A stretch of 64,000 nucleotides of DNA, from contig JANNBN010000129.1 of the NCBI GenBank assembly GCA_031385545.1, forward strand, positions 33,062-97,061. Reading direction: 5' to 3'. The number at the start of each line of letters is the position of its first letter. Position 1 is the first letter of the stretch. The notes below the pieces were generated by a model. That model made no database searches and was not told the DNA's origin. It worked only from the letters and a program-made list of their open reading frames with translations. This document shows, piece by piece, positions 1-64,000 of this stretch. The translations under genes were made by a program, and so were the position numbers. This stretch comes from Acidimicrobiia bacterium. GTDB taxonomy: Bacteria; Actinomycetota; Acidimicrobiia; Acidimicrobiales; JANYDT01.

Positions 1-1004
1 CAGCAGCGATCAACTCCATTCCAATCGGGGTCGACGCAGAGGGCCGCGAAGTCGTCGTCAAAGCCGGTCGTTACGGCCCGTATGTGAAGCGCGGCGAAGA
101 CAGTGCGTCAGTACCCGAATCGTTGGCGCCGGACGAGCTGACCCTGGCGAAAGCTGCCGAACTGCTCTCGGCGCCGAAGAACGACCGGGTGCTCGGTTCT
201 GACCCGGCCACCGGGTTGCCGGTCTACGTGAAGGCTGGCCGATTCGGGCCGTATGTGCAGCTGGGCGATATCGAATCGCTCGTCGCCCTGTCTGCGGCAT
301 CGCTTGCCGCCGAGGAGGCCGCAGCCGAAGCAGCGCATGCCCAGGCCGAAGCCGATGCGGTTGCTGTGGCTGCCGCAGTGGTTGCCGGAGTTGCCACGAA
401 GACCAAACCTGCCAAGAAGGCTGCTGCCAAAAAGGCACCGGCCAAGCCAAAGGCGAAGAAGGCCGATGCGCCGAAGCCAAAGGCATCGTCGCTGTTCAAA
501 ACGATGTCGGTCGACACGGTGACCTTCGAAGAGGCGCTCCAATTGCTCAGCCTGCCGCGCGTCGTCGGCATCGACCCGGCCGACAATGTGCCCATCGAGG
601 CGTCGAATGGCAAGTTCGGGCCGTATCTGCGTAAGGGCACCGACAGTCGCAGCCTCACCGCCGAGGAACAACTCCTGTCAATCACGCTCGACCAGGCGTT
701 GGCGATCTATGCGTTGCCGAAGGAACGCCGCGGCAGTGGGCAGGGTTCTGCCACGCCACCGCTTGCGTCGCTCGGTCCTGACATCGTGTCCGGCAAGCCA
801 ATGGTCGTCAAAGAGGGTCGCTTCGGCGCGTACGTCACCGACGGCGAGACCAACGCGTCGCTGCGCAAGGGCGACGACCCTGCGCAGCTCACTGCTGAAC
901 GGGGCATGGAGTTACTCGCCGACCGTCGTGCCAAGTTGGCTTCCGAACCGGCAAAGACGATCAAGCGAGGCGGCGTGAAGAAGGCCGCAGCACGCAAGCG
1001 GTAG
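1..1004 (+). CDS. topA: DNA topoisomerase I, C-terminal part (5' end outside window)
   Basis: Frame 3 is open from nt 3 to the stop at 1002-1004. The translation carries four GR(Y/F)GPY-type repeats (GRYGPYVK, GRFGPYVQ, GKFGPYLR, GRFGAYVT) plus an Ala/Lys-rich spacer and tail, as in actinobacterial TopA C-termini. holB follows, which is the usual synteny. Confidence 0.9.
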   Translation, partial: AAINSIPIGVDAEGREVVVKAGRYGPYVKRGEDSASVPESLAPDELTLAKAAELLSAPKNDRVLGSDPATGLPVYVKAGRFGPYVQLGDIESLVALSAASLAAEEAAAEAAHAQAEADAVAVAAAVVAGVATKTKPAKKAAAKKAPAKPKAKKADAPKPKASSLFKTMSVDTVTFEEALQLLSLPRVVGIDPADNVPIEASNGKFGPYLRKGTDSRSLTAEEQLLSITLDQALAIYALPKERRGSGQGSATPPLASLGPDIVSGKPMVVKEGRFGAYVTDGETNASLRKGDDPAQLTAERGMELLADRRAKLASEPAKTIKRGGVKKAAARKR

Positions 1005-1014
1005 GCGCGTCTCC

Positions 1015-2328
1015 ATGAGCCTGTTCGACGCCGACGACTATCTGCCGATACCAGACGAGCCGGTCGAGGTCGCACCGCAGCCGCTCGACGAACCGACTGC
1101 CCAGCCGGTTGCCGCAGCAGTTGCAGCAGCTGCATTGCTCGACCAGTTGCCTGTCGATGTGCCGGAGGCGATTCTCGAAGCGGTGATGGAAGAGGTCGCG
1201 CTTGTCGAGATCGGCCCTCCGCTTGTGTCGGCGGCGGTGGTGCCGGTTGTGTCCTCGGCTGACCTGTGGGAGCTGGTCGTGTTCCAGCAGGGAGCTATCG
1301 CGGCGCTGCGGGCTGCAGCACGTCAACCGGTGCATGCGTACCTGCTGACCGGTGTCGCCGGTAACGGATCACGTCGGGCGGCGGTGTCGTTCGCTGCCGC
1401 CCTGTTGTGCGATGCGGGCGGGTGCGGCCGGTGCGATGCGTGCGTTCGGACCATGGCCCAGACCCACCCCGACCTGGTCGTGGTTGAGCGCGAGGGTGCG
1501 TCGATCAACGTCGATCAGGCGCGCGAGATCATCCGCCTGGCGATGCGTTCACCGGTTGAAGGTGCGCGCAAGGTCTTGGTGCTGACCGATTTTCATCTCG
1601 TCACCACGGCCGGTCCGACGCTGCTGAAGATCATCGAGGAGCCTCCAGCCAGCACGGTGTTCGTCATCCTTGCCGACCACGTGACACCCGAGCTGCTCAC
1701 CATCGCATCGCGATGTGTACAGATCCCGTTCGTCAACCCCACCCAATCTCAGATCGTCAGTGCACTTATCGACCGCGGTCTCGATGCCGAGCGGGCACAG
1801 CGGGTGGCGCACGCTGCTGGCGGGCAGTTGGAACGAGCGCTGTTGCTGGCCGACGACGAACAGCTTGCCGCGCGGCTGGCGTTTTGGGAGATGATCCCCA
1901 GCAGGTTGGACGGGTCCGGTGCAGCGGTTGCATCGTTGTCCGGCGAGGCGTTGACTCTGTTGGACAGTGCTGCGGTAGGCCCGCTTGAGGCACGCCAAGC
2001 GGCTGAGGTGGTTGCGCTCGAAAAGGTGATCGAACAGCAGGGGCCGCGTGGCGCCATCGGTCAACGCAAGGAGTTGGCCGAGCGACACAAGCGAGAGCTG
2101 AAGCGACTCCGAGACGATGAACTGCGGCTCGGGTTGTCGGTGCTGCTGCGCCGGTTCCGTGGCGCGCTGCTCGGCGGCGAGGTGTCCCACGGTGATGCGC
2201 TCACTGCGATCGATCGGATCAACGGTGTGCAGGAGCATCTGGAGCGCAACCCCAACCTCAGCTTGTTGCTGCCGGCCCTGCTGCTGAAGTTGCCCCGCCT
2301 CGCGCGGCCAGCCGACATCACCCGCTGA
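1015..2328 (+). CDS. holB: DNA polymerase III subunit delta-prime (clamp-loader AAA+)
   Basis: LLTGVAGNGSRRAAVSFAAALLC P-loop-like segment, zinc module CGRCDACV, THPDLVVVE, VLVLTDFH (DExx-like) and SRC motif (ASRCVQIPF). The Ala/Pro/Val-rich N-terminal ~100 aa leaves the exact start uncertain. Confidence 0.85.
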   Translation: MSLFDADDYLPIPDEPVEVAPQPLDEPTAQPVAAAVAAAALLDQLPVDVPEAILEAVMEEVALVEIGPPLVSAAVVPVVSSADLWELVVFQQGAIAALRAAARQPVHAYLLTGVAGNGSRRAAVSFAAALLCDAGGCGRCDACVRTMAQTHPDLVVVEREGASINVDQAREIIRLAMRSPVEGARKVLVLTDFHLVTTAGPTLLKIIEEPPASTVFVILADHVTPELLTIASRCVQIPFVNPTQSQIVSALIDRGLDAERAQRVAHAAGGQLERALLLADDEQLAARLAFWEMIPSRLDGSGAAVASLSGEALTLLDSAAVGPLEARQAAEVVALEKVIEQQGPRGAIGQRKELAERHKRELKRLRDDELRLGLSVLLRRFRGALLGGEVSHGDALTAIDRINGVQEHLERNPNLSLLLPALLLKLPRLARPADITR

Positions 2329-2420
2329 CCTGCGTTCTGAAAAATTGTTCCGGCACGATATTTTCGCCTGGTGCGGGAAGCCAGTGCTCTCGGAGCCGTG
2401 TACTACAGTTTTTCTCCGCC

Positions 2421-2496
2421 GCCCGGGTAGCTCAGTCGGCAGAGCAGCTCATTCGTAATGAGCAGGTCGCCGGTTCAATTCCGGCCCCGGGCTCCA
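2421..2496 (+). tRNA. tRNA-Thr (anticodon CGT), CCA encoded
   Basis: Cloverleaf read by hand. Acceptor GCCCGGG/CCCGGGC, D-arm TAGCTCAGTCGGCAGAGCA, anticodon stem-loop AGCTC-ATTCGTAA-GAGCA (anticodon CGT), T-arm GCCGG-TTCAATT-CCGGC, discriminator T, then CCA. Confidence 0.93.
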
Positions 2497-2497
2497 C

Positions 2498-2525
2498 GAA
2501 ACCCCTTGCCTCGGCAAGGGGTTTC
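2498..2525 (+). terminator. Strong hairpin immediately after tRNA-Thr
   Basis: 12-bp perfect stem GAAACCCCTTGC / GCAAGGGGTTTC with loop CTCG, followed by a moderately T-containing tail (TCGCGTTCGGTTCG). Confidence 0.65.
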
Positions 2526-2604
2526 TCGCGTTCGGTTCGAGTTGGTCTGGCCCTGTGGCGAGAACGTTCCAACTTGTCATCCCGCGACCTCTCGGCACCT
2601 CACT

Positions 2605-2726
2605 CTGCAACCAACGTGGGATCTCCAGCAACCAACGTGGAGCCTCCAGCAACCAACGTCGCACTTTCGGGCCGATTTCGGCGGGCGGAATGAAACGTTG
2701 GTTGCTGGTGCGACCAAGTTGGAGCA
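2605..2726. promoter_or_regulatory. Array of CAACCAACGT-core repeats (3 direct copies with 21-bp phasing, 1-2 inverted copies)
   Basis: TGCAACCAACGTGG at 2606, CAGCAACCAACGTGG at 2627 and CAGCAACCAACGTCG at 2648 have starts 21 bp apart. An inverted copy AACGTTGGTTGCTGG lies at 2694-2708, and a degenerate ACCAAGTTGGAGCA at 2713-2726. The array sits about 165-285 bp upstream of the sigH start. Confidence 0.6.
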
Positions 2727-2890
2727 AGCGATCGGGGAGTGCGACCCCAGTTTCGGCACGTCACACGTTCGTGAAGGGTGCGATGTGGACGAGTTGCCAA
2801 GCGCGCCTGCGCCGGATGGCACAGCTGAACCTGGGTAGGTCATGAGGTCGCAAAGGGGAGTTCTCATCATCGGCCCGGTATGGTGGCCGT

Positions 2891-3583
2891 ATGGCTGATC
2901 AAGCCGATTTCGAAAGCTTGGCGATGGAGCACCTCCCATCGCTGTATTCGGGTGCGTACCGGATGACGCACAACAAGGCCGATGCCGAGGACCTCGTCCA
3001 GGAGACGTACCTCAAGGCTTACCGTGGCTTCCACGGGTTCGAAGCCGGCACAAACCTGCGTGCGTGGTTGTTCCGCATCATGACCAACACCTATATCAAC
3101 CAGTACCGGCGCAAGCAGCGAAACGTTGACGAACAAGAACTCGACAACGTGGAAGACCTGTTCCTCTACCGTCGTCTCGGTGGCGAAACAGCCGCCATCC
3201 TCGGCCGCTCGACCGAGGACGAAGTGCTTGATCGGTTCACCGAATCAGAGGTGTCGGACGCAGTCGCGGCGCTGCCCGACACGTTCCGAATCCCGGTCCT
3301 ACTGGCCGATGTCGAAGGATTTTCCTACAAGGAAATCGCCGAGCAGCTCAACATTCCCATCGGAACCGTCATGTCCCGGCTGCATCGGGGAAGAAAAGCG
3401 CTGCAGAAGCAGTTGTTCGAATTTGCCGTCGATCGAGGACTGGTCGAGAGACCGACATCCACCGGACCCGATGGTGACGAACAAGCATCAAGTGCAGAAC
3501 ATCCCGCAGAGCAACTTGTCGAACTCCCGTCCGATTCCGGCTACGACCCGGCTGAACCTGCCTTTGAACCGGTGCCCTTATGA
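2891..3583 (+). CDS. sigH: ECF RNA polymerase sigma factor, SigH/SigR-like
   Basis: [44 protein letters not shown] (region 2) and [28 protein letters not shown] (region 4 HTH) closely resemble mycobacterial SigH as I remember it. ATGA overlap with a ZAS anti-sigma gene. Confidence 0.9.
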
Positions 3584-3948
3584 GCAACCCCACACCTTTC
3601 GGAGCATCAACGCCCTTCGGGTCCGAGCCGATCTTCGGCGGGCAACCCCGGTTCGGTTCGGCGTCCGACGTGTCGTTCGCTGCGAGCGTGCTTCCGTGCG
3701 TCGGCGGAAACTGCGGCGAGGTGGTCCACGAGTTGTATCCGTTTCTCGACGGGGAGCTTGACCACGAACACCGTTCAGCGGTTCAGGCCCACCTTGATTC
3801 GTGCCCCTCGTGCGTGGCAGCCTTCCGATTCGAGGGCTTGCTCCGCACCGCCGTCAGGACCCGGCTCAACGTGCCGGTTCCGTCCGATTTGGCAGCCCGC
3901 ATCCGCCTGGCGCTGGCTGCCGATAACCAGCCTCCGCCGCTCGCCTGA
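3580..3948 (+). CDS. rshA: Zinc-binding anti-sigma factor (ZAS family, RshA/RsrA-like)
   Basis: Translationally coupled to sigH (ATGA at 3580-3583). Contains C...H-x3-C-x2-C ([17 protein letters not shown]...[13 protein letters not shown]), the ZAS signature. Confidence 0.85.
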
Positions 3949-3987
3949 GCGGCAGGTGTTCCTCTACAACCCAAAGGCAGTCTCAAC

Positions 3988-4176
3988 ATGACCGAACATG
4001 CAGTTGGCGCAAAGCCACTTTCCGGCTCTGATCGGCCGTCACGTCAGTTCACGGCCGGCCGTGGATGCAAAGAACCGGGCTGCACCACGCAGCTCTCGAT
4101 GTATAACAACGGCAAGTACTGCTCGCAACATGAACCGATGATCGTGCCGCGCACCCGCGGCAAGAAGATCGCCTGA
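3988..4176 (+). CDS. Small zinc-ribbon-like protein (CxxxxC...CxxH), function unknown
   Basis: 62-codon ORF with G/C-rich third positions. Motif GCKEPGCTTQLSMYNNGKYCSQHEP and a basic tail (PRTRGKKIA). Sits directly after sigH-rshA. I do not recognise a named family. Confidence 0.55.
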   Translation: MTEHAVGAKPLSGSDRPSRQFTAGRGCKEPGCTTQLSMYNNGKYCSQHEPMIVPRTRGKKIA

Positions 4177-4200
4177 CAGCGGTCCAACTAGACTCCTCGC

Positions 4201-4341
4201 ATGCTCTCGTTGATCGCCGCAGCGCGTCCGTGGTTCGCCTGGATCCCGTTCGTCCTCGTCGCAAGTGCCGTGCTCGGGGTCCTGTCCCTGCTCCTCGGCT
4301 ACTACGTCAAGGTCACCTCCAACAAACACCCCCGAGACTGA
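4201..4341 (+). CDS. Possible 46-aa single-pass membrane protein (below the ORF-track size cutoff)
   Basis: Hand translation: MLSLIAAARPWFAWIPFVLVASAVLGVLSLLLGYYVKVTSNKHPRD*. One clear TM helix and mostly G/C-ending codons. It fills the gap between 4176 and 4394. No obvious RBS. Confidence 0.35.
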   Translation: MLSLIAAARPWFAWIPFVLVASAVLGVLSLLLGYYVKVTSNKHPRD

Positions 4342-4393
4342 CCATACGTCTCGGCCAGGCGCCGCTGGCGCCGCACCCCCGGGCGGTAACCCG

Positions 4394-5506
4394 ATGAATC
4401 GTCTGGAACCTATCGATTGGACCGTCGCTGCAAAAGTGGCGAGCCGCCTTGCCGGGTCAGACCCGTTTGCGAGTTCGTACCACGGTGCCTCGCTCGTTGC
4501 CGATTTTGCAGAGCTCACCCCGCGGGCCGAAGCGCTGGTGACAACCTCGACCGGCCTCGTCCCTGACGGACCGGCCAATGCCCGGGTAGTCAACAGACCT
4601 GAGTGGATCCAGAACAACATCCGCTCCTTCCAGCGAATGCTGCGGCCCATCACCGACCGCATGGGTGGCGACATGGGCGGACTATGGGCCCCCGCCGCAC
4701 GGATGGCGGCCGGCGTCGAAGTGGGCACAATCCTCGGTGTTCTGTCGAAGCGGGTGCTCGGCCAGTACGACCTCATCGGGGCCGGCGACGAAGACAAACC
4801 GCAGGACGAAGTCGCGTACGTGGGACCAAACGTGTTGGCAATCGAAAAGCGGTTCGCGTTTCCCCCACAGGAATTCAGGCTCTGGCTGGCGTTGCACGAA
4901 GTCACACATCGCGCCCAGTTCACCGGTGTGCCGTGGATGCGGGGCTACTTCACCACGCTGACCAACCGCACGCTGGGGTCAGCAGACCCAGATCCGCGTC
5001 GGTTCCTCATCGCGTTGAAGCGCACCGTCGATGCGGTTCGGGCCGGGCGCAACCCGTTCGACGACGGCGGGTTGCTTGCGCTTCTCGCCGACGATGACCA
5101 GCGCGACGCGCTTGACCGGATGGGCGGGCTGATGAGCCTGCTCGAAGGTCATGGCGACATCACCATGGATCGGGCGGGTATCGATCACATCCCGTCTGCA
5201 GGACGCTTTTCGGCGACGCTCCGCCAACGCCGTCAGCAGAGCAAACCGCTGATCAAACTGGTCCAACAGGTCTCGGGCTTCGAGGCGAAACTTCGCCAGT
5301 ACGAGGAGGGCGAACGGTTCATCGAAGCGGTCGAAGCTCAGCGTGGCGTGGCTTTTCTCGACAGGGTGTGGGTGTCGCCCGACCGTCTGCCGTCACTCGC
5401 CGAGATCCGTAACCCGTCTGCGTGGGTCACTCGCTTGGACCTCTTCGACGCGCCCGCCGAAGTTGCTGGGTCGCGGCGGCGGCCCTGGCGACGACCGGTT
5501 CGATGA
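4394..5506 (+). CDS. DUF2342-type zinc-dependent metalloprotease-like protein
   Basis: HEXXH-like LALHEVTHRAQF. Position immediately upstream of tilS mirrors the Rv3626c-Rv3625c (mesJ/tilS) arrangement in mycobacteria. Start moved to ATG 4394 (MNRLEPIDW...) because the upstream ORF part is Pro/Ser/Thr junk. Confidence 0.75.
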   Translation: MNRLEPIDWTVAAKVASRLAGSDPFASSYHGASLVADFAELTPRAEALVTTSTGLVPDGPANARVVNRPEWIQNNIRSFQRMLRPITDRMGGDMGGLWAPAARMAAGVEVGTILGVLSKRVLGQYDLIGAGDEDKPQDEVAYVGPNVLAIEKRFAFPPQEFRLWLALHEVTHRAQFTGVPWMRGYFTTLTNRTLGSADPDPRRFLIALKRTVDAVRAGRNPFDDGGLLALLADDDQRDALDRMGGLMSLLEGHGDITMDRAGIDHIPSAGRFSATLRQRRQQSKPLIKLVQQVSGFEAKLRQYEEGERFIEAVEAQRGVAFLDRVWVSPDRLPSLAEIRNPSAWVTRLDLFDAPAEVAGSRRRPWRRPVR

Positions 5507-5516
5507 CACCGGTTCG

Positions 5517-6449
5517 ATGACGACCACAGCAGCGGCCCGGGCACTGCTCAGTCGGTTGGCGCCCGAGACCTCGTTCCCGTCGGGTTCGCTGCACTGCGCC
5601 GTGAGCGGCGGAGCCGATTCCCTGGCTCTCCTGGCGCTCGCGGTACAGGTGTGTGGGGCATCGCAGGTGACTGCATGGCACGTTGACCACGGTCTACGCG
5701 ACGGCTCGGCGGCCGAAGGAAGGCACGTCGAGGCCATCGCGTCGTCGGTCGGTGCAGCTTTCGAACAGCGGACGGTTTCGCTGACCGTCGGGCCGAACCT
5801 CGAAGCCCGAGCCCGCCAAGCTCGGTACGGGGCCCTTCCCGACGAGGTCTGCACCGGACACACCGCAGACGACGTGGCCGAGAGTGTGGTCATGAACCTG
5901 ATGCGCGGCGCAGGGTTCGATGGGATGTCTCCGATGCAACGTGCCGGTTCGCCGCGGCGCGGGCAGATGGTTCATCGTCCGATCATCCGGTTCCGTCGCA
6001 CCCAGACAGAAGCGATCTGCGCTGCGGTTGGTTGGACACCTGTTTCCGACACGATGAACGACGACCCGCGGTTCGTACGATCGCGGGTGCGTCATGAAGT
6101 GCTCCCACTTCTCGATACGGTTGCCGGCCGAGACGTGAGCGAGCTACTGGCTCGTTCGGCTGAGGTGTCCTCGCAGGACGTTGCAGTGCTCGATGCACTC
6201 GCCGGCGAGTTGGATCCGACCGACGCCCGCGCCTTGGACGTAGCCCCGCTCGCGTTGGCCAGACGTGCTCTGCGGATGTGGTTTCTGGAAGCCGGGGTGG
6301 ACCCCGACGGACACCCTGCGTGCCTTGCTGCCCTCGATCGAGCGCTCGCAGTCGCGCGTGGCGATGCCGTGGCCTGCGAGGTCGGGAACGGATGGCGTCT
6401 CGCTCGTTCCCATCAGCGGCTGTCACTCGCACGCGCCGAAAGCGACTGA
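5517..6449 (+). CDS. tilS: tRNA(Ile)-lysidine synthase
   Basis: PP-loop motif CAVSGGADSLALLAL followed by WHVDHGLR and GHTADD. Start taken at ATG 5517, 11 nt after the upstream stop. Confidence 0.88.
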   Translation: MTTTAAARALLSRLAPETSFPSGSLHCAVSGGADSLALLALAVQVCGASQVTAWHVDHGLRDGSAAEGRHVEAIASSVGAAFEQRTVSLTVGPNLEARARQARYGALPDEVCTGHTADDVAESVVMNLMRGAGFDGMSPMQRAGSPRRGQMVHRPIIRFRRTQTEAICAAVGWTPVSDTMNDDPRFVRSRVRHEVLPLLDTVAGRDVSELLARSAEVSSQDVAVLDALAGELDPTDARALDVAPLALARRALRMWFLEAGVDPDGHPACLAALDRALAVARGDAVACEVGNGWRLARSHQRLSLARAESD

Positions 6450-6497
6450 CGGGTTCGTCATAGGGTTCGATCAGTCCGGCGCTTCTAAGGTGGCGCG

Positions 6498-7256
6498 ATG
6501 TCCGAAGAACTGGTCCTGGTTTCGTCCTCCGTGGGTGTTCGCACGCTGACGCTCAACCGGCCGGACGCACTCAATGCGCTGACGCCCGAATTGCTCGAGC
6601 AACTGGCCTACCAACTGCAGCAGGCAAGCGACGATGCCGAAGTTCGAGTGGTCCTGCTGACGGGCACCGGCCGCGCGTTCAGTGCGGGCGTCGATCTCAA
6701 AGCGCTGGCTGCGACGCCACCGAGTGGCGGCGACGTCTCGACGATGCTGAACGATCCGGCGCGTCGTTGCGCCGACCTCCTGGCGACGATGCCGAAGGCG
6801 ACCGTCGCCAAGGTCAACGGTTTCTGTTTCACCGGAGCACTTGAGCTCGCGCTTGCGTGCGACCTCATGATCGTTGCTGACGAGGCGAAGATCGGGGACA
6901 CGCATGCCAAGTGGGGACTACGGCCGACGTGGGGGATGAGCGCCCGGTTGATTCGCTCGGTCGGTATCACTCGAGCCCGTGACCTGTCGTACACGGCGCG
7001 CACGATCCTCGGACCTGAAGCCGTGCAGATCGGTATGGCGATGCGCAGCGTTCCCATTGCTCAGCTGGACTCCGCCACTGAAGAACTCGTCGCCGAGATC
7101 ATGGCCAACAGCCACGACTCGATCGTGGCGTACAAGGACCTGTACCGGCACGGTCAGGACCGCGGTCTCACCGAGTCGCTGCAGTTCGAATACTCGACGC
7201 GCTACACGCTGGGCGGAGCGTCGGGCCGGCTCGGCACTTTCGGTGAAAAATCGTGA
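6498..7256 (+). CDS. Enoyl-CoA hydratase/isomerase (crotonase) family protein
   Basis: VVLLTGTGRAFSAGVDLK and NGFCFTGALELALACDLMIVADEAKIGDTHAKWGL are typical crotonase-fold oxyanion-hole segments. Confidence 0.85.
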   Translation: MSEELVLVSSSVGVRTLTLNRPDALNALTPELLEQLAYQLQQASDDAEVRVVLLTGTGRAFSAGVDLKALAATPPSGGDVSTMLNDPARRCADLLATMPKATVAKVNGFCFTGALELALACDLMIVADEAKIGDTHAKWGLRPTWGMSARLIRSVGITRARDLSYTARTILGPEAVQIGMAMRSVPIAQLDSATEELVAEIMANSHDSIVAYKDLYRHGQDRGLTESLQFEYSTRYTLGGASGRLGTFGEKS

Positions 7257-7633
7257 CCGACGAAACCGCACCAACCCCTGGCGACTGGTCGCGTCCGGTT
7301 GTCCACTGGGCCTTGAGCGCGGTAGACCCTGATCGTATGCGTGCATTCTATTCCGAGATGTTCAACTGGTCGATCGGCGACGGCCCGTTCATGATGATCG
7401 ACGCCGGAATCGGCAGCCCGCTTGAAGGAGTGGGCGGGCACATCCAGCAGGGTTCTGCGGATCGACCAGGCGTGTCGCTCTACATCCAAGTTCATGACGT
7501 TGTCGCCTCGCAGCTTCGGGCCGTCCAGCTGGGGGGCGCTGCCCTCGGCGAACCGTTCCAGTTCCCGGGCAACCCGACGATGGCTGTCATCGAAGACCCG
7601 GAAGGCAACTCGATCATGTTGGTGCAGCAATGA
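7253..7633 (+). CDS. VOC (glyoxalase/bleomycin-resistance) family protein
   Basis: 126 aa, 4-nt overlap with the upstream gene. FYSEMFNW...GVSLYIQVHDV...MAVIEDPEGNSIMLVQ matches the paired beta-alpha-beta-beta-beta VOC pattern. Confidence 0.7.
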   Translation: MTDETAPTPGDWSRPVVHWALSAVDPDRMRAFYSEMFNWSIGDGPFMMIDAGIGSPLEGVGGHIQQGSADRPGVSLYIQVHDVVASQLRAVQLGGAALGEPFQFPGNPTMAVIEDPEGNSIMLVQQ

Positions 7634-7911
7634 CGATGGAACTGCACCGGTTCCGGTTGCGAGTGGAGACAGACACGGCTGCGTTCTGGGAGGCAGACGA
7701 ACAACTCCAAGAGCGTTGGTACTACCAACAGCCCGGAGTGACCCGGCGTTTGACCAGCGTGTCTGACGATGGCTGGTGGGTGAGTCTCGTGTGGTGGTCA
7801 GCAACAGTTCAGCCACCGGACACCTCGCCGCTGCTGTTCTTCCTCTCGACCTCGGTGCTCGTTGATGCAAGCACCTTGTCGATCGAGCGCTTTTCAGGGC
7901 GGCCTGATTGA
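7630..7911 (+). CDS. Hypothetical small protein (possibly ABM/Dabb-like ferredoxin fold)
   Basis: ATGA overlap with the VOC gene suggests coupling. 93 aa, Trp-rich. No firm family recognised. Confidence 0.45.
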   Translation: MTMELHRFRLRVETDTAAFWEADEQLQERWYYQQPGVTRRLTSVSDDGWWVSLVWWSATVQPPDTSPLLFFLSTSVLVDASTLSIERFSGRPD

Positions 7912-8003
7912 GACGCTCGTTGCTGGGAGAAGGCGCGCGGTGCCGTCAGTAAAACGCTGTGCCGGTCCTCGTGGTGGCGACAACAATGTGGTTCGTGGAT
8001 TTC

Positions 8004-9038
8004 ATGATGCGACCGATCGGCATTGTCAGCAACGTTCGAAGCGAACCGATCGACGATGACTGGGATCGCATCGACAGCGTCATCCGACTTGATCCGGACA
8101 TGGTCGGGACGGACGCCACACTCGGGCTGATGGATTTCTCGCATGTCGAGGTGATCTACGTCCTTGACAGGGTCGACGAGAAATCGATCGAGCGACACGC
8201 TCGTCATCCTCGAGGAAACACGGACTGGCCGCGAGTCGCCATCTTGGCGCAACGACCGAAGATGCGTCCCAACCGCCTGGGCACGACGGTGTGCGAACTG
8301 ATGGCTGTCCGCCCTGGCGGTGTGGTGGAAGTCCGAGGTCTCGACGCGATCGACGGCACGCCGGTCCTCGACATCAAGCCGTACTTCGGAGAGTTCAGCC
8401 CGCGTGGTGATGTCCGACAGCCGAGCTGGAGCCGCGAACTGATGAGCGACTATTGGATTGTCAACGATCCTGCGTCCGAACTGACTGGCGGCGACCGGCT
8501 CCCGGAAGCGACCGCGCGTGCCTGGCTCGAGGAGGTCCGCCGGTCACCGGCCGACAACGGCACGCTGAACATGATCGTTCGGCGTCCCGCTTCCAACGAA
8601 CGTGAGGTCATCGCCGAAGGTCACCTTGACCTCGAGGTTGGTTTGGTCGGAGACAACTGGCTGGCCCGTGGCTCGCGTTCTCGCGAGGACGGCAAGGCCG
8701 AACTCGACGCCCAGCTCAACATCATGAACAGTCGGTGCGCTGCCCTCGTGGCAGGCGATGCTGACCGTGTTGCTCTTGCCGGTGATCAGCTGTTTGTCGA
8801 CCTGGACCTGTCCCCATCGAATCTTCCCGCTGGAACGCGCCTCGCAGTGGGTTCTGCCGTGATCGAAGTGACTGCTAAGCCGCACACCGGGTGCGCGAAG
8901 TTCACAAAACGATTTGGCCTCGCTGCGCATCGCTGGATAAACGGCACGATCGGCCGGGCGGAGCGCCTTCGCGGCATTTGTGCGAAGGTCGTCGTGCCCG
9001 GCGTGATCCACCCCGGTGACACGATCCGCAAACTGTGA
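8004..9038 (+). CDS. Fusion protein: TsaA/TrmO-like (UPF0066) N-terminal domain + MOSC C-terminal domain
   Basis: N-terminus: MRPIGIVSNVRSE...FSHVEVIYVLDRV...RPNRLGTTVCELMAV...LDAIDGTPVLDIKPYF (TsaA/YaeB signature). C-terminus: ...GSAVIEVTAKPHTGCAKFTKRFG...RGICAKVVVPGVIHPGDTI (MOSC with its conserved Cys). Start set at ATG 8004; ATG 7986 is also possible. Confidence 0.75.
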   Translation: MMRPIGIVSNVRSEPIDDDWDRIDSVIRLDPDMVGTDATLGLMDFSHVEVIYVLDRVDEKSIERHARHPRGNTDWPRVAILAQRPKMRPNRLGTTVCELMAVRPGGVVEVRGLDAIDGTPVLDIKPYFGEFSPRGDVRQPSWSRELMSDYWIVNDPASELTGGDRLPEATARAWLEEVRRSPADNGTLNMIVRRPASNEREVIAEGHLDLEVGLVGDNWLARGSRSREDGKAELDAQLNIMNSRCAALVAGDADRVALAGDQLFVDLDLSPSNLPAGTRLAVGSAVIEVTAKPHTGCAKFTKRFGLAAHRWINGTIGRAERLRGICAKVVVPGVIHPGDTIRKL

Positions 9039-9070
9039 CTTCGCAAACTGTGACTTGTAAACTGCGAAAC
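9027..9070. repeat. 15-bp tandem duplication spanning the stop codon of the TsaA-MOSC gene
   Basis: CGCAAACTGTGACTT at 9027-9041 and again at 9042-9056, then a degenerate GTAAACTGCGAAAC. Each full unit carries an in-frame TGA. Confidence 0.8.
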
Positions 9071-9124
9071 CTGCTGGCTGGTGAGCCCGAGTCTCAGAAA
9101 CACTCCGCTGGAGCAACTGCTGGG

Positions 9125-9197
9125 TGGTCGGAACCGGTGTCGATCCGGTGACCTCACGCTTTTCAGGCGTGCGCTCTACCAACTGAGCTATCCGACC
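9125..9197 (-). tRNA. tRNA-Phe (anticodon GAA)
   Basis: The reverse complement reads GGTCGGATAGCTCAGTTGGTAGAGCGCACGCCTGAAAAGCGTGAGGTCACCGGATCGACACCGGTTCCGACCA. Anticodon loop CTGAAAA. CCA is not encoded. Confidence 0.93.
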
Positions 9198-9252
9198 GTG
9201 GGATGAATCTGGGGCGAAACCGAAACGCCGTCTCCAATGGAAACGGCGTTCG

Positions 9253-9330
9253 TGGCGGACCTGACGGGATTTGAACCCGCGACCTCCGGCTTGACAGGCC
9301 GGCGTGCACTCCTAGCTGCACCACAGGTCC
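9253..9330 (-). tRNA. tRNA-Asp (anticodon GTC), CCA encoded
   Basis: The reverse complement reads GGACCTGTGGTGCAGCTAGGAGTGCACGCCGGCCTGTCAAGCCGGAGGTCGCGGGTTCAAATCCCGTCAGGTCCGCCA. Anticodon loop CTGTCAA. Confidence 0.93.
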
Positions 9331-9406
9331 GTGCTGCGGCTTTCGAACCTAGCACGGCGAATCGTGGTCCGGCACCGAGTTTGCTCAACTACGCTGTGGC
9401 GGTCCG

Positions 9407-9479
9407 GCCCCCATCGTCTAGCGGCCCAGGACGCTGCCCTTTCACGGCGGTAACACGGGTTCGAATCCCGTTGGGGGTA
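9407..9479 (+). tRNA. tRNA-Glu (anticodon TTC)
   Basis: GCCCCCATCGTCTAGCGGCCCAGGACGCTGCCCTTTCACGGCGGTAACACGGGTTCGAATCCCGTTGGGGGTA. Anticodon loop CTTTCAC, G1:U72 pair. CCA is not encoded. Confidence 0.92.
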
Positions 9480-10079
9480 CTAGCTGTCGGTCAGGCCGGA
9501 ATCCGAGTTGGGTTCCGAGTCAGGTTCCGAGTCATCGTCAGTCTCGTATTCCAAGTAGTCCTCCGGTCCGCCGTCGAGGTCTCTGCCTTCGCCGCCTGCG
9601 AGGCCCATCACGATGAGTTCAAGCACACCGCTCAGCCAGCCGTACACACCAAGCGCAGGGCGCCGCGGGTCTGTCTCGTCGAGGTCGTCGGGGTCGAGGC
9701 CCTCGTACACGTCGAGTTGCGTGCCGAGTACCAGCCTGATGTCGTTGACGGCACCCATCCAGCCCAGCAACTGTTCGTGGGTGAGCAGCTCCTGGTGTGC
9801 GGTTTCGGACAACAGGGTGAGCGAAGCTCGTTTTGATTCGATCAGGTCTTGGCGCATGAACCGGCGGTATTCGTCTTCCCGCTCGGAGTCCGATTCGCGG
9901 TGGTAAGCCGGTGGGAACAAGCGACGGGTGGACTGCTCGTCGCCCGCTTCGATGACCGTGACGAGTTGCCTGGGAAGGTCAGCGAGGAAGTCACGCGAAT
10001 CGGGGTCGAGACCGACCGCGTAGGTGCCGTCCGCATTCGATTGGAACGGCAGGTTCTTGCGTCGGCGGAGCACGTTCAA
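9480..10079 (-). CDS. DUF2017-family protein (conserved ClpS partner in Actinomycetota)
   Basis: Acidic protein downstream of clpS. TTG start at 10079 overlaps the clpS TGA; GTG 10073 is an alternative. The C-terminus is Asp/Glu/Ser-rich. The rest of the 315-aa ORF upstream is the clpS region read in another frame. Confidence 0.7.
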   Translation of the reverse strand: MNVLRRRKNLPFQSNADGTYAVGLDPDSRDFLADLPRQLVTVIEAGDEQSTRRLFPPAYHRESDSEREDEYRRFMRQDLIESKRASLTLLSETAHQELLTHEQLLGWMGAVNDIRLVLGTQLDVYEGLDPDDLDETDPRRPALGVYGWLSGVLELIVMGLAGGEGRDLDGGPEDYLEYETDDDSEPDSEPNSDSGLTDS

Positions 10080-10396
10080 CTGTCCTGTTCCATGGTGGCC
10101 CAGAGGCCCTTCTCGTGCAGGCGGAAGACATCGAGCTCGGCCTGTTCCCGGGGCGCAGAGTTGACGATTGCCCTGCCCTTTTCGTGCACGTCCATCATCA
10201 GTTTTTCCGCCTTCGAGCGCGGGTAGCCGAACAGCTGCTGCAACACCAGCGTGACGTAGCTCATGAGGTTGATCGGGTCGTTCCATACGATCACCTTCCA
10301 CGGCTGATCCGTGACGACGACGATGTCGGTGTCGGACTCGACCGTCTCGATCGGTGCAGCGGTGGGCATGCGGCATTCTCGCATCGGCTCGGACAT
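10076..10396 (-). CDS. clpS: ATP-dependent Clp protease adaptor ClpS
   Basis: PWKVIVWNDPINLMSYVTLVLQQLFGYPRSKAEKLMMDVHEKGRAIV is the canonical ClpS core. Confidence 0.92.
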   Translation of the reverse strand: MSEPMRECRMPTAAPIETVESDTDIVVVTDQPWKVIVWNDPINLMSYVTLVLQQLFGYPRSKAEKLMMDVHEKGRAIVNSAPREQAELDVFRLHEKGLWATMEQDS

Positions 10397-10474
10397 CTGC
10401 GAAACGCCGACGTGTTCTGTGTCTCACCTCGATGAACGGGAGACGACGAACCCCCGGTAGCCTGGAAAGTTGTT

Positions 10475-11425
10475 ATGCCGCGATTGCGAACCACCCCACT
10501 CGAGCGGACCGCTCGATTGCAGTCCACCGGCGGCCGGATCGGCGAGAAGGCCGGTGCTTACCTGGTCCTGGTCAAACTCAGGGTGGTCGAGCAACTGCTC
10601 ATCACCACGGTGCCGACCATGTTCGTGGCCCAACGGGGTGTGCCGGGTCTGTGGCTGATGCTGGCAACGGTCCTGGGTGGCACCTTCGCGGCTGGAGGGG
10701 CCAACGCCATCAACATGGTGATCGACCGCGACATCGACGCGTTGATGGATCGAACCAAACACCGCCCACTTGTCACAGGTGTGATCACCCCCCGCCATGC
10801 GCTGGTGTTCGCCATCGGGCTCGAAGTGGCCGCCTTCGTCTGGCTCTGGTGGCAGGTCAACCTGCTTTCAGCTGTGCTGGCTGTGGCGGCCTGCCTGTTC
10901 TACGTGTTCGTCTACACGCTGTGGCTGAAGCGCAGCTCGGTCGAGAACATCGTTATCGGCGGTGCGGCGGGCGCTGTGCCGGTACTGATTGGCTGGTCGG
11001 CTGTCACCAATCGCATCGATTGGGCGCCTGTGGTGATGTTCGCTGTCATCTTTGTGTGGACGCCACCTCACTTCTGGGCGCTCGCGGTGAAATACAAAGA
11101 CGACTACGGCAAGGCCGGGGTGCCGATGCTGCCGGTGGTCGCCTCGTTCAAGACCACAGCGACGCGCATTGTCGCCTACACCGTGGCGCTCTGGGCCTTG
11201 TCGATGCTGGTGTGGCCGGTTGCCCAGCTGTCCTGGTTCTACGCCTGTGTGGCTGCAGTGATGGGGGCGATGTTCCTGTTCGTTGCGCTGCGGCTGTACC
11301 GGGTCGGTACATCGGACGCCCAGCCGTCGGTGGTAGCAGGCGAAGCGATGAAGCTATTCGTGTTCTCCAACGTCTATATCTCCGTGTTGTTCATCGCCAT
11401 GGGCGTCGACCAGCTGCTTCGCTGA
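10475..11425 (+). CDS. ctaB: Protoheme IX farnesyltransferase (heme O synthase)
   Basis: UbiA-fold motifs GGANAINMVIDRDIDALMDRTKHRPL and WTPPHFWALA. About 9 TM segments. Confidence 0.92.
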   Translation: MPRLRTTPLERTARLQSTGGRIGEKAGAYLVLVKLRVVEQLLITTVPTMFVAQRGVPGLWLMLATVLGGTFAAGGANAINMVIDRDIDALMDRTKHRPLVTGVITPRHALVFAIGLEVAAFVWLWWQVNLLSAVLAVAACLFYVFVYTLWLKRSSVENIVIGGAAGAVPVLIGWSAVTNRIDWAPVVMFAVIFVWTPPHFWALAVKYKDDYGKAGVPMLPVVASFKTTATRIVAYTVALWALSMLVWPVAQLSWFYACVAAVMGAMFLFVALRLYRVGTSDAQPSVVAGEAMKLFVFSNVYISVLFIAMGVDQLLR

Positions 11426-11609
11426 CACTGATCGGTTGTCCTGTCGCGCGCCATCAGCGCAGGGCATGGCCGTCCGGCATCCGGGCTGGAGCTGCGTGGG
11501 TTGAAATCGCTGCCGGGGAATCTTGCCGACTAACATCGCCCGAACCACTGGTCCGTCGGCGCGCGCCAGCGTGTCGGCTTATCTGCGAGTAATTTTGCGA
11601 GGAATCCGC

Positions 11610-13121
11610 ATGACCCTCACCGCCCCAACGTCTACCAGCCAGGCCGCCGACGCTGCCGTCTTCGGGGTTTCCGACCCCTTCGGCGCAGTCCACGCCGACG
11701 ACTGGGTGGCAACCGTCGACTCCGGCCGTACCGGGCAGCTCCACCTGGGTCTGCTTTCGGCTGTCGTCGCACTTGCCGGAGCGCTCGGCGTGGCTGTCCA
11801 CGGCCAACTGGCCGGATGGTGGATGCTCAGTACATCCGACGCCCGGTTCGACATCGCCTCGTTGTTCGCTCTGCACCAAAACCTGTGGGCGGTATCCATC
11901 GCCATGCCGCTGTGGATCGCGGTCGCAGCGATGGTGGTACCCATCCAGATCGGCGCAACCCGAAGTGCATTTCCCCGGATGGGATCGTTCGCCTTATGGG
12001 GCTGGGTTGTTGGTACATCGCTGTTGATCACGGCCACGCTGGTGGGAGACGGACCCCAGGTTGTCGACCTGGGCGGCAACCTTGCGGTGACCGCCACTGC
12101 TGGCCAGGCACCCCGTGCAACCGACCTTGCTCTCGCAGCCATGATGCTCGTCACGCTGGCGACACTCGCCGGAGCCATCAACCTGGTGGCAACCATCCTC
12201 ACCGAACGAGCACCGGGCACGAAACTCTCGACGATGCGTCCCTTCTCGTGGTCGGTGCTGGTGACCATGACCCTCGCGGTTATCACTACCCCGGTGTTCA
12301 TGGCCGGGTTGTTCCTGCTCTACCTGGACCAGCACTTCGGCGGGCAGTTGTTCGCTTCGGGGGTTGGTGCTGATCGCATCTGGGTCCACGCCATCTGGCT
12401 GATGGGTCGGCCAGAAGCGGTGCTGCTTGCGGTCCCCGCAGTTGCGGCGGTTGCTGACGTCGTTGTCCACAGAACCGGTAAGACGCTGCTCGGCGGCGGC
12501 GCTGCCAACGGTCTGATTGCAGCAGCGGCGGCTTCGTCGCTGCTGCTGTGGACCGGTCGTGAACTGGTTGCCACCACCTCCACACCCCCGTACGCACGCT
12601 GGTGGTACGCCGTTGTGCTGGTGCCACTGTTCATGCTGTTTCTGCTTATCGTCGGGAGCCTTCGCGGTGGCCTCAAACCCGACGTCTCGTTGCTCGGAGC
12701 CGTTGGAATTGTGCTGTCCATCCTGGCCGGTGCCGTTTTCACCATCGCAATCGTGGCGACACCGAACAGCGACATCACCGAGTCCGAGCAGCTCTTCGGA
12801 CGGCTGGGCCTGCCCAACTTGCTCGTGTTCGGGCTGGTGCTCATCGGTGCATTCACCATGGTCGTGGAGCACAGTCGGACGATCTACGGGCGGGCACTTC
12901 CCAAACCGCTTGCCACGCTGGTGCTGCTCGCCATCCTCGGCGGGGTACTGCTCACCGGTGCGGGGCTGACTGCGGGCGTGTTCGGTGGCGGCGACGGCCC
13001 GCACATCGCTGCTGCAATCGGGAAGGCGCTCATTGCTGGCGGCGCCGCGCTGCTCGTGCTCGCACTGCTTGGGTCCCTACGGCCCGACCGTTCCGTCACC
13101 CACCAGGAAGGGGGCCACTGA
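11610..13121 (+). CDS. Heme-copper oxidase subunit I-like membrane protein lacking the CuB/heme a3 ligand set (degenerate paralogue)
   Basis: Aligns by eye to the adjacent CtaD ([11 protein letters not shown] / [34 protein letters not shown] / [48 protein letters not shown] / [25 protein letters not shown]). However GHPEVY is GRPEAV, WAHHMF is WTGRELV, and no HFHYV-type pair was found. RBS GAGGA lies 7 nt before ATG 11610. Intact 503 codons with G/C-rich third positions. Confidence 0.8.
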   Translation: [503 protein letters not shown]

Positions 13122-13750
13122 TGGTCGCTGCATCCCAGCCAAACGGAACAGCCGGAACAGCCGGAACAGCCAGTACTGCCGTTACTGCACGCACGCAGTC
13201 GGGCAATGGAGCACTGTTGGGCGCATTGCTGGCCGTTGCTGCAGGGGTGATGTTCGTGTCGGCCCTCATCGGCGCGTACTTCTCGGTGCGCAACTGGGTA
13301 GGTGTCGGCGATGGTGGCTTCATCCCCGATGCTCTGAAGTTCGACAACTATGCCGGGTTCATGACCATGGTGTCGGGTCTCGCTGCTGCGTTCGCTGCGG
13401 AGTGGGCGCTCGTGTCCGCTCGCCTGCGCAAGAGTCGCTGGGCAACCGCCGGGTACGGGTTGTCCGTATTGTTCATGGTGGGTGCAATCAACTCGGTCTG
13501 GCACATCGGCCAGCGCAGCAGGTTGGCAGCTGGCGAAACGGCCTATGCCGTTCTCTTCTATGCAGTCCTCTCGGCCATGACTCTTTCGCTTATCGTCGGC
13601 ATCATCGCCGCAGTCGTCAATCTGGTCCGGGTCATGGCCGGGCATGTGTGGGGAGACGACCTGCTGGTGGGCCGGGCCGGCAATTGGTTCATCCGGTTTG
13701 CTGCTCTGACAGCAACCATCGGCTTCTTCCTCATCTACACCTACAAGTAA
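13121..13750 (+). CDS. Heme-copper oxidase subunit III-like membrane protein (divergent paralogue)
   Basis: TGATG overlap with the preceding gene. About 5 TM segments. The layout and C-terminal ending (...IGFFLIYTYK) parallel the genuine CtaE (...IFTVVYLIK). The N-terminus has a GTAGTAGTAST low-complexity stretch. Confidence 0.6.
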   Translation: MVAASQPNGTAGTAGTASTAVTARTQSGNGALLGALLAVAAGVMFVSALIGAYFSVRNWVGVGDGGFIPDALKFDNYAGFMTMVSGLAAAFAAEWALVSARLRKSRWATAGYGLSVLFMVGAINSVWHIGQRSRLAAGETAYAVLFYAVLSAMTLSLIVGIIAAVVNLVRVMAGHVWGDDLLVGRAGNWFIRFAALTATIGFFLIYTYK

Positions 13751-13767
13751 GCGACCTGGGGCTAATC

Positions 13768-14505
13768 GTGTTCTCCGCATACACAAAGACGTTCGCCGGG
13801 CTCACCGGTGCGCTGCTCGCTCTCGCGCTCCTGGTCTCGGCCCTTCAGCCCGATCGCCTTGCGGTCACGCTGCTGTTCCTGGCCGCATTCTGCATGGGCG
13901 TTGTCACAGCCGCCGGGCGTGCGGCCACCGGCCACAACGATCGTGTCGCGTTGGTCGGCGCAGCCGCCTCGGCCAATCGCCCGCCACGCAATTCCTATGC
14001 CCCTGCACTTGCTGCCCTGGGTTTTGGTGTCGTCGTTCTTGGTGCCGCGCTCGGTTTCATCGCGTACGCCATTGGCGCGGGCGTCCTCGTATTTGCTGGC
14101 GGCCTGTGGTTGTCGGACGCCTGGCGCGAACACCGTTTGGCCACACCAAAGACCTCGGCCCAGGTCAGTCGGTCGTTCTCCCTCCCGTTCGTGATGCCGC
14201 TGATGTCGATCGCGCTGATCGGGTTCGTGGCCATCAGCTTCTCGCTCGTCTTCTTCTCCTTCGCAGAAAATCGCTCCTGGATCGTCGCAGCTGCTGTCGC
14301 TGTGCTCGTCTTCGGCGGCGCATTCGTGTTGGCGTTCATACCGAAGCAGGGCGGCCGTGCGAAGTTCATAGCGTTGGTTGCTGTTGTTCTGGCTGCTATT
14401 GCCGGGCTCGGAATCGTGGGGCTGGTGCGCGGCGAACCCGAGCACGGCGGTGAACACGGAACCACGGCAGAGAACGGCCAGACCGAAACCCACGCGGAAG
14501 GCTGA
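13768..14505 (+). CDS. Polytopic (~7 TM) membrane protein of unknown family with His/Glu-rich C-terminal tail
   Basis: GTG 13768 lies 18 nt after the previous stop. Hydrophobic Ala/Leu/Val/Gly-rich segments. Tail GEPEHGGEHGTTAENGQTETHAEG. The upstream 261 codons of the tracked ORF are the previous gene read out of frame. Confidence 0.6.
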   Translation: MFSAYTKTFAGLTGALLALALLVSALQPDRLAVTLLFLAAFCMGVVTAAGRAATGHNDRVALVGAAASANRPPRNSYAPALAALGFGVVVLGAALGFIAYAIGAGVLVFAGGLWLSDAWREHRLATPKTSAQVSRSFSLPFVMPLMSIALIGFVAISFSLVFFSFAENRSWIVAAAVAVLVFGGAFVLAFIPKQGGRAKFIALVAVVLAAIAGLGIVGLVRGEPEHGGEHGTTAENGQTETHAEG

Positions 14506-14526
14506 TGTGAGGCATTGCCGTCCGGC

Positions 14527-15072
14527 ATGAACCGCACCCGACTGAGAGTCGCAGCAGCCGCTGCGATTGCCGCTGCGATACTTGTGTTCGGTGCCGTGGT
14601 CGTGCTCGAAGTTGCGTCAGGTTCCACCGGGACGAACGGCCGCGCTGGTTCTTCGTTCTCTCCGCAACTGCCCACGTTCGATCTTCCAAGCGTGCACGAC
14701 GACGGTACCCGGCAGTCTTCGGCGGAGTTCGCCGGGAAGTTGCTGGTGATAAACGTCTTCGACTACACGTGCGTCCCCTGCATCACGGAGCTGCCGATGC
14801 TGGATCGCATCGCATCAGCCAACCCAGACGTTGCCTTCGTGGGCGTCCATTTGATGCTGCAGCGGGCTGAGGCCGAGAAATTTGTCGACCGACTTGGTGT
14901 TCGGTTCCCGGTTGTTTACGACGAAACCGGGGTCTTCTCGACGGCCGTTGTGGCGCTGCCGACCACGGTCTTCGTCGGCACCGACGGTCGCGAAGTCGGG
15001 CGGGTGACTGGCACCATCGCCGAAGCTGACCTGACGGATCGACTGGAGCGACTCCGGGAGGGTATTTCATGA
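14527..15072 (+). CDS. TlpA/ResA-type thiol:disulfide oxidoreductase (membrane-anchored thioredoxin fold)
   Basis: N-terminal anchor RLRVAAAAAIAAAILVFGAVVVL and active site FDYTCVPCITELP (CxxC). Start ambiguous (TTG 14515 or ATG 14527). Confidence 0.8.
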   Translation: MNRTRLRVAAAAAIAAAILVFGAVVVLEVASGSTGTNGRAGSSFSPQLPTFDLPSVHDDGTRQSSAEFAGKLLVINVFDYTCVPCITELPMLDRIASANPDVAFVGVHLMLQRAEAEKFVDRLGVRFPVVYDETGVFSTAVVALPTTVFVGTDGREVGRVTGTIAEADLTDRLERLREGIS

Positions 15073-15128
15073 CATACTGCTTCTTCCACACTTTGCTTCC
15101 CCGCCTCGATTGAGGAAGGCTTCGTTAC

Positions 15129-16358
15129 GTGTTTTCTGAGCGACCCCTGTCTGCGCGTCTGAGCGCCCGTGTACGGCGTCTCATCGTCCCCGCAAGCGTG
15201 AAATCCCCGGTGACGAGCCTTCTGGTTCTGTTGCCCCTCGCGTTGGGTGCCTGTGCGTCCGATGCACCGCAGGACGGGTTCCGCGATCCCGAGGGGCCAA
15301 TCCCACGGGCTATCAACCGGGTTGCGCATCCAGCGTTCCTGATCGCCTACATACCGGTCCTGCTATTCGTCTATGGCGTCACCATGTACGCGATGGTCCG
15401 CTATCGGCGAAAAGACGTCGATCATGTCCCGACACAGGTTCACGGCAACAAGGTTGTCGAGATCGTTTCTGTCATCGGTGCGAGCGCACTGCTCTTCGGC
15501 TTGGGTGTTCCAGCGACGATGACCTATTTCGATGTCACCGAACAGAAGAACGACTGCATGCAGATCGCCGTCGTCGGCCATCAGTGGTGGTGGGAATACC
15601 GTTATCCCGCCGAGGGCACCAAGCTCGAAACGTCGTACCCGCGCGACATCCTTGACCCCACCGACGCCGAAGCAGCCAAGGCAGAAGGCCGCGAGCAGCG
15701 AAAGATCTTCGGCATCCCTCGCGACGACCGCCCGGTGGTGGTCAACGCCAACGAGTTGCACATCCCTGAGGGATGCAACGTGCGTCTGAACATCACCTCA
15801 ATGGACGTGATGCACAACTACTGGGTGCCAAAGCTCGCCGGCAAGATCTATGCCATACCCGGCAAGATCAACCTTCTCAACGTCGAGGCCGACAGGGGCC
15901 TGGCCTCGCCCGGTAAGTCGCACTTCATCTACGGGCAGTGTGCCGAGTTCTGCGGTACCTCGCACGCCAACATGCGGTTCAAGGTTGTGGTGCAGACCAA
16001 GGCAGACTTCCAGGAGTGGCTGGCGTCTCAGGCTGCGCCGGCCAAGGCCGCACAAACCGACCTTCAGAAGAAGGGCGAGGCGCTGTTCGCCGGCGGCGCT
16101 GCGTGTTCCACCTGCCACTACCTCGACTCGTCAAAACAGTGGGACGTCACTGTTGATGCCGCCAAGATCGGTCCAAACCTCGCCCACGTCGGTAGCCGGC
16201 AGCACTTTGCCGGCGCTATCGCCCCGCTCGACGAGCGCAATCTCACCGCCTGGCTGCGCAACCCGCAGGAGTTCAAGCCGGGTTCCAAGATGGTCATCCG
16301 TCAACTGAAGAACGACGAGATCGAGGCGCTTGTCGCCTACGTCAAGTCCCTCAAATAG
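15129..16358 (+). CDS. ctaC: Cytochrome c oxidase subunit II with C-terminal cytochrome c domain (caa3-type)
   Basis: Lipobox LALGAC. CuA motif HNYWVP...GQCAEFCGTSHANM. Heme c site CSTCH followed by ...GPNLAHVG and ...MVIRQL. GTG start. Confidence 0.92.
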   Translation: MFSERPLSARLSARVRRLIVPASVKSPVTSLLVLLPLALGACASDAPQDGFRDPEGPIPRAINRVAHPAFLIAYIPVLLFVYGVTMYAMVRYRRKDVDHVPTQVHGNKVVEIVSVIGASALLFGLGVPATMTYFDVTEQKNDCMQIAVVGHQWWWEYRYPAEGTKLETSYPRDILDPTDAEAAKAEGREQRKIFGIPRDDRPVVVNANELHIPEGCNVRLNITSMDVMHNYWVPKLAGKIYAIPGKINLLNVEADRGLASPGKSHFIYGQCAEFCGTSHANMRFKVVVQTKADFQEWLASQAAPAKAAQTDLQKKGEALFAGGAACSTCHYLDSSKQWDVTVDAAKIGPNLAHVGSRQHFAGAIAPLDERNLTAWLRNPQEFKPGSKMVIRQLKNDEIEALVAYVKSLK

Positions 16359-16419
16359 TCCCCGCACGTCGTCAGTCACCCGAATTCACCAGAGCACGGT
16401 TTCGCAGGAGCATCTCGTC

Positions 16420-18405
16420 ATGGCACTCGTTCTCGAACCACCAACCGGCATCAGCCCGGAAGGCGCCACAGCCAAGCCGGCCGGCCCCGGTCTGCTGAGC
16501 CGGCCCCTGGAGACCACCAGGGGCATCATGTCGTGGGTCACCACGGTGGACCACAAGCGCCTTGGCATCATGTACGGCGTTGCGTCCATCTTGTGGTTCG
16601 TGATCGGCGGCATCGAGGCCCTCTTCATCCGCCTGCAGTTGGCGGTGCCGAACGGGTCGGTCATCGGCGCTGACACCTACAACCAGATGTTCACCATGCA
16701 TGCCACCACCATGGTGTTCCTGGTGGTCATGCCGCTTTCGGCTGCGTTCTTCAACTATTTCCTGCCGCTGCAGATCGGTGCGCGCGACGTTGCCTTTCCT
16801 CGCATGAATGCCTTCTCGTGGTGGGGCTACTTCTTTGGTGGCATTTTCATGTATTCCAGCTACTTCCTCGGGGGCTTCCCCGACGGTGGCTGGTTCGGAT
16901 ACGCGCCGAACACGTCGACCACGTTCTCTCCTGGTCACGGCATCGACTTCTGGATCATCGGTCTCCAGATGCTTGGCATCGCGTCCACCGTGTCCGCCGT
17001 CAATTTCATCGTGACCGTGTTCAACATGCGGGCCCCTGGCATGACCCTGTTCCGCATGCCGGTGTTCGCCTGGATGACATTCGTGGCCAGTTTCCTGCTG
17101 CTCTTCGCGATGCCCATCATCACGGTGGCACTGTTCCTGCTCACCTTCGATCGTTCGTACGGTGCGAACTTCTTCAACGTCAGCCAGGGCGGCGAGCCCG
17201 TGCTGTGGCAGCACCTGTTCTGGCTGTTCGGCCACCCCGAGGTGTACATCCTCATCCTGCCCGCCATGGGTATCGTCTCCGAGGTCCTGCCGACCTTTGC
17301 CCGCAAGCCATTGTTCGGCTACCCGGTTGTGGTGTTCTCCGGTATCGCCATCGGGTTCATGGGCTGGGGCGTGTGGGCGCACCATATGTTCGCCGTCGGT
17401 CTCGGTTCAGTTGCGACGGCTGCCTTCGGCGTCAGCACGATGTTCATCGCGGTGCCCACGGGTGTGAAGATCTTCAACTGGGTCGGCACCATTTGGGGCG
17501 GAGCGCTGCGGTTTACGACTGCAATGCTGTTCAGCGTCGGTTTCATCCTGACGTTCGTTATCGGCGGTCTGTCGGGTGTCACCCACTCCCTGGTCGCTTC
17601 CGATGCGCAGCAGACCGACACGTACTACATCGTCGCTCACTTCCACTATGTGCTGTTCGGTGGCGCGCTCATGGGACTGTTCTCCGGTATCTACTACTGG
17701 TACCCCAAGATCTTCGGTCGCCTGCTCGACGAAAAGATCGGCAAGACCCACTGGTTCCTGATGTGGATCGGCACGCATCTCACGTTCGGCCCCATGCACG
17801 TAGTTGGGCTTCAGGGCCAGCCGCGTCGTATGTACCGTTACGACACCGGCATGGGCTTTGACTTCTGGAACTTGGTCGAGACCATTGGCGCGTTCATCAT
17901 TGCGTTGTCGCTACTCGTCTTCTTCTTCAACGTCATCGTGACGCACCGCAAGAAGGGCCAGGTCGTTCCCATCGATCCGTGGGACGCTCGCACCCTTGAA
18001 TGGATGACCGATAACCCGCCGAAGCCACACAACTTTGACATCGTGCCAACCGTGCACAGCGTCGACGAGTTCTGGCATCGTAAGTACGCAGAAGAACCAG
18101 ACACGCACCGCGTGAAGCGGGTTGCAACTGCCGAGCAGGTACTCGAGCACGACTACGTGGATCCGAAATCGATTCACATGCCGTCGCCCTCGTACTGGCC
18201 TCTCGCGCTTGGCTTCTCGCTGTTCGTGCTCGCCTACGGCGCCCTGTACGTCGCTGTACCCGTGATGATCCTCGGGGCAGCAATGGTGATCGGGTCAATG
18301 TTCGGGTGGGCTGTTGAGCCTTCGGCGGAACCACACGACGACGATCATGATCACGGCACCGGCGGGTCCGACGCTCTCGCCCTCACCACCGGCGGATCCC
18401 ACTGA
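16420..18405 (+). CDS. ctaD: Cytochrome c oxidase subunit I (A-type, with 2-TM C-terminal extension)
   Basis: All signature motifs are present: FTMHATTM, WLFGHPEVYILILP, WAHHMF, AHFHYVLFGG. RBS GCAGGAG lies before ATG 16420. C-terminal extension HMPSPSYWPLALGFSLF... and tail EPHDDDHDHGTGG. Confidence 0.95.
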   Translation: MALVLEPPTGISPEGATAKPAGPGLLSRPLETTRGIMSWVTTVDHKRLGIMYGVASILWFVIGGIEALFIRLQLAVPNGSVIGADTYNQMFTMHATTMVFLVVMPLSAAFFNYFLPLQIGARDVAFPRMNAFSWWGYFFGGIFMYSSYFLGGFPDGGWFGYAPNTSTTFSPGHGIDFWIIGLQMLGIASTVSAVNFIVTVFNMRAPGMTLFRMPVFAWMTFVASFLLLFAMPIITVALFLLTFDRSYGANFFNVSQGGEPVLWQHLFWLFGHPEVYILILPAMGIVSEVLPTFARKPLFGYPVVVFSGIAIGFMGWGVWAHHMFAVGLGSVATAAFGVSTMFIAVPTGVKIFNWVGTIWGGALRFTTAMLFSVGFILTFVIGGLSGVTHSLVASDAQQTDTYYIVAHFHYVLFGGALMGLFSGIYYWYPKIFGRLLDEKIGKTHWFLMWIGTHLTFGPMHVVGLQGQPRRMYRYDTGMGFDFWNLVETIGAFIIALSLLVFFFNVIVTHRKKGQVVPIDPWDARTLEWMTDNPPKPHNFDIVPTVHSVDEFWHRKYAEEPDTHRVKRVATAEQVLEHDYVDPKSIHMPSPSYWPLALGFSLFVLAYGALYVAVPVMILGAAMVIGSMFGWAVEPSAEPHDDDHDHGTGGSDALALTTGGSH

Positions 18406-19037
18406 TGAGCACAGCAGCAGTCCACGACGACGCAGCGCACGACGACCACGCACTTGGCGGTCATGGCGCGCACGTCACCGCCACCGGCGTCTCCAACGAG
18501 AAGTTGGGCATGTGGGTCTTCCTCGGCTCCGAGTGCCTCTTGTTCGGTGCGCTCATCGCGACGTACCTCAACTACCGCGGCAAGTCCATCAACGGGCCGT
18601 ACCCGAAGGATGTGTACAACATCCCGTTCACCTCGGCTTCCTCGTTCATCCTGCTCATGAGCTCGCTCACGATGGTGCTCGCGCTTTCTGCGGTCGGGCG
18701 CGGCGACGGCCGTCGTGGCCGTATCTGGCTCATCAGCACGGCACTGCTCGGATCCATCTTCATCGGCGGCCAGATTTACGAGTTCCGTGACTTCTACCAG
18801 GCGAAGGGTCTCGGCCTGTCGACCAACTTGTTCGGTTCCAGCTTCTATGTGCTGACCGGCTTCCACGGCGTGCACGTCACGCTTGGCATCCTGATGCTGT
18901 TCTCGCTGGCGTTTCTGTCCTGGCGGGGGAAAATCACGAAAGCCAACAAGGAGACCGTCGAGATCATCGGTCTCTACTGGCACTTCGTCGACGTGATCTG
19001 GATCGTCATCTTCACCGTCGTCTACCTCATCAAGTAA
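18405..19037 (+). CDS. ctaE: Cytochrome c oxidase subunit III
   Basis: TGATG overlap with ctaD. LGMWVFLGSECLLFGALI..., FYVLTGFHGVHVTLG and YWHFVDVIWIVIF are canonical CoxIII segments. Confidence 0.92.
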   Translation: MSTAAVHDDAAHDDHALGGHGAHVTATGVSNEKLGMWVFLGSECLLFGALIATYLNYRGKSINGPYPKDVYNIPFTSASSFILLMSSLTMVLALSAVGRGDGRRGRIWLISTALLGSIFIGGQIYEFRDFYQAKGLGLSTNLFGSSFYVLTGFHGVHVTLGILMLFSLAFLSWRGKITKANKETVEIIGLYWHFVDVIWIVIFTVVYLIK

Positions 19038-19061
19038 TCAAGTCAGCGAGTAAGACACCCC

Positions 19062-19529
19062 ATGGCATCCAACCGCTACGTCGAACCCGAGTACCACGGC
19101 CCGGCCCTCGACGCACATGACAAGCAGTACATCGGGGTCGGGTTCGGCCTCGCTGTCCTTACTGCTATCGAGGTCGGCCTGTACTTCATCGAGAAGGACG
19201 GGGGCATCTCCGGCGGGCAGAGCAGCTGGATGCTGCTGATCCTCGCGTTCGTCAAGTTCGCCGTTGTCGCCGGTTTCTTCATGCACCTGAAGCTCGACAA
19301 CCCGATCTTCAAGCGACTTTTCGTGATGGGGGCCATCTTGGCCGGCTTCTGTTACGTCGCCGTGCTCACCGCCTTCGGCGTGTTTCACAGGGCGTGGATC
19401 ACCTGGCCTGCCTACCTCGGATTTGCCATCGTCGCGGCGGTGTTGGGATTGCGCGGTTCTCGGGGTGTTGGCGGCCATGATCACGGCCACGCTGATCACG
19501 ACCACGCTGATCACGACCACGCTCACTGA
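19062..19529 (+). CDS. ctaF: caa3-type oxidase subunit IV (COX4_pro family) with His/Asp-repeat C-terminal tail
   Basis: FVKFAVVAGFFMHLKLD is the COX4_pro hallmark. 3-4 TM segments. Tail GGHDHGHADHDHADHDHAH. Confidence 0.8.
   Translation: MASNRYVEPEYHGPALDAHDKQYIGVGFGLAVLTAIEVGLYFIEKDGGISGGQSSWMLLILAFVKFAVVAGFFMHLKLDNPIFKRLFVMGAILAGFCYVAVLTAFGVFHRAWITWPAYLGFAIVAAVLGLRGSRGVGGHDHGHADHDHADHDHAH
19488..19526. repeat. 15-bp tandem repeat encoding the HADHD repeats of the subunit IV tail
   Basis: CACGCTGATCACGAC at 19488-19502 and 19503-19517, then partial CACGCTCAC before the stop. Confidence 0.85.
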
Positions 19530-19605
19530 CTCGGATCGCAGTTATCCCGTGCCGTGATGGCTAGGGGTTTGTGTTGTCCCACCAACCGTTCAAACTGGCA
19601 CGGTG

Positions 19606-20538
19606 ATGCACTCCATTCTCTCTGTTGCCGACCCCGGCCGTGCGTCACTTCCGTGGCGAGTGGAACCCAGCGTGTGGCTCGTGATGGGCGCTGTCATCAC
19701 GTTCTTGTGGTGGGCCGTCACACGGGTCGGCCCTCGCCTTGTCGAACCCGGCCAGCCAGTCGTCACGTCGCGGCAGAAGCAGTGGCTGACTGCCGGGGTC
19801 GTGTCGATGTGGGTGTTTTCCGAGTACCCGATTCACGACATCAGCGAGAAGTACCTCTTCTCCGTGCACATGACACAGCACACGGTGTTCACGCTCGTCT
19901 CCAGCGCATGCTTCCTGATGGGTTCGCCGGACTGGCTGTGGCGATGGGTGATGTCGCACAGAGTCATTGCACAAGTTGCTCGTTTCTGCAGCAAGCCCAT
20001 GGTTGCACTGCTGTTGTTCAATGCCTTGATTGCATACACACACCTCCCGGTGATCGTGCGGCTCTCCACGTCGAACGGGCTCTTTCACTTCGGCGTGCAC
20101 ACGGCACTGTTCGTGGCGTCGCTGTTCATGTGGGTGCCGGTCATCAATCGCACCGAGCTCCTTCCGAAGCTCAAAAAACCCACCAAGATGATCTATCTGT
20201 TTGCCCAGTCGCTGGTGCCAACTGTGCCGGCCTCGTTCCTGACCTTCGCCTCGAAGCCGATGTATAAGCACTACGCCGATGCGCCCCGACTGATCTCGGG
20301 CTTCGATGCGGTGAAAGACCAGCAAACTGCCGCGGTGATCATGAAGTTGGGAGCCGGAACGTTCATCTGGTGCATCGTTGGTTATCTCTTCTATGCATGG
20401 TGGCAGGACAACGAAGCGGGGATCGCCGACGACAATATGCGTCCCATCCCGGCCGAGGGGATGGGCCAAGGAGTCCTGACCTGGGACCGCGTGCAGGTCG
20501 AACTGCAGCGTGCAGCTCCGGTCGATTCCCCCACGTAA
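19606..20538 (+). CDS. ctaG: Cytochrome c oxidase assembly factor CtaG (caa3_CtaG family membrane protein)
   Basis: Polytopic protein following ctaCDEF as in Bacillus. Motifs ...YLFSVHMTQHTVFTL... and ...LFMWVPVIN... fit the caa3_CtaG family as I recall it. Start ATG 19606 or GTG 19603. Confidence 0.7.
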   Translation: MHSILSVADPGRASLPWRVEPSVWLVMGAVITFLWWAVTRVGPRLVEPGQPVVTSRQKQWLTAGVVSMWVFSEYPIHDISEKYLFSVHMTQHTVFTLVSSACFLMGSPDWLWRWVMSHRVIAQVARFCSKPMVALLLFNALIAYTHLPVIVRLSTSNGLFHFGVHTALFVASLFMWVPVINRTELLPKLKKPTKMIYLFAQSLVPTVPASFLTFASKPMYKHYADAPRLISGFDAVKDQQTAAVIMKLGAGTFIWCIVGYLFYAWWQDNEAGIADDNMRPIPAEGMGQGVLTWDRVQVELQRAAPVDSPT

Positions 20539-20587
20539 TCAGCTCCGATGCGGTCGACCACGGCGCGCAAAACGCCGCAAGATCCGT

Positions 20588-21310
20588 TCATTCCCAGCGG
20601 AACCAGCGCATCGCAGCACTGACCGCGCCGATGGCCCAGACCGCCAGCACAACCCACGCCCGGCCTGGGGCAGCACCAGCACCGAACGCGCTTCGTACCA
20701 ACTCGGCGAGTGCCGTGGAGGGCAACAAACGTACGACAGTCCGAAATGTTGCCGGAAACCGGTCGAGCGGGACAACTATGCCGCTCACGAGGAGCAGCGC
20801 GATGTACAGCCCGTTCGCTGCAGCGAGCGTGGCCGTGGCCCGAAGTGTTCCTGCTATCAGCAGGCCGATTCCGGCGAACGCCACCGTTCCAAGCAGCAGC
20901 GCTGCGATGGCGGCCGGCCAACCGGAGTGGTCCGGCTTCCAGCCGAGAAGCAGCGCAGCACCGGAAAGTGTTGCCACTTGAATGATCTGTACGCAGACGA
21001 TTGAAGCAATCTTGGCCGTGATCAACCGGGGACGGCCGAGGGGGGTTGTGCCGAGCCGTTTGAGAACGCCGTATTCCCGCTCGAACGCCGTGGCTATGGC
21101 TACGCCCGCCATCGCCATCGAAATAACTGCCAGCGCAATGGTGGACGGCGCAAGAAATTGAACCGGCTCGTCGGTGCCGGTGTCGATGACCTTCACGACC
21201 GAGAAGAAGACGAGGAGTGACAGCGGGATGCCAAGCGTGAGCAGCACCGATTCGCCGCGGGTCAGCGTCATGCGGAGTTCGGCTGACAGCTGGGCCCATA
21301 ACGACTTCAT
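20588..21310 (-). CDS. ABC-2 type transporter permease
   Basis: 6 TM segments. ATGA overlap (21307-21310) with the upstream ATPase gene. The start at MKSLWAQLSAELRM is typical of ABC-2 permeases. Confidence 0.8.
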   Translation of the reverse strand: MKSLWAQLSAELRMTLTRGESVLLTLGIPLSLLVFFSVVKVIDTGTDEPVQFLAPSTIALAVISMAMAGVAIATAFEREYGVLKRLGTTPLGRPRLITAKIASIVCVQIIQVATLSGAALLLGWKPDHSGWPAAIAALLLGTVAFAGIGLLIAGTLRATATLAAANGLYIALLLVSGIVVPLDRFPATFRTVVRLLPSTALAELVRSAFGAGAAPGRAWVVLAVWAIGAVSAAMRWFRWE

Positions 21311-22272
21311 CGACGGCCCCGGCGTCTCGATACGGGTGGGCCACCCGAACTTGGGTCGGTGTCGGCGGTCAGGCGTAGGAACACATCTTCGAGGCGCTGT
21401 CTGCCGCCGCGAAGGTCGCCCAGCACAACGTCTTGGTCGGCCAGCCACGAGGTGATTGCTGCGATGTTTCGCGGCGATGGTTCGACAGCCACGACGTACT
21501 CGCCGGGCGTTGCCTCCGCCGTGCTCGCCCCGCCGACAGCGGCGCCAAGCAGTGCGACGTCAAGGCCGACGGGTGCACTGAAACGGATGTCGACATGAGT
21601 GCCTTGGCGCAGCGTGTCGGGTGACCCGGTGGCAACTACCGAACCATGATCGATGATGATCACTTCGTCTGCGAGCCGCTCCGCCTCATCGAGTTGATGC
21701 GTGGTGAGAACGACGGTTGCGCCTTCTGTGCGAAGCGATTCGATAACTCCCCATAGGGTTTGGCGGGCGGCAGGATCCATTCCCGCAGTCGGCTCGTCGA
21801 GGAATGCCACCTCGGGTCGGCCGACGAGGGCCATGCCGAGGGACAACCGCTGCTGCTCGCCACCGGAAAGCCGCCGCCATGGCGTCCGTGCGACGGACCG
21901 CAGCCCGACGAGATCGAGAACCTTGTTGTGATCGCGGGCGCGGTTCCCGTAGTAAGCCGCGAACAAGCGAAGGATTTGTTCCGGCCCCATCGACAGATAC
22001 ACACCGTTGCGTTGCAGCATCACGCCGATATGGGGAGCGAGTTGCCGGGCATCGGCAATCGGGTCGAGGCCCATCACCCGCACAGACCCGGAGGTGGGGC
22101 GTCTGTACCCCTCGAGTGCTTCGACCGTTGTGGTCTTGCCGGCACCGTTCGGGCCGAGGACAGCGAACACGCATCCGGAAGGCACTGAGAAGCTGATGTC
22201 GTTGACCGCCGGCCGATCCGCCCCGGGGTACTGCACCCGGAGATGGTTGACCTCAATCGCCGGCGCAGCCAT
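21307..22272 (-). CDS. ABC transporter ATP-binding protein (DrrA/ABC-2 exporter type)
   Basis: Walker A GPNGAGKTT, signature LSGGEQQRLSLG, Walker B VAFLDEPTAGMD, H-loop TTHQL. Confidence 0.9.
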   Translation of the reverse strand: MAAPAIEVNHLRVQYPGADRPAVNDISFSVPSGCVFAVLGPNGAGKTTTVEALEGYRRPTSGSVRVMGLDPIADARQLAPHIGVMLQRNGVYLSMGPEQILRLFAAYYGNRARDHNKVLDLVGLRSVARTPWRRLSGGEQQRLSLGMALVGRPEVAFLDEPTAGMDPAARQTLWGVIESLRTEGATVVLTTHQLDEAERLADEVIIIDHGSVVATGSPDTLRQGTHVDIRFSAPVGLDVALLGAAVGGASTAEATPGEYVVAVEPSPRNIAAITSWLADQDVVLGDLRGGRQRLEDVFLRLTADTDPSSGGPPVSRRRGRR

Positions 22273-22328
22273 TGGGACCTAGCGTATCGGTGTTGCTCGT
22301 GAATCGAGAGCGAGAGCTGTCGAGCGAT

Positions 22329-22408
22329 CAGCCGGGCATAGCCGGGCATCAGCGGGCATCAGCGGGCATCAGCGGGCATTAGCGGGCATCAGCGGGCATC
22401 AGCGGGCG
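22329..22408. repeat. 10-bp tandem repeat, about 8 copies (consensus CAGCGGGCAT)
   Basis: Read directly: A-GCCGGGCAT A-GCCGGGCAT C-AGCGGGCAT (x2) ...CATT-AGCGGGCAT C-AGCGGGCAT C-AGCGGGCGA. Lies between the divergent ABC ATPase start (22272) and the serS start (22434). Confidence 0.9.
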
Positions 22409-22433
22409 AGGTGCGCCACTAGCCTGGCAACCC

Positions 22434-23693
22434 ATGATCGACCTGAAACTGCTGCGAGACGATCCCGAGCGCGTGCGTCAGAGCCAGCGCGATCGCCGCG
22501 CCGATGTCACCGTGGTTGACGCGCTCCTCGCAGCTGATGCCGCGCACCGGGGCGCAACGGTTCGGTTCGATACGTTGCGCAACGCGCAGAAGTCCCTCGG
22601 CAAAGAAATTGCCCAGGCCAAGGGTGACGAGAAGCAGGTGAAGCTCGCTCACGCTGCCGACCTATCGGTTCAGGTCAAGTTGGCCGAGGCCGAGCAGACA
22701 GAGCTTGAGACGACCGTTCGCTCCTTGCACCTGAGCATCGAGAACCTGCTCGAAGCCGGAGCGCCCGTGGGCGGCGAGGCCGACTATGAGGTGGTCGAAA
22801 CTGTCGGCACACTGCCCCAGTTCGACTTTGCGGTCCGTGACCATATCGAACTCGGCGAACTTCTCGGAGCAATCGACACCGAGCGCGGAGCCAAAGTCAG
22901 CGGTGCGCGTTTCTATTACCTCACAGGCCCTGGTGCAATGCTGGAGTTCGCGCTGATGCAGCACGCCATAACAAGTGCCGTGCGCAACGGGTTCACGCCG
23001 ATGATCACCCCGGTGCTCGTCAAGCCCGAGGCCATGGCCGGCACCGGGTATCTCGGGGTGCACAGCGATGAGGTGTATCACCTCCCTGCTGACGACCTGT
23101 ACCTGGTCGGAACCAGCGAGGTTCCGCTCGCGGCCTATCACATGAACGAAATGCTCGACGGCGCCACCTTGCCGCGTCGGTACGCAGCGTTTTCGTCGTG
23201 TTTTCGCCGCGAAGCCGGAAGCTACGGAAAAGACACCCGAGGCATCATCAGGGTTCACCAGTTCGACAAGGTCGAAATGTTCTCGTTCTGCGACCCGGCC
23301 GACGCGCATAACGAGCACCTTCGTTTCCTGGGTTGGGAGAAAGAGTTCCTCGTGTCACTCGGACTTCATTTCCGCGTGATCGACACAGCGTCGGGCGACC
23401 TGGGTGCCAGTGCCGCGCGCAAGTTCGACTGCGAAGCGTGGCTCCCGAGCCAGCAGACGTTCCGTGAGGTGACCAGCACCTCGAACTGCACCGACTTCCA
23501 GGCCCGTCGACTGGGTATCCGGCTGAGAGACGACCACGGTACCCGGCCCATCGCCATGCTCAACGGCACGCTCTGCGCGATGGCGCGGATGGTGGTCATG
23601 GTGCTGGAGAACGGGCAACAGGCAGACGGGTCCGTGGTCGTGCCCGAGCCGCTTCGGGGGTTCATGGGTACCGATCGGATCAACCCGCGCTGA
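22434..23693 (+). CDS. serS: Serine--tRNA ligase
   Basis: N-terminal coiled-coil ([15 protein letters not shown]...) and class II core motifs ([29 protein letters not shown]; [16 protein letters not shown]). Confidence 0.95.
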
Positions 23694-23830
23694 TCCATCG
23701 GCCTGGCCGGTAGTTTCTGATACCAAGGGTTGGATTGCTCAGGGTCCGCCACTTGTGACCAGGCCGTCGTTAGCTTTGCGTTCGGTCTGAACGGGGCGCC
23801 GATCCCGGCTCAGTGGAGCAAGGAGCAACC

Positions 23831-26800
23831 ATGCGTTTCGAAACTCGACGGTTCATCGCGAGGGGCCTCTCGGTTGCCCTCGTCGGGCTGGCCGCCGTGC
23901 CGCTGTACGCCAGGGCGGTTCATGCCCAAACGGGGCCGCTTTCGGGTTTCGTGTTCGGCGATTCCAACCAGAACGGAACGAAGGACGCGGGCGAATCGTT
24001 CCTCCAGGGTGTCGTGGTGACAGCGACCGGTTCCGACGCATCGGTTTCCGCTGCAACGACCGATGTGAACGGTGCGTACCAGTTCACCGGTCTCGCCGCT
24101 TCGTCCTTCCGGATCGCTTTCTCCACCCCTGCCGGTTTGGAGCCAGCCCCACTGGGCCCCGACAACGGTTCATCGGTGCAGTTCGTTGCAGCTGGCGGCA
24201 CTGCGAATACAGCGTTCTCTGACCCGTCGGAGTATTGCCAGAGCAATCCAATCCTGGCCATCGTCTGCTTCTCACAAACCGGCTCGTCGGGCGCAGCGAC
24301 CCAGGCAGCGTTGAAGACCATCGCCTACAACAGCACTGGCATTCCGGCACCTGGGCTTGCGACTCGTCTGACGATGGCCGATGTCGGTTCCACTTTTGGC
24401 CTGGCGTATCACCGGCAGTCGGGCAAGATCTTCCAGGGAGCGTTCATGAAGCGAGGTGTCGCGCTCGGCACCGGTGGTCTCGGCGCGATCTACGCAACCC
24501 CGGCAGCCTCCGGGGCGCCGACGGTGCTTGCCACGATTCCGAATGCGGGCACGGATCCACGGACGAACACCGCCGCACCTAATTATTGGCAGCACGACTC
24601 CGACTCCTTCGCCTCGATCCACAAGCTCGGACTCGGTGACGTCGATCTGTCCAGTGATCAGTCCACCCTGTACGTGGCCAACCTCGCTGACAATGGCGTC
24701 TACAGCGTTGCGATCAACGCGGACGGAACGTCCGGCGGGATCAGCGGTCCGTTGAGCGTCCCCAACCCGACGGCCTGCGCAGCTGGGCAGTTCCACGTGT
24801 TCGGCCTTGGTGTCACCGGTTTACGTGGCCTGGTCGGCGGCGTCTGTACCGGCCCAACCACCGCAGACCTGAAGGGCTACGTCTTCGAGTTCGCTGCGGT
24901 GGGTACTGCTGCGTCCCTGTCCGGTCCCATCCTCACATTCCCCATGAATTATCCGAAAGGTAACGTGCTCGAGTGGTGTGGAACGAGGCCGCCTGGCGAC
25001 GGCGATTACTTGCCCTGGGACACAATCACCTCTGACCTCGACCCCGATGTGCGCCGGTGCTCATCGCAGACGTACAGCCTTGTGGCACCACAAGCATCCA
25101 TGACCGACTTGCAGGTGACAGACGCGGGCGACCTCGTTCTCGGCTTCCGGGATCGCTTCGGCGACCAGACCGGATACGGCTTACGGTCCATGAACCTTCT
25201 CGACGTCGGCCTGTACGAAGGCATGTCCGGGGGTGACGTTCTGTTGGCCTGCAGGTCAGGTTCGACTTGGCTGCTCGAATCCAACGGCGTATGCGGTGGA
25301 CGTACCGGAGCTGGACCTGGGAACGCCGAAGGCCCCGGAGGAGGCGAGTTCTTCAGCGGTGAGCAGTTCACCGGGACACACGACGAAACGGCGCTCGGAT
25401 CTCTGGTCCGGGTCCCCGGGAAGGGCGAGGTTGTTGCCTCGGTTTACGACGTTTCGACAACCTACCAACAAGGGACCATTCGCCTTGCGGACAGCAACGG
25501 GGCTGTGTCCGGACTGACCGAGATCGCGCCCGACGCAGGTAGTGGCAACGGACCATTCGGAAAATCCAACGGGCTCGGCGACATGGAGGCCTTGTGTGAT
25601 CAGGCGCCGGTTGAAATCGGCAATCGTGTCTGGCTGGACGCGAACCGAGACGGGCAGCAGAATCCCGCTGAGGTCGGCATCGACGGCGTTGCTGTTGAAC
25701 TCTGGAAGGCAGGCGTGAAGGTCGGCGATGCGACAACCGGCGGCGGCGTCTATCGGTTCAACGCGACCAATGTCTCCGGCGGAGTTCTGCCGAACATGGA
25801 CTACGAAGTCCGGATTCCCAACGCCTCGGGTGCTGGGTTGCAGGCACCCCTTGCCAATCTGACGCTCACAGGACCGAACGCCGGCGCCGATACGTCTGAC
25901 TCGGACGCAACGGCCAGCGCGACGAACGCTGTGATTCCGGTAGCTGCGTCGTCCATCGCCCGCTCCGGCCAGAACAACCACACCTTTGACGTTGGCTTTG
26001 CGCCTGTCTTCGCGCTTGGGAACAGGGTCTTCCTGGACGATGGTGCTGGCGGCGGCATCGCCGGCGACGGAAAGCAGAACGGTGGAGAAGTCGGGATTGC
26101 CAACGTCACGCTGAAGCTATGTGGTGCGGACGGTGCTGGCAGTCCAACAGGTGCCGCGCTTGGCACCACGACGACCGACAGTTTCGGCTACTACCGGTTC
26201 GACGGCTTGGTGGCCGGGACGTACGTGGTGGTCGTCGATGTGGCTGGTTCGGCAGGTCTCGGCAACTTGCTATCGAGCGTCGGCTCTTCTGACCCCGAGT
26301 CCGGTGTCGACCGAGATGACAGCGGGAAAGATGCACTACTGCCTGCGGGTTCATCCTGTTCTGGTGGCATCGCTAGCGCGCCGGTCATCCTCGGCCCAAC
26401 AGCAGCCGAACCGACCGGCGAGACGGACAAGTCGGCGGTCCCTGATGTCCAGACGGATCCGTACAGCAACCTGACTGTCGATTTCGGCTTCGTGACCAGG
26501 CTGACTCCAACGCCGACCACGCCAGGGGCAACGACGATCAACCTGACCCCGAACCCGAACCCGGTTGCAGCGGCACCGGCTGCACCGACGACGGTTGCGC
26601 CAACGGCCGTTGCGCCGTCGACTGCTGCACCGACCACGGTTGTGTCGACCACGGTGGCACCGGTCGCCCCGACGACTACCCCACCGCCGGCGACGGTTGT
26701 CACCGTTGACCCGGCTCCTCCTGTCGTCGACATTGAAGCGGACATCGCATTGACAGGAGCAAATGATGACCAACTCGTCATGCTGTCGTTCTTCCTGATG

Positions 26801-26878
26801 TTGCTGGGTGCTGCGCTTTGGTTCATCGGTGGCCGGTCCGGCGGGTCGCGGGTCGCCACATCAACTCGGAAGCGCTGA
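23831..26878 (+). CDS. Large secreted, probably cell-wall-anchored surface protein with SdrD-B/Cna-B-like repeats
   Basis: RBS AGGAGC before ATG 23831. Signal peptide MRFETRRFIARGLSVALVGLAAVPLYARAVHAQ. At least three SdrD-B-like modules (GFVFGDSNQNGTKDAGE...; IGNRVWLDANRDGQQNPAE...; LGNRVFLDDGAGGG...YYRFDGLVAGTYVV). Pro/Thr/Ala/Val linker. C-terminal IALTG + TM + RSGGSRVATSTRKR sorting-signal architecture. Confidence 0.8.
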   Translation: MRFETRRFIARGLSVALVGLAAVPLYARAVHAQTGPLSGFVFGDSNQNGTKDAGESFLQGVVVTATGSDASVSAATTDVNGAYQFTGLAASSFRIAFSTPAGLEPAPLGPDNGSSVQFVAAGGTANTAFSDPSEYCQSNPILAIVCFSQTGSSGAATQAALKTIAYNSTGIPAPGLATRLTMADVGSTFGLAYHRQSGKIFQGAFMKRGVALGTGGLGAIYATPAASGAPTVLATIPNAGTDPRTNTAAPNYWQHDSDSFASIHKLGLGDVDLSSDQSTLYVANLADNGVYSVAINADGTSGGISGPLSVPNPTACAAGQFHVFGLGVTGLRGLVGGVCTGPTTADLKGYVFEFAAVGTAASLSGPILTFPMNYPKGNVLEWCGTRPPGDGDYLPWDTITSDLDPDVRRCSSQTYSLVAPQASMTDLQVTDAGDLVLGFRDRFGDQTGYGLRSMNLLDVGLYEGMSGGDVLLACRSGSTWLLESNGVCGGRTGAGPGNAEGPGGGEFFSGEQFTGTHDETALGSLVRVPGKGEVVASVYDVSTTYQQGTIRLADSNGAVSGLTEIAPDAGSGNGPFGKSNGLGDMEALCDQAPVEIGNRVWLDANRDGQQNPAEVGIDGVAVELWKAGVKVGDATTGGGVYRFNATNVSGGVLPNMDYEVRIPNASGAGLQAPLANLTLTGPNAGADTSDSDATASATNAVIPVAASSIARSGQNNHTFDVGFAPVFALGNRVFLDDGAGGGIAGDGKQNGGEVGIANVTLKLCGADGAGSPTGAALGTTTTDSFGYYRFDGLVAGTYVVVVDVAGSAGLGNLLSSVGSSDPESGVDRDDSGKDALLPAGSSCSGGIASAPVILGPTAAEPTGETDKSAVPDVQTDPYSNLTVDFGFVTRLTPTPTTPGATTINLTPNPNPVAAAPAAPTTVAPTAVAPSTAAPTTVVSTTVAPVAPTTTPPPATVVTVDPAPPVVDIEADIALTGANDDQLVMLSFFLMLLGAALWFIGGRSGGSRVATSTRKR

Positions 26879-26911
26879 TTCGCGCCCATTCATCGTTGCG
26901 GTCTGCTGGGA

Positions 26912-26945
26912 GCTGCCCCCCGCCGACAGCGGGGCAGTTCCGCGT
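26912..26945 (+). terminator. Hairpin downstream of the surface-protein gene
   Basis: Stem GCTGCCCC / GGGGCAG(T) with an 11-nt loop, followed by TTCCGCGTTTGC. Confidence 0.45.
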
Positions 26946-27098
26946 TTGCACATCAGAATTCGGCGAGCACACCAATCACCGAGGTGTGACATCGGCGACA
27001 CCCGGTTAACGGTCGGGGTAGGGTGTGTCCAGTCCGCTGCACCAAGGGTGACGGCGTCGGACGATGAGTCAGTCACCCGAACAGAGGTAGTTATTCCC

Positions 27099-28295
27099 AT
27101 GGCTTCGGTCGAACTGCAACACATCGACAAGACCTACGACAACGGCTTCCAGGCCGTCAAGGATCTCAACCTGAAGGTGGAGGACGGCGAATTTCTCGTC
27201 CTGGTGGGTCCGTCCGGTTGTGGCAAGACCACAGCGCTCCGTATGGTCGCCGGTCTGGAAGACATCACAGGTGGCGAACTGCGTATCGGTGACCGGCGCG
27301 TGAACGAAGTTCCACCGAAAGATCGCGACATCGCCATGGTGTTCCAGTCATATGCGCTGTATCCGCACATGACTGTGGCGGAGAACATCGGCTTCGGCCT
27401 CAAGCTTCGCAAGATGGACAAGGACCAGATCACGAAGCGGGTCAACGAAGCCGCCAACATGCTTGGCCTCGACGAGCTTCTCGACCGCCGTCCCAAGCAG
27501 CTGTCCGGTGGTCAACGCCAGCGAGTCGCCATGGGCCGTGCCATCGTCCGCGAGCCACAGGTGTTCCTCATGGACGAACCGTTGTCCAACCTCGATGCAA
27601 AGATGCGCGTTCAGACCCGCGCCGAGATCTCTCGCATCCAGCAGCGCCTGGGTGTCACAACGATCTACGTCACCCACGACCAGGTCGAAGCCATGACCAT
27701 GGGATCGCGCGTGGCCGTGATGAAGAAGGGCTTGCTGCAGCAGGTTGATACGCCACAATTCATCTACGACAACCCTGCCAACCTGTTCGTCGCCGGGTTC
27801 ATCGGTTCACCTCCGATGAACCTGTGCGAAGGCGTCATCGTGCCGACCGACCACGGCGAGGTCGATGTTGTCATCGGTGAGAACCGGTTGCGCGTGCCGT
27901 CGTCCGCAGTCTCCGAACGCGGTATTCCGGTCCCAGATGGTTCAGGCCGCAAGGTCGTGGTCGGCATCCGCCCCGAGGACATGCAAGATGGTGCGCTGAC
28001 CGACGTCGACCCGCTGCGCCGACTGCATGCCACCGTCGACATCACCGAAGCACTTGGTTCCGAGGTCATGGCGTACTTCGGTGTCGATGCGCAGCAGGTG
28101 TTCAGCGACGGCGCAAAACGTGACGACGAAGAAAATCTGAAATCGATCGGCGCTTTGGCCGGGTCGACGTTCGTTGCCAGCTTCAGTGCACGGAGCCGGG
28201 TTCGTCCAGGGGACAAGATCGAGGTCGCCGTCGATACGACACGATTGCATTTCTTCGACCCAGAGACCGGCGCTCGGCTCGGTAATTCACGCTGA
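27099..28295 (+). CDS. Sugar ABC transporter ATP-binding protein (MalK/UgpC/MsiK type), no cognate permease adjacent
   Basis: Walker A GPSGCGKTT, LSGGQRQRVAMGRAIV, FLMDEPLSNLDA, YVTHDQ, plus a C-terminal TOBE-like regulatory domain. Start ATG 27099 (MASVELQHIDKTY); the upstream ORF extension was rejected. Confidence 0.9.
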   Translation: MASVELQHIDKTYDNGFQAVKDLNLKVEDGEFLVLVGPSGCGKTTALRMVAGLEDITGGELRIGDRRVNEVPPKDRDIAMVFQSYALYPHMTVAENIGFGLKLRKMDKDQITKRVNEAANMLGLDELLDRRPKQLSGGQRQRVAMGRAIVREPQVFLMDEPLSNLDAKMRVQTRAEISRIQQRLGVTTIYVTHDQVEAMTMGSRVAVMKKGLLQQVDTPQFIYDNPANLFVAGFIGSPPMNLCEGVIVPTDHGEVDVVIGENRLRVPSSAVSERGIPVPDGSGRKVVVGIRPEDMQDGALTDVDPLRRLHATVDITEALGSEVMAYFGVDAQQVFSDGAKRDDEENLKSIGALAGSTFVASFSARSRVRPGDKIEVAVDTTRLHFFDPETGARLGNSR

Positions 28296-28445
28296 CCTCC
28301 TCGGGGATCTGCGCCGACAGGCGGGGTTCCCCGACGACAGGTGCTCCGGGCTGGCGTCGGCGATGGCCCCGCACCGCGCCGAATCATCGATTGGGGTGCC
28401 GCATTTCGTTGAATCGGGCATCCTGGCGGGCGTAGGGTCTGTCCG

Positions 28446-30989
28446 ATGACTTCGGCGAGCCGAATCCTGACATTCGGAAGGGTTTCGGTGGAGAGCGCCG
28501 AAGGTCCTGCGCCGATGTCCGGACGCCTCGGTGATCTGCTCCTGCTGCTCCTCGAGACATCCGAGGGTTGGGTCTCGCGCGACTCACTGATCGACCGCCT
28601 GTGGGCCGATCGCGACCAGCCACCTCCGTCGGCCCGAAGCGCGTTGCGGACCTACATCGCCAAGCTCAGAGACAGCCTCGGCGAATCCGCCGTTCTCACC
28701 CGCGCGTCGCCGTGCGCCTATCGGCTCGATCGAACCGTGGTGCGGTCCGACCTTGACGAAGTTCGGGACGCGCTCCGCATCGCCCGTCTCCGCCTGTCCA
28801 CCGACCCCGCCGGAGCGTTGCGGGTGCTCGGCGATGCGCGTTGCCTGATTGTGGGCGACCCGCTGGGCGGGATCGACAACCCGTGGCTCAATGCGACGCG
28901 TATGTCGACCGAGGAGCTGATGGACGATCTCGACGACGAGTTCTGCACCGCTCTCCTAAAAAGCGGGCTCGCCGTGGAGCACCTCGACGAGATCGCGCGT
29001 CTTGCCGAACGCCGACCACTACGTGAACGTCGGATCGAGATGCTCATCCGTGCGCTTCGCCAGGCAGGCCGTCGCCGCGAAGCACTGCGTGTCGCTGCGG
29101 CCCATCATCAGCGAATGGTTGACCACACGGGTCTCAGCGCCTGCGCCGAGATCCGCCTTCTGGAGCAGGAACTGCTGGTCGAAGACGACCGCGAGCCTCG
29201 TGTTGCACACCGGGCGGACAGCGATGATCTGGTTGCCGCCATTGCGGCAGAACCGTTCGTCGACAGCCCCGCTCCGCTTGCACGTGTACTGGGCATCACG
29301 CAGACGGAGCTGGCAGAACTCGTCGAGGTGACTCGTTCGAAGCACATGCTCGATGGAGAGTACGGGCGATTTGTCCCGTTGGTCGCCGATCCGTTGCCCG
29401 ATGCCTTGGCGACGCGCTGGCACGAACGATGGTCGATGATCGATGAACTCCCCATATGGCGGATTCTCGATCATCGGGTCGCGGTCGGGCTGATCACGAA
29501 TCAACACGTCAACGACGTGATTGAGGCGGCGCGTCTGGCTTGCGACGAAGGCGAAGCGTACGCAGCATCTGTTCTTCTTGACCGGTTTCAACAGGCAGAC
29601 CGGAGCGAGGACCGGTTCGGGCGCGGGGTGGATCGGCGGTCAACGGTTGATCTCCTCCTCACCCAGGCAAGGGTTCTGGATCAGCTTGGATTGTCCGATG
29701 AGGCCGTCGACAAGCGAGCACAGGCTGTAGACATTGCGCTCACTGAGGACTGGGTAGACCTTGCGGCCAGCGTCGCAGTGGCTGACTCGGCCACCGGCCG
29801 GTCCTACGTCGAGAATGAGGACGTCACCCAACTCATCCGCCGAACCATGAGTCGGCTCGACGGCACACAACGAAGTGCACATACGGTTCGCCTGCTCTCC
29901 GAGCTGCTGTGCCGAACAGTCCTTGATGCAGGTCTCACCCCAGAACTTGAGCCCATCCACGACCGTCTCGTTGCCATGCGGCCCACGCTCTCAAGTCCTG
30001 TGGATCAGGCCCATGCGTACCGTGCGCGGCTGTACGTTGCAGTGTCTCGTGGTGAAGTGGTCGACCAGGCAGCGCTCGAGGAGATGCTCATTCTCTGCCG
30101 CAACCTTGAGCTTCATGATCATGTCTGCGATCTGCTCACGGTGATGGCACGCACTGCCCTCGAACGCGGCGACGGGCAGGCGTGGAGGCACGCAGTCGAT
30201 TCCTTGTCCGACCTCGCCGCCACGACACGAAGACCTGTCGATATCTGGGTCAGGGTCGCGCTCCGGGCAACCGACCTGCAAGTTCGCGGGCAGCATCAAG
30301 CAGCGGCGTCGCAGGCCGATGATGCTCAACTTCTCGGCGCGCGGTGGTCTATCGCCGATGCAGCCATCGCCAACGAGTGCTTCGATGTCGCAGCGGTGTG
30401 GCAACGCTCCCAGTTCCGTTCCGAAGATCTCGAGCGAAGTTCCAGCCAGTCGGTGGTGGCATTCGCCAGACAGATCTTGGCTCGTTCCTACCGTTGCGAC
30501 CTTCCCGCCGACGATCCGCTGCTCGACGTGCTTGTCCGTTCTTGCGTCAAGGCTTCGGAACCGTCGGACCGCGCGCTCGAGTCGCTTCCGGCCCTGCTGA
30601 TCGCTGCGCAGAGCGCGTGGAACGCGGGATACCAGCAGAACTGGGATCGGGTGCAGGCAGCGCTTGATTCCTGGCCGATTTCCGGCAGCGCGCTCGGCAT
30701 GATTCCAATCGCGACGTTTGGCCCGGTCGGCCGATTCCGGGCGTTGGCCGCGATCAAGGTCGGTCAACTCGATCTGGCCAGGGAACACTTCGCCGACGCG
30801 CTGAGCTGGTGCGACGGCATGCGGGCCAACGGCTGGGCAGCAATCACTCTTGAGGATCAGGCGCATCTTGAGGATCTCGCCGGCACAGGGAGAGCGCCGG
30901 CGGTGCGCGCTGAGGCTGCGTACTTGCGCCGATCTCGACGGCTGCGCCAGGGTCGGCCCAGCGGGTGGTTGTCCACCACCCACGGCTGA
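28446..30989 (+). CDS. SARP/AfsR-like transcriptional regulator (OmpR-type winged helix + BTAD) with a ~550-aa C-terminal helical region of unknown type
   Basis: N-terminus: LTFGRVSVE...WVSRDSLIDRLW...ARSALRTYIAKLRDSLG...YRL (winged helix). Then ...RERRIEMLIRALRQAGRRREALRVAAAHHQRMVDHTGLSACAEIRLLEQELL (BTAD). I could not find a Walker A (GxxxxGK[ST]) motif in the remainder. Confidence 0.7.
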   Translation: MTSASRILTFGRVSVESAEGPAPMSGRLGDLLLLLLETSEGWVSRDSLIDRLWADRDQPPPSARSALRTYIAKLRDSLGESAVLTRASPCAYRLDRTVVRSDLDEVRDALRIARLRLSTDPAGALRVLGDARCLIVGDPLGGIDNPWLNATRMSTEELMDDLDDEFCTALLKSGLAVEHLDEIARLAERRPLRERRIEMLIRALRQAGRRREALRVAAAHHQRMVDHTGLSACAEIRLLEQELLVEDDREPRVAHRADSDDLVAAIAAEPFVDSPAPLARVLGITQTELAELVEVTRSKHMLDGEYGRFVPLVADPLPDALATRWHERWSMIDELPIWRILDHRVAVGLITNQHVNDVIEAARLACDEGEAYAASVLLDRFQQADRSEDRFGRGVDRRSTVDLLLTQARVLDQLGLSDEAVDKRAQAVDIALTEDWVDLAASVAVADSATGRSYVENEDVTQLIRRTMSRLDGTQRSAHTVRLLSELLCRTVLDAGLTPELEPIHDRLVAMRPTLSSPVDQAHAYRARLYVAVSRGEVVDQAALEEMLILCRNLELHDHVCDLLTVMARTALERGDGQAWRHAVDSLSDLAATTRRPVDIWVRVALRATDLQVRGQHQAAASQADDAQLLGARWSIADAAIANECFDVAAVWQRSQFRSEDLERSSSQSVVAFARQILARSYRCDLPADDPLLDVLVRSCVKASEPSDRALESLPALLIAAQSAWNAGYQQNWDRVQAALDSWPISGSALGMIPIATFGPVGRFRALAAIKVGQLDLAREHFADALSWCDGMRANGWAAITLEDQAHLEDLAGTGRAPAVRAEAAYLRRSRRLRQGRPSGWLSTTHG

Positions 30990-31171
30990 CCCGGGTCCGT
31001 TGGCTGGCCCGGGTCGCACGCCGCCCGGGCCAGGTCCCTTGGCTGCACGCACCGAATGAATCGGCGTGCAACCCGCCGAGGGGGACGTCCCAGCAGACCG
31101 TTTGTGAGCCTGTCAGCACCGCGCAAATTTTCGGCAAATGTCGACAAATCTGCGGCTTGCTGTCGGTACGC

Positions 31172-32104
31172 TCACTTGATCCAACTGATCGAGTCGAGAT
31201 CCAGTTCGCCGACATCGAACAATGACCTTGTCGTTTCCATGTCGCGCGGCGTGACGACGAAACGGTCTCTGAGGAGGCGATCCAGCAACCCGGTGGCGAT
31301 GTTGTGCGCTGCTCGATCCACAGATCCGGGGTCGGAGTACGAGCCTGATCCACCGGGGGAGATCGATCGATGGTTGGGACCGAGTTGTCGGTCGATGAGC
31401 AGTTGCAGTTGGTCCAGCGGGTGCGGGCTGCCGTCCTCTGGTGCATGTTCGATGATGAGCTCGCAGAAACGTTGGACAGCGGGGAACCATTGGCCGAACC
31501 CACCCATGTCGTGTGGTTCCAGGTGTAGCCCGCAGTAGGGGCCAACCCGCGCTGGGCCAGCCTCAGGAATTGCGTCGAACACATACAACGGAAGGCTGAC
31601 GCACACCCCTGTGTCGGTTCGCTCAGTCTGCGACAGAGCCATCGTGAAGATCATTCCCATGCGCTGCGCGAACCGCCGCTTGCTGTCGAGCGCAAAGTTC
31701 TCGATGGCTGGCAACGATCTGACCAGCGATACCAGCATGATGTTGGCCAATCGGCCGAACGCATATGTGGGGTACAACCGCCCGTACTCCATTGCCCGCC
31801 GGACGAACAGGTCACCGTGCCCGCGAATTCGGTGGCGCCTGACAAGCACTGCTTCGGGTTTCGCTTCGTACGCCCCGAGGCGCCACTGGCTGAAACCGCG
31901 GAAGTTCTGGTCGACCAACACCGGCTGGTCTCCTGCTGTTTCGATGACCAGCGCACAGTGGTCGTAGACGCCCCTGTCGAGTTCTCTGATGGCCCGCGAC
32001 ACTGCATCGCTGCCTCTGAACAGCAACAGGTCGCCGCGCTGTATGTGTTCGGTACTGAGCAACGTCGTGACCGATTCGGTCAACAACCCTCGATCCATGT
32101 TCAT
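31172..32104 (-). CDS. Hypothetical protein, possibly a permuted papain-fold (YiiX/NlpC-P60-like) enzyme
   Basis: RBS GGAG 7 nt before ATG 32104. The GDLLLFRGSDAVSRAIRELDRGVYDHCALVIE pattern resembles the His-first half of YiiX-type permuted papain folds, with a candidate Cys later (TGVCVSLPLYVF). Codon usage looks less G/C3-biased than in the neighbouring genes. Confidence 0.4.
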   Translation of the reverse strand: MNMDRGLLTESVTTLLSTEHIQRGDLLLFRGSDAVSRAIRELDRGVYDHCALVIETAGDQPVLVDQNFRGFSQWRLGAYEAKPEAVLVRRHRIRGHGDLFVRRAMEYGRLYPTYAFGRLANIMLVSLVRSLPAIENFALDSKRRFAQRMGMIFTMALSQTERTDTGVCVSLPLYVFDAIPEAGPARVGPYCGLHLEPHDMGGFGQWFPAVQRFCELIIEHAPEDGSPHPLDQLQLLIDRQLGPNHRSISPGGSGSYSDPGSVDRAAHNIATGLLDRLLRDRFVVTPRDMETTRSLFDVGELDLDSISWIK

Positions 32105-32311
32105 GGGCAATCTCCGCTTCCCAAGGGGTGGCCCGTGCGGCCAAGTTTCCCTGTGGACACGAGGGTGCACCTACCCGGCAAATCCTGAGCACGCTGCGAA
32201 TCGATGTTCACGGACGGTGTTCAAACCAGCAGACACCGACACGATGCGTGCTGATGGGTCGGACCAGGAGACTTCGTCAGACACGCCGCGTCTGACACAG
32301 TGAGAACGACG

Positions 32312-34582
32312 TCAGGGGAGCGCGATGTCTTGCGGCCGCACAGGGACCCGTGGCAATGCCAGCCCGGTCGCGGCCCTGATAGCCGCTGCGACGGCCGGTG
32401 TGGAGCTGATGGTCGGGGGCTCGCCAACGCCTTTTGCCCCGAACGGTGCTCCTGCTTCGGGCTGGTCGTACAGGCCGGCGATCCGCACATGCGGCATGTC
32501 GAGTGCGGTCGGGATGAGGTAGTCCGTAAAACTGGGATTTCGCACGCGGCCATGGTCGAGAACGATTTCCTCCATCACCGCAAGCCCGACGCCCTGGGCG
32601 GTGCCGCCCTCGATCTGGCCGATCACGTGCTGCGGGTTGAGGATTGTGCCGGTGTCCTGAGTGGTTGCCATTTCGACGACTCGCACCAGGCCAAGGTCGC
32701 AGTCGACATCGACAACCGCACGATGGGCGGCAAAGGCCCAGCTCACGTGTGCGTCGCCCTGCCCGTTCTCGTCGAGAGCGCACGTCGGGCGGTGCCGATA
32801 CTCAACTACTTGATGCACGACGTCGTTGCCGACGAACGTGATGACTGGTTCGTCGTGGTCGCCGTTCAGCGTGGATACCCGACCATCGCGAAGCTCGATC
32901 GCTGCCTGTGCAACGGTCCATCGTTCGGACGCAAGTGCGATTATCTGCGCGCGTACTGCTTCGCACGCGGTCATGACAGCTCCGCCAGACATCCATGTCT
33001 GACGTGAAGCAGACGTTGATCCGGCCGACCCGATGAACGTGTCTGCGGGTTCCAACACAATGTCGTCAACCCCCAGGACGGTGCGGGCGATCTGGAGGGC
33101 GATCGTGACGAAACCCTGTCCGACCTCAGCGCAGGCTGACTTGATGGAGACCCGCCCGCCACCGATGGTGCACGACGCGGTTGAGAAGTCGTCGAATCCC
33201 TCGGAGAAGGCGATGTTCTTCCACCCGATTGCGACTCCGACACCCCGCTTGACGTGGTGCGCGTCGGCAGTCCGTCCGGCTCCACCCGGCCGCGCCATCA
33301 TCTCGTCCGTGCCCCGCGTGTCGGCGGGCATCGGGTACGCATCGAGCCACGCAAGCAGCTGATCCGTGGGAGCGGTGCCGTCGAGTATCTGCCCGGTGAT
33401 ACACGTGTCGCCGGTGCGAATGAGGTTGCGTCTGCGTATCTCGACGGCGTCCAGACCGCAGGCGTCGGCGAGCCGATCCATCTGGCTTTCGTGCGCGTAA
33501 CAGGTCTGGACTGCGCCGAAGCCGCGCATCGCTCCGCACGTCGGGTTGTTGGTTCGGACGGCCCATCCGTCGACCGTTGCGCTCGGTACCCGGTAGGGGC
33601 CGGTTGCGAAGCACGCCGCGTTGGCTATGACCGCCCGTGAGGAGGACATGTACGCGCCGCCGTCGAACACCAACCGGCACTCGACGCGTTGCAGGATGCC
33701 GTCCCTCGTCGCATGGTGGCGATACCACATGCGTGCGGGGTGGCGATGGACATGCCCGAGGAAGCTCTCAAGCCGCGAGTACACGATCTTGACCGGGCGG
33801 CCCGTCTTCAACGCAAGGAGGCACAGATGAACGTGCATGCTCACGTCTTCACGAGCGCCGAACGCTCCGCCGACTCCGGCCAGGTGAACCCGGACCTTGT
33901 CCTCCGGCAACCCGAGGCAGGGTGCGAGCTGCCAAAGGTCGCTGTGCAGCCATTGGGTGGACACGTGCAGGTCCACCCCTCCGCCACCGTCTTCGGGGAT
34001 GGCGAGCCCGCTCTCCGGACCGAGGAATGCCTGATCCTGCATCCCGACTTCGTAATTCCCCTCGACAACGACCTCGCCGGTGACGGACTGATCACCGTGC
34101 CGGATGACCAGATGACGAAAGATGTTTCCGTCGGGGTGGATGGGCGCCGCGGTGATTGCCTGCTCGGCATCGATCAATGGTTCCAGGACGTCGTAGTTGA
34201 CGATGATTGCGGCGGCAGCACGGCGAGCCGTTTCAGGGTGGTCGGCGGCAATTGCGGCGATTGGTTCGCCGTAGAACCGGACGACGTCGTGTGCGAACAC
34301 CGGTTGGTCCGGATGTTCGAGACCGTAGACCTTGGCGCCCGGTACATCGTCCTGGGTAACGATGGACTGGACTCCGGCGATCTTCCACGCCGGGCTGAAG
34401 TCGATGGACACGATTCGAGCTGACGCGTGCGGGGATCGGAGGACGTGTGCCCACAGCATGGACTCGGCGTGGAGGTCGCTGGAGAACTCGAACGATCCGG
34501 TCACCTTCGCGACGCCGTCAGGCCGGGCCGCTGATGCGCCGACGCGCCCGTGAACGGCCGCAGATGTGGTGGACGCGCTCAT
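32312..34582 (-). CDS. Xanthine dehydrogenase family molybdopterin-binding large subunit
   Basis: ARPDGVAKVTGSFEFSSD..., ...RFYGEPIAAIAA..., GGAFGAREDVSMH, ...GFGAVQTCYAHE..., GEPPTISSTPAVAAAI. ATGA overlap (34579-34582) with the 2Fe-2S subunit gene fixes the start. Confidence 0.88.
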   Translation of the reverse strand: MSASTTSAAVHGRVGASAARPDGVAKVTGSFEFSSDLHAESMLWAHVLRSPHASARIVSIDFSPAWKIAGVQSIVTQDDVPGAKVYGLEHPDQPVFAHDVVRFYGEPIAAIAADHPETARRAAAAIIVNYDVLEPLIDAEQAITAAPIHPDGNIFRHLVIRHGDQSVTGEVVVEGNYEVGMQDQAFLGPESGLAIPEDGGGGVDLHVSTQWLHSDLWQLAPCLGLPEDKVRVHLAGVGGAFGAREDVSMHVHLCLLALKTGRPVKIVYSRLESFLGHVHRHPARMWYRHHATRDGILQRVECRLVFDGGAYMSSSRAVIANAACFATGPYRVPSATVDGWAVRTNNPTCGAMRGFGAVQTCYAHESQMDRLADACGLDAVEIRRRNLIRTGDTCITGQILDGTAPTDQLLAWLDAYPMPADTRGTDEMMARPGGAGRTADAHHVKRGVGVAIGWKNIAFSEGFDDFSTASCTIGGGRVSIKSACAEVGQGFVTIALQIARTVLGVDDIVLEPADTFIGSAGSTSASRQTWMSGGAVMTACEAVRAQIIALASERWTVAQAAIELRDGRVSTLNGDHDEPVITFVGNDVVHQVVEYRHRPTCALDENGQGDAHVSWAFAAHRAVVDVDCDLGLVRVVEMATTQDTGTILNPQHVIGQIEGGTAQGVGLAVMEEIVLDHGRVRNPSFTDYLIPTALDMPHVRIAGLYDQPEAGAPFGAKGVGEPPTISSTPAVAAAIRAATGLALPRVPVRPQDIALP

Positions 34583-35082
34583 CCGTTCATCCGTGCCGCA
34601 GCGGCATTCTTGATCGCTTCGAAGATGCGGCCATATCCAGTGCACCTGCACAGGTTTCCGCTGATTGCTTCTCGCATCTCCAAGTCCGTTGGCGATGGCG
34701 TGTGGTCCAGCAGATCGTGCACCGCCATCACGAGCCCGGGGGTGCAAAAGCCACACTGCACTGCTCCGGCCTGAACAAACGCTGCTTGCACGTCGCTCAG
34801 TCCGCTGTCTGTCGGGGCAAGGCCCTCGACGGTGGTGACTCGTTGTCCTTCGGCGCTGGCCGCCATCACCAGACAGGCGCAGACGAGTCGTTCGTCCAAC
34901 AGCACCGAACAGCTGCCGCATTCACCTTGCTCGCAAGCGTTCTTGGCTGCCGGCTGGCCGAGACGTTCTCGGAGCACGTACAGCAAACTCTCGCCCTGCC
35001 AACCGGCATCGACGGTGTGTGTGGTGCCGTTGACAATGAGCGTGTAGGTAACCAGCTCGTCGGGCAAAGATGTTGTATCCAT
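34579..35082 (-). CDS. (2Fe-2S)-binding small subunit of the xanthine dehydrogenase family enzyme
   Basis: CEQGECGSCSVLLD (plant-type cluster) and QCGFCTPG...LCRCTGY (second cluster). Confidence 0.92.
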   Translation of the reverse strand: MDTTSLPDELVTYTLIVNGTTHTVDAGWQGESLLYVLRERLGQPAAKNACEQGECGSCSVLLDERLVCACLVMAASAEGQRVTTVEGLAPTDSGLSDVQAAFVQAGAVQCGFCTPGLVMAVHDLLDHTPSPTDLEMREAISGNLCRCTGYGRIFEAIKNAAAARMNG

Positions 35083-35111
35083 GATTTGGTGGGTTCGTCC
35101 TCGTGGTGTGG

Positions 35112-35960
35112 TCAGAGGAGCCGCATGAGCGCTCGTTGCGCCATGACACCGATTGCGTGGCGGCGGTAATCGGCTGTTGAACGATGGTCGGTGATGGGTG
35201 TCGCCGCATGAGCGACCATCATGCCGAAGGTTTCATATGTACGCGGATCAACGACGCGTGGTGATTCCCAGTCGATCTGTTCGGCCACCCAGGTTTCGGC
35301 CTCCGGTGCGCGAAGCGGCACCGGCCCGACGGACCCCAAAGCGACCCGTACGTTCCGCCCCCCGAGGTCGACCACGAGGGCAAGGCCCGCAACGCTGATG
35401 ACCATCGCGTTGCGGGTGCCGACCTTGAGATAGTCCTGGCGGCTGTCCAGCACGGGCAGGGTGATGGCGGTGATGAGTTCGTCCGGCCTGAGCGAAGTGC
35501 GTTTCACGCCGACGAAGAAGTCACGCCAGCCGACCAGTCGTGTCAAGCGGTGCACAGATGTCAGCTCGATGTGCGCATCCAGCGCAGCGAGAACCGGCAG
35601 GGTGTCTCCGGCCGGCGACGCAGTGCCGACGTTTCCGCCGATTGTTCCGGCGTTGCGAATCTGCGGCGATCCGACCGTTCGCGCTGCAGCCGCCAGTGCT
35701 GGGTGGGTGGACGAAATCGGTGGCTGCTGGAACTGCGAGTACGTGACGCCAGCGCCGATGCGAAGCGTCGTGTCGGTCAGGTCGATCGTCTTGAGTTCGG
35801 GTATCCGCGAGAGCGCGATGACCGATCCGGGCCGGCGGTGGCCGGCGTTGACTTCGACCATGAAATCGGTGCCACCAGCAAGGAACTGGGATTCCGGGTC
35901 CGCCTGAAGTGCGCGGAGGGCGTCGTCCAGGGAATGCGGCGTCGCGATGGGCATCAGCAA
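35112..35960 (-). CDS. FAD-binding subunit of the xanthine dehydrogenase family enzyme (CoxM/XdhB-like)
   Basis: FLAGGTDFMVEVN..., ...IRNAGTIGGNVGTASPAGD.... First gene of a three-gene minus-strand operon. Confidence 0.88.
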   Translation of the reverse strand: MLMPIATPHSLDDALRALQADPESQFLAGGTDFMVEVNAGHRRPGSVIALSRIPELKTIDLTDTTLRIGAGVTYSQFQQPPISSTHPALAAAARTVGSPQIRNAGTIGGNVGTASPAGDTLPVLAALDAHIELTSVHRLTRLVGWRDFFVGVKRTSLRPDELITAITLPVLDSRQDYLKVGTRNAMVISVAGLALVVDLGGRNVRVALGSVGPVPLRAPEAETWVAEQIDWESPRVVDPRTYETFGMMVAHAATPITDHRSTADYRRHAIGVMAQRALMRLL

Positions 35961-36023
35961 ACCTTACTGGCGGGCTTTACTTTTCATGAAGACCCTCGTT
36001 GAACAGTTTGTGCACAGACCTCG

Positions 36024-36080
36024 GGACGAACCCTGGACGAACCTCTGGACAAACCTCCGAACGAATCCAGACGAGCATTC
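36024..36080. repeat. Five degenerate 11-12-bp direct repeats (GGACGAACCYY-like) just upstream of the EamA gene
   Basis: GGACGAACCCT, GGACGAACCTCT, GGACAAACCTCC, GAACGAATCCA and GACGAGCATTC are read consecutively. The array ends 20 bp before ATG 36101, in the divergent region shared with the XDH operon. Confidence 0.7.
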
Positions 36081-36100
36081 GGGGTGGCACAATCTGACCC

Positions 36101-36949
36101 ATGGCCGTCGTCTTCGCGCTCGGCTGCGCCTTGATGTACGGGGTGGGTGACTACGCCGGTGGACGTGGTTCCAGGTTCGCTTCGGCGGCTTCGGTTACTG
36201 CAACAGCGCAGGCGGTTGGCATCGTGGCGTTGGTGCCAGGCCTGCTGATCATCGATGGCAGGTTGACCGGGCGGTCACTCCTTGTTGGTGCGCTGGCTGG
36301 AATGAGTGGCGAGATCGGCCTGCTGCTTCTGTATTCGGCGCTGGCACGCGGCGCGATGTCGGTGGTCTCGCCGATCGCCGCAATGCTCACCGCTGTCGTT
36401 CCCGTTATTGCTGGTTGGGTCATCGGAGAGTCTCTCGACCCACGCCAGTTCGCCGGCGTGATGGTAGCGCTGATTGGGATCGCGCTCATCAGCCGAGGGG
36501 GGTCCAACGACGGATCGGCTCCGGCCCACCACACCCGTCCATCGCCCCCGGTCCTGATGATGAGCGTTGCGGCGGGAATCGGCTTCGGTTTGTTCGTGGT
36601 TGCGCTTGACCGGGCAGGTGACCAAGCGGGCCTGTGGCCCCTCATCGCCGCCCGACCGGTCGGTGCGGTACTGGCGGCCGGTTATGCGTTTGTGACACGG
36701 GTCTCGCCGATCGTCACGCGCCCCGTTTTCGGGCTCGCTGCGGTGGCCGGAAGTTTCGACGTGCTTGCCAACATCCTGGCGATCCTGGCCGCGCAGCACG
36801 GCAAGGTTGCAGTGGCAGGACTGCTGATCTCGCTGTATCCGGCGAGCACCGTCGTACTGGCCAGGGTGCTCGATCAGGAACCGATTTCGAAAGCGCAAGT
36901 CGTCGGCTTTGCTCTTGCCGGAACGGCTGTTGCGCTGATCGCAGCCTGA
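36101..36949 (+). CDS. EamA/DMT-family transporter
   Basis: 10 predicted TM segments in two halves. Gly/Ala/Val/Leu-rich, typical EamA repeat organisation. Confidence 0.75.
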   Translation: MAVVFALGCALMYGVGDYAGGRGSRFASAASVTATAQAVGIVALVPGLLIIDGRLTGRSLLVGALAGMSGEIGLLLLYSALARGAMSVVSPIAAMLTAVVPVIAGWVIGESLDPRQFAGVMVALIGIALISRGGSNDGSAPAHHTRPSPPVLMMSVAAGIGFGLFVVALDRAGDQAGLWPLIAARPVGAVLAAGYAFVTRVSPIVTRPVFGLAAVAGSFDVLANILAILAAQHGKVAVAGLLISLYPASTVVLARVLDQEPISKAQVVGFALAGTAVALIAA

Positions 36950-37053
36950 AGCGAGGCGTGAGGGTTTGGCGAGACGCGACCCAGGGTATGCGAGCCTCAC
37001 ACCCTGGAGGAAGCAATCAAAACGCTCATCAGACCCAGAACAGTCCACACGCG

Positions 37054-37704
37054 ATGAACATCGAGACAACTGCTGTGCCTGATCACGTGATCGAACGGGT
37101 CATTCCGGTACGACGGCGTACCGTCGACATGGTTCTCATCGCAGCAGGGGCGCTGGCGACAGCTGTCCTTGTTCTTGCCGGAGGCCTCTTGCTGTGGGGA
37201 TACAACTTTTCGAGCAGCTATGTGAGCGATGAACTGTCGTCGCAGCACATCGCGTTCCCCTCCGCAGAGGCGCTGACCGCAGAGGGTCGCACGGATCTCC
37301 TGAAGTTCGCCGGGAAGCCGCTGAACAACGGAGCAGGAGCACAGGGTTATGCGAGCTATATCAACGGCCACCTGCAGAAGGTCGCCGCTGGCGCGACCTA
37401 CGCGGACCTGGGTGTGCCCGAGCGTGCGGCCAAAGCAGCCGCGTTGGCCGCCGTCGAGTCCGGTGCTCCGCAAGCGACGGTCGACGAACTGCAGGCAACG
37501 GCTGCCGGAGTCACGGCTCAGCGCGACACGATGTTCAAAGGTGAGACCCTGCGCGGTCTGCTGTTGTCTGCCTACGCCTGGTCCACGGTCGGGAGAATTG
37601 CAGGAATTGCGGCCGTCGCAGCGTTGATCAGCGCGGCGTTGATGCTGGTTCTTGTTGCGCTCGGGCTGGTCCATTACCGACGCTCGGTCAGCAGCCAGCG
37701 CTGA
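37054..37704 (+). CDS. Hypothetical bitopic membrane protein (N- and C-terminal TM helices around a soluble Ala-rich domain)
   Basis: Start at ATG 37054 (MNIETTAVPDHV...). TM1 is MVLIAAGALATAVLVLAGGLLLW and TM2 is IAGIAAVAALISAALMLVLVALGLV. The upstream ORF part overlaps the EamA gene and was rejected. Confidence 0.55.
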   Translation: MNIETTAVPDHVIERVIPVRRRTVDMVLIAAGALATAVLVLAGGLLLWGYNFSSSYVSDELSSQHIAFPSAEALTAEGRTDLLKFAGKPLNNGAGAQGYASYINGHLQKVAAGATYADLGVPERAAKAAALAAVESGAPQATVDELQATAAGVTAQRDTMFKGETLRGLLLSAYAWSTVGRIAGIAAVAALISAALMLVLVALGLVHYRRSVSSQR

Positions 37705-37736
37705 CATGACCTCCGTTGTCCGCCCGTGTTCCGACG

Positions 37737-38363
37737 TCAGATCTGCGCGATGCGGGCGAGCAGCATGTCCAAGGCCGGTTGATTCTTTCCACCGTGCGGG
37801 ATGATCACGTCTGCATAACGCTTCGATGGTTCGATGAACTGTTCGTGTGCCGGACGCACCGTGTCGAGGTACTGGGCAACGACCGAGTCCAACGTGCGAC
37901 CCCGCTCGTCCATGTCCCGGCGAAGACGCCGGATGAATCGGATGTCGGCGTCGGTGTCGACGAACACCTTGAGATCCATGAGCGCGCGTAGGGATGGCTC
38001 CCACAGCACCAGGAGACCTTCCACCACCACGATTGGCGCCGGTCGAACATGCGATGTGGCTTCAGCTCGGCGATGGTCGGAGAAGTCATAGACCGGTGCG
38101 CTGACGGCGAACCCGGCACGCAGCGCTCCAAGCTGCTCGGCCATCAGCTGCCAGTCGAACGCGTCGGGGTGGTCGTAGTTGAGCGCAGCCCTGCCTTCCA
38201 GGTCCAGGTCATCGCGGTCTTGGTAGTACGCGTCGAGAGCCAGCACTGCGACTCGCTCGTGGCCCGCAAGCCCGATCACCTGGTCTGCCACGGTGCTCTT
38301 GCCCGAGCCGCTGCCGCCGGCTACACCGATCACGAAGGGCCTGCGTTGGTCGGGTGTCGTCAT
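37737..38363 (-). CDS. udk: Uridine kinase
   Basis: P-loop VIGVAGGSGSGKSTV and ...DAYYQD...NYDHPDAFD...VVVVEGLL...FVDTDADIRFIRRLRRD. Start at ATG 38363 gives an ATGA overlap with the upstream gene. Confidence 0.9.
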   Translation of the reverse strand: MTTPDQRRPFVIGVAGGSGSGKSTVADQVIGLAGHERVAVLALDAYYQDRDDLDLEGRAALNYDHPDAFDWQLMAEQLGALRAGFAVSAPVYDFSDHRRAEATSHVRPAPIVVVEGLLVLWEPSLRALMDLKVFVDTDADIRFIRRLRRDMDERGRTLDSVVAQYLDTVRPAHEQFIEPSKRYADVIIPHGGKNQPALDMLLARIAQI

Positions 38364-38701
38364 GAGCGTCCTGGTCGTCGTGTGCTGCGCGTGCGCCAAC
38401 AGGCTGTGTGGAAGTGTCTGCGGTGATCTGGGGCGTCGTCAGGGACGACCACAACGTGCGGTGAGCCGACGGGAATCGACTGGTTGCAGACGGGGCAGTC
38501 GTAGCGCTTCGTCGCCTGTTCGCCGCGAACGGTTCGCACGGTGATCTGGTCGTCCGCGTATGTGCCGATGCCGGGAATCATCCGTGGCGTTGGATCGGCC
38601 GCTTCCCCGCCAGTGGCGAACCTGCCAGTGCCGGCCCCGCCGGCGGTGAGCCAGCGCGGCGGGGTCCACGCCGGCACCTGGGGCGCTTTGCGGCGACCCA
38701 T
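38360..38701 (-). CDS. Hypothetical small protein with CxxC...HxxC motif
   Basis: 113 aa, coupled to udk. YDCPVCNQSIPVGSPHVVVVPDD...RRHFHTACW suggests a zinc ribbon. Family not recognised. Confidence 0.5.
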   Translation of the reverse strand: MGRRKAPQVPAWTPPRWLTAGGAGTGRFATGGEAADPTPRMIPGIGTYADDQITVRTVRGEQATKRYDCPVCNQSIPVGSPHVVVVPDDAPDHRRHFHTACWRTRSTRRPGRS

Positions 38702-38769
38702 CAGGGTTGCTGCCTTTGCGGCTGGATCCGCTTGCTCACGAGTTCGACCCTATTCCAGCGGACCCGCCT

Positions 38770-39549
38770 TCACCCACGGGCGATGTCGTAGAGGAGGCGG
38801 GCCAACAGGGCAGCGACGACGATCAGAAAGACACGGCGTACCCACAGACTTCCTTTGGCGATGGCCAGGCGTGAACCGATCTGGGAGCCGGCGAGGTTCG
38901 CAGCTCCCATGGCAAGCCCGAGGCCAACCAGCACGTTGCCATGGCTGGCGAACCAGGCGATCGCTCCGAGGTTTGTGGCGGTGTTGACCGTCTTGGCGAT
39001 GGCGTTCGCCTCGATGAATGCCAGTCCGACGACTCCGACGAGGAGCAGGACCAGGAAGCTCCCTGTGCCCGGGCCGATGAGCCCGTCGTAGAAGCCGATG
39101 CCCAGCCCGCCACCGGCAAGCACCGCTCGGCGCCGTGATTGGGTAAGCCGCTCGTGTGTGACTGCTCCCAGGTTCGGCTTGCGCCACACGTAGACGAACA
39201 CGACCGCAAGCGCGATAACGACCAGGGGCTTCAACGCTGCCGTGGAAAGCCGCGACGCAATCATCGCACCGACCAACGCAGCGCAACCGGCCAGCCCGGC
39301 CATGAGGAGCGCTTCGCGTCTGTTGATGCGGACCGTACGGTTGTACACGATGGCCGCAGAGGCCGTACCCCACACCGAAGCGAGTTTGTTGGTGCCCAGC
39401 AGCATCGCGGTTGGCTGGCCGTGCAGTGTGAGGAGCAACGCAGGGATCTGCAACAAGCCACCTCCGCCGACGATGGCGTCGATCCCGCCGGCGCAGAACG
39501 CGGCGATGACCAGCACGATCCACTGTCCAGTTGTGATGGTGGCAAGCAC
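38770..39549 (-). CDS. TauE/SafE (TSUP) family sulfite/anion exporter
   Basis: 8 TM segments. GGIDAIVGGGGLLQIPALL and ...GLIGPGTGSFLV... are typical TSUP repeats. GTG start. Confidence 0.8.
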   Translation of the reverse strand: MLATITTGQWIVLVIAAFCAGGIDAIVGGGGLLQIPALLLTLHGQPTAMLLGTNKLASVWGTASAAIVYNRTVRINRREALLMAGLAGCAALVGAMIASRLSTAALKPLVVIALAVVFVYVWRKPNLGAVTHERLTQSRRRAVLAGGGLGIGFYDGLIGPGTGSFLVLLLVGVVGLAFIEANAIAKTVNTATNLGAIAWFASHGNVLVGLGLAMGAANLAGSQIGSRLAIAKGSLWVRRVFLIVVAALLARLLYDIARG

Positions 39550-39596
39550 GGCCCGAAATCGTAGGCGAGAGAGGTACCCCCCGATGCTGGGGGAAA

Positions 39597-39629
39597 TCCA
39601 CCTCCGTTCGAGACTTGGAGGTGGACTAC
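39597..39629 (-). terminator. Hairpin with U-tract (minus-strand sense) in the HAD-TauE intergenic region
   Basis: The minus-strand RNA reads UCCACCUCC-AAGUCUCGAAC-GGAGGUGGA followed by UUUCCCCC. A second small hairpin CCCCC-AGCAUC-GGGGG follows. It could be a terminator or a 5' leader structure of the TauE gene. Confidence 0.4.
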
Positions 39630-39863
39630 CGCATTGCGTTCAGACCATTCGCTTTGCATTGCTGTTCGCGTGCGTCAGCCAGGTGCTGCTTGCACCGCTC
39701 ATCGGGCTCATCCCGATCCATTGGGGTGATCTGGATGGGCGTTCTCTCCGATGCGGTTTCGATCCACGTGGCGCTGACTACGGCTGTATCGGTCGCAGTG
39801 CTTGTGTTCGCGCTTTTCCGTTGCACTGCAGCGGCCACGCTGGCGCTCGCTCGGTCTCGCTGA

Positions 39864-40556
39864 CTAGAACTCGGTCTCGCCTGTTGCCCGTTCACGGTGC
39901 CGCGATGCGGAGTGAGCGAGGCGGGTGACGGCGGCGATGAGCTCGTCAGGGTGGCCCACCAGAGCGCTGGGTGCAAGTGCTTCAAGCTCGCCTGGGTCCG
40001 CATATCCCCAGCGGACACCGATCGAGTGGAGGCCGTGTGTGTGCGCTCCGAGGATGTCGACGTTGCGATCACCGACCATCACAGAGTTGGCCGGGTCCGC
40101 TCCGGTGCTGCGAAGCACATGCTCGATGACATCGGCCTTATGGCGACGGGCTCCGTCGGCCGTGGCACCGCCCAAGAACACCAGCTTGGAGTGGATACCA
40201 AAATGATTGACGATGCGTTGTGCGGGCCCCTCGGGTTTCGAGGTAGCCAATGCCAGCAGGTGGCCTTCGTCGACCAAGGTGTCGAGCGCCTTCTCGATCC
40301 CGTCGTAAAGGGTGGCATCGAACAACTTGCCCCCTTCGTCGTACACCGAACGGTATGCGTGAATAGCATCTTCGATACGGTGCAGCGGGATGCCAAGGTC
40401 TGGAAAGGTCTCCTGGAACGGAGGGCCGATCATGGAACGCAGGGTCTGCTCGGATGGCACGGCTACACCAACGTGGGTGAAAGCGTGCCGGATGCCAGCC
40501 GAAATGCCCGCAAATGGGTCGGTGATGGTGCCGTCGAGGTCGAGCAGGACGTACAT
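39864..40556 (-). CDS. HAD-superfamily hydrolase (phosphoglycolate phosphatase-like)
   Basis: Motif I LLDLDGTITD, motif II ALATSK, motif III/IV K...VMVGDRNVDILGA. Start at ATG 40556. Confidence 0.85.
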   Translation of the reverse strand: MYVLLDLDGTITDPFAGISAGIRHAFTHVGVAVPSEQTLRSMIGPPFQETFPDLGIPLHRIEDAIHAYRSVYDEGGKLFDATLYDGIEKALDTLVDEGHLLALATSKPEGPAQRIVNHFGIHSKLVFLGGATADGARRHKADVIEHVLRSTGADPANSVMVGDRNVDILGAHTHGLHSIGVRWGYADPGELEALAPSALVGHPDELIAAVTRLAHSASRHRERATGETEF

Positions 40557-40564
40557 CTCGGCCG

Positions 40565-41272
40565 CTAGACAGCAGCGGCTGGGACGGAAGCGACTGAACG
40601 GTCGATGGCCGGAAGCGACATTCTGTCGAGCACGAATTGAACCATCGGGCCGATACCGAACATGAACACCACTGTGCCAATTCCTGCGGTGCCACCGAGC
40701 AGGAAGCCAAGACCGAGTGTGGTGATCTCGACCAGTGTGCGGCCCATGCGAACCGACAGGCCCAGCGCCTTGAGTCCCGTCATGATGCCGTCGCGCGGTC
40801 CTGGGCCCAAGCCACTGCCGATGTACATCCCGCTCCCCAAGGCGATGACGGCCAACCCGACCAGCATGAATAACCACCGCGACAACAGTGCGTCTGGGGC
40901 GCCGAGGTGCGGCCTCACCAAGTCCACGACCAAGCCGATTTCCAGCGTGTTGAGAACCGTGCCGAGTCCTATGCGCTGGCGAAGTGGAATCCAGAGCGGA
41001 AGGACGGCCAATCCGACGACGTTCATCACCAACCCGAATTCAACGTTGAACCGTTTGGCCAGCCCTTGGTGCAGCACGTCCCACGGCGCGACTCCTAAGT
41101 TGGATTGAACCAACAGGGCGATGCCGAACCCGAACAAGGCCAACCCAATGACACAGCGAGGTAACCGTTGGCGCAGCTCTGCGGCGGACAGTGGTTCCTG
41201 GCGCAAAGAGCGGATGAGCAACACACTGAGAGTGATGACGAGTGCGAGTCGTGCAAAAGCGGATCCGGACAT
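40565..41272 (-). CDS. YczE/YitT-like membrane protein
   Basis: About 6 TM segments. GVAPWDVLHQGL and GSGLGPGPRDGIMTGL motifs match the YczE-type family as I recall it. Start at ATG 41272. Confidence 0.6.
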   Translation of the reverse strand: MSGSAFARLALVITLSVLLIRSLRQEPLSAAELRQRLPRCVIGLALFGFGIALLVQSNLGVAPWDVLHQGLAKRFNVEFGLVMNVVGLAVLPLWIPLRQRIGLGTVLNTLEIGLVVDLVRPHLGAPDALLSRWLFMLVGLAVIALGSGMYIGSGLGPGPRDGIMTGLKALGLSVRMGRTLVEITTLGLGFLLGGTAGIGTVVFMFGIGPMVQFVLDRMSLPAIDRSVASVPAAAV

Positions 41273-41282
41273 TCGCTCAGGT

Positions 41283-42191
41283 CTACTTGTAGACGTAGAA
41301 GCCGCGACCGGATTTTCGGCCGAGCAGACCAGCTTCCACCATCCGGCTGAGCAACGGCGGCGGAGCGTAGAGCTGTTCCTTGAACTCGGTGTAAAGGCTC
41401 TCGGCAACGGCCATTGTGGTGTCGAGCCCGATGAGGTCGCACAGACGAAGCGGACCCATCGGGTGCGCGCAACCTTCGACCATGCCTGCATCGATGTCGT
41501 CGGCGGTTGCGAAGCCGGACTCCATCATGCGGATGGCCTGGAGTATGTACGGAATCAGCAACGCGTTGACGATGAACCCCGCCCGGTCCTTCGAGCGGAT
41601 GACACGCTTGTTCAACGTCGTGGCGGCGAAATGCTCGGCGACGGCGGCGGTCTCGGAGGAAGTGAGGAGCGACGTGACCAGTTCGACCAGCTTCAGCACC
41701 GGCACCGGGTTGAAGAAGTGGATGCCAACCACCTGCGCCGGCCGCTGTGTCGCCATGGCGAGCTTCATGATGGGGATCGACGACGTGTTGGAGGCGAGAA
41801 CTGCCGAGGGGCTGCTCACGACGTCGTCGAGACGCCGAAACACGTCGGTCTTGGCTGCCTCGTCCTCAAGGATGGCTTCCACGACCAGATCGCGGTCGTG
41901 GAGCGAGTGGAAGTCGTGCGTGACGGTGATCAGGTCGAGTGCCCGGTCACGGATCTCGGCGTTGAGTTTGCCGGCACTGACAGCTCGTTCCATCGATCCG
42001 TGAATCCGCTTCAGCGCCCGTTCAGCGGCCGCAGCGTCGGACTCGACGACGATGGTGGGGCATCCCGCACGGCCGCAGACCTCGGCGATGCCGGAGCCCA
42101 TGAGACCGCCGCCGATGACGCCGATCCGCGAGAAGGTGTTGCTTGACATGGCCATCCAATGCTGCGGTTGTGTGAGGGTTGCCTGTTCCAC
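41283..42191 (-). CDS. 3-hydroxyacyl-CoA / 3-hydroxybutyryl-CoA dehydrogenase
   Basis: Rossmann IGVIGGGLMGSGIA, ...ASNTSSIPI..., HFFNPVPVLKLVE, ...GFIVNALL.... Start uncertain (ATG 42191, 42155 or 42149). Confidence 0.88.
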   Translation of the reverse strand: MEQATLTQPQHWMAMSSNTFSRIGVIGGGLMGSGIAEVCGRAGCPTIVVESDAAAAERALKRIHGSMERAVSAGKLNAEIRDRALDLITVTHDFHSLHDRDLVVEAILEDEAAKTDVFRRLDDVVSSPSAVLASNTSSIPIMKLAMATQRPAQVVGIHFFNPVPVLKLVELVTSLLTSSETAAVAEHFAATTLNKRVIRSKDRAGFIVNALLIPYILQAIRMMESGFATADDIDAGMVEGCAHPMGPLRLCDLIGLDTTMAVAESLYTEFKEQLYAPPPLLSRMVEAGLLGRKSGRGFYVYK

Positions 42192-42283
42192 CAGGTTACG
42201 GGCAGGGGCCCGCCAGTCTGTCAGGCGATACGGTGACGCCGATCCCTCCGGGGCCCGACAACCGATACAAGGAGTTTTACCAA

Positions 42284-43834
42284 ATGAAGGTCCAGTTCAC
42301 CGTCGGCGACTATCTCAACCGCGCTGTGCTCGTCTATCCGGACCGAACCGCTGTTGTCGATGAGCCGGGAACCGCAGGGTCGCTCGGCTCGTTCACCTAC
42401 GCAAGCTTCGGCAGGCGGGTCCGAAACTTCGCACGCAAGTTGGAAGATCTCGGTGTCGGAATCGGTGATCGGGTGGCAATCGTGTCACCCAACTCGGCGC
42501 GTCTTCTGATCTCGTTCTGGGGCACGTCGCAGTTCGGCCGAGTGCTCGTGCCGATCAACTTCCGGCTCAACTTCGAAGAGATCAGCTACATCATCGGGCA
42601 CTCGGGTGCAACAGTCGTGTTCGTCGATCCAGACCAGTACGAGGTGTGCAAGGACCTGCCGGTAAAGCGCCTCGTGGTGATGGACGGTGTCGGCGACGCG
42701 GGCTGGTTCGACGAGATTGCCGAGGGTGCTGCGGAGCCCACGGCGTGGGAGGCGAACGAAGACGCCACCGCCACCGTCAACTACACGTCGGGCACAACCG
42801 CTCGCCCGAAGGGCGTGCAGGTCACGCATCGCAACGCGTGGACGAATGCCGCCATCTTCGGTTGGCACACCAGCGTGTCGGATCGCGATGTCTATCTGCA
42901 CACGCTGCCGATGTTCCACTGCAACGGGTGGGGGCAGGTGTACGCGGTCACGGGTATGGGTGGCACTCACATCGTGCTGCGCAAGGTCGATGGGGACGAC
43001 ATCCTCAACCGGGTGCACCTGCACGGGGTCAACTTCATGTGCGGGGCACCGGTGGTGGTGGCCATGGCGCTCGACGCTGCGGCCAAGCGTCGGGCCGGAG
43101 GTGAGCCGGTGCCCGGGCGGTATCTCGTGCGGATGGTCGTGGCCGGAGCGCCCCCACCCTCCAAGACCATCGAGCGTGTCGAAACCGATCTCGGGTGGGA
43201 GTTCATCCAGATCTACGGGCTCACGGAAACGTCGCCGTTACTCACCATCAACCGCACGCGCGCCGAGTGGGACCATCTCGACGTTGCAGACCGAGCCAGG
43301 TTGCTGTCCAGGGCCGGGGCCCCGGCCCTCGGGGTAACGATGAAGATCAGCGAAGAGGGTGAGGTCCTGGCACGCGCCAACCACGTCTTCGAAGGCTACT
43401 GGGAGCAGCCGGAAGAGAGCGCAAAGGCGCTGCATGACGGCTTCTTCCACACCGGGGACGGCGGGTTCATGGACGGTGCCTACGTGGTCATCGCCGATCG
43501 GAAGAAGGACGTGATCATCTCAGGCGGGGAGAACGTGTCGTCGATCGAGGTTGAAGATTGCTTGTTCCAACACCCGGCTGTGGCTGAATGCGCAGTGATC
43601 GGTGTACCAGACGAGAAGTGGGGGGAAACGGTCAAGGCTCTTGTTGTCCTGCGACCCGGGGTGTCGGCCACGGATCGCGAACTGATCGATTTCACGCGGT
43701 CGAAGCTGTCGCACTTCAAATGCCCGGCTTCGATCGAGATTCGACCGGAGTTGGCGCGCACAGCGACTGGCAAGCTGCAGAAGTCCAAGCTCCGAGAGCC
43801 CTACTGGAAGGGGCACGAGAAGTCTGTCAACTGA
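42284..43834 (+). CDS. AMP-dependent acyl-CoA synthetase/ligase
   Basis: RBS AAGGAG before ATG 42284. AMP motif YTSGTTARPKGV, ...YGLTETS..., GDGGFMDGAYVVIADRKKDVIISGGENV and terminal ...GKLQK. Confidence 0.9.
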   Translation: MKVQFTVGDYLNRAVLVYPDRTAVVDEPGTAGSLGSFTYASFGRRVRNFARKLEDLGVGIGDRVAIVSPNSARLLISFWGTSQFGRVLVPINFRLNFEEISYIIGHSGATVVFVDPDQYEVCKDLPVKRLVVMDGVGDAGWFDEIAEGAAEPTAWEANEDATATVNYTSGTTARPKGVQVTHRNAWTNAAIFGWHTSVSDRDVYLHTLPMFHCNGWGQVYAVTGMGGTHIVLRKVDGDDILNRVHLHGVNFMCGAPVVVAMALDAAAKRRAGGEPVPGRYLVRMVVAGAPPPSKTIERVETDLGWEFIQIYGLTETSPLLTINRTRAEWDHLDVADRARLLSRAGAPALGVTMKISEEGEVLARANHVFEGYWEQPEESAKALHDGFFHTGDGGFMDGAYVVIADRKKDVIISGGENVSSIEVEDCLFQHPAVAECAVIGVPDEKWGETVKALVVLRPGVSATDRELIDFTRSKLSHFKCPASIEIRPELARTATGKLQKSKLREPYWKGHEKSVN

Positions 43835-43966
43835 AGCAAACCAGCGGGTCGCGCTGATGCACCGCCACCGGGTGCAGTGTCGCATCACCAATCCTGGGCA
43901 TGACCTTGAAGGTCCTCATTGTCGAAGAATGAAGGGTGAACAGTCGTCATCCAGCAGGAGGCTTCG

Positions 43967-44806
43967 ATGCCAGGCCAATTCTTCGTTGACGAACACTGCC
44001 GCCAGGTCGTGCTGATCCGGTGGGACATGGGTGTGAAGTTCATCGACATCGAGTTCGCCGGTGCGCGACTCGCGCGGCTCGACGGCCCCGACATCCTGCT
44101 GTCGACCGGAATGCAGGGCGCTGCGCCGGACGGCAATCATCTTGTGGTCGGCGCCACACGCGAGTCGGGTCCCATCACGTTCTACGTGCAGCACGCCGGC
44201 GTCTACCTCACGCCGGAACCGGTGGATTACGCGATGCATCCGCCTGTGGTCGAGATCATTGACGCGCTCAACTCCACCGGCCGGGCAGGGGCATCGCAAG
44301 CCGGGCTTTCGATGGACTCGAAGGGCCGGCTGGTGAAGGATGGTCTCGTCGTCGATGACACGGTGCTGACGTACGCAGCGGGAGCACGAAAGGTTGACCA
44401 CAGCGCGATCACCAAGGGCCGCATCTGGATCGGAATTGTGGCAGGCCTTTCGCTTCCGTTCGTGGCGCTCATCGCGTTCTTCGCGTCGCTCGGAAGCGTG
44501 TTCCTGATTGGTTCACCGGATCTGACCATGGCGGAGAAAGCAAAGATCATCGGTGCGGTTGTATACGTCGTTGCGTTACTCATCGTGCTGGTGTTGGCGC
44601 TGGTGTTCTCCTTCAAGAAGCTCCCGTCGTTCGGTCCGGCCAAGCTTGCGATGGTCCTGTGCCTGATCGGGTCACCGATCATCGGCTGGGCAATCCTGTA
44701 TTTTGGACTGAAAGCGCTCGGAAATGCACAAGACCAGGCCGAGTCCATGGTCTACAACGCCGACCGCGAGGCACACATCGCCAACACCGGCCAACGCACG
44801 CTGTGA
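43967..44806 (+). CDS. Hypothetical membrane protein (soluble N-domain + 4 TM)
   Basis: 279-aa ORF. About 150 aa of N-terminal soluble region, then TM helices (IWIGIVAGLSLPFVALIAFFASL..., IIGAVVYVVALLIVLVLALVF...). No family recognised. Confidence 0.5.
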   Translation: MPGQFFVDEHCRQVVLIRWDMGVKFIDIEFAGARLARLDGPDILLSTGMQGAAPDGNHLVVGATRESGPITFYVQHAGVYLTPEPVDYAMHPPVVEIIDALNSTGRAGASQAGLSMDSKGRLVKDGLVVDDTVLTYAAGARKVDHSAITKGRIWIGIVAGLSLPFVALIAFFASLGSVFLIGSPDLTMAEKAKIIGAVVYVVALLIVLVLALVFSFKKLPSFGPAKLAMVLCLIGSPIIGWAILYFGLKALGNAQDQAESMVYNADREAHIANTGQRTL

Positions 44807-44851
44807 CACTGTCAGCCTGGCGTCGGCGGAGGCGGCAACGTCAGCGGAGAC

Positions 44852-45289
44852 CTAGCTCGGTCTGACGTACGTTCCTTGGGCCACGGCAACGCTGGCGACA
44901 CCATCGCCGGTCGGCGAATCCATCCAACAACGCACCGAACCAATGACGGAGCGGCGGCCGGCGTGGTGCACGTCGGCCCGGGCGTAGAGCGTGGTACCCC
45001 GGGCAGGACGCAAGTAGCGGATGGACAGTTCGCTGGTGAGTGCCATGGGCTCGATGCCGACCGACGCGAAGAGCGCGTACCAGAGCGCGCAGTCCGCAAG
45101 GCCGAAAACAGTCGGCCCACTGATGATTGCACCGGGACGCAACGTCTGAGCTTCAGGGGTCATTGCGACAATTGCCCAGGTCGGCCCCGTCGCAGTCGCT
45201 GCACCGCTTGCCCCTCCGGGCCACAACTCGGTGACGACCCGGTTGATCTCGTCGGGCGTAGCCAGCGCGTGCTGCGGCGGCCAGGTCAC
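44852..45289 (-). CDS. PaaI/hotdog-fold thioesterase
   Basis: 145 aa. ...GPTVFGLADCALWYALF...ELSIRYLRPA...GRRSVIGSVRC... fits the PaaI/YbgC-like hotdog pattern. 4-nt overlap with the upstream acyl-CoA dehydrogenase gene. Confidence 0.7.
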   Translation of the reverse strand: MTWPPQHALATPDEINRVVTELWPGGASGAATATGPTWAIVAMTPEAQTLRPGAIISGPTVFGLADCALWYALFASVGIEPMALTSELSIRYLRPARGTTLYARADVHHAGRRSVIGSVRCWMDSPTGDGVASVAVAQGTYVRPS

Positions 45290-47064
45290 TGGCTGGCCAA
45301 TTGTTCGACAGGGATTGCGAACAACTGCTCAGCTCCGGCTGTGACTTGCTGGGTGAGGCCGTCGATGGTGCTGAGGATCTGTCCCATGTAGAACTCGCTG
45401 GTAGCCAATTTGGCCGCAGCGTACGGGTCGGCCGGTGACGCAGCGGCAACAACGGCTTGCTTGCCCATCAGCCATCCGCCCACGACGGTGGCAACCACAC
45501 GCAGGTACGGGGTGGCACCCGACATGCCGTCGACAGCCGACTGGCGCCCTGGGCCAAGCATCCACTTGGTGAGCGCCTCCATCGTGTCGATCGCGGCTGC
45601 TAGCCGTCGCGCAAGTTCTGCGTCCGTCTGAGCGAGCGGCGTGAGGTCTGTACGCATACGGCCGATGAGGTCGGCCACGGCTGCTCCGCCCCGTAACCCA
45701 AGCTTGCGGCCGTACAGGTCGAGGGCTTGAATGCCGTTCGTGCCTTCGTAGATGGCTGCGATGCGCACGTCCCGGTAAAGCTGCGAGACGCCGGTGTCCT
45801 CGCAGAAACCCATTCCGCCGTGAATCTGCACGGCAAGGGAGCACAGCTCGTTGCCGAGGTCGGTGCACCAGGCCTTGGAGAGCGGGGTCAGCAGGTCAGC
45901 CAATTCTTGTCCGGCCGCCCGCTCCTGAGGGGTGCCTCCGTGGCGGGTTTCGTCGATGGCTCGTGCGTTCAGGAAGATCAGATGGCGCATGGCTTCGATC
46001 TGGCTGCGCATGGTCATGAGCATGCGACGGATGTCGGGGTGGCCGACGATGGGATCGGTGAGGGCCCCGCCGATCGGACGGCCCTGAACACGTGTGGTGG
46101 CATGCGCAACCGCGTGTTGATATGCGCGCTCAGCAAGTGAAAGACCCTGCTGGCCGACAGCTAGGCGTGCGGTGTTCATCATCACGAACATGGTGCGCAT
46201 GCCGGTGTCGAGCTCGCCGACCAGTTCGCCGACCGCACCGGCTCCGCCGTCACCGAACGCAAGGACACACGTTGGAGACGCATGAATCCCCATCTTGTGT
46301 TCGGTCGAGACCAAGCGCACGTCGTTGAGCGTTCCTGGCGTGCCGTCAGCGTTCGGTAGGTACTTGGGCACGATGAAGCAGCTGATGCCTTTGGTGCCCG
46401 CCGGTGAGCCGTCGACGCGAGCAAGTACAAGATGAACGATGTTGTCGGCCATGTCATGCTCGCCCCACGTGATGTAGATCTTCTGGCCGGTGATACGCCA
46501 CGTGCCGTCGTCCGCCTTCACGGCCCGGGTGCGCAGCGCACCTACGTCACTGCCGGCTTCGGGCTCGGTGAGGTTCATGGTGCCGGTCCACTCACCGCTG
46601 ACAAGCTTGCGCAGGTAGGTCTCCTTCTGCGCCTCTGACCCGTATGCATGCAGAGCATCGATTGCGCCCTGGGTGAGCATGGGGCACAGTGCCAGCGCCA
46701 TGTTGGATGACTGGAGCAGTTCGCTCATGGCGATGCCGGTGAGATGCGGGAACCCACCTCCGCCGTATTCGGGATCAAGGGACACGCTCGCCCAGCCGCC
46801 CTGCGCGTAAGCCTGGTAGGCGTTGCGAAAACCGGTTGGCGTCCGGATTGTGGACGCCTCTGTGTCGACCCGCAGTCCTTCGCGGTCGCCGATCTCGTTG
46901 GTGGGAGACCAGACGTCGGTGATCAGCCGGGCGAACTCGTCGAGGAGCCCCGCGACCGTCTCGCTGTCGGCGTGCTCGAAACCAGGGAGCTCGGTGAGAT
47001 CGTCGGACCCGACCATGTCGAGTGAGAATCGGATGTCGCGCAGGGGCGCTGTGTACTGCAACAT
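45286..47064 (-). CDS. Acyl-CoA dehydrogenase (long ~590-aa form with extra C-terminal domain)
   Basis: ...LTEPEAGSDVGALRTRA..., ...GDGGAGAVGELVGE..., ...QIHGGMGFCEDTGVSQLYRDVRIAAIYEGTNGIQALD.... Confidence 0.9.
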   Translation of the reverse strand: MLQYTAPLRDIRFSLDMVGSDDLTELPGFEHADSETVAGLLDEFARLITDVWSPTNEIGDREGLRVDTEASTIRTPTGFRNAYQAYAQGGWASVSLDPEYGGGGFPHLTGIAMSELLQSSNMALALCPMLTQGAIDALHAYGSEAQKETYLRKLVSGEWTGTMNLTEPEAGSDVGALRTRAVKADDGTWRITGQKIYITWGEHDMADNIVHLVLARVDGSPAGTKGISCFIVPKYLPNADGTPGTLNDVRLVSTEHKMGIHASPTCVLAFGDGGAGAVGELVGELDTGMRTMFVMMNTARLAVGQQGLSLAERAYQHAVAHATTRVQGRPIGGALTDPIVGHPDIRRMLMTMRSQIEAMRHLIFLNARAIDETRHGGTPQERAAGQELADLLTPLSKAWCTDLGNELCSLAVQIHGGMGFCEDTGVSQLYRDVRIAAIYEGTNGIQALDLYGRKLGLRGGAAVADLIGRMRTDLTPLAQTDAELARRLAAAIDTMEALTKWMLGPGRQSAVDGMSGATPYLRVVATVVGGWLMGKQAVVAAASPADPYAAAKLATSEFYMGQILSTIDGLTQQVTAGAEQLFAIPVEQLASQ

Positions 47065-47116
47065 GCGCCCAGTCTGCCCGCCGAGAGGCGTCGGGCGGTA
47101 GTCCGCTGGTTGATGA

Positions 47117-48124
47117 TTACGGTTGCCAGCCCGAGAATGCGTCGATCATGGCCGGAACGTCGCCGAGCGGGTACAGGATCGGGCAAGTGGTGCCGTTCTT
47201 GATGTATTCAGCCACCTTGGCCCGGGCCTCGGCAGGGGTGCCCGAGGCTGTGAGCATCTGCACGATCTCGTCGGGAACCAGCTTGGACGCTGCCTCGACC
47301 TGATCGTGGGTAGCCGGCCACGTCAGCACCTCGCCGACCTTGTCCAACAGGCTTTGCGGAACGCCGCTGGCTTTCATGATGTGGGGCTGCTGGCCCAGGT
47401 ACTGAGTCACCATCATGCGTGCCATGTCCAGGGCAGTCTTGCGGTCCTCGTGCACGGAACACACCACCAGCTGTGGCCGGTCGATGTCATAAGCGGACTT
47501 ACCACGTTTCGCCGCGCCGCGTTCCAACGCTTCCATGGCCCGTGCGTTGTAGTCGGGTGACACCAGGTAATTGAGCACGACCCCATCAGCGATCTCACCC
47601 GTGAGCTCCATCATCTGCATGCCGGTTGCACCGATGTAGATGGGCACTTCTTTGGCCCGCCGCTCTTGGTACACGTAGTCCAGTTCGATGCCATCGACCT
47701 TGACGTAGTGGCCATTGAAGGTAACTGTCTCGTTGGCCAGCAACGCGCGGCACACGGTGACAACCTCCTTCATGACGGTGAGCGGACGAGCCCGTTCGAT
47801 ACCAACCTTGGCGGCGAGCGGGTCCCACCAGGCGCCAAGGCCAAGAATGATTCGGCCCGGAGCGAGATCGTCGAGCGTGGAGAACGTGGCGGCCAAGCGT
47901 GCCGGGTTGCGGCTCCAGCAATCCGCCACGCCCGAGCCGACCTTGATGGTGTCGGTCACCGCTGCAAACGCGGCCATCGGTGGGATGGCGTCGCGAACCA
48001 AGCGGCTCTCGGCCTGCCAGACCGCGTCGAAGCCCTTCTGCTCGGCGTAGCGGACGATGTCCATGCCCTCGCGGATTGTGTGGGCGTCCTGCAGGTAGAG
48101 AGCAACTCGCTGAGTCGGGGTCAT
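47117..48124 (-). CDS. LLM-class (luciferase-like) flavin/F420-dependent oxidoreductase
   Basis: Start at ATG 48124 ([13 protein letters not shown]...). ...[12 protein letters not shown]..., ...[11 protein letters not shown]..., ...[24 protein letters not shown].... Confidence 0.8.
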
Positions 48125-48192
48125 GGACTGATTGTACGAAATGTAAAACGCCCCGCCAGTGGCGGGGCGCGACAAATGCCGAGAACTTGTGG

Positions 48193-48918
48193 TCAGCGGC
48201 GATTGAGCTTGACCAGGAGGCGCAGAATCTCCAGGTAGAGCCACGCAACGGTGACTAAGAGACCGAAGCCCGAATACCACGCCATATGGGCTGGCGCCCC
48301 GTGGCTGATGCCCTTGTCGATCAGGTCGAAGTCGAGGAGCAGGTTGAAGGCTGCCAGACCGGCGATCAACACCGACATGGCGATACCGAGCGGCGACGGG
48401 CTGGACAGGAACGACACGTTCACGAAGAAACTGGCGATGAACGAGAAGAGGTACATGGCCGCGACGCCGAGCGTTGCGGTGAGCACAACGCTGCGCAGTC
48501 GGTCCGTGACCTTGATGGTGCCGGTGCGCCACAGCGTCCACATCACCGCGAACACGGCAATGGTGGCGAGCAGAGCCTGCAGGGCGACGCCGTTGTAGCG
48601 GACGTTGAGCACGTGGGAGAACGATCCGACGAAGAGACCTTTCAGCACCGCGTACGCGAGGCCAAGGGGCATGGCCTGTCGCGGCCGGAAAGCGGTGACC
48701 AGGGCGACGCCGAAGGCTGCAATGGCTACGAGCATCGTCCAGGCAGGGAAGCCGCCGTAGAAATCAGGTTCGGTCATCTGCCAACCGGCAAAGGATGCGA
48801 TGCCGAATACGCCGAACAGTGTGGCGATGGCGTTGGCCGTTGCCTCTTTGGTCATGATGGCGGAACCGCCGGTACCGGCGCGCTCGAAGGCCTTCGGGGT
48901 GAGAACTGGGTTGGACAT
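48193..48918 (-). CDS. Bax inhibitor-1/YccA family membrane protein
   Basis: 7 TM segments. The N-terminal MSNPVL...F and the C-terminal ...[15 protein letters not shown] are characteristic. RBS GGGAGA upstream of ATG 48918. Confidence 0.8.
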
Positions 48919-48979
48919 GGTCACGAGTCTCCCACAGTCCGTCAACTATCTGCAACTAACAGTCGCAAAAGGAACCAAC

Positions 48980-49669
48980 CTACGGTGTCCACTCGACGTG
49001 CTGTGGGTCTGGGTTCGACCGAAACGACATTCCCCACGTGAACCCGTTCGATCGGAAGATGTCGATCATTCGTTGCACTCCTGGCTCGCGCTCGACAACC
49101 TCATCCCACTTGGCGTTGTCGCCGAACGAACGCACGTCTGCTGCGAGGCCGTAACTGTGCTTCGAGATGCAGCCGGGGATGAACGCGCCAGTGATCGCGT
49201 CCTTGCATCGGCGCCGGTTCACCGTTCCGAACGAGGTGACGTGACGGCCGAGACCAGCAGCATCAACTTCAGCGACCGCGGCCGTGAAGCGGTCGTACAC
49301 CTCCCGGTTGACCTGCACGGTGCAGGCGCCGGCGTTCAGCGGCCGGATTTCAGTGCAGGCGGCAAAGGCGTCTGGGAGGACCACGTCGACGAGCGCCACA
49401 CCCGAACAGCTCACAGCCGTGGACTCACCGTCTGCAGCGCATGACCCGATCCGGTCCCACGCCCGGTGTCGCTCCCATGCTGATCGTGCCGGCCACAGCA
49501 GCACCACAACAGTGGCGAGTAGCAGCGTGCTCGCTATCAGTGGCGTAACACGATCGCGATTTCGGCGCCCCCGCACACCCGGGCGCAACTTTTGTTTCGG
49601 GTGAGTTCGACGAATTGAACCGTGGCCGAGGCCGAAGCGTGGTCGGGTGTCGTTGCGCGGACCGACCAC
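48980..49669 (-). CDS. M15-family (VanY/LAS-fold) zinc D,D- or L,D-peptidase with N-terminal membrane anchor
   Basis: SKHSYGLAADV (SxHxxGxAxD) and ...DPQHVEW (second His) are LAS metallopeptidase motifs. TM is LIASTLLLATVVVLLW. GTG start uncertain. Confidence 0.7.
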   Translation of the reverse strand: MVGPRNDTRPRFGLGHGSIRRTHPKQKLRPGVRGRRNRDRVTPLIASTLLLATVVVLLWPARSAWERHRAWDRIGSCAADGESTAVSCSGVALVDVVLPDAFAACTEIRPLNAGACTVQVNREVYDRFTAAVAEVDAAGLGRHVTSFGTVNRRRCKDAITGAFIPGCISKHSYGLAADVRSFGDNAKWDEVVEREPGVQRMIDIFRSNGFTWGMSFRSNPDPQHVEWTP

Positions 49670-49834
49670 ACCCCCCAGTCAACCAGAAGCGCCGACGTCA
49701 CTCGCATGGGCGGGCGCGATGAAAGTCATCCCGGCACAAATTCGCTGGCACGCGGGTGGCCGCGCCGGAGTTGGCGGAATCTGCGCACGCTGGAGGGTGC
49801 AGGGCGAGCGCCGATCGCAGCGCCGCTAGCGTGA

Positions 49835-51157
<1,323 letters not shown>

Positions 51158-51294
51158 CGACGGCGAGAGAGGCTGCCCTCAACCATCGGGGTATTCCGTC
51201 TCCGAATCATGCTGCGAGGCGTTCTCCCGCACGGAACCAGAAAGCCCACTCTGAGTGGTGTTTCAGTGTTGTTCGTCATCTATACTGATGACCC

Positions 51295-52875
51295 ATGGCG
51301 TGGAATCGGGCGAAGCGGACTGCAATTTGTTTTTCCCTGGCAACGGCCATCGGGCTGCTGCCAGTGTTGGCGCTGGTTCGTCCGGGTGGAGCCGCTGTCC
51401 AGCTGGCTATCCGTGCCCCAGGTTCGGCCGTTGTGGCTGTCCCAGTGAAGATCGATGTCCGGGGCCTGTTGGGAGGCGCAGATGTGCGACTGATCGAGGG
51501 TACCGAAGTGCTGGCGAAAGCCACTGCCCCGCGGTCTGGACGACTTCAATTCAGTGTGACTTTTGGTGCTCCGGGTCGGACCGTGCTTTCAGTGTTGGAA
51601 TCCCTTGCAGGTCGCCGCACGACCCGCGTTGTTGTGCACGCGTTCGACGTGATCGAAACGTCGCCCCCGGCGGTGCCAAACTCGGCCCCCGTCACGGTGG
51701 CAATCGTCGTATCCGCAACAGCGGTCCCGGCCGTCCCTGCCACCGCTCCGACAAGCGCACCCGTTTCCGTCTCTGGTAGTTCCGCCGCCGCTGGAATCTG
51801 GTTCGGCAACCCGTCGACCTACCAGGGCTCGTTGACGCAGGCGTCAAGCGCCGAGAGCAGCACAACAACGACGGTGCCGAACACGACGGTGCCGAACACG
51901 ACGGTGCCGACGACGGTGCCCGTCACGACTGTGGCACCCACCACGCTTGGGCCACCGTCGACCCCGGTGACCTCGACCGCTGCCACGACGCGCCCCGCTC
52001 CGACGGCTCCGACCACGACTCTCACCACAACGACCGGCCTCACGACGACGACCGGTCTCACGACGACGACCGATCTCGCAACAACCACCGTTCGTGCGAC
52101 AACGCGCGCAACCACCCTGGCCAGCACCACGACCGAGGCCAGCGTGGCGCCAACGACGGTCACGCCGACAACGCAATCGCCGCGCCCAACCACAACCATC
52201 GCCGCCGACTGTGCCGTCAGAGTGTGGCCGCTCGGTGATTCGTTAACCGTCGGCGGCTACGGCGACCGCACGGGCTTCACGGACTCGTATCGATACGAGC
52301 TCTACCGACAGCTCGCTGCGACGGGGCAGAACATCGCCTTCCGCGGCCACATCGGAGCACCCGGCTCACCGTTGCGATGGGGTGCGGTTCCCCCCGCCGG
52401 CGTCACGGATGAATTCTCGCATTCCGGCGTTGGCGGGTACAGCGTCGCCAACATGCTGCTCGACGTCGCTGCCTTTTCCAACGGCGTCCGCCCCGATGTG
52501 ATCGTGCTCAACATCGGAACCAACGGCGGTACCCCTCAGGAATTCAGGCAGTTGGTCACGCGGATCCAGCAGTTGGCACCCGCCGCCGACATCGTGATGG
52601 GGACCCTGACCCCGCTTGCGTCCGAGTTGGCACTTCGTCGGGTAGTCGATCCAGAGCGCGCGGCCTTGAACGCAGCCATTCGCGCGATCGGAGTTGAATC
52701 CGCTTCTGATCGGCTGTTCACCGCCGATGTCACCGATCGCCTGTTCAACCAGCAGGCGATGAGAGCGAGCGACTACTGGGACGGCACACACCTCGAGGCG
52801 TCGGGGGGCATGAAGTTCGCCCGGGCGCTCTATCCCGAGGTCGCACAACGAGTGGCCCAGGCAAGGCGCTGCTGA
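51295..52875 (+). CDS. Secreted protein: N-terminal beta-rich domain, Thr/Pro-rich linker, C-terminal SGNH/GDSL hydrolase
   Basis: Signal peptide MAWNRAKRTAICFSLATAIGLLPVLALVRPGGA. SGNH blocks: VWPLGDSLTVGG (block I), HSGVGGY (II), LNIGTNG (III), DGTHL (V). Confidence 0.8.
   Translation: MAWNRAKRTAICFSLATAIGLLPVLALVRPGGAAVQLAIRAPGSAVVAVPVKIDVRGLLGGADVRLIEGTEVLAKATAPRSGRLQFSVTFGAPGRTVLSVLESLAGRRTTRVVVHAFDVIETSPPAVPNSAPVTVAIVVSATAVPAVPATAPTSAPVSVSGSSAAAGIWFGNPSTYQGSLTQASSAESSTTTTVPNTTVPNTTVPTTVPVTTVAPTTLGPPSTPVTSTAATTRPAPTAPTTTLTTTTGLTTTTGLTTTTDLATTTVRATTRATTLASTTTEASVAPTTVTPTTQSPRPTTTIAADCAVRVWPLGDSLTVGGYGDRTGFTDSYRYELYRQLAATGQNIAFRGHIGAPGSPLRWGAVPPAGVTDEFSHSGVGGYSVANMLLDVAAFSNGVRPDVIVLNIGTNGGTPQEFRQLVTRIQQLAPAADIVMGTLTPLASELALRRVVDPERAALNAAIRAIGVESASDRLFTADVTDRLFNQQAMRASDYWDGTHLEASGGMKFARALYPEVAQRVAQARRC
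51868..52198. repeat. Low-complexity Thr/Pro/Val linker with nested 15-bp and 18-bp tandem repeats
   Basis: ACGACGGTGCCGAAC x3 from 51868 (TVPN TVPN TVP). An 18-bp unit ACGACGACCGGYCTCACG x3 around 52027-52080 (TTTGLTTTTGLTTTTDL). Confidence 0.8.
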
Positions 52876-52896
52876 CGTCGGCTTGTCTGCGGCCAG

Positions 52897-54447
52897 CTAC
52901 GAGATTGCCGGAGCGGATTCCCCGACGAACTGCACCCGGAGTTCGCGTTTCAGAACCTTCCCGGTTGCGTTGCGCGGCAGCGCGTCGACGATGGCGATGT
53001 CGTTGGGTACCTTGAACTTTGCCAACCGTGACACACAATGCTCAACCACAGTCGACCGGTCCAGCAGCTGACCTGGCTTCAGCACCAGTACTGCCAGACC
53101 CACCTCGCCCCACTTGTCGTTCGGAACGCCGATGACCGCAGCGTCTGCCACGGCGGGAATCTGGAACAGCACGTTCTCGACCTCAGCGGGGTAGACGTTC
53201 TCCCCGCCCGAGATGTACATGTCTTTCCATCTGTCGACGATGTAGATGAAGCCCTCGTCGTCGAGCTTCGCTGCGTCGCCGGTCTTCAGCCATCCGTCGT
53301 GGAAGCTGCTTGCCGTTGCCTCGGGCTTGTTCCAATAGCCCGGTGTGATGTTGGGTCCCTTCGTCCATAACTCACCGACCTCGCCCGGGCCGCAGTCGGT
53401 GCCGTCCTCCCCCACGATGCGTACTCCGGTGTGCAGGAGCGGCTTGCCTGCCGAGCCGATCTTGCGGAGCGCGTCGGCAGGGTCCAGCATCGTGACACCG
53501 GGGCTGGTTTCGGTCATGCCGTACCCCTGAACGATTTCGACGCCACGGCCGGCCCACGTCTCAATGATTGCGAGCGCGCACGGAGCGCCGCCGACTCCGG
53601 CCACACGGAGTCGCGACAAATCGGCCGTTTCGAAATCGGGGTGTTGCATCATGAACTGATACGGGGCCGGTACAGCGAAGAAGTGCGTGACGCCGTACGC
53701 CGGGTCGCTGATGACGCGCAACGCTTCGCCGGGGTCGAACGCTTGCGCGATGATGACTGTGCCGCCGGCATGCAAAACCGGGTTGGAGTAACAGTTGAGG
53801 CCACCTGTGTGGAAAAGCGGGAGCACACTCAGGTGCACGGTGTCCGGCGAGATACGCGCCGGGATGCCCAGGTTGATGCAGTTCCAGAAGGTCATACCGT
53901 GGGTGATGAGCGCACCCTTCGGATGGCCCGTGGTCCCTGAGGTGTACATGATCGCCCAGGGGTCGTCGTGGGTGAGCGGGGTTCGAGGGAAGGGCGATCC
54001 ATCGTGCGCCGCGATGGCCTGTTCAAAGGGATTGTCCTCGCCCGCCGCCTGATCGATGCACAGCAACTGCGTGATATCGCACAACAGCCGAAGCTGGTTC
54101 GCCATATCGGCCAGCGTCGAATCGTGGATCATGAAACGCGGGGTGGAGTCGTTGCAGATGTATTCAAGCTCCGGAACGGTGAGCCGCCAGTTGAGCAGCA
54201 CCGCAATGGCCCCGATCCGCCCACACGCGAACTGTGCTTCCAAATACTCGTTGCCGTTGCGAGCCAATACGGCCACCCGGTCGCCTTTGGTTACGCCCCT
54301 CGCTTTGAGATACGCCGCGAGACCATCTGTGCGCCTATGAACATCGGCGTAGGTGAGCCGCCGTCCGGTGCCAAGGTCGATGACGGCCAGCTTGCTGGGC
54401 CGAAGGTCGTTGTGATGCTGGATCCAGTCGAAGACGGCAACGGTCAT
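52897..54447 (-). CDS. Long-chain-fatty-acid--CoA ligase / AMP-dependent synthetase
   Basis: YTSGTTGHPKGA, ...YGMTETSP..., TGDAAKLDDEGFIYIVDRWKDMYISGGENVYP and terminal ...GKVLKREL. ATG 54447 preferred over TTG 54483. Confidence 0.9.
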   Translation of the reverse strand: MTVAVFDWIQHHNDLRPSKLAVIDLGTGRRLTYADVHRRTDGLAAYLKARGVTKGDRVAVLARNGNEYLEAQFACGRIGAIAVLLNWRLTVPELEYICNDSTPRFMIHDSTLADMANQLRLLCDITQLLCIDQAAGEDNPFEQAIAAHDGSPFPRTPLTHDDPWAIMYTSGTTGHPKGALITHGMTFWNCINLGIPARISPDTVHLSVLPLFHTGGLNCYSNPVLHAGGTVIIAQAFDPGEALRVISDPAYGVTHFFAVPAPYQFMMQHPDFETADLSRLRVAGVGGAPCALAIIETWAGRGVEIVQGYGMTETSPGVTMLDPADALRKIGSAGKPLLHTGVRIVGEDGTDCGPGEVGELWTKGPNITPGYWNKPEATASSFHDGWLKTGDAAKLDDEGFIYIVDRWKDMYISGGENVYPAEVENVLFQIPAVADAAVIGVPNDKWGEVGLAVLVLKPGQLLDRSTVVEHCVSRLAKFKVPNDIAIVDALPRNATGKVLKRELRVQFVGESAPAIS

Positions 54448-54509
54448 GCCGCCAGCTTGCCCGGTCCGATCGGAACCGTCCAACGGAGGTGGCCGTCGGG
54501 ACCGCTGGG

Positions 54510-56387
54510 TCAGGTTCCCAAGGACGCCAGCGGTAGTTCGAACCAGCGAAGGTGTTCGAACGCGGGGGACAACGAGCCGGTGGTCAGCGCCTCTTCGACC
54601 CAGGCCGGGGCGGCTGCGAATCGGCTGCGGGCTTCGTCGAGGTACCCCCGAAGCGCTGACTCGGGTGCATGCACACGCGCCACCGCGGGCCGAACCAGAT
54701 TGCCGGTTTTCGCGTCGTAGGACAGATCTGACAGCCGAAGTGGCGGCTCGATCGGGCCCCTCTGGTGACGCCAGAGGCCGGTCGCCGGGTTGAAGCGGTA
54801 CTCAGGAAGCAACTTCCATCCATGTTCTGCCACCAGGTTGACCGCGTCGACCAGGTAGGAGAACACCGTCTCGGAGATGAAGTAGTTGAAGCTCACCCGG
54901 GTCCAGCCAGGTTTGATGCCTTCACAGCCGTGTGTGATTTCGCTCTCGAACTCGTGCGAACGCGCGATGTCGATGCCCAGTAGGCGGTGGCCGTACGGAC
55001 CTGCACAGGAGCAACCACCCCGGGACTGGATGCCGAAGAGGTCGTTGAGCAGCGCCACCACGAAGTTGTGATGAAGGTAACGGTTGCCCGGGTTCGACCG
55101 GTCCGGAGCGCTACCTCCATTCAGCGCCGGCCGGCGAACGACGAACGACACGATCGACAGGCGCTCCGAGATGGTGTTGCCCAGCACCTGCATGGCTGGG
55201 TTTTTGAGCCAGGCCGCGACCGCACGCTGCCAGTACGCCTCTTCGTGGGCGCGGATGGTTGGGACACCGACGGACTGCTTGAGCTGGAAAACGAGCCCGG
55301 CCCGGATCGATTCGACGATGGCCGGTGTGCCTCCCTCCTCGCGATGAACCGGGTCATCGAGGTAACGATGCTCCAACGGGTTGACATAGGCAACCGTGCC
55401 GCCGCCGACGAGATGTGGGACCCGGTTGCGCAGGTGTTCCCGACGGACGACCAGGACCCCGGGCGTTCCCGGCCCGCCGACGAACTTATGCGGGCTGAGA
55501 AAAGCGGCGTCTTTGTACGCCAGCGGATGTGCAGCACACGTGGGATACATCTCTATGTCTACATAGGGTGCTGCTGCTGCGAAGTCCCACAGCGAAAGCG
55601 CTCCGTGTCGATGCAGGAGGTCGGCGATGGCGCAGGTGTTGGAGACGATGCCGGTGACGTTGGACGCGGCAGAGAACGAACCGATCTTGAGTGGCCGTGC
55701 AGAGTAGGCAACGAGCTGGGTGTCGAGGGCGTCGAGGTCGATGTGTCCGTCGGCATCCTCGGGAATCACCACGACGTCGGCGATCGATTCGCGCCAGGGG
55801 AGTTCGTTGGTGTGATGCTCGAAGGGCCCGACGAACACGACCGGCCGCTCATCGGCGGGGATCTGCGCTGACAGGTTGTAGCGGTCATCAAGGTCGGCGG
55901 GGATGCGCAGGTTCATGATGCCGATCAACCGATCGACGGCACTGGTTGCACCGGACCCGGCGAAGATCACACAGACCTCGTCATCACCGGGTCCAATGGG
56001 TTGCTCCACCTCGGGTTCAACTCCGATCCCTCCGTTCACCGCTCGGCCGCGCCCAACCACGGCGCTGTGGATGATTCGCCGCGCGTCTTCGCGCAGGCGG
56101 GTGGTCTGCAAGCCGGTACCAGACGACTCGGTGTGGGTGTTGGCGTAACGCGGCAGGACCTCTTCGCGGATGTAGTCCTCGATGAACGACAGGGAGCGAC
56201 CGGAGGCCGTGTAATCGGCGTACGTGATCCGACGCGGACCATACGGGCCGTCCATAACCAGGTCGTCGCCGATGACCGATTCCCGGATGCGGGCAAGCAA
56301 TGGTGTGTCGGGCGGTGAGGCATCGGGTGCGGTCTGCACCAGCCGCTCGTGGTGCCCTGCGGTGGGCTGATTGGTTGTCTGGCTCAT
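54510..56387 (-). CDS. Large (~625 aa) class-V aminotransferase-fold PLP enzyme (NifS/cysteine-desulfurase-like) with C-terminal extension
   Basis: RBS GGAG before ATG 56387. ...ITYADYTASGRSL..., ...YANTHTESSGTG..., ...VIFAGSGATSAVDRL..., ...FLSPHKFVGGPGTPGVLV... (PLP-Lys region). Carries the 59-nt in-frame element at codons 112-131. Confidence 0.75.
   Translation of the reverse strand: MSQTTNQPTAGHHERLVQTAPDASPPDTPLLARIRESVIGDDLVMDGPYGPRRITYADYTASGRSLSFIEDYIREEVLPRYANTHTESSGTGLQTTRLREDARRIIHSAVVGRGRAVNGGIGVEPEVEQPIGPGDDEVCVIFAGSGATSAVDRLIGIMNLRIPADLDDRYNLSAQIPADERPVVFVGPFEHHTNELPWRESIADVVVIPEDADGHIDLDALDTQLVAYSARPLKIGSFSAASNVTGIVSNTCAIADLLHRHGALSLWDFAAAAPYVDIEMYPTCAAHPLAYKDAAFLSPHKFVGGPGTPGVLVVRREHLRNRVPHLVGGGTVAYVNPLEHRYLDDPVHREEGGTPAIVESIRAGLVFQLKQSVGVPTIRAHEEAYWQRAVAAWLKNPAMQVLGNTISERLSIVSFVVRRPALNGGSAPDRSNPGNRYLHHNFVVALLNDLFGIQSRGGCSCAGPYGHRLLGIDIARSHEFESEITHGCEGIKPGWTRVSFNYFISETVFSYLVDAVNLVAEHGWKLLPEYRFNPATGLWRHQRGPIEPPLRLSDLSYDAKTGNLVRPAVARVHAPESALRGYLDEARSRFAAAPAWVEEALTTGSLSPAFEHLRWFELPLASLGT
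55996..56054 (-). repeat. 59-nt element, copy B (in frame inside the class-V PLP enzyme gene)
   Basis: The reverse complement GGGCGCGGCCGAGCGGTGAACGGAGGGATCGGAGTTGAACCCGAGGTGGAGCAACCCAT is 53/59 identical to 57779..57837. Encodes GRGRAVNGGIGVEPEVEQPI. Confidence 0.9.
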
Positions 56388-56535
56388 GCGTTGCTCCGGC
56401 ACCCGTTCGATATCGGTCAGCCTCGCATGGAACCGAAGTGTTGCAGACCCAAACTCGGCGCTGTCGGCTCGTTCAGGTGTCATGTTTTGGTCATAAACGC
56501 GCAGAAAGTGACACCTGAACTCCTGGCCCAGGGTG

Positions 56536-57708
56536 CTACAGCTTTGCGAACAGGCGGGCTGCTTGTTCGCTGGCTTTGGCCCGTACCTCGTGGGGATCAA
56601 CAGTGATTGCCCGACCCTCGTCCAGCAGCACTGTGCCGTCGGCCCGGACCACTCGCCGAGCGCGGACACCCGGTGAGAACGCAATGTGCCATGCCTCTAC
56701 CGGGTCGTAGTTCCAGGTCACCGTGTCGGTCTTTGCTTCGGGCATGAGATCCCATCCGTTCTCAAGCCAACTCCACACGGTGTCTGGGGTCTGCCGAACA
56801 TCGCTCTCTCGCAAGCGCGCATAGGAAAGCCGAAACTCTTCCAGCATGTCTGCGCCGATGCCATCTGTTCCGAGCACGATGCGATTGGGTCGGGTGGCTG
56901 GCGCCGCGTAACCGACTGCGTTGTTCATGTTGGACCGTGCGTTGTGGGCGATGGTGCCCGGCAGGTCTCGGTCGAGGTGCACGCAATGAACAAGAAGCCA
57001 GTCGTCTTGAGCAAGGCTTTCAAGACGCGCACCGGCATCGGCGTCACCGGCGCCTTCGGAGACGTGAACGTGGACGCCCACCCCGAGGCGAGACGCCATG
57101 TCGGCAGCGGCTTCGAGTGTTTCGGTAGAACACGTGAACGCTGCGTGGATGCCGACCATGCCGTGTCCACCGGCTTTGATGAAGCGTTCGTTCTCGGCCA
57201 ACCCTCGCCGGGCAGCGTCGGTCATGCGAGCTGGCCTGGTGGCCGAAGATGCGGAGGGTTGGCCCTCCACGGCGATGAGGCCCGATGACGTGTGCCGGTC
57301 TGTGACGCCGTAGGTTGTGAGGACACGAACCCCCACCTCGGCGCATGCTTGTGCGATGACGTCAAGGCTTCCCTCGATGGCGTTGGGGCTCTCGTGATGG
57401 TCGATGATGGCCGTGGTGCCGCACTCCAGCGCTTCCAACGCACCGAGCATGGCTGACCAGCGAATCATCTCCAAGTCGAGGGCGCAGTCCAGCCGCCACC
57501 ACACCTGTTCCAAGATCTCTCCGAAGCCGGTTGTCGACCTCGGCGGTGCAGGCATACCGCGCGCGAGTGCGGAATACAGGTGGTGATGCCCGCAGACAAG
57601 GCCCGGAGTTGTTGCGCTCACGACTGCGAGGCTAGCGGGCACGGCGAACTGTGCGATGTCTGAACACGGTGGGTCAAGATGAACTGTGACCACGACCCGC
57701 GACCTCAC
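56536..57708 (-). CDS. SsnA-like amidohydrolase (chlorohydrolase/aminohydrolase superfamily)
   Basis: PGLVCGHHHLYSALARG, VWWRLDCALD, IIDHHESP and AHNARSNMNNAVGY...LGTDGIGADMLEE closely parallel E. coli SsnA motifs as I remember them. The N-terminus looks shortened. The GTG start at 57708 (or 57693) overlaps the divergent DSD1 start. Confidence 0.75.
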   Translation of the reverse strand: MRSRVVVTVHLDPPCSDIAQFAVPASLAVVSATTPGLVCGHHHLYSALARGMPAPPRSTTGFGEILEQVWWRLDCALDLEMIRWSAMLGALEALECGTTAIIDHHESPNAIEGSLDVIAQACAEVGVRVLTTYGVTDRHTSSGLIAVEGQPSASSATRPARMTDAARRGLAENERFIKAGGHGMVGIHAAFTCSTETLEAAADMASRLGVGVHVHVSEGAGDADAGARLESLAQDDWLLVHCVHLDRDLPGTIAHNARSNMNNAVGYAAPATRPNRIVLGTDGIGADMLEEFRLSYARLRESDVRQTPDTVWSWLENGWDLMPEAKTDTVTWNYDPVEAWHIAFSPGVRARRVVRADGTVLLDEGRAITVDPHEVRAKASEQAARLFAKL

Positions 57709-58780
57709 GACGCCTGCCCTGCTGCTCGATCATGGCGCCTTTCAACACAACTTGGCACTAATGGCGGAGCGGTTCCCCGGGCGTGGCCGAGTGGTGAGCG
57801 GAGGGATCGGAGCCGAACCTGAGGTGGAGCAACCCATGAGGAACGGAGCACGCCTGCGGCCGCACGTGAAGGCACACAAAAGCACGTCGATCGGCCGTGC
57901 GCAGGTCGCCGTTGGTCACCACAGTTTTACCTGCGCGACGGTTCGCGAAATGGAAGGCATGGCGGGGGTAGGGCTCGGCGAGGACCTGCTCCTCGCGAAC
58001 GAGGTCGCCGACGCACGTCGGCTCGGTGTTCTGGTCGAGGGAGGCGCGCGGGTCACGCTGGCAGTCGACTCCGACGAGACGATCCGGGCGGCGAGCGGGG
58101 GAGGTGTCCGCGAGGTGGTGATCGACGTCAACGTGGGCCTCCCGAGGTGCGGGTGCGAACCAGACGATGCCGGACGACTCGCGGACCTCGCCCGGTCTGC
58201 GGGCCTGACGGTTCGTGGCGTGATGGGCTACGAGGGTCACCTGATGATGGTGCCTGCTGAGGAGCAGCGGGCGAAGGTTGAGCATGCAATGTCGCTATTG
58301 CTGGCCGCGCACGCACAGGTGGGTGGCGACTTGGTCTCGGCAGGTGGCACCGGCACGCATCTGGTCAACACATGGGCGAACGAGATCCAGGCCGGTTCCT
58401 ATGCGCTGCTCGACTCGCAGTACGCGAAGCTCGGCCAGGGTTTCCGTCAGGCGCTCTGGGTCGAGGCCACTGTGATCTCGGTCAACCGCGGCAGCGGGTT
58501 CGCGGTCGCTGACGCCGGTCTCAAGGCATTCGGGATGGATCACGGGAACCCGGCGGTTCCCGGTGCCGATGTGTGGTTCTGCTCCGACGAGCACATCACC
58601 TTCCGGCTCCACCCCGACGGTCCACTTCGCGGGGTCGGTGTCGGCGATCGTGTGCGTGTCGTCCCTGCTCATTGCGATCCGACGGTTGCCTACCACGATG
58701 CATATTCGCTGATCGCCGATGCGGCGGCGATGGATTGCGAAGTTCTCGACCGATGGGCTGTCGATCTGCGCGGTTGGTGA
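57686..58780 (+). CDS. DSD1-family PLP enzyme (D-serine dehydratase / D-threonine aldolase-like, alanine-racemase N-domain fold)
   Basis: TPALLLDHGAFQHNL..., LRPHVKAHKS (PLP lysine motif), ...GYEGHL..., ...DEHITF....RVVPAHCDPTV. Carries the 59-nt in-frame element at codons 32-51. Confidence 0.75.
   Translation: MTTTRDLTTPALLLDHGAFQHNLALMAERFPGRGRVVSGGIGAEPEVEQPMRNGARLRPHVKAHKSTSIGRAQVAVGHHSFTCATVREMEGMAGVGLGEDLLLANEVADARRLGVLVEGGARVTLAVDSDETIRAASGGGVREVVIDVNVGLPRCGCEPDDAGRLADLARSAGLTVRGVMGYEGHLMMVPAEEQRAKVEHAMSLLLAAHAQVGGDLVSAGGTGTHLVNTWANEIQAGSYALLDSQYAKLGQGFRQALWVEATVISVNRGSGFAVADAGLKAFGMDHGNPAVPGADVWFCSDEHITFRLHPDGPLRGVGVGDRVRVVPAHCDPTVAYHDAYSLIADAAAMDCEVLDRWAVDLRGW
57779..57837 (+). repeat. 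59-nt element, copy A (in frame inside the DSD1 PLP enzyme gene)
   Basis: GGGCGTGGCCGAGTGGTGAGCGGAGGGATCGGAGCCGAACCTGAGGTGGAGCAACCCAT. Encodes GRGRVVSGGIGAEPEVEQPM. It is an inverted repeat of 55996..56054. Confidence 0.9.
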
Positions 58781-58807
58781 AGGCAGCCAGACCTGTGAAC
58801 ATGGGCC

Positions 58808-59410
58808 GTGGCTGTTTTCCCCGACTTCGTCAAGTCTTTCGACGCTGCGTACTACTCGCGGTTCTACGACCACGCGAAGGTGCACGATCAGGCGCGGCTG
58901 GATTCGCTGATCACCGGCCTGCTGGGCTTTGCCCGGTGGTGGCAATTGCCGGTCCGGTCGGTCCTCGACGTGGGTGCAGGGACCGGAGGGATTGGTCGGG
59001 CGCTTGCCGCACATCACCCGGGCATCCGGTATCGAGGAACCGAGATCAGCCCGCATGCTTGCAAGACATACGGGCACAAGTTGGTGGACATCACCGAGTG
59101 GGTTCCGAAGCGCGCATATGATCTGACGGTCTGCCTGTCCGTTCTGCAGTACCTCGACGAGGAGCAGTGCACCGCAGCCGTTTCCAACCTGGCGGCGGCA
59201 ACGAAATCGCTGCTCTATCTCGAGGTGACGACGTCCTGGGACCGGACACACGCTGTCGATCCGGCGCATACCGACATGAACGTTTTCTGGCGAACTGGTG
59301 CCTGGTATCGGCGCGTTCTCCAACCCCACTTTCGTCTGGTCGGTGCTGGCATGTGGGTGCCGAACGGGGCACCCGTGGTGCTGTTCGACCTGGAGGCTGC
59401 TCGCCCGTGA
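58808..59410 (+). CDS. Class I SAM-dependent methyltransferase
   Basis: Motif I VLDVGAGTGGIG, then ...YDLTVCLSVLQYL.... GTG start. Confidence 0.75.
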   Translation: MAVFPDFVKSFDAAYYSRFYDHAKVHDQARLDSLITGLLGFARWWQLPVRSVLDVGAGTGGIGRALAAHHPGIRYRGTEISPHACKTYGHKLVDITEWVPKRAYDLTVCLSVLQYLDEEQCTAAVSNLAAATKSLLYLEVTTSWDRTHAVDPAHTDMNVFWRTGAWYRRVLQPHFRLVGAGMWVPNGAPVVLFDLEAARP

Positions 59411-60400
59411 TCAGACAACTGACCAGGGATGTCCCGGTGGCAAGGGCGCAGGCTCCACGACGCCCTTCTGCGCGGTGATGATGCCGTAGTGCTGCGGCTC
59501 GCGGTAGCGGCTCATCTGGAACAGCGTGTGCTTGAACTTGAAGCACAGATCCAGGTCGGCGTCGGCAACGATGACTTCGTCGCCGGTCGTCAGTGCACGT
59601 GCGACGATCTGCCCCGACGGTGCGTAGATGGCTGACTGGCAGAGCGACTCGACACCTTCTTCGTTCCCGCCCTTTGCCACCCCGACGACCCACGTACCGT
59701 TCTGGTACGCACCTGACTGCATGCAGATGTCGTTGTGGAACCCCTGCAGGCTGTTCTGCGCCGGATCAGGCGCATAGTGGATTGGTGTGTTGTAGCCGAT
59801 GCCGATGAGCTCGACGCCTTGCAAGCCCATTACCCGGTATGTCTCCGGCCAGCGCCGGTCGTTGCAGGTTGCCATGCCGACGATGCAGCCGAACGCCCGG
59901 TGCACTCCGAAGCCGTCGGGACCCGATTCGAAGTAGTAGCGCTCAAGATGCTGGAACGGTCGGTGCGGTTCGTGGGTCTCGTGCCCGGGGATGTGAACCT
60001 TGCGATACCGGCCGACAACCTGCCCGTCACGTTCGACGCAGATGGTGGTGTTGTACCGGTGCCGGGTACCGTCTGACGCGACATGCAGCTCGCCATATCC
60101 GATCATGAACCCGACTCCCAGCCGTTTTGCTTCGTCGAACAGCGGCTGTGTGACCGGCGACGGCATCGACGTTTCGAACCATGACTCGATGAAGGCTGGG
60201 TCTTCGGACCACCAACGAGGGAAGAATGTGGTGAGCGCCAACTCCGGGAACACCACAAGCTGCGCTCCCCGGCTGGATGCGTTACGAAGCATCACAATGA
60301 GACGTTCAACAACATCAGCGCGCGTATGGTCGTTCTGTACGGGACCCATCTGTGCCCCGGCGACCGTGAGTACGCGCGGCGCCCTGTGTGGCGAATTCAT
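59411..60400 (-). CDS. Carbon-nitrogen hydrolase family protein, N-carbamoyl-D-amino-acid hydrolase-like
   Basis: Nitrilase-superfamily triad context: ...LVVFPELALTTFFPRWW (Glu), ...YRKVHIPG (Lys), ...IVGMATCNDRRWPE (Cys). Its stop abuts the convergent methyltransferase stop (TGATCA). Confidence 0.8.
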   Translation of the reverse strand: MNSPHRAPRVLTVAGAQMGPVQNDHTRADVVERLIVMLRNASSRGAQLVVFPELALTTFFPRWWSEDPAFIESWFETSMPSPVTQPLFDEAKRLGVGFMIGYGELHVASDGTRHRYNTTICVERDGQVVGRYRKVHIPGHETHEPHRPFQHLERYYFESGPDGFGVHRAFGCIVGMATCNDRRWPETYRVMGLQGVELIGIGYNTPIHYAPDPAQNSLQGFHNDICMQSGAYQNGTWVVGVAKGGNEEGVESLCQSAIYAPSGQIVARALTTGDEVIVADADLDLCFKFKHTLFQMSRYREPQHYGIITAQKGVVEPAPLPPGHPWSVV

Positions 60401-61647
60401 CCGAGTACGTCCGTTTCGCTGAGGGTGAGCATGACAGTGGCGAGGATATCGGCGCCCATCACCAGGTCTGCTGGTTCAGTGAACTCGGCCGGGTTGTGGC
60501 TGATTCCGTTGTGGCTCTGCGTGAAGATCATCGCGGTGGGGCACATTCGCGCAAACATCTGAGCGTCGTGGCCGGCTCCCGACGGAAGTCGTTTCACGGT
60601 GTTGCCCATGTCGATTGCTGTGCGTTCGATGAGCGAGATCATCTTCCCGTCGAACGAGACCGGTTCGAATCTGGCGAGCGTCCTCGAGGTGATCGTGACC
60701 CCTTCCTCGCCGGCAACCGCGATAACGAAGGCTGCGAGCCTGCGTTCGGAATCCTGCAACAGTGTCTCGTCCGTGTTGCGAAGGTCGACAGTCATGACAG
60801 CGGAGGCGGCAACGACGTTGATCAGGTTTGGGTGCAGTTTGATCTGGCCAACGGTGCCCACATGCGGGTGGCCGATAGACAATGCAAGTTCGCGTACGAA
60901 TACGGCGATGCGGGCAGCCACATACCCGGGGTCGTGGCGCAATGACATCGGCGTGGTCCCTGCGTGGTTCGACTGGCCGGTGATAGTGAGTTCCTGCCAC
61001 GAGATTCCTTGCACTCCCGTGACAGCGCCGATGCGGAAGTCTTCGGCCTCCAGCACCGGGCCTTGTTCGATGTGCAGTTCGACGAATGCATAAGGCGCGG
61101 GGCCGGGGCACGGGGCTGTGCCGAGGTATCCGATGCGGGTGAGTTCGTCGCCGACCCGGGTGCCGTCGATCCCGATCACGTCGTGGGCCTCTTCCGCGGT
61201 CAGACCGCCGCAGTACACCAGGCTGCCCATCATGTCGGGGTTGTACCTGGCACCCTCTTCGTTGGTGAAGTAGCCCACGGCGATGGGCCGGTTGGTCGGC
61301 GTGTCGGTTTCTTGCAACCGCTCGATCACTTCCAGCGCTGCCAGCACCCCCAGGTTGCCGTCGTACAGGCCCCCGGTGCGGACCGTGTCGATGTGACTGC
61401 CGCTCATGACCGGACGATCGATGTTTCCGTTGCTGTCGGGACGGATGCCGATCACGTTGCCGATCGTGTCGATGGTGACGTGCAGACCGAGATCGATCAT
61501 CCAGGTCTTGACCAGGTCACGTCCTGACCGGTCTTCGTCGGTCAGGGCGAGCCGAGCCGACCCGGGCTCGCCGTTCGGCCCCTCGATGGCCCCGATCTGG
61601 CCCAGCTCACTCAGGCGCTCCAGCAATCTGACTCCGTTGACCTTCAC
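60397..61647 (-). CDS. M20-family Zn amidohydrolase (allantoate amidohydrolase / N-carbamoyl-L-amino-acid hydrolase type)
   Basis: ...DTIGNVIGIRP..., MSGSHIDTVRTGGLYDGNLGV, ...FTNEEGARY..., ...SGAGHDAQ.... ATGA overlap with the carbamoylase gene. GTG start. Confidence 0.85.
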   Translation of the reverse strand: MKVNGVRLLERLSELGQIGAIEGPNGEPGSARLALTDEDRSGRDLVKTWMIDLGLHVTIDTIGNVIGIRPDSNGNIDRPVMSGSHIDTVRTGGLYDGNLGVLAALEVIERLQETDTPTNRPIAVGYFTNEEGARYNPDMMGSLVYCGGLTAEEAHDVIGIDGTRVGDELTRIGYLGTAPCPGPAPYAFVELHIEQGPVLEAEDFRIGAVTGVQGISWQELTITGQSNHAGTTPMSLRHDPGYVAARIAVFVRELALSIGHPHVGTVGQIKLHPNLINVVAASAVMTVDLRNTDETLLQDSERRLAAFVIAVAGEEGVTITSRTLARFEPVSFDGKMISLIERTAIDMGNTVKRLPSGAGHDAQMFARMCPTAMIFTQSHNGISHNPAEFTEPADLVMGADILATVMLTLSETDVLG

Positions 61648-61745
61648 GGTTCCGAGGGTAGTTGAGGGCAGCCCGGAACCAATGGCCAGCTTGCTTTCTC
61701 AGGCGACCAACCCTCGATTTGACCCCCCCGAATCGGGCCGAGAAC

Positions 61746-61779
61746 GCAACGTTGGTTGCAGACGAGGCAACGTTGGCGA
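61746..61779. promoter_or_regulatory. Two CAACGTTG-core motif copies 21 bp apart in the M20-hydrolase/fdhD divergent region
   Basis: GCAACGTTGGTTGCA at 61746-61760 is the reverse complement of the TGCAACCAACGT repeat at 2606. GCAACGTTGGCGA lies at 61767-61779. Confidence 0.6.
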
Positions 61780-61836
61780 CTCTTCGCGCTGCTCGATCGA
61801 TGGGCGCGTTCGCGGTGGCGGGTAGGTTGGCGGGCG

Positions 61837-62661
61837 ATGCGAAAGGCCACGACACCGGTGAAAGTCACGGTTGTAACCGCGGCCGGGTCGACCATCAGAC
61901 CCGACAAGCTTGCGACCGAAGAGCCTTTGTCCATCCGGGGCGGTGGTCCCGGGCAGGACAGTGTCGACGTGTCGGTCACCATGCGTACGCCCGGGCACGA
62001 CTTCGAGTTGGCGATCGGCTTCTTGTGGTCCGAGGGGATGATCACTCGCCCCGATCAGGTTCGTGAGGTGAAGTTCTGCGACGTGCCGGACGGTGAGGAA
62101 CAGCTCTACAACATCGTCACCGTTCGCACCTCGCACCAGGTGGACGTGCGGCCCCGTGCGTTCACGACCAACTCGTCGTGCGGTGTGTGTGGCACGCAAA
62201 CCCTGGACGACCTTGCTTCCTGCACGGTGCCGATACCGTTGAATGCTGCTGTCCGGGTCAATGCGGCGGCTTTGCTGCAGGTTCCCGCAGCGCTCCGTTC
62301 ACGACAGAAGGTGTTCGCGGCAACCGGCGGTATCCACGCCGCGGCCATCCTTGACCAGGACTGCACGGTGCTGTTCTCGCGGGAGGACGTCGGGCGTCAC
62401 AACGCAGTCGACAAGGTCGTCGGCCGAATGGTTCTCGACGGGCGAGTCCCCGCGAACGACCGAATTTTGTTCGTGTCCGGCCGTACCTCGTACGAAATCG
62501 TGCAGAAGGCTGCTGTGGCTGGGCTCCCCATCGTGGCAGGGGTCAGCGCCCCGTCCAGTTTGGCCGTGGAAACGGCGCAGCGGATGGGCATTACCCTTGC
62601 TGGTTTCGTGCGTGGTGAGTCGATGAACGTGTACACCCACCCGCATCGCATCGTCGTGTAG
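61837..62661 (+). CDS. fdhD: Formate dehydrogenase accessory sulfurtransferase FdhD
   Basis: ...EEPLSIR...TMRTPGHDFELAIGFLWSEG..., catalytic loop SSCGVCG, ...ATGGIHAAA..., ...FVSGRTSYEIVQKAAVAGLPIVAGVSAPSSLAV.... Start at ATG 61837. Confidence 0.88.
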   Translation: MRKATTPVKVTVVTAAGSTIRPDKLATEEPLSIRGGGPGQDSVDVSVTMRTPGHDFELAIGFLWSEGMITRPDQVREVKFCDVPDGEEQLYNIVTVRTSHQVDVRPRAFTTNSSCGVCGTQTLDDLASCTVPIPLNAAVRVNAAALLQVPAALRSRQKVFAATGGIHAAAILDQDCTVLFSREDVGRHNAVDKVVGRMVLDGRVPANDRILFVSGRTSYEIVQKAAVAGLPIVAGVSAPSSLAVETAQRMGITLAGFVRGESMNVYTHPHRIVV

Positions 62662-62707
62662 CGAACGGATGCGCTCTCAGTCGCTGTCACGCGACGCACT
62701 GCCGTGT

Positions 62708-62746
62708 GGCAGAACACCTCGAACATGCGGTGCGAGGTGTTCTGCC
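62708..62746. terminator. 14-bp-stem hairpin between the convergent fdhD and cupredoxin genes (bidirectional terminator candidate)
   Basis: GGCAGAACACCTCG - AACATGCGGTG - CGAGGTGTTCTGCC. Confidence 0.55.
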
Positions 62747-62771
62747 TTCAGCGGCTGGCGCAGCCTCTCTC

Positions 62772-63161
62772 CTACCTGGTGACTTTGACGTCGCCTGCCA
62801 TGCCTGGGTGCAAGGTGCACTTGTACTTGAACGTGCCTTCCTTGTCGAAGGTGGTGCTCCAGATGGTGCCCTTCTTGGCAAGCGTCTTGCTCTTACGGTT
62901 CTTGTCGAAGATCACGTTGTGAGCAACGGATTCGTCCCAGCGGAAGTCGACCCGCTGGTTGACCTTCACGGTGACCGACTTGGGCGAGAACCTGAGCGCC
63001 TTCATACTCACCAACACCGGCTTTGACCCTCCTAGGGACTGCGCTTCGGCCGGCGTGGGGACCGCGACACTGGCGCACCCGGTTGCAACTAGCAGGGCGA
63101 CGGCACCGATGCCGTTTCGGATGCGACGCGCGCGACCGGACTCGTTGTGTTTCGTGCTCAT
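62772..63161 (-). CDS. Cupredoxin (amicyanin/plastocyanin-like type-1 copper) lipoprotein
   Basis: RBS AGGGAG before ATG 63161. Lipobox LLVATGC. Type-1 Cu ligands in VAHNVIF (His) and YKCTLHPGM (Cys-x2-His-x2-Met). Confidence 0.82.
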   Translation of the reverse strand: MSTKHNESGRARRIRNGIGAVALLVATGCASVAVPTPAEAQSLGGSKPVLVSMKALRFSPKSVTVKVNQRVDFRWDESVAHNVIFDKNRKSKTLAKKGTIWSTTFDKEGTFKYKCTLHPGMAGDVKVTR

Positions 63162-63285
63162 GGCTCCCTTTTTAATGCGAGTGCCCCGCAACGCAAAGCG
63201 GCCCCCGCATCGGCGAGGGCCGTTTGTGACAAGGATCATGCTTGGACAGGCCGCTGAAGGGGCGCAGCCTGTCCGGACGATCTGG

Positions 63286-64000
63286 CTAGGCCAGCACGAG
63301 CCACAGAACCATCAGGACCAGTGCAAGCGGCGCTCCGATGTGAGCGATGTTCTTGTGCTGTGCCAACGGCTTGGTGAGAGGCCCTTCGAACCCGCCGATC
63401 ATTCCCAGTGCGCTGAGTTCGAGTACCACGGTGACGAGTATCACGATGACCCACAGCACGTTGACGCCGCCGGAGACTTCTCCTGCGAAGAAGTGGCTGG
63501 CACCGGTCATGAACATCATCATGGGGATGGACAGGATGGCGTTGGTGCGGCTGGCGAGCAGTGCCTTGCGTCCGGCCGAAGCTGCTGCAGGATCGGCAGC
63601 CTTGCCTTCCAAGAGCCCGCGAGCGTTGGCGATCACCTTCTGTTGGTTCGGCCAGATGACGAGCCACACGTTGCCCAGCATCAGGAGACCCATGACGGTA
63701 CCCATGTAGATGGCATGTCCGGTGCCGCCCGACGCTTTGCCGAAGGTGTACTGCGCTTCGTCGCCGCCCGTGTAGAGCCCGAGCATCACGATGCCCGTTG
63801 CTGCGGTGGCCAGTGCGGCAAACCGGAAGTACCACAGCGCCTGGGGGACCAGCTTGTCGATGGCGCCGTTACGGTGAGCGGCTTCCATCTTGGGGAACGA
63901 GGGAACCTGCACGAAGTTGAAGTAGTAGAGCAGGCCGATCCAGGCGATCCCGAAAAGGACGTGCCACCAGCGGAGGAACCAGTGGATTCCACCTTTGGAG
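63286..64000 (-). CDS. PuuD-like (urate-hydroxylase N-domain family) polytopic membrane protein, 5' end outside window
   Basis: The frame stays open to the window edge (hand translation of 63913-63999: ...GIHWFLRWWHVLFGIAWIGLLYYFNFVQVP...). The W-x-H...IAWIG pattern and about 6 TM segments resemble the PuuD membrane domain as I recall it. There is no cytochrome c domain at the C-terminus. Confidence 0.5.
   Translation of the reverse strand, partial: SKGGIHWFLRWWHVLFGIAWIGLLYYFNFVQVPSFPKMEAAHRNGAIDKLVPQALWYFRFAALATAATGIVMLGLYTGGDEAQYTFGKASGGTGHAIYMGTVMGLLMLGNVWLVIWPNQQKVIANARGLLEGKAADPAAASAGRKALLASRTNAILSIPMMMFMTGASHFFAGEVSGGVNVLWVIVILVTVVLELSALGMIGGFEGPLTKPLAQHKNIAHIGAPLALVLMVLWLVLA

Follow-up and report, generated by a model that had tools for sequence, protein, structure and literature searches.

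What can three intact membrane proteins that resemble the core of a cytochrome oxidase do when the residues that bind the metals are nearly all gone? The question is raised by a 64-kb stretch of DNA from an Acidimicrobiia bacterium (the window), where three open reading frames, here called P1, P2, and P3, occupy positions 11610-14505 of the plus strand between a haem O synthase gene and the genes of a separate oxidase. The relevant features of the window are as follows.

9480-10076, minus strand: DUF2017 protein, divergent upstream neighbor of the cta cluster (Pfam DUF2017, E=2e-27)
10076-10396, minus strand: ClpS, divergent upstream neighbor of the cta cluster (Pfam ClpS, E=2e-22)
10475..11425, plus strand: ctaB, haem O synthase of the UbiA family (Pfam UbiA, E=9.5e-67)
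11610..13121, plus strand: P1 (CtaD'), 503 aa, 12-helix COX1 homologue (Pfam COX1, AF2, Foldseek)
13121..13750, plus strand: P2 (CtaE'), 209 aa, COX3-like, with the size of a five-helix CtaE (NCBIfam, family profile, hhalign)
13768..14505, plus strand: P3 (CtaF'-like), 245 aa, seven predicted helices (family profile A2 against solved structures)
14515..15072, plus strand: membrane-anchored thiol-disulfide oxidoreductase of the TlpA/ResA type with a CVPC motif (Pfam Redoxin, E=3.8e-11)
15129-16358, plus strand: ctaC with a fused cytochrome c domain (Pfam)
16420-18405, plus strand: ctaD (Pfam), fully canonical in the ligand table, with all six His and the Tyr
18405-19037, plus strand: ctaE (Pfam)
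19062-19529, plus strand: ctaF, COX4_pro type (Pfam)
19603-20538, plus strand: Caa3_CtaG (Pfam)

The genes at 15129..20538 constitute a genuine caa3-type oxidase cluster; no ctaA was found in the 64-kb window. The redoxin gene preceding the cluster also matches the NCBIfam ResA (E=1.8e-13) and TlpA (E=4e-12) models, both under the curated cutoffs, and its CVPC motif and hydrophobic N terminus are readable in the sequence. On the other side, the DUF2017/ClpS pair is likewise found upstream of ctaA/ctaB in contigs L014, L016, L017, L018, and L022. A scan of the 10- to 21-kb region returned no promoters, and terminator-like sites were intragenic only; operon boundaries were inferred from gene spacing.

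P1 starts with ATG, with GAGGA 7 nt upstream, and its stop codon overlaps the start of P2 (TGATG), an arrangement of translational coupling that is conserved in relatives and is the same as that of ctaD/ctaE. A sequence-only reading of this DNA had described three tightly packed genes. Their existence and strand are as described, but P3 does not begin directly after P2: it starts with GTG at 13768, giving a product identical to database protein P0061.

Identity of the three subunits

P1 is a genuine COX1 homologue. It matched Pfam COX1 (PF00115) with an E value of 1.8e-30 and 106.6 bits (cutoff, 34.8), far above chance, and its AF2 model (pLDDT 83, pTM 0.86) has 12 long helices. The top Foldseek match of this model was Mycobacterium tuberculosis CtaD (8hcr_F; TM 0.76), and TM values against A-family subunit I structures were 0.71 to 0.78. 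All of the segments previously quoted as shared by P1 and the neighboring CtaD were recovered in a MAFFT alignment of the two proteins. The best NCBIfam matches of both P1 and P2 were actinobacterial aa3 models.

P2 and P3 are too hydrophobic for pairwise BLASTP to be informative, so profile methods were needed. For P2 against CtaE, BLASTP gave an E value of 0.85; for P3 against CtaF, CtaC, the CtaD C terminus, and others it was equally uninformative. P2 alone did not match Pfam COX3 (PF00510) and reached only 23 bits (E=7.7e-5) against the NCBIfam model aa3_CtaE_Actin, whose cutoff is 190. The P2 family profile (A5), in contrast, matched solved COX3 with an E value of 1.5e-20 and M. tuberculosis CtaE, over the full length of CtaE, with an E value of 1.2e-19; hhalign of the family profile against the organism's own CtaE gave a probability of 96.4%. 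Distant P2 orthologues matched Pfam COX3 at E=1e-19, and those of L007 and L011 passed the Pfam cutoff. By profile and transitivity, P2 is a COX3/CtaE homologue, which bears out its earlier description as CtaE-like, with homology at the profile level only.

The same reading had placed the third protein in no recognized family. That view has to be revised, since its N-terminal helices resemble CtaF (PF12270) and a type-1 cupredoxin forms the C terminus in relatives. P3 alone did not match Pfam PF12270 (Cyt_c_ox_IV); 5 of 16 P3 family members did, the best at E=6e-5 and 23.6 bits, under the Pfam cutoff of 26.9. The P3 family profile (A2) aligned with CtaF 8hcr_H at E=6.9e-5 (residues 5-126 of 139) and with 6adq_H at E=1.7e-3. 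Helices 1 to 4 of P3 thus resemble actinobacterial CtaF, with weak homology at E values around 1e-4 to 1e-5, and three more helices follow. An AF2 model of P3 also predicted seven long helices, at low confidence (pLDDT 49).

P3 ends in a 25-residue His/Glu-rich tail (about 14430-14502), which would lie outside the cell, to judge from the odd helix count. By alignment and Pfam, the window P3 lacks the type-1 (blue-copper) cupredoxin domain. Six of the 16 family members matched Cupredoxin_1, and weak Pfam SoxE matches occurred among P3 relatives. All four cupredoxin ligands (His, Cys, His, Met) are present in the aligned third subunits of L007-L011 and P0078/L018, and direct reading of the sequences found them in L017 and L022 as well. 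Wherever the cupredoxin is missing, P3 tails are His rich; that of L006 contains four GHSDT repeats. Taken together, sequence comparisons point to P1, P2, and P3 as paralogues of subunits I, III, and IV, respectively, of the actinobacterial aa3-oxidase core, the assignment of P3 being weak.

Metal ligands and proton channels of P1

The ligand table from the alignment shows that P1 retains one of the six metal-ligand His residues, His89 of helix II (ALHQN); R, G, R, L, and N occupy the remaining five positions. GHPEVY is replaced by GRPEAV (His to Arg, Tyr to Val), so that the cross-linked active-site Tyr is absent; WAHHMF by WTGREL; and AHFHYV by LGLPNLL. P1 therefore has no CuB site, no haem a3 ligand, and one of three haem ligands. 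The haem-propionate Arg pair is absent too. These results agree with the losses read by eye (GRPEAV, WTGREL, no HFHYV-type pair, the helix-II His kept), and with the 1.8e-30 Pfam match they uphold the claim that P1 is an intact COX1 paralogue without catalytic ligands.

The proton pathways are altered as well. At the D-channel positions, D132 is replaced by R, N121 by A, and N139 by G, with E286 remaining E; at the K-channel positions, T359/K362 are L/L. A repurposed ion conduit, which had been proposed for this module, is unsupported for the known pathways, and we rejected that reading because the D- and K-channel residues have become Arg, Ala, Gly, and Leu (only the E286 Glu is kept). As judged from these substitutions, the window form is most likely redox dead, without known electron or proton pathways.

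Other residues are held tightly. RPE/D, the Arg at the D132 position, and LDQHFGG are invariant motifs specific to the family, and His89, His242 (within LDQHFGG), and His260 are conserved. His89 is present throughout the clade to which the window belongs (P0001-P0021). In the sister branches P0022-P0028 and L016 even the helix-II His is gone, and the module is still present.

Gene order, selection, and the wider clade

The comparison set comprised 19 related contigs, 16 distinct ones of which extend past the module. In 18 of the 19, ctaB lies directly upstream of the P1 homologue, and the remaining contig begins within the triad. The 16 distinct contigs that reach past the triad all run on into redoxin and/or ctaC(DEFG), and in most related contigs the redoxin lies between P3 and ctaC. 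This synteny holds down to a P1 identity of ~30%. All carriers are uncultured metagenome-assembled genomes; no cultured carrier was identified.

Could the triad be a functionless, decaying duplicate of oxidase genes? Nearly all of its catalytic residues are lost, and the genuine CtaD is the slower-evolving protein (identity to L001, 95% for CtaD and 90% for P1; identity to L011, 63% and about 32%, respectively). However, dN/dS values were 0.056 to 0.094 for P1, 0.10 to 0.11 for P2, and 0.06 to 0.18 for P3, at dS values of about 1 or more. These values are similar to those of ctaC, ctaF, and ctaG (0.03 to 0.09 for the genuine caa3 cluster), which argues that the triad genes are not decaying. 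The module's open reading frames are also uninterrupted in 19/19 related contigs, and motifs, gene order, and translational coupling are kept as deep as the synteny itself. Decay is therefore very improbable, and we rejected it; the earlier impression that these genes are maintained is borne out by dN/dS and by synteny in 16/16 contigs extending past the module.

P1 belongs to a broader COX1 clade (e.g., L007-L011, L014, L018, and L022) of 439 clusters at E≤1e-40, in which no complete CuB site was seen. At the first CuB His position, the window, L007-L011, and 118/118 of the closest clusters have Arg, and divergent branches (L022 and P0136) have Thr or Gln. The clade usually has Arg at the D132 position and lacks the channel residues. 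The low-spin haem His pair survives in most members, and among the 118 closest clusters the haem a3 His is found in about 84 and the Tyr in 101. Since most clade members retain haem sites and a blue-copper domain, they may still be redox proteins. The same gene triad occupies the same position in the broader clade, often with the His/Cys/His/Met blue-copper domain in the third subunit, and its architecture is unchanged with 3, 2, 1, or 0 haem His residues and with or without the cupredoxin. The window form is the most degenerate end of a large clade and not a single-genome oddity.

A recent tandem copy of the neighboring ctaD is an unlikely origin. The less degenerate orthologue in L007 scored 304 bits against mycobacterial CtaD and about 254 to 258 bits against the adjacent caa3 CtaD; the module is closer to mycobacterial-type CtaD/E/F, and in a rough neighbor-joining tree module sequences and adjacent caa3 genes formed separate clades. 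The earlier statement that no characterized family annotation explains the module stands: Pfam and NCBIfam gave generic or sub-threshold oxidase matches, and no ligand-less or CuB-less COX1 family was described in the literature searched, although many subscription papers lay outside that search and a prior description is possible.

The closest solved systems are the mycobacterial and Corynebacterium aa3 cores (CtaD, CtaE, and CtaF; PDB 8hcr, 6adq, and 7q21), which have the same folds of subunits I and III and probably that of subunit IV. Mycobacterial CtaD is the best match of P1 by both fold and profile, and mycobacterial CtaF is aligned over its whole length by the four N-terminal helices of P3. 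Unlike that core, P1 has no CuB ligands, one of three haem ligands, no Tyr, and no D or K channel; the triad has no CuA subunit (CtaC) of its own, and its genes are clustered with a separate, canonical caa3 oxidase. P3 differs from mycobacterial CtaF in its three extra helices, to which the relatives' version adds a type-1 cupredoxin. Sulfocyanin (SoxE) and membrane-bound cupredoxins ("Cup") occur in oxidase gene clusters (PMC8239418), and the relatives' third subunit likewise carries a membrane-anchored type-1 cupredoxin inside an oxidase cluster; its anchor, however, is a seven-helix CtaF-like domain and not a single helix, and the window P3 has no cupredoxin.

Possible roles of the module

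Because P1 to P3 are intact and strongly conserved and yet have lost nearly all ligands, their function must differ from O2 reduction. We favor the view that CtaD', CtaE', and CtaF' make up a subcomplex that is redox dead and exerts its effect by protein contacts to the caa3 oxidase, and give this account an even chance of being right; the triad is known here from genes, and its complex formation, partner, and role are put forward as inferences. The CuB site would have been lost in the ancestor of the whole clade. Later losses, differing from branch to branch, would have removed the ligand of haem a3, the second ligand of haem a, and the third subunit's blue-copper domain; in the window branch a single His would be left of all of these. 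Since most of the clade keeps both haem sites and type-1 copper, the ancestral role was probably redox. In the window form, P1 to P3 most likely still form a membrane body shaped like an oxidase, which would neither transfer electrons nor pump protons via known pathways. It would act through protein-protein, and possibly lipid, contacts with the neighboring caa3 oxidase, either as a structural partner, present stoichiometrically in a respiratory supercomplex, or as a scaffold during oxidase assembly. We counted the co-location with ctaB and ctaCDEFG in 16/16 contigs in favor of coupling to the oxidase, the conserved P1/P2 overlap, as in ctaD/ctaE, in favor of a stoichiometric complex, and the persistence of the module whatever its haem His number or cupredoxin in favor of a cofactor-independent function. 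Non-catalytic paralogous partners have precedents in CydB versus CydA of cytochrome bd and in NifEN versus NifDK. Each is, like the triad, a duplicate of a catalytic subunit that lacks cofactor ligands, is retained, and is encoded beside the active enzyme; in those cases, however, roles and association have been demonstrated, and in the triad the whole three-subunit set is duplicated.

An unlikely alternative, close to the cofactor-handling scaffold that the sequence-only reading had suggested, gives the module a direct hand in cofactors: as a NifEN-like scaffold, it would transiently hold haem O/A (through His89) or copper (through the P3 tail) and pass it to CtaD/CtaC together with CtaB, the redoxin, and CtaG. 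Its constant position, with ctaB (and in many relatives ctaA as well) on one side and redoxin/ctaC on the other, fits such a role, as do the retention of His89 across P0001-P0021 and the His-rich tails, including the GHSDT repeats of L006, where the cupredoxin is missing. A single His, however, is a poor haem site, P0022-P0028 and L016 lack even that one, and type-1 ligand sets such as that of the relatives typify electron carriers rather than copper chaperones. Quite improbably, the triad could instead use the oxidase fold for a new enzymatic or transport activity unrelated to O2 reduction, with the invariant Arg residues and the LDQHFGG loop at the heart of a new site. PsbA-like ChlF is a precedent for a catalytic-subunit paralogue that gained new chemistry, and both the strong purifying selection and the invariants foreign to canonical COX1 (Arg at the first CuB His, Arg at D132, and His242 in LDQHFGG) speak for it; but known proton pathways are replaced by nonpolar or basic residues, no substrate or cofactor suggests itself, and strict co-location with caa3 genes argues for a linked role. 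Counting against the favored redox-dead subcomplex, the window form might retain unrecognized cofactor chemistry, given the conserved His89, His242, and His260.

A bolder and rather doubtful reading covers the whole clade. The triad and its relatives would form a branch of the haem-copper oxidase superfamily that is absent from the literature searched and in which no full CuB site was seen; the less degenerate members would be two-haem, Arg/Tyr-site enzymes with their own blue-copper subunit, of unspecified reaction, and the ligand-less window form would be an obligatory scaffold for building the caa3 oxidase or a supercomplex. The haem-CuB centre is what defines a haem-copper oxidase; strong selection here maintains a complete core-subunit set that lacks it and that always accompanies a working oxidase. 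Known factors in oxidase biogenesis are CtaA/B, Sco, PCuAC, TlpA, CtaG, and Surf1. If the triad is a scaffold or structural partner, it would mark a step in biogenesis or supercomplex formation outside these factors, and if the scaffold is obligatory, a new class of factor, in biogenesis or structure, with its origin in the enzyme itself. The graded series of relatives (3, 2, 1, and 0 haem ligands, with and without blue copper) offers a natural experiment in the passage from redox enzyme to pseudo-enzyme. This large protein group is automatically annotated as "cytochrome c oxidase subunit I" or "cbb3-type ... subunit I," and metagenomic surveys using such labels would overestimate the aerobic capacity of Acidimicrobiia and of related Actinomycetota from soil and freshwater.

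Gene order of the cta region

Three adjacent genes, P1 (CtaD′), P2 (CtaE′), and P3 (CtaF′-like), lie between ctaB and the redoxin gene that precedes the genuine caa3-type oxidase genes.

Genes of the cta region
10475-11425, + strand: ctaB (UbiA family, E=9.5e-67)
11610-13121, + strand: P1, COX1-like
13121-13750, + strand: P2, COX3-like
13768-14505, + strand: P3, CtaF-like N terminus
14515-15072, + strand: redoxin, TlpA/ResA-type, CVPC motif
15129-16358, + strand: ctaC, COX2 plus cytochrome c
16420-18405, + strand: ctaD, genuine subunit I
18405-19037, + strand: ctaE, COX3
19062-19529, + strand: ctaF, COX4_pro type
19603-20538, + strand: ctaG, Caa3_CtaG

A GAGGA sequence is found 7 nt 5′ of the P1 ATG. 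P1 and P2 overlap at TGATG, and the ctaD stop and ctaE start share one coordinate (18405). P3 starts at a GTG (13768), separated by a gap from the end of P2; position 13747 has a GTA codon, and 13768 is also where the 245-amino-acid database protein P0061 begins. ClpS and a DUF2017 protein are encoded on the opposite strand upstream of the cluster, and the remainder of the 64-kb window is ordinary chromosome. It includes a 1,021-amino-acid protein (23813-26878, + strand) with three SdrD B-like domains, Pro/Thr-rich linkers, and a hydrophobic C-terminal anchor, probably a cell-surface protein unrelated to the module.

Synteny was examined in 19 related contigs, all from MAGs and metagenomes of uncultured Acidimicrobiia, Acidimicrobiales, or unclassified Actinomycetota. 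L018 is nearly the same sequence as L019, and the pairs L014/L015 and L022/L023 are near-identical where they overlap. ctaB was immediately 5′ of the P1 homologue in 18/19 contigs, the remaining one beginning within the module. P2 and P3 were present in every contig reaching beyond P1, and the order continued into the redoxin gene and/or ctaC(DEFG) in 16/16 distinct contigs extending past the module. The P1/P2 stop-start overlap was also kept, suggestive of translational coupling and of a stoichiometric complex. P1 identity dropped from 90% to about 30% over these contigs, and that of genuine CtaD stayed at ≥63%. Where contigs extended upstream, ClpS and DUF2017 were found, often accompanied by ctaA (haem A synthase gene) in divergent orientation. 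ctaA lies between ClpS and ctaB in L010, L011, L014, L017, L018, and L022; the counterpart region in the window is 10396-10475, and no ctaA was found across the whole 64 kb. The most degenerate P1 lineages appear to have moved or lost ctaA from this position.

Relationship of P1, P2, and P3 to oxidase subunits

P1 is a real COX1 homologue. It matched Pfam COX1 over profile positions 5 to 399 of 436 (E=1.8e-30; 106.6 bits against a cutoff of 34.8), and its top NCBIfam model was actinobacterial aa3 subunit I, with a score of 137.9 bits that falls far short of the equivalog cutoff (880). An AlphaFold2 model built from an alignment of 34 family members (pLDDT, 83; pTM, 0.86) has twelve long helices, and its top Foldseek match was Mycobacterium tuberculosis CtaD (8hcr_F; TM, 0.76; 22% identity). 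Ligand positions were read from alignments with 60 and then ~40 homologues, using the fully canonical CtaD of the window as the reference.

Residues of P1 at canonical subunit I positions
Helix-II His (haem a): His, kept
First CuB His: Arg
Cross-linked Tyr: Val
CuB His pair: Gly, Arg
Haem a3 His: Leu
Helix-X haem a His: Asn
D132/N121/N139: Arg/Ala/Gly
T359/K362: Leu/Leu
Haem-propionate Arg pair: absent

Only one of the six His ligands is left, the Tyr is gone, and Glu alone is retained from the HPEVY motif. The sequence-only reading had aligned P1 by hand with the neighboring CtaD and judged its catalytic signature lost; every segment it quoted was recovered when the two proteins were aligned, and its ligand assignments were correct. 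Judged by these residues, P1 cannot be an oxygen reductase or proton pump of a known kind.

The same reading had likened P2 to CtaE, and orthologue profiles bore this out. P2 alone did not match Pfam COX3, and its match to NCBIfam aa3_CtaE_Actin had an E value of 7.7e-5; a profile built from nine orthologues matched solved COX3 chains (E=1.5e-20) and spanned M. tuberculosis CtaE end to end (1.2e-19). Comparison of the P2 family with the organism's own CtaE family by hhalign gave a 96.4% probability, and distant P2 orthologues exceeded the Pfam COX3 cutoff by themselves.

P3, initially assigned to no recognized family, does have relatives. A profile of 16 orthologues matched mycobacterial cytochrome c oxidase polypeptide 4 (CtaF; 8hcr_H, E=6.9e-5, 122/139 residues; 6adq_H, E=1.7e-3) and, more weakly, the first two helices of COX3. 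Five of the 16 singly matched Pfam Cyt_c_ox_IV (best E=6e-5, slightly below the gathering score). The link is weak, and a CtaF relationship of the four N-terminal helices is likely rather than proven.

Three further helices follow, and a GER-x-F/I-x-His-rich linker after the last one is common to all P3 members. In 6/16 aligned orthologues (L007 to L011 and P0078/L018), a C-terminal Cupredoxin_1 domain carries a complete type 1 copper ligand set (His in FHNxAVY; Cys, His, and Met in CDFHPxM); the P3 proteins of L017 and L022 have the same domain. These proteins combine a seven-helix CtaF-like membrane anchor with a fused blue-copper domain and are annotated only as "plastocyanin" or "hypothetical." Membrane cupredoxins in oxidase clusters are mentioned in a study of COX origins (PMC8239418).

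Cupredoxin-bearing P3 homologues
L007: 9978-10964
L008: 3904-4905
L009: 4539-5549
L010: 5163-6164
L011: 10225-11235
L017: 10142-11161
L018: 8001-9044
L022: 10346-11338

P3 proteins lacking the domain end in a His/Glu/Ser-rich tail, with four GHSDT repeats in the C-terminal part of the L006 protein (7317-8168). The window P3 has a short His/Glu-rich tail instead of the cupredoxin (14430-14502; GEPEHGGEHGTTAENGQTETHAEG). Such tails could bind metal, and the window P3 C terminus would lie outside the cell, given the seven helices and the topology assumed for CtaF.

The C-terminal ~100 residues of genuine CtaD (18090-18405) form a two-helix extension beginning PSPSYWPL. It aligns with the subunit III-derived helices 13 and 14 of the Thermus caa3 I+III fusion (2yev_A), and COX3 of the functional oxidase is therefore divided between CtaD and a five-helix CtaE. 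A motif of the same type (SPWPL ... W-R-E-H) is present in helices 3 and 4 of the P3 family.

A wider clade with graded ligand loss

When 1.84 billion representative proteins were scanned in full, 32 representatives reached E≤1e-30. Arg occupies the first CuB position in at least 37 of the 149 top matches, and ~30 further ones are ligand-poor COX1-like forms of other types. A search with the less degenerate orthologue from L007 gave 439 clusters at E≤1e-40. Among the best 118 of these, Arg replaced the first CuB His in 118/118 and a full CuB site was found in 0/118; ~84 had all three haem His, the others lacking the haem a3 His only, and 101 retained the Tyr. Within this larger clade, the window form stands at the degenerate end.

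Haem His kept in P1 homologues and presence of the P3 cupredoxin
L007-L011: three; cupredoxin present
L018, L022: low-spin pair; cupredoxin present
L014: low-spin pair; cupredoxin absent
L017: helix-II His only; cupredoxin present
Window clade: helix-II His only; cupredoxin absent
L016: none; cupredoxin absent

The L007 protein (7788-9383) and about 118 related clusters (P0237-P0354) make up a large group with Arg replacing the first CuB His, which may be a two-haem, copper-B-less enzyme family not yet described. In other COX1-like proteins of ~530 to 560 amino acids (P0136, P0137, P0138, P0148, ~25 other representatives, and L021), Gln or Thr replaces Arg/His at CuB positions and most ligands are gone; one (P0104, L022) lies in the same cta context, the other contigs being short.

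In a rough neighbor-joining COX1 tree without support values, all ligand-deficient proteins formed one clade separate from the caa3 CtaD clade; three-His forms were on the shortest branches, and 0-1-His forms surrounded the window clade. The L007 protein scored 304 bits against mycobacterial CtaD versus about 254 to 258 bits against the adjacent caa3 CtaD. Along with the affinities to CtaE_Actin and CtaF, these scores are suggestive, short of a tested phylogeny, of descent from an actinobacterial aa3 core rather than recent copying of the neighboring ctaD.

Selective constraint and candidate roles

dN/dS was calculated between the window and its close relatives L001 and L003 (dS about 1) and a third relative, L002; the ratios are rough because dS is close to saturation. 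Values were 0.056 to 0.094 for P1, 0.095 to 0.111 for P2, and 0.062 to 0.184 for P3, compared with 0.08 for ctaC, 0.08 to 0.09 for ctaF, 0.07 for ctaG, and 0.03 for ctaD. P1 also has family-specific invariants not found in canonical COX1 (an LDQHFGG loop and two Arg residues, one replacing the first CuB His and the other at the D132 position), and its helices IV to VI with adjoining loops are somewhat more conserved than helices IX to XII. The module is thus maintained, as first proposed, and simple decay is effectively refuted.

Module architecture, position, and selective constraint are unchanged with or without haem/copper ligands, and the function that the window lineage has kept must therefore be independent of haem/copper centers and known proton channels. 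The caa3 oxidase is the partner indicated by strict linkage of the module to ctaB, the redoxin gene, and ctaCDEFG. We give an even chance to a reading in which CtaD′, CtaE′, and CtaF′ would form a redox-dead, oxidase-shaped body that works through contacts with the caa3 oxidase, either permanently, as a structural part of a respiratory supercomplex, or as a scaffold during assembly. A haem- or copper-handling scaffold, acting through His89 and the His-rich P3 tail, seems unlikely and is weakened by sister branches without even His89. The invariant Arg residues could instead support a new activity, which we hold to be quite improbable.

Pfam and NCBIfam offer only a generic COX1 match or subthreshold oxidase matches for the module, and P1-type proteins are annotated in their sources as "cytochrome c oxidase subunit I" or "cbb3-type cytochrome c oxidase subunit I." The literature searched, including a survey of new HCO families published in 2024 (PMC11214002) and the study of COX origins (PMC8239418), yielded no description of a COX1 family without CuB or without all ligands; an earlier mention elsewhere is possible. 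On its sequence features, the module would class as a branch of pseudo-enzymes within the haem-copper oxidase superfamily, one of solid interest for bioenergetics.

Follow-up and report, generated by a model that had tools for sequence, protein, structure and literature searches.

Among the small repeats described in bacteria, Rickettsia palindromic elements (Ogata et al. 2000, in PMC10969869 and PMC3184786) are characterised, in the passages devoted to them, as palindromic sequences of about 105-150 bp. MIRUs (Supply et al. 1997, in PMC3184786) lie between genes within operons according to the passage that treats them, where their small ORFs overlap the stop and start codons of the neighbours, and the same passage gives them imperfect inverted repeats. 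MITEs and REP-type elements (ERIC, RUP, BOX, Correia and REPIN) are short, transposase-less and multi-copy, with occasional in-frame ORF fusions (PMC3184786).

The window analysed here, a stretch of 64,000 nt from an Acidimicrobiia genome, holds a 59-nt pair that belongs to a dispersed, previously undescribed 66-bp repeat of a few Acidimicrobiia genomes. The closest analogues appear to be Rickettsia palindromic elements with respect to in-frame insertion and MIRUs with respect to size and tandem arrays. Like the Rickettsia elements, the repeat is small, dispersed and lineage-specific, a large share of its copies sit in frame in unrelated housekeeping genes, and the conserved peptide that it adds is tolerated by the host proteins. 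It differs in its 66-bp unit with neither hairpin nor inverted ends, in its intragenic head-to-tail arrays and insertion in both orientations, in its free-living Acidimicrobiia host rather than an obligate intracellular alphaproteobacterium, and in that near-identical genomes have been found to differ in one of its insertions. The likeness to MIRUs, which is one of description, extends to occurrence in Actinomycetota, a unit of 40-100 bp, some tens of loci in each genome, tandem arrays of varying copy number and open frames through the unit; the corresponding values here are a 66-nt unit, 88 sites and arrays of 1-6 units. Although some Acidimicrobiia copies are likewise intergenic, they are often intragenic (the two in the window and no fewer than 17 others), occur in both orientations and lack inverted repeats. 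With MITE and REP-type elements the repeat has in common that it is short and multi-copy, codes for no transposase and is at times in frame in host ORFs. Their defining terminal inverted repeats or stem-loop are missing, however, and the Acidimicrobiia element instead has a fixed 5' boundary and a variable 3' end with partial restart of the unit.

Two copies in divergent PLP-enzyme genes

The source genome was surveyed for copies solely through the 64-kb window, in which an IUPAC 59-mer has two exact matches (none in 100 shuffles). A repeat finder run on the same window returned the arms 55996-56054 and 57779-57837, each of 59 nt, 90% complementary and 1724 nt apart. Recomputation reproduced what the initial annotation had reported of this pair: its length, the identity at 53 of 59 positions with all six differences being transitions, the inverted arrangement, the shared codon phase and the encoded peptides, GRGRAVNGGIGVEPEVEQPIGP in the aminotransferase and GRGRVVSGGIGAEPEVEQPMRN in the dehydratase-like protein. 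In either case the starting point is codon position 1 of the host ORF (phase 0): the aminotransferase copy begins with codon 112, numbered from MSQTT, and the dehydratase-like copy with codon 32. Their inverted arrangement on the chromosome results only from divergent transcription of the host genes, each of which carries its copy in sense orientation. The 59 nt, which the annotation had taken for the whole inserted element, proved to be its conserved core, whereas the unit inserted in both genes measures 66 nt (Table 1). The intervening segment, 56055-57778, contains the 5' ends of both genes and, as gene calls agree, the whole of the gene that the annotation had called ssnA-like. This Amidohydro_1 gene is a bystander outside the element, and the synteny around it is kept in relatives that have neither insertion.

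Table 1. Features of the two insertion loci, in window coordinates
Feature	Coordinates	Strand	Details
66-nt unit, recent copy	55989..56054	(-)	core 55996-56054, tail TGGACCC 55989-55995; in class-V aminotransferase-like gene
66-nt unit, older copy	57779..57844	(+)	core 57779-57837, tail GAGGAAC 57838-57844; in D-serine-dehydratase-like / D-threonine-aldolase-like gene
Host gene 1, class-V aminotransferase-fold PLP enzyme	54510..56387	(-)	625 aa from MSQTT; PF00266 in homologues
Host gene 2, Ala_racemase_N / D-ser_dehydrat PLP enzyme	57686..58780	(+)	364 aa; PF01168, PF14031
Amidohydro_1 (ssnA-like) gene	56536..57555	(-)	339 aa, PF01979, called on identical Logan contigs

Protein alignments bear out the impression that both segments are insertions relative to homologues. 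The 22 extra residues of the aminotransferase are missing from eight homologues, comprising seven others and the closest one, P0130, which is 99% identical over the aligned positions and 22 aa shorter. Those of the dehydratase-like protein, whose homologues bear the source names D-threonine aldolase or D-serine deaminase-like, are missing from 22 of 22 aligned homologues, including those with 79-84% identity. Structure prediction, which the annotation had proposed as a check on the 20-aa segment, was applied to the dehydratase-like protein: in the AF2 model the insert is predicted to be an unstructured loop between a helix and a strand (pLDDT <50), a low-confidence coil in an otherwise confident model. 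The AF2 model of the aminotransferase was built from nine sequences and has a mean pLDDT of 36, too low to speak for or against a loop there. A 15-aa insert in the aminotransferase of L006, considered as a possible decayed copy, shares just 11 identical nt with the element (E 0.44).

A dispersed family of 66-nt units

A 22-nt core pattern has 112 exact matches at 72 loci, all within two related Acidimicrobiia genomes, and an nhmmer profile identifies 135 units in 88 sites, made up of 61 singles and arrays of 2-6. The hosts of matching copies are Acidimicrobiia MAGs. With more than 100 further copies elsewhere, the case of a pair with no further copies, which the initial annotation had held against mobility, falls away. 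The unit consists of a highly conserved 59-nt core, GGGCGCGGCCGAGYGGTGARCGGAGGGATCGGAGTTGAACCCGAGGTGGAGCAACCCAT, followed by a variable 7-nt tail (consensus CAGACAC). Arrays run head-to-tail, with up to six units, and contain array-specific variants, which shows that they grow in place; after entry, copies have often been amplified locally into such arrays. Conservation extends over the full 66-nt period, both inside an array and from one array to another, and leaves no part for unique spacers. A CRISPR array was therefore rejected as an identity for these loci. Repeat boundaries were also seen to break short-read assemblies.

Searches of JGI metagenome contigs (two patterns), IMG/VR viral contigs, PLSDB plasmids and INPHARED phages returned no match. 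A profile of the insert peptide, which is carried by protein P0001, matched nine entries of a representative protein library and revealed a GSDR... variant subfamily. This search says little about the spread of the peptide, since insert-bearing proteins stand behind insert-free cluster representatives.

Pfam supports the host gene at no fewer than 17 intragenic sites, which include both orientations and have domains on both sides of the insert or across it. Hosts of sense-orientation copies include sarcosine-oxidase-like, DEAD/DUF3516 helicase, peptidase M16, AMP-binding, WD40, EamA, CobW, PALP, CotH and ADH proteins, and those of antisense copies NRPS-like, SpoIID, ATP-dependent DNA ligase, GT2, DSHCT helicase and TRAM/U5-methyltransferase proteins. 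Forward frame 1 and reverse frames 1 and 2 of the unit are open, and TGA occurs in forward frames 2 and 3. Forward frame 1 is thus the only stop-free forward frame, which accounts for the codon phase shared by the two window copies. Long ORFs span 23 of the 34 periods of 66 nt, as against 3 of 13 periods of 62-65 or 67 nt. Because 66 bp equal 22 codons, insertions that fall in a stop-free phase and in a tolerant surface loop or linker do not disrupt the protein and are retained. For this reason two unrelated PLP enzymes share one peptide in one codon phase.

Taken as a whole, the repeat is very probably a small, non-autonomous, DNA-level element of a narrow Acidimicrobiia clade. The suggestion of a small in-frame repeat element made in the initial annotation finds strong support in a dispersed multi-copy family, many unrelated host genes and polymorphism at 99% identity.

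Entry sites, ends and age of insertions

Contig L082, which is 99.3% identical to the window locus, has the dehydratase-like copy in identical form and lacks the aminotransferase copy. At the latter site, the empty sequence GCCGTGGGT^GGTGATGAC in L082 is filled here by exactly 66 additional nt, the empty allele reading GCCGTGGGTGGTGATGAC. The filled junction occurs on two Logan contigs, and the dehydratase-like copy is identical in three Logan contigs as well as in L082. As its core agrees with the family consensus, drawn from copies of other genomes, at 59 of 59 positions, and as it is missing from a 99%-identical genome, the aminotransferase insertion is very recent. By the same kind of evidence the dehydratase-like insertion is the older, since it is common to the 99%-identical genome and missing from orthologues of 79-84% identity. 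The window copies are separate insertions, neither being derived from the other.

A second empty and filled pair is provided by L022 versus L012 and L017. Of 56 sites, 51 have C at position -1 and 49-50 have GG after the tail. The final two tail nucleotides show covariation with the flank upstream (27 observed against 15.4 expected, p=4e-4). The entry site is C^GG, with a fixed 5' end and exactly 66 bp added. Junctions share (A/C)C|GG. The cleanest empty and filled pair, at the aminotransferase site, shares GG alone, accompanied by one adjacent G>T change, so that a true target-site duplication is at most a possibility. The 3' end of the unit is variable, and partial unit restarts of 3-18 nt follow many copies.

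No terminal inverted repeats are present, the ends GGGCGCGG... and ...CCCATCAGACAC not being complementary. Alifold reveals no conserved secondary structure (-6.6 or -2.4 kcal/mol), single copies form no hairpin and fold worse than their own shuffles (z +1.2 to +1.7), and no Rfam family matches any of nine loci at the gathering threshold or the surroundings of the window copies at E<=1. A tRNA or tRNA-like origin was considered and dismissed: ARAGORN finds none at the sites, and D- and T-arm-like strings picked out by eye give no cloverleaf.

The new copy equals the consensus while old copies remain in place, which suggests spread by copy-and-paste from other genomic copies, presumably through a factor encoded elsewhere. 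Integration would rely on (A/C)C|GG, as a brief repeat or microhomology at the junction. Because the 3' end varies and is often followed by the beginning of a further, incomplete unit, copying is more likely to use a tandem or circular template than to be cut-and-paste by a transposase recognising inverted ends. A discrete element transcript, if any, would end ...CCGCGCCC. Partial restarts could instead be leftovers of array contraction and not a signature of integration. Neither an enzyme that mobilises the element nor an intermediate or a master copy came to light. A mobiliser among recurrent neighbours was considered and rejected: those that recur are SDRs and acyl-CoA dehydrogenases, which are widespread metabolic families, and DUF222-HNH genes, which at two loci are themselves interrupted by the element. 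A link to IS110 likewise finds no support: the L006 copy beside an IS110 transposase sits in the loop of a distinct palindromic repeat, which is also found element-free.

Other explanations and wider meaning

Two copies near each other and inverted, as many template-switch products are, and just two in a 64-kb window, are what would be expected if a segment had been copied once, by gene conversion or replication template switching, to the other gene 1.7 kb away. Such an event is nevertheless very improbable, as more than 100 copies with different flanks exist elsewhere (the differing flanks also exclude contamination of other assemblies by the window locus). The aminotransferase copy has the foreign consensus, the dehydratase-like core (53/59 to the consensus) is nearer to the L059 copy, at 56/59, than to its neighbour, at 53/59, and the insertions differ in age and in their tails, TGGACCC in the aminotransferase and GAGGAAC in the dehydratase-like gene. 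The local gene conversion offered in the initial annotation thus finds no support. The geometry would equally permit a functional intragenic inverton, in which a flip of 56055-57778 swaps the N-termini and promoters of both enzymes, with both frames remaining open. RecA-dependent recombination usually needs roughly 20-30 bp of identity; the longest unbroken identity between the two arms is 17 nt and therefore below the usual length. The flipped junction would read CATCACCGGGTCC-(59 nt)-GGGGAACCGCTCCGC. In a comparison of assemblies, only reference junctions occur in three Logan contigs and one NCBI contig, one of which is without an arm, so that four independent assemblies have the reference arrangement at the junctions covered and there is no evidence for the exchange of N-termini that the annotation had envisaged. 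Chimeras would, moreover, split the PLP-enzyme folds, the layout is already explained by two independent sense-strand insertions in divergent genes, and no recombinase is among the flanking gene calls or, in relatives of the window, among those over some 10 kb, in agreement with the absence of a nearby invertase from the annotation. We regard an inverton as scarcely credible.

Conservation of the repeat might alternatively be due to selection for some cellular role of its DNA or RNA, for instance as a protein-binding site or as a transcript-processing or structural signal. The core is identical in three species-level lineages and very highly conserved among genomes whose proteins are 80-87% identical, many copies either follow closely on a stop codon or occupy the loop of a terminator-like palindromic repeat, and the strand composition of the unit is biased (27 G, 6 T). 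This explanation is unlikely given that there is neither conserved secondary structure nor an Rfam match, that intragenic orientations are about equal in number, that presence and absence differ between 99%-identical genomes, and that frame-breaking length variants are tolerated outside genes. A module selected as protein, that is, a 22-residue peptide with a function of its own spreading among proteins, would account for the recurrence of the same peptide in many proteins, at times in 2-5 consecutive units. About half of the intragenic copies are antisense, however, and yield peptides unrelated to it, SDGLLHLGFNSDPSVHRSAAP or MGCSTSGSTPIPPFTARPRP. Non-coding copies, whose units measure 62-65 or 67 nt, are also numerous, and the peptide is predicted to be disordered, all of which leaves a protein module with very little to recommend it.

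The non-autonomous DNA-level element favoured here could, more speculatively, stand for a new class of mini-elements that is now active, has no inverted ends or hairpins, is copied from a template, integrates at C^GG through junction homology of a few bases and, by 22-codon insertions and their tandem growth, is a routine source of new loops and linkers in the housekeeping proteins of free-living Actinomycetota, a generalisation that we consider possible but rather doubtful. The template in such a class may be tandem or circular, single-stranded DNA or RNA-templated, with a fixed 5' start and a variable stop.

Selfish repeats that colonise housekeeping genes in frame have so far been essentially a Rickettsia curiosity, and the 2024 MITE review (PMC10969869), in its passage on the subject, still asks whether this occurs outside Rickettsia. 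The same outcome is now found in free-living, high-GC Acidimicrobiia, from an element of quite different anatomy. Its unusual features are intragenic tandem expansion and an exact empty and filled site between 99%-identical genomes, which make both the movement of the element and the uptake of 22-110 residues by proteins directly testable. For annotated enzymes of these bacteria, the repeat is a source of spurious-looking 'low-complexity' loops.

The two copies in the window and their host genes

A repeat search of the window returns a pair of inverted 59-nt arms, 90% complementary and separated by 1724 nt, one in the class-V aminotransferase-like gene and the other in the gene for a D-serine-dehydratase-like PLP enzyme. 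An IUPAC form of the 59-mer matches exactly these two places in the window and nothing in 100 shuffles. The pair therefore stands as the initial annotation described it: 53 of 59 positions are identical, the six differences are all transitions (three at codon position 2, three at codon position 3), and each copy starts at codon position 1 of its host ORF (codon 112 of the aminotransferase, codon 32 of the dehydratase-like gene). Similarity between the copies has a sharp 5' limit and is ambiguous across the 7 nt past the 59-mer. Neither a half-element search (up to 3 mismatches), short-word BLAST nor a profile of 66-nt units reveals a third copy in the window.

Both segments had been taken for insertions, which is confirmed by homologues that lack the 22 residues at each site. 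The residues GRGRVVSGGIGAEPEVEQPMRN of the dehydratase-like protein (PF01168 and PF14031) occur in none of 22 aligned homologues, including the closest (79-84% identity). In a structural model with a mean pLDDT of 87, the insert is predicted as coil (pLDDT <50) between helix 16-29 and strand 56-60. Among the aminotransferase homologues P0130 is nearest, with 99% identity where the two align and a length 22 residues below that of the window protein. Synteny (AMP-binding, Aminotran_5, Amidohydro_1, dehydratase-like, methyltransferase, CN_hydrolase and M20 peptidase genes) is kept in the related contigs L004, L006 and L007-L009. The aminotransferase genes of L004 and L007-L009 lack the segment, and that of L006 has a different 15-residue insert in the same loop. 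This in-frame insert, PNGRAAELAEPAAPV, has a 9-nt periodicity (CCGAACNGG), shares 11 nt with the element (CGGCCGAGCGG) and no more, and could be either a copy that has decayed or an unrelated product of slippage.

The near-identical contig L082, which encodes P0130 (GCA_043756315.1; 99.3% identity to the window over 56053-64000, 98.4% over 52809-55988), contains the dehydratase copy, identical to that of the window, and lacks the aminotransferase copy. Its empty site reads ...GCCGTGGGT^GGTGATGAC..., and the filled site of the window reads ...GCCGTGGtT[GGGCGCGG...CCCATTGGACCC]GGTGATGAC.... The two differ by exactly 66 nt, and a single G>T change lies beside the left junction. Since the site is also empty in relatives at 93%, 88% and 87% identity, which read AVG(G/A)(D/N).., a gain in the window lineage is the parsimonious reading, and the insertion is younger than the divergence of these 99%-identical genomes. 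The dehydratase insertion precedes that divergence and postdates the relatives at ~80% identity. The aminotransferase copy matches, at 59 of 59 positions, a consensus built from two other genomes. The dehydratase copy matches it at 53 of 59 and the copy in contig L059 at 56 of 59, and has T14/G20, a combination that 18 of 111 units show. Judged from these alignments, the two copies are independent and of different ages. Elsewhere in the window, a 1.58-kb stretch absent from the otherwise 94-99% identical L082 encodes the greater part of a 526-aa Thr/Pro-rich protein, GDSL-like towards its C-terminus; relatives have other genes at this position.

Coordinates of the element copies, their host genes and neighbouring features
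Feature	Contig	Position (strand)	Remark
Class-V aminotransferase-like gene	window	54510-56387 (-)	
Aminotransferase copy	window	55989-56054 (-)	59-nt arm 55996-56054
Amidohydro_1 gene	window	56536-57555 (-)	
Dehydratase-like gene	window	57686-58780 (+)	
Dehydratase copy	window	57779-57844 (+)	59-nt arm 57779-57837
Stretch absent from L082	window	51229-52808	
Thr/Pro-rich protein ORF	window	51295-52875	
Palindromic repeat (~75 nt)	window	~39558-39635	also L006, L027, L048, L052, L058, L060, L069, L076, L078, L082 and others
Insert in aminotransferase orthologue	L006	8400-8444	45 nt
IS110-family transposase gene	L006	14730-15815	
IS110-family transposase gene	L006	18209-19447	
DUF222-HNH gene	L012	3083-4585	
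DUF222-HNH gene	L033	1-615	
DUF222-HNH gene	L039	4985-5419	
DUF222-HNH gene	L045	503-1558	interrupted by element
DUF222-HNH gene	L055	3701-5002	interrupted by element

A dispersed family of 66-nt units

Two Logan contigs from separate SRA runs (L001 and L002) both end at window position 56025, where a 31-mer lies wholly within the element. Such branching of an assembly graph is a sign of a multi-copy repeat. The repeat breaks short-read assemblies at its boundary, and contigs L011, L015 and L018 of MAG Acidimicrobiia GFS_12196 start or end in arrays. A count of further copies had been proposed initially, and many were found: exact matches to a 22-nt pattern from the core (element positions 11-32), sought in one genome per species, number 112 at 72 loci and are confined to MAG Acidimicrobiales MFD04651.bin.1.175 (88 matches; source of L006) and GFS_12196 (24; source of L004). 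With a profile built from those units, 135 are detected at 88 places, of which 61 are singletons and the rest head-to-tail arrays of 2-6. The consensus is GGGCGCGGCCGAGCGGTGAACGGAGGGATCGGAGTTGAACCCGAGGTGGAGCAACCCAT plus a 7-nt tail, most commonly CAGACAC and next TGGGCGC, for a total of 66 nt. The 22-nt pattern and a second one had no match in JGI metagenome contigs, nor did the element in the IMG/VR, PLSDB plasmid and INPHARED phage collections. When 1.84 billion representative proteins were searched with a peptide profile, 9 matches came back in all. Among them, P0124 (477 aa) contains a diverged variant, GSDRVVNGGIGVE.EGE.PI, three times, at residues 44-65 (GSDRVVNGGIGVESEGEQPIRP and similar) and two further sites, which indicates a putative sister subfamily in another organism. 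A word-indexed protein search with a 40-aa peptide dimer returned no candidate, although the database's own P0001 contains the peptide, so negatives for such short Gly-rich queries are unreliable. In a subfamily present in L019, L033, L039 and L056 (all GFS_12196), CCCTCGGTTGAGC replaces CCCGAGGTGGAGC, and CCGAGG becomes its reverse complement, CCTCGG.

Junctions were compared at 56 independent sites. The base preceding the element is C in 51, the two bases past the tail are GG in 49-50, and position -4 is G in 27; the 5' boundary has a fixed place at C^GG. Covariation links the last 1-2 bases of the tail to the end of the upstream flank (27 two-base matches versus 15.4 expected; permutation, p=0.0004), also in the rare sites ending in T or A. 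The junction repeats are short. On the 3' side of many copies, singletons included, the unit partially restarts (GGGCGCGG..., 3-18 nt), and this restart shares rare variants with the 5' end of its own copy. A second empty/filled pair is provided by a 3-unit array of L022 at ...GCGAGCAC^GGTGGGAGGG..., a site uninterrupted in L012 and L017. Units of one array have private variants in common; arrays therefore expand where they are. Inverted ends are absent from the element, a single copy folds worse than shuffled sequence, an alignment of 86 distinct units yields essentially no consensus structure, and Rfam gives no match.

A second, palindromic repeat family of ~75 nt lies directly 3' of stop codons (GAGAGAGGTTGCCCCC-N6-GGGGGCAATCCACCTC-N11-13-GAGGTGGATTGCC), with two overlapping hairpins that look terminator-like. 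At least five loci have the 66-nt element inside its first loop, at slightly varying points. In MFD04651.bin.1.175 the syntenic region has two IS110-family transposase genes, one of which has its end 43 nt upstream of a palindromic repeat bearing the element. Genes for DUF222-HNH endonucleases, the family to which mycobacterial REP13E12 proteins belong, recur near element copies; this may be enrichment or simply a multi-copy host.

Copies inside genes and codon phase

Hosts were defined by the longest stop-to-stop ORF spanning each site, and 20 such ORFs were scanned against Pfam. Sense inserts encode GRGRxVNGGIGVEPEVEQPI.. and lie within or between Pfam domains, in a sarcosine-oxidase-alpha-like protein (inside Pyr_redox_2), a DEAD/DUF3516 helicase, a peptidase M16, an AMP-binding enzyme (at the hinge of the N- and C-domains), a WD40 protein, an EamA transporter, a CobW GTPase (2 units, linker), a PALP enzyme, a CotH protein (3 units) and a zinc alcohol dehydrogenase. 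Antisense inserts encode ..SDGLLHLGFNSDPSVHRSAAP, in an NRPS-like AMP-binding/PCP/TE protein (2 units, again at the hinge), SpoIID, an ATP-dependent DNA ligase (2 units), a GT2 glycosyltransferase (3 units), a DSHCT helicase (C-terminus) and a TRAM/U5-methyltransferase (2 units). Orientation in long spanning ORFs is unbiased (17 sense, 18 antisense).

Persistence in genes is confined to open frames. Other copies, with a unit length of 62-65 or 67 nt and no open frame, are intergenic. Array periods divisible by three (33 of 66 nt, one of 63) fall in ORFs of at least 300 codons in 23 of 34 cases, and other periods in 3 of 13. Of the forward frames of the consensus, frame 1 alone is open (GRGRAVNGGIGVEPEVEQPIRH), and reverse frames 1 and 2 are open too; three open frames of six is about chance for 66 nt of the same composition, as estimated from base frequencies. 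Because forward frames 2 and 3 each carry a TGA, a sense copy survives in a gene only in phase 0, and the shared codon phase of the window copies reflects survivorship, not phase targeting.

Origin and mode of spread

Two of the options initially raised did not hold up. Local gene conversion or template switching between the two host genes is contradicted by the dispersed family elsewhere, by the identity of the aminotransferase copy to the consensus of other genomes and by the unequal ages of the insertions. An invertible switch finds no support: four independent assemblies show reference junctions only, one of them without an arm, the longest perfect identity between the arms is 17 nt, and the resulting chimeras would divide both protein folds. 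That the 22-residue peptide is a selected protein module is contradicted by the antisense and non-coding copies. A cellular function at the DNA or RNA level is conceivable and would help account for the extreme conservation, but the lack of structure, the unbiased intragenic orientation and the polymorphism between near-identical genomes speak against it. The third initial proposal, a small mobile repeat, is borne out by the multi-copy, dispersed family together with one recent, precise 66-bp insertion, and the element very probably belongs to the general class of mobile, non-autonomous repeats tolerated in frame.

Spread would be by copy-and-paste, since the recent insertion is identical to the consensus and older ones persist across lineages; the WD40 insertion is common to L053 and L075. 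A mobilising factor would act in trans, and integration would use 2-4 bases of junction homology. The fixed start, variable end and restarts fit a tandem or circular template better than a transposase recognising two ends. The copied intermediate could be ssDNA or RNA-templated cDNA, which sequence alone does not separate, and any specific enzymology is at best a tentative proposal.

By outcome, the nearest known case is that of the Rickettsia palindromic elements, which are small and sit in frame within numerous unrelated genes (PMC10969869, PMC3184786), although the 66-nt element is not palindromic, differs in size and host, and forms arrays. MIRUs, to which it is likened by description, are alike in size, phylum, copy number and tandem variation (PMC3184786), and are described as intergenic within operons, with imperfect inverted repeats (PMC3184786). 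A MITE or REP is ruled out by the absence of inverted ends and stem-loop, and a CRISPR array by that of unique spacers. Open-access literature on intragenic or in-frame repeats in Acidimicrobiia or Actinobacteria yielded no description of the family. The element is a small interspersed repeat, tolerated in frame, whose anatomy fits none of the named classes, and the finding is a real one that goes beyond a two-copy curiosity.
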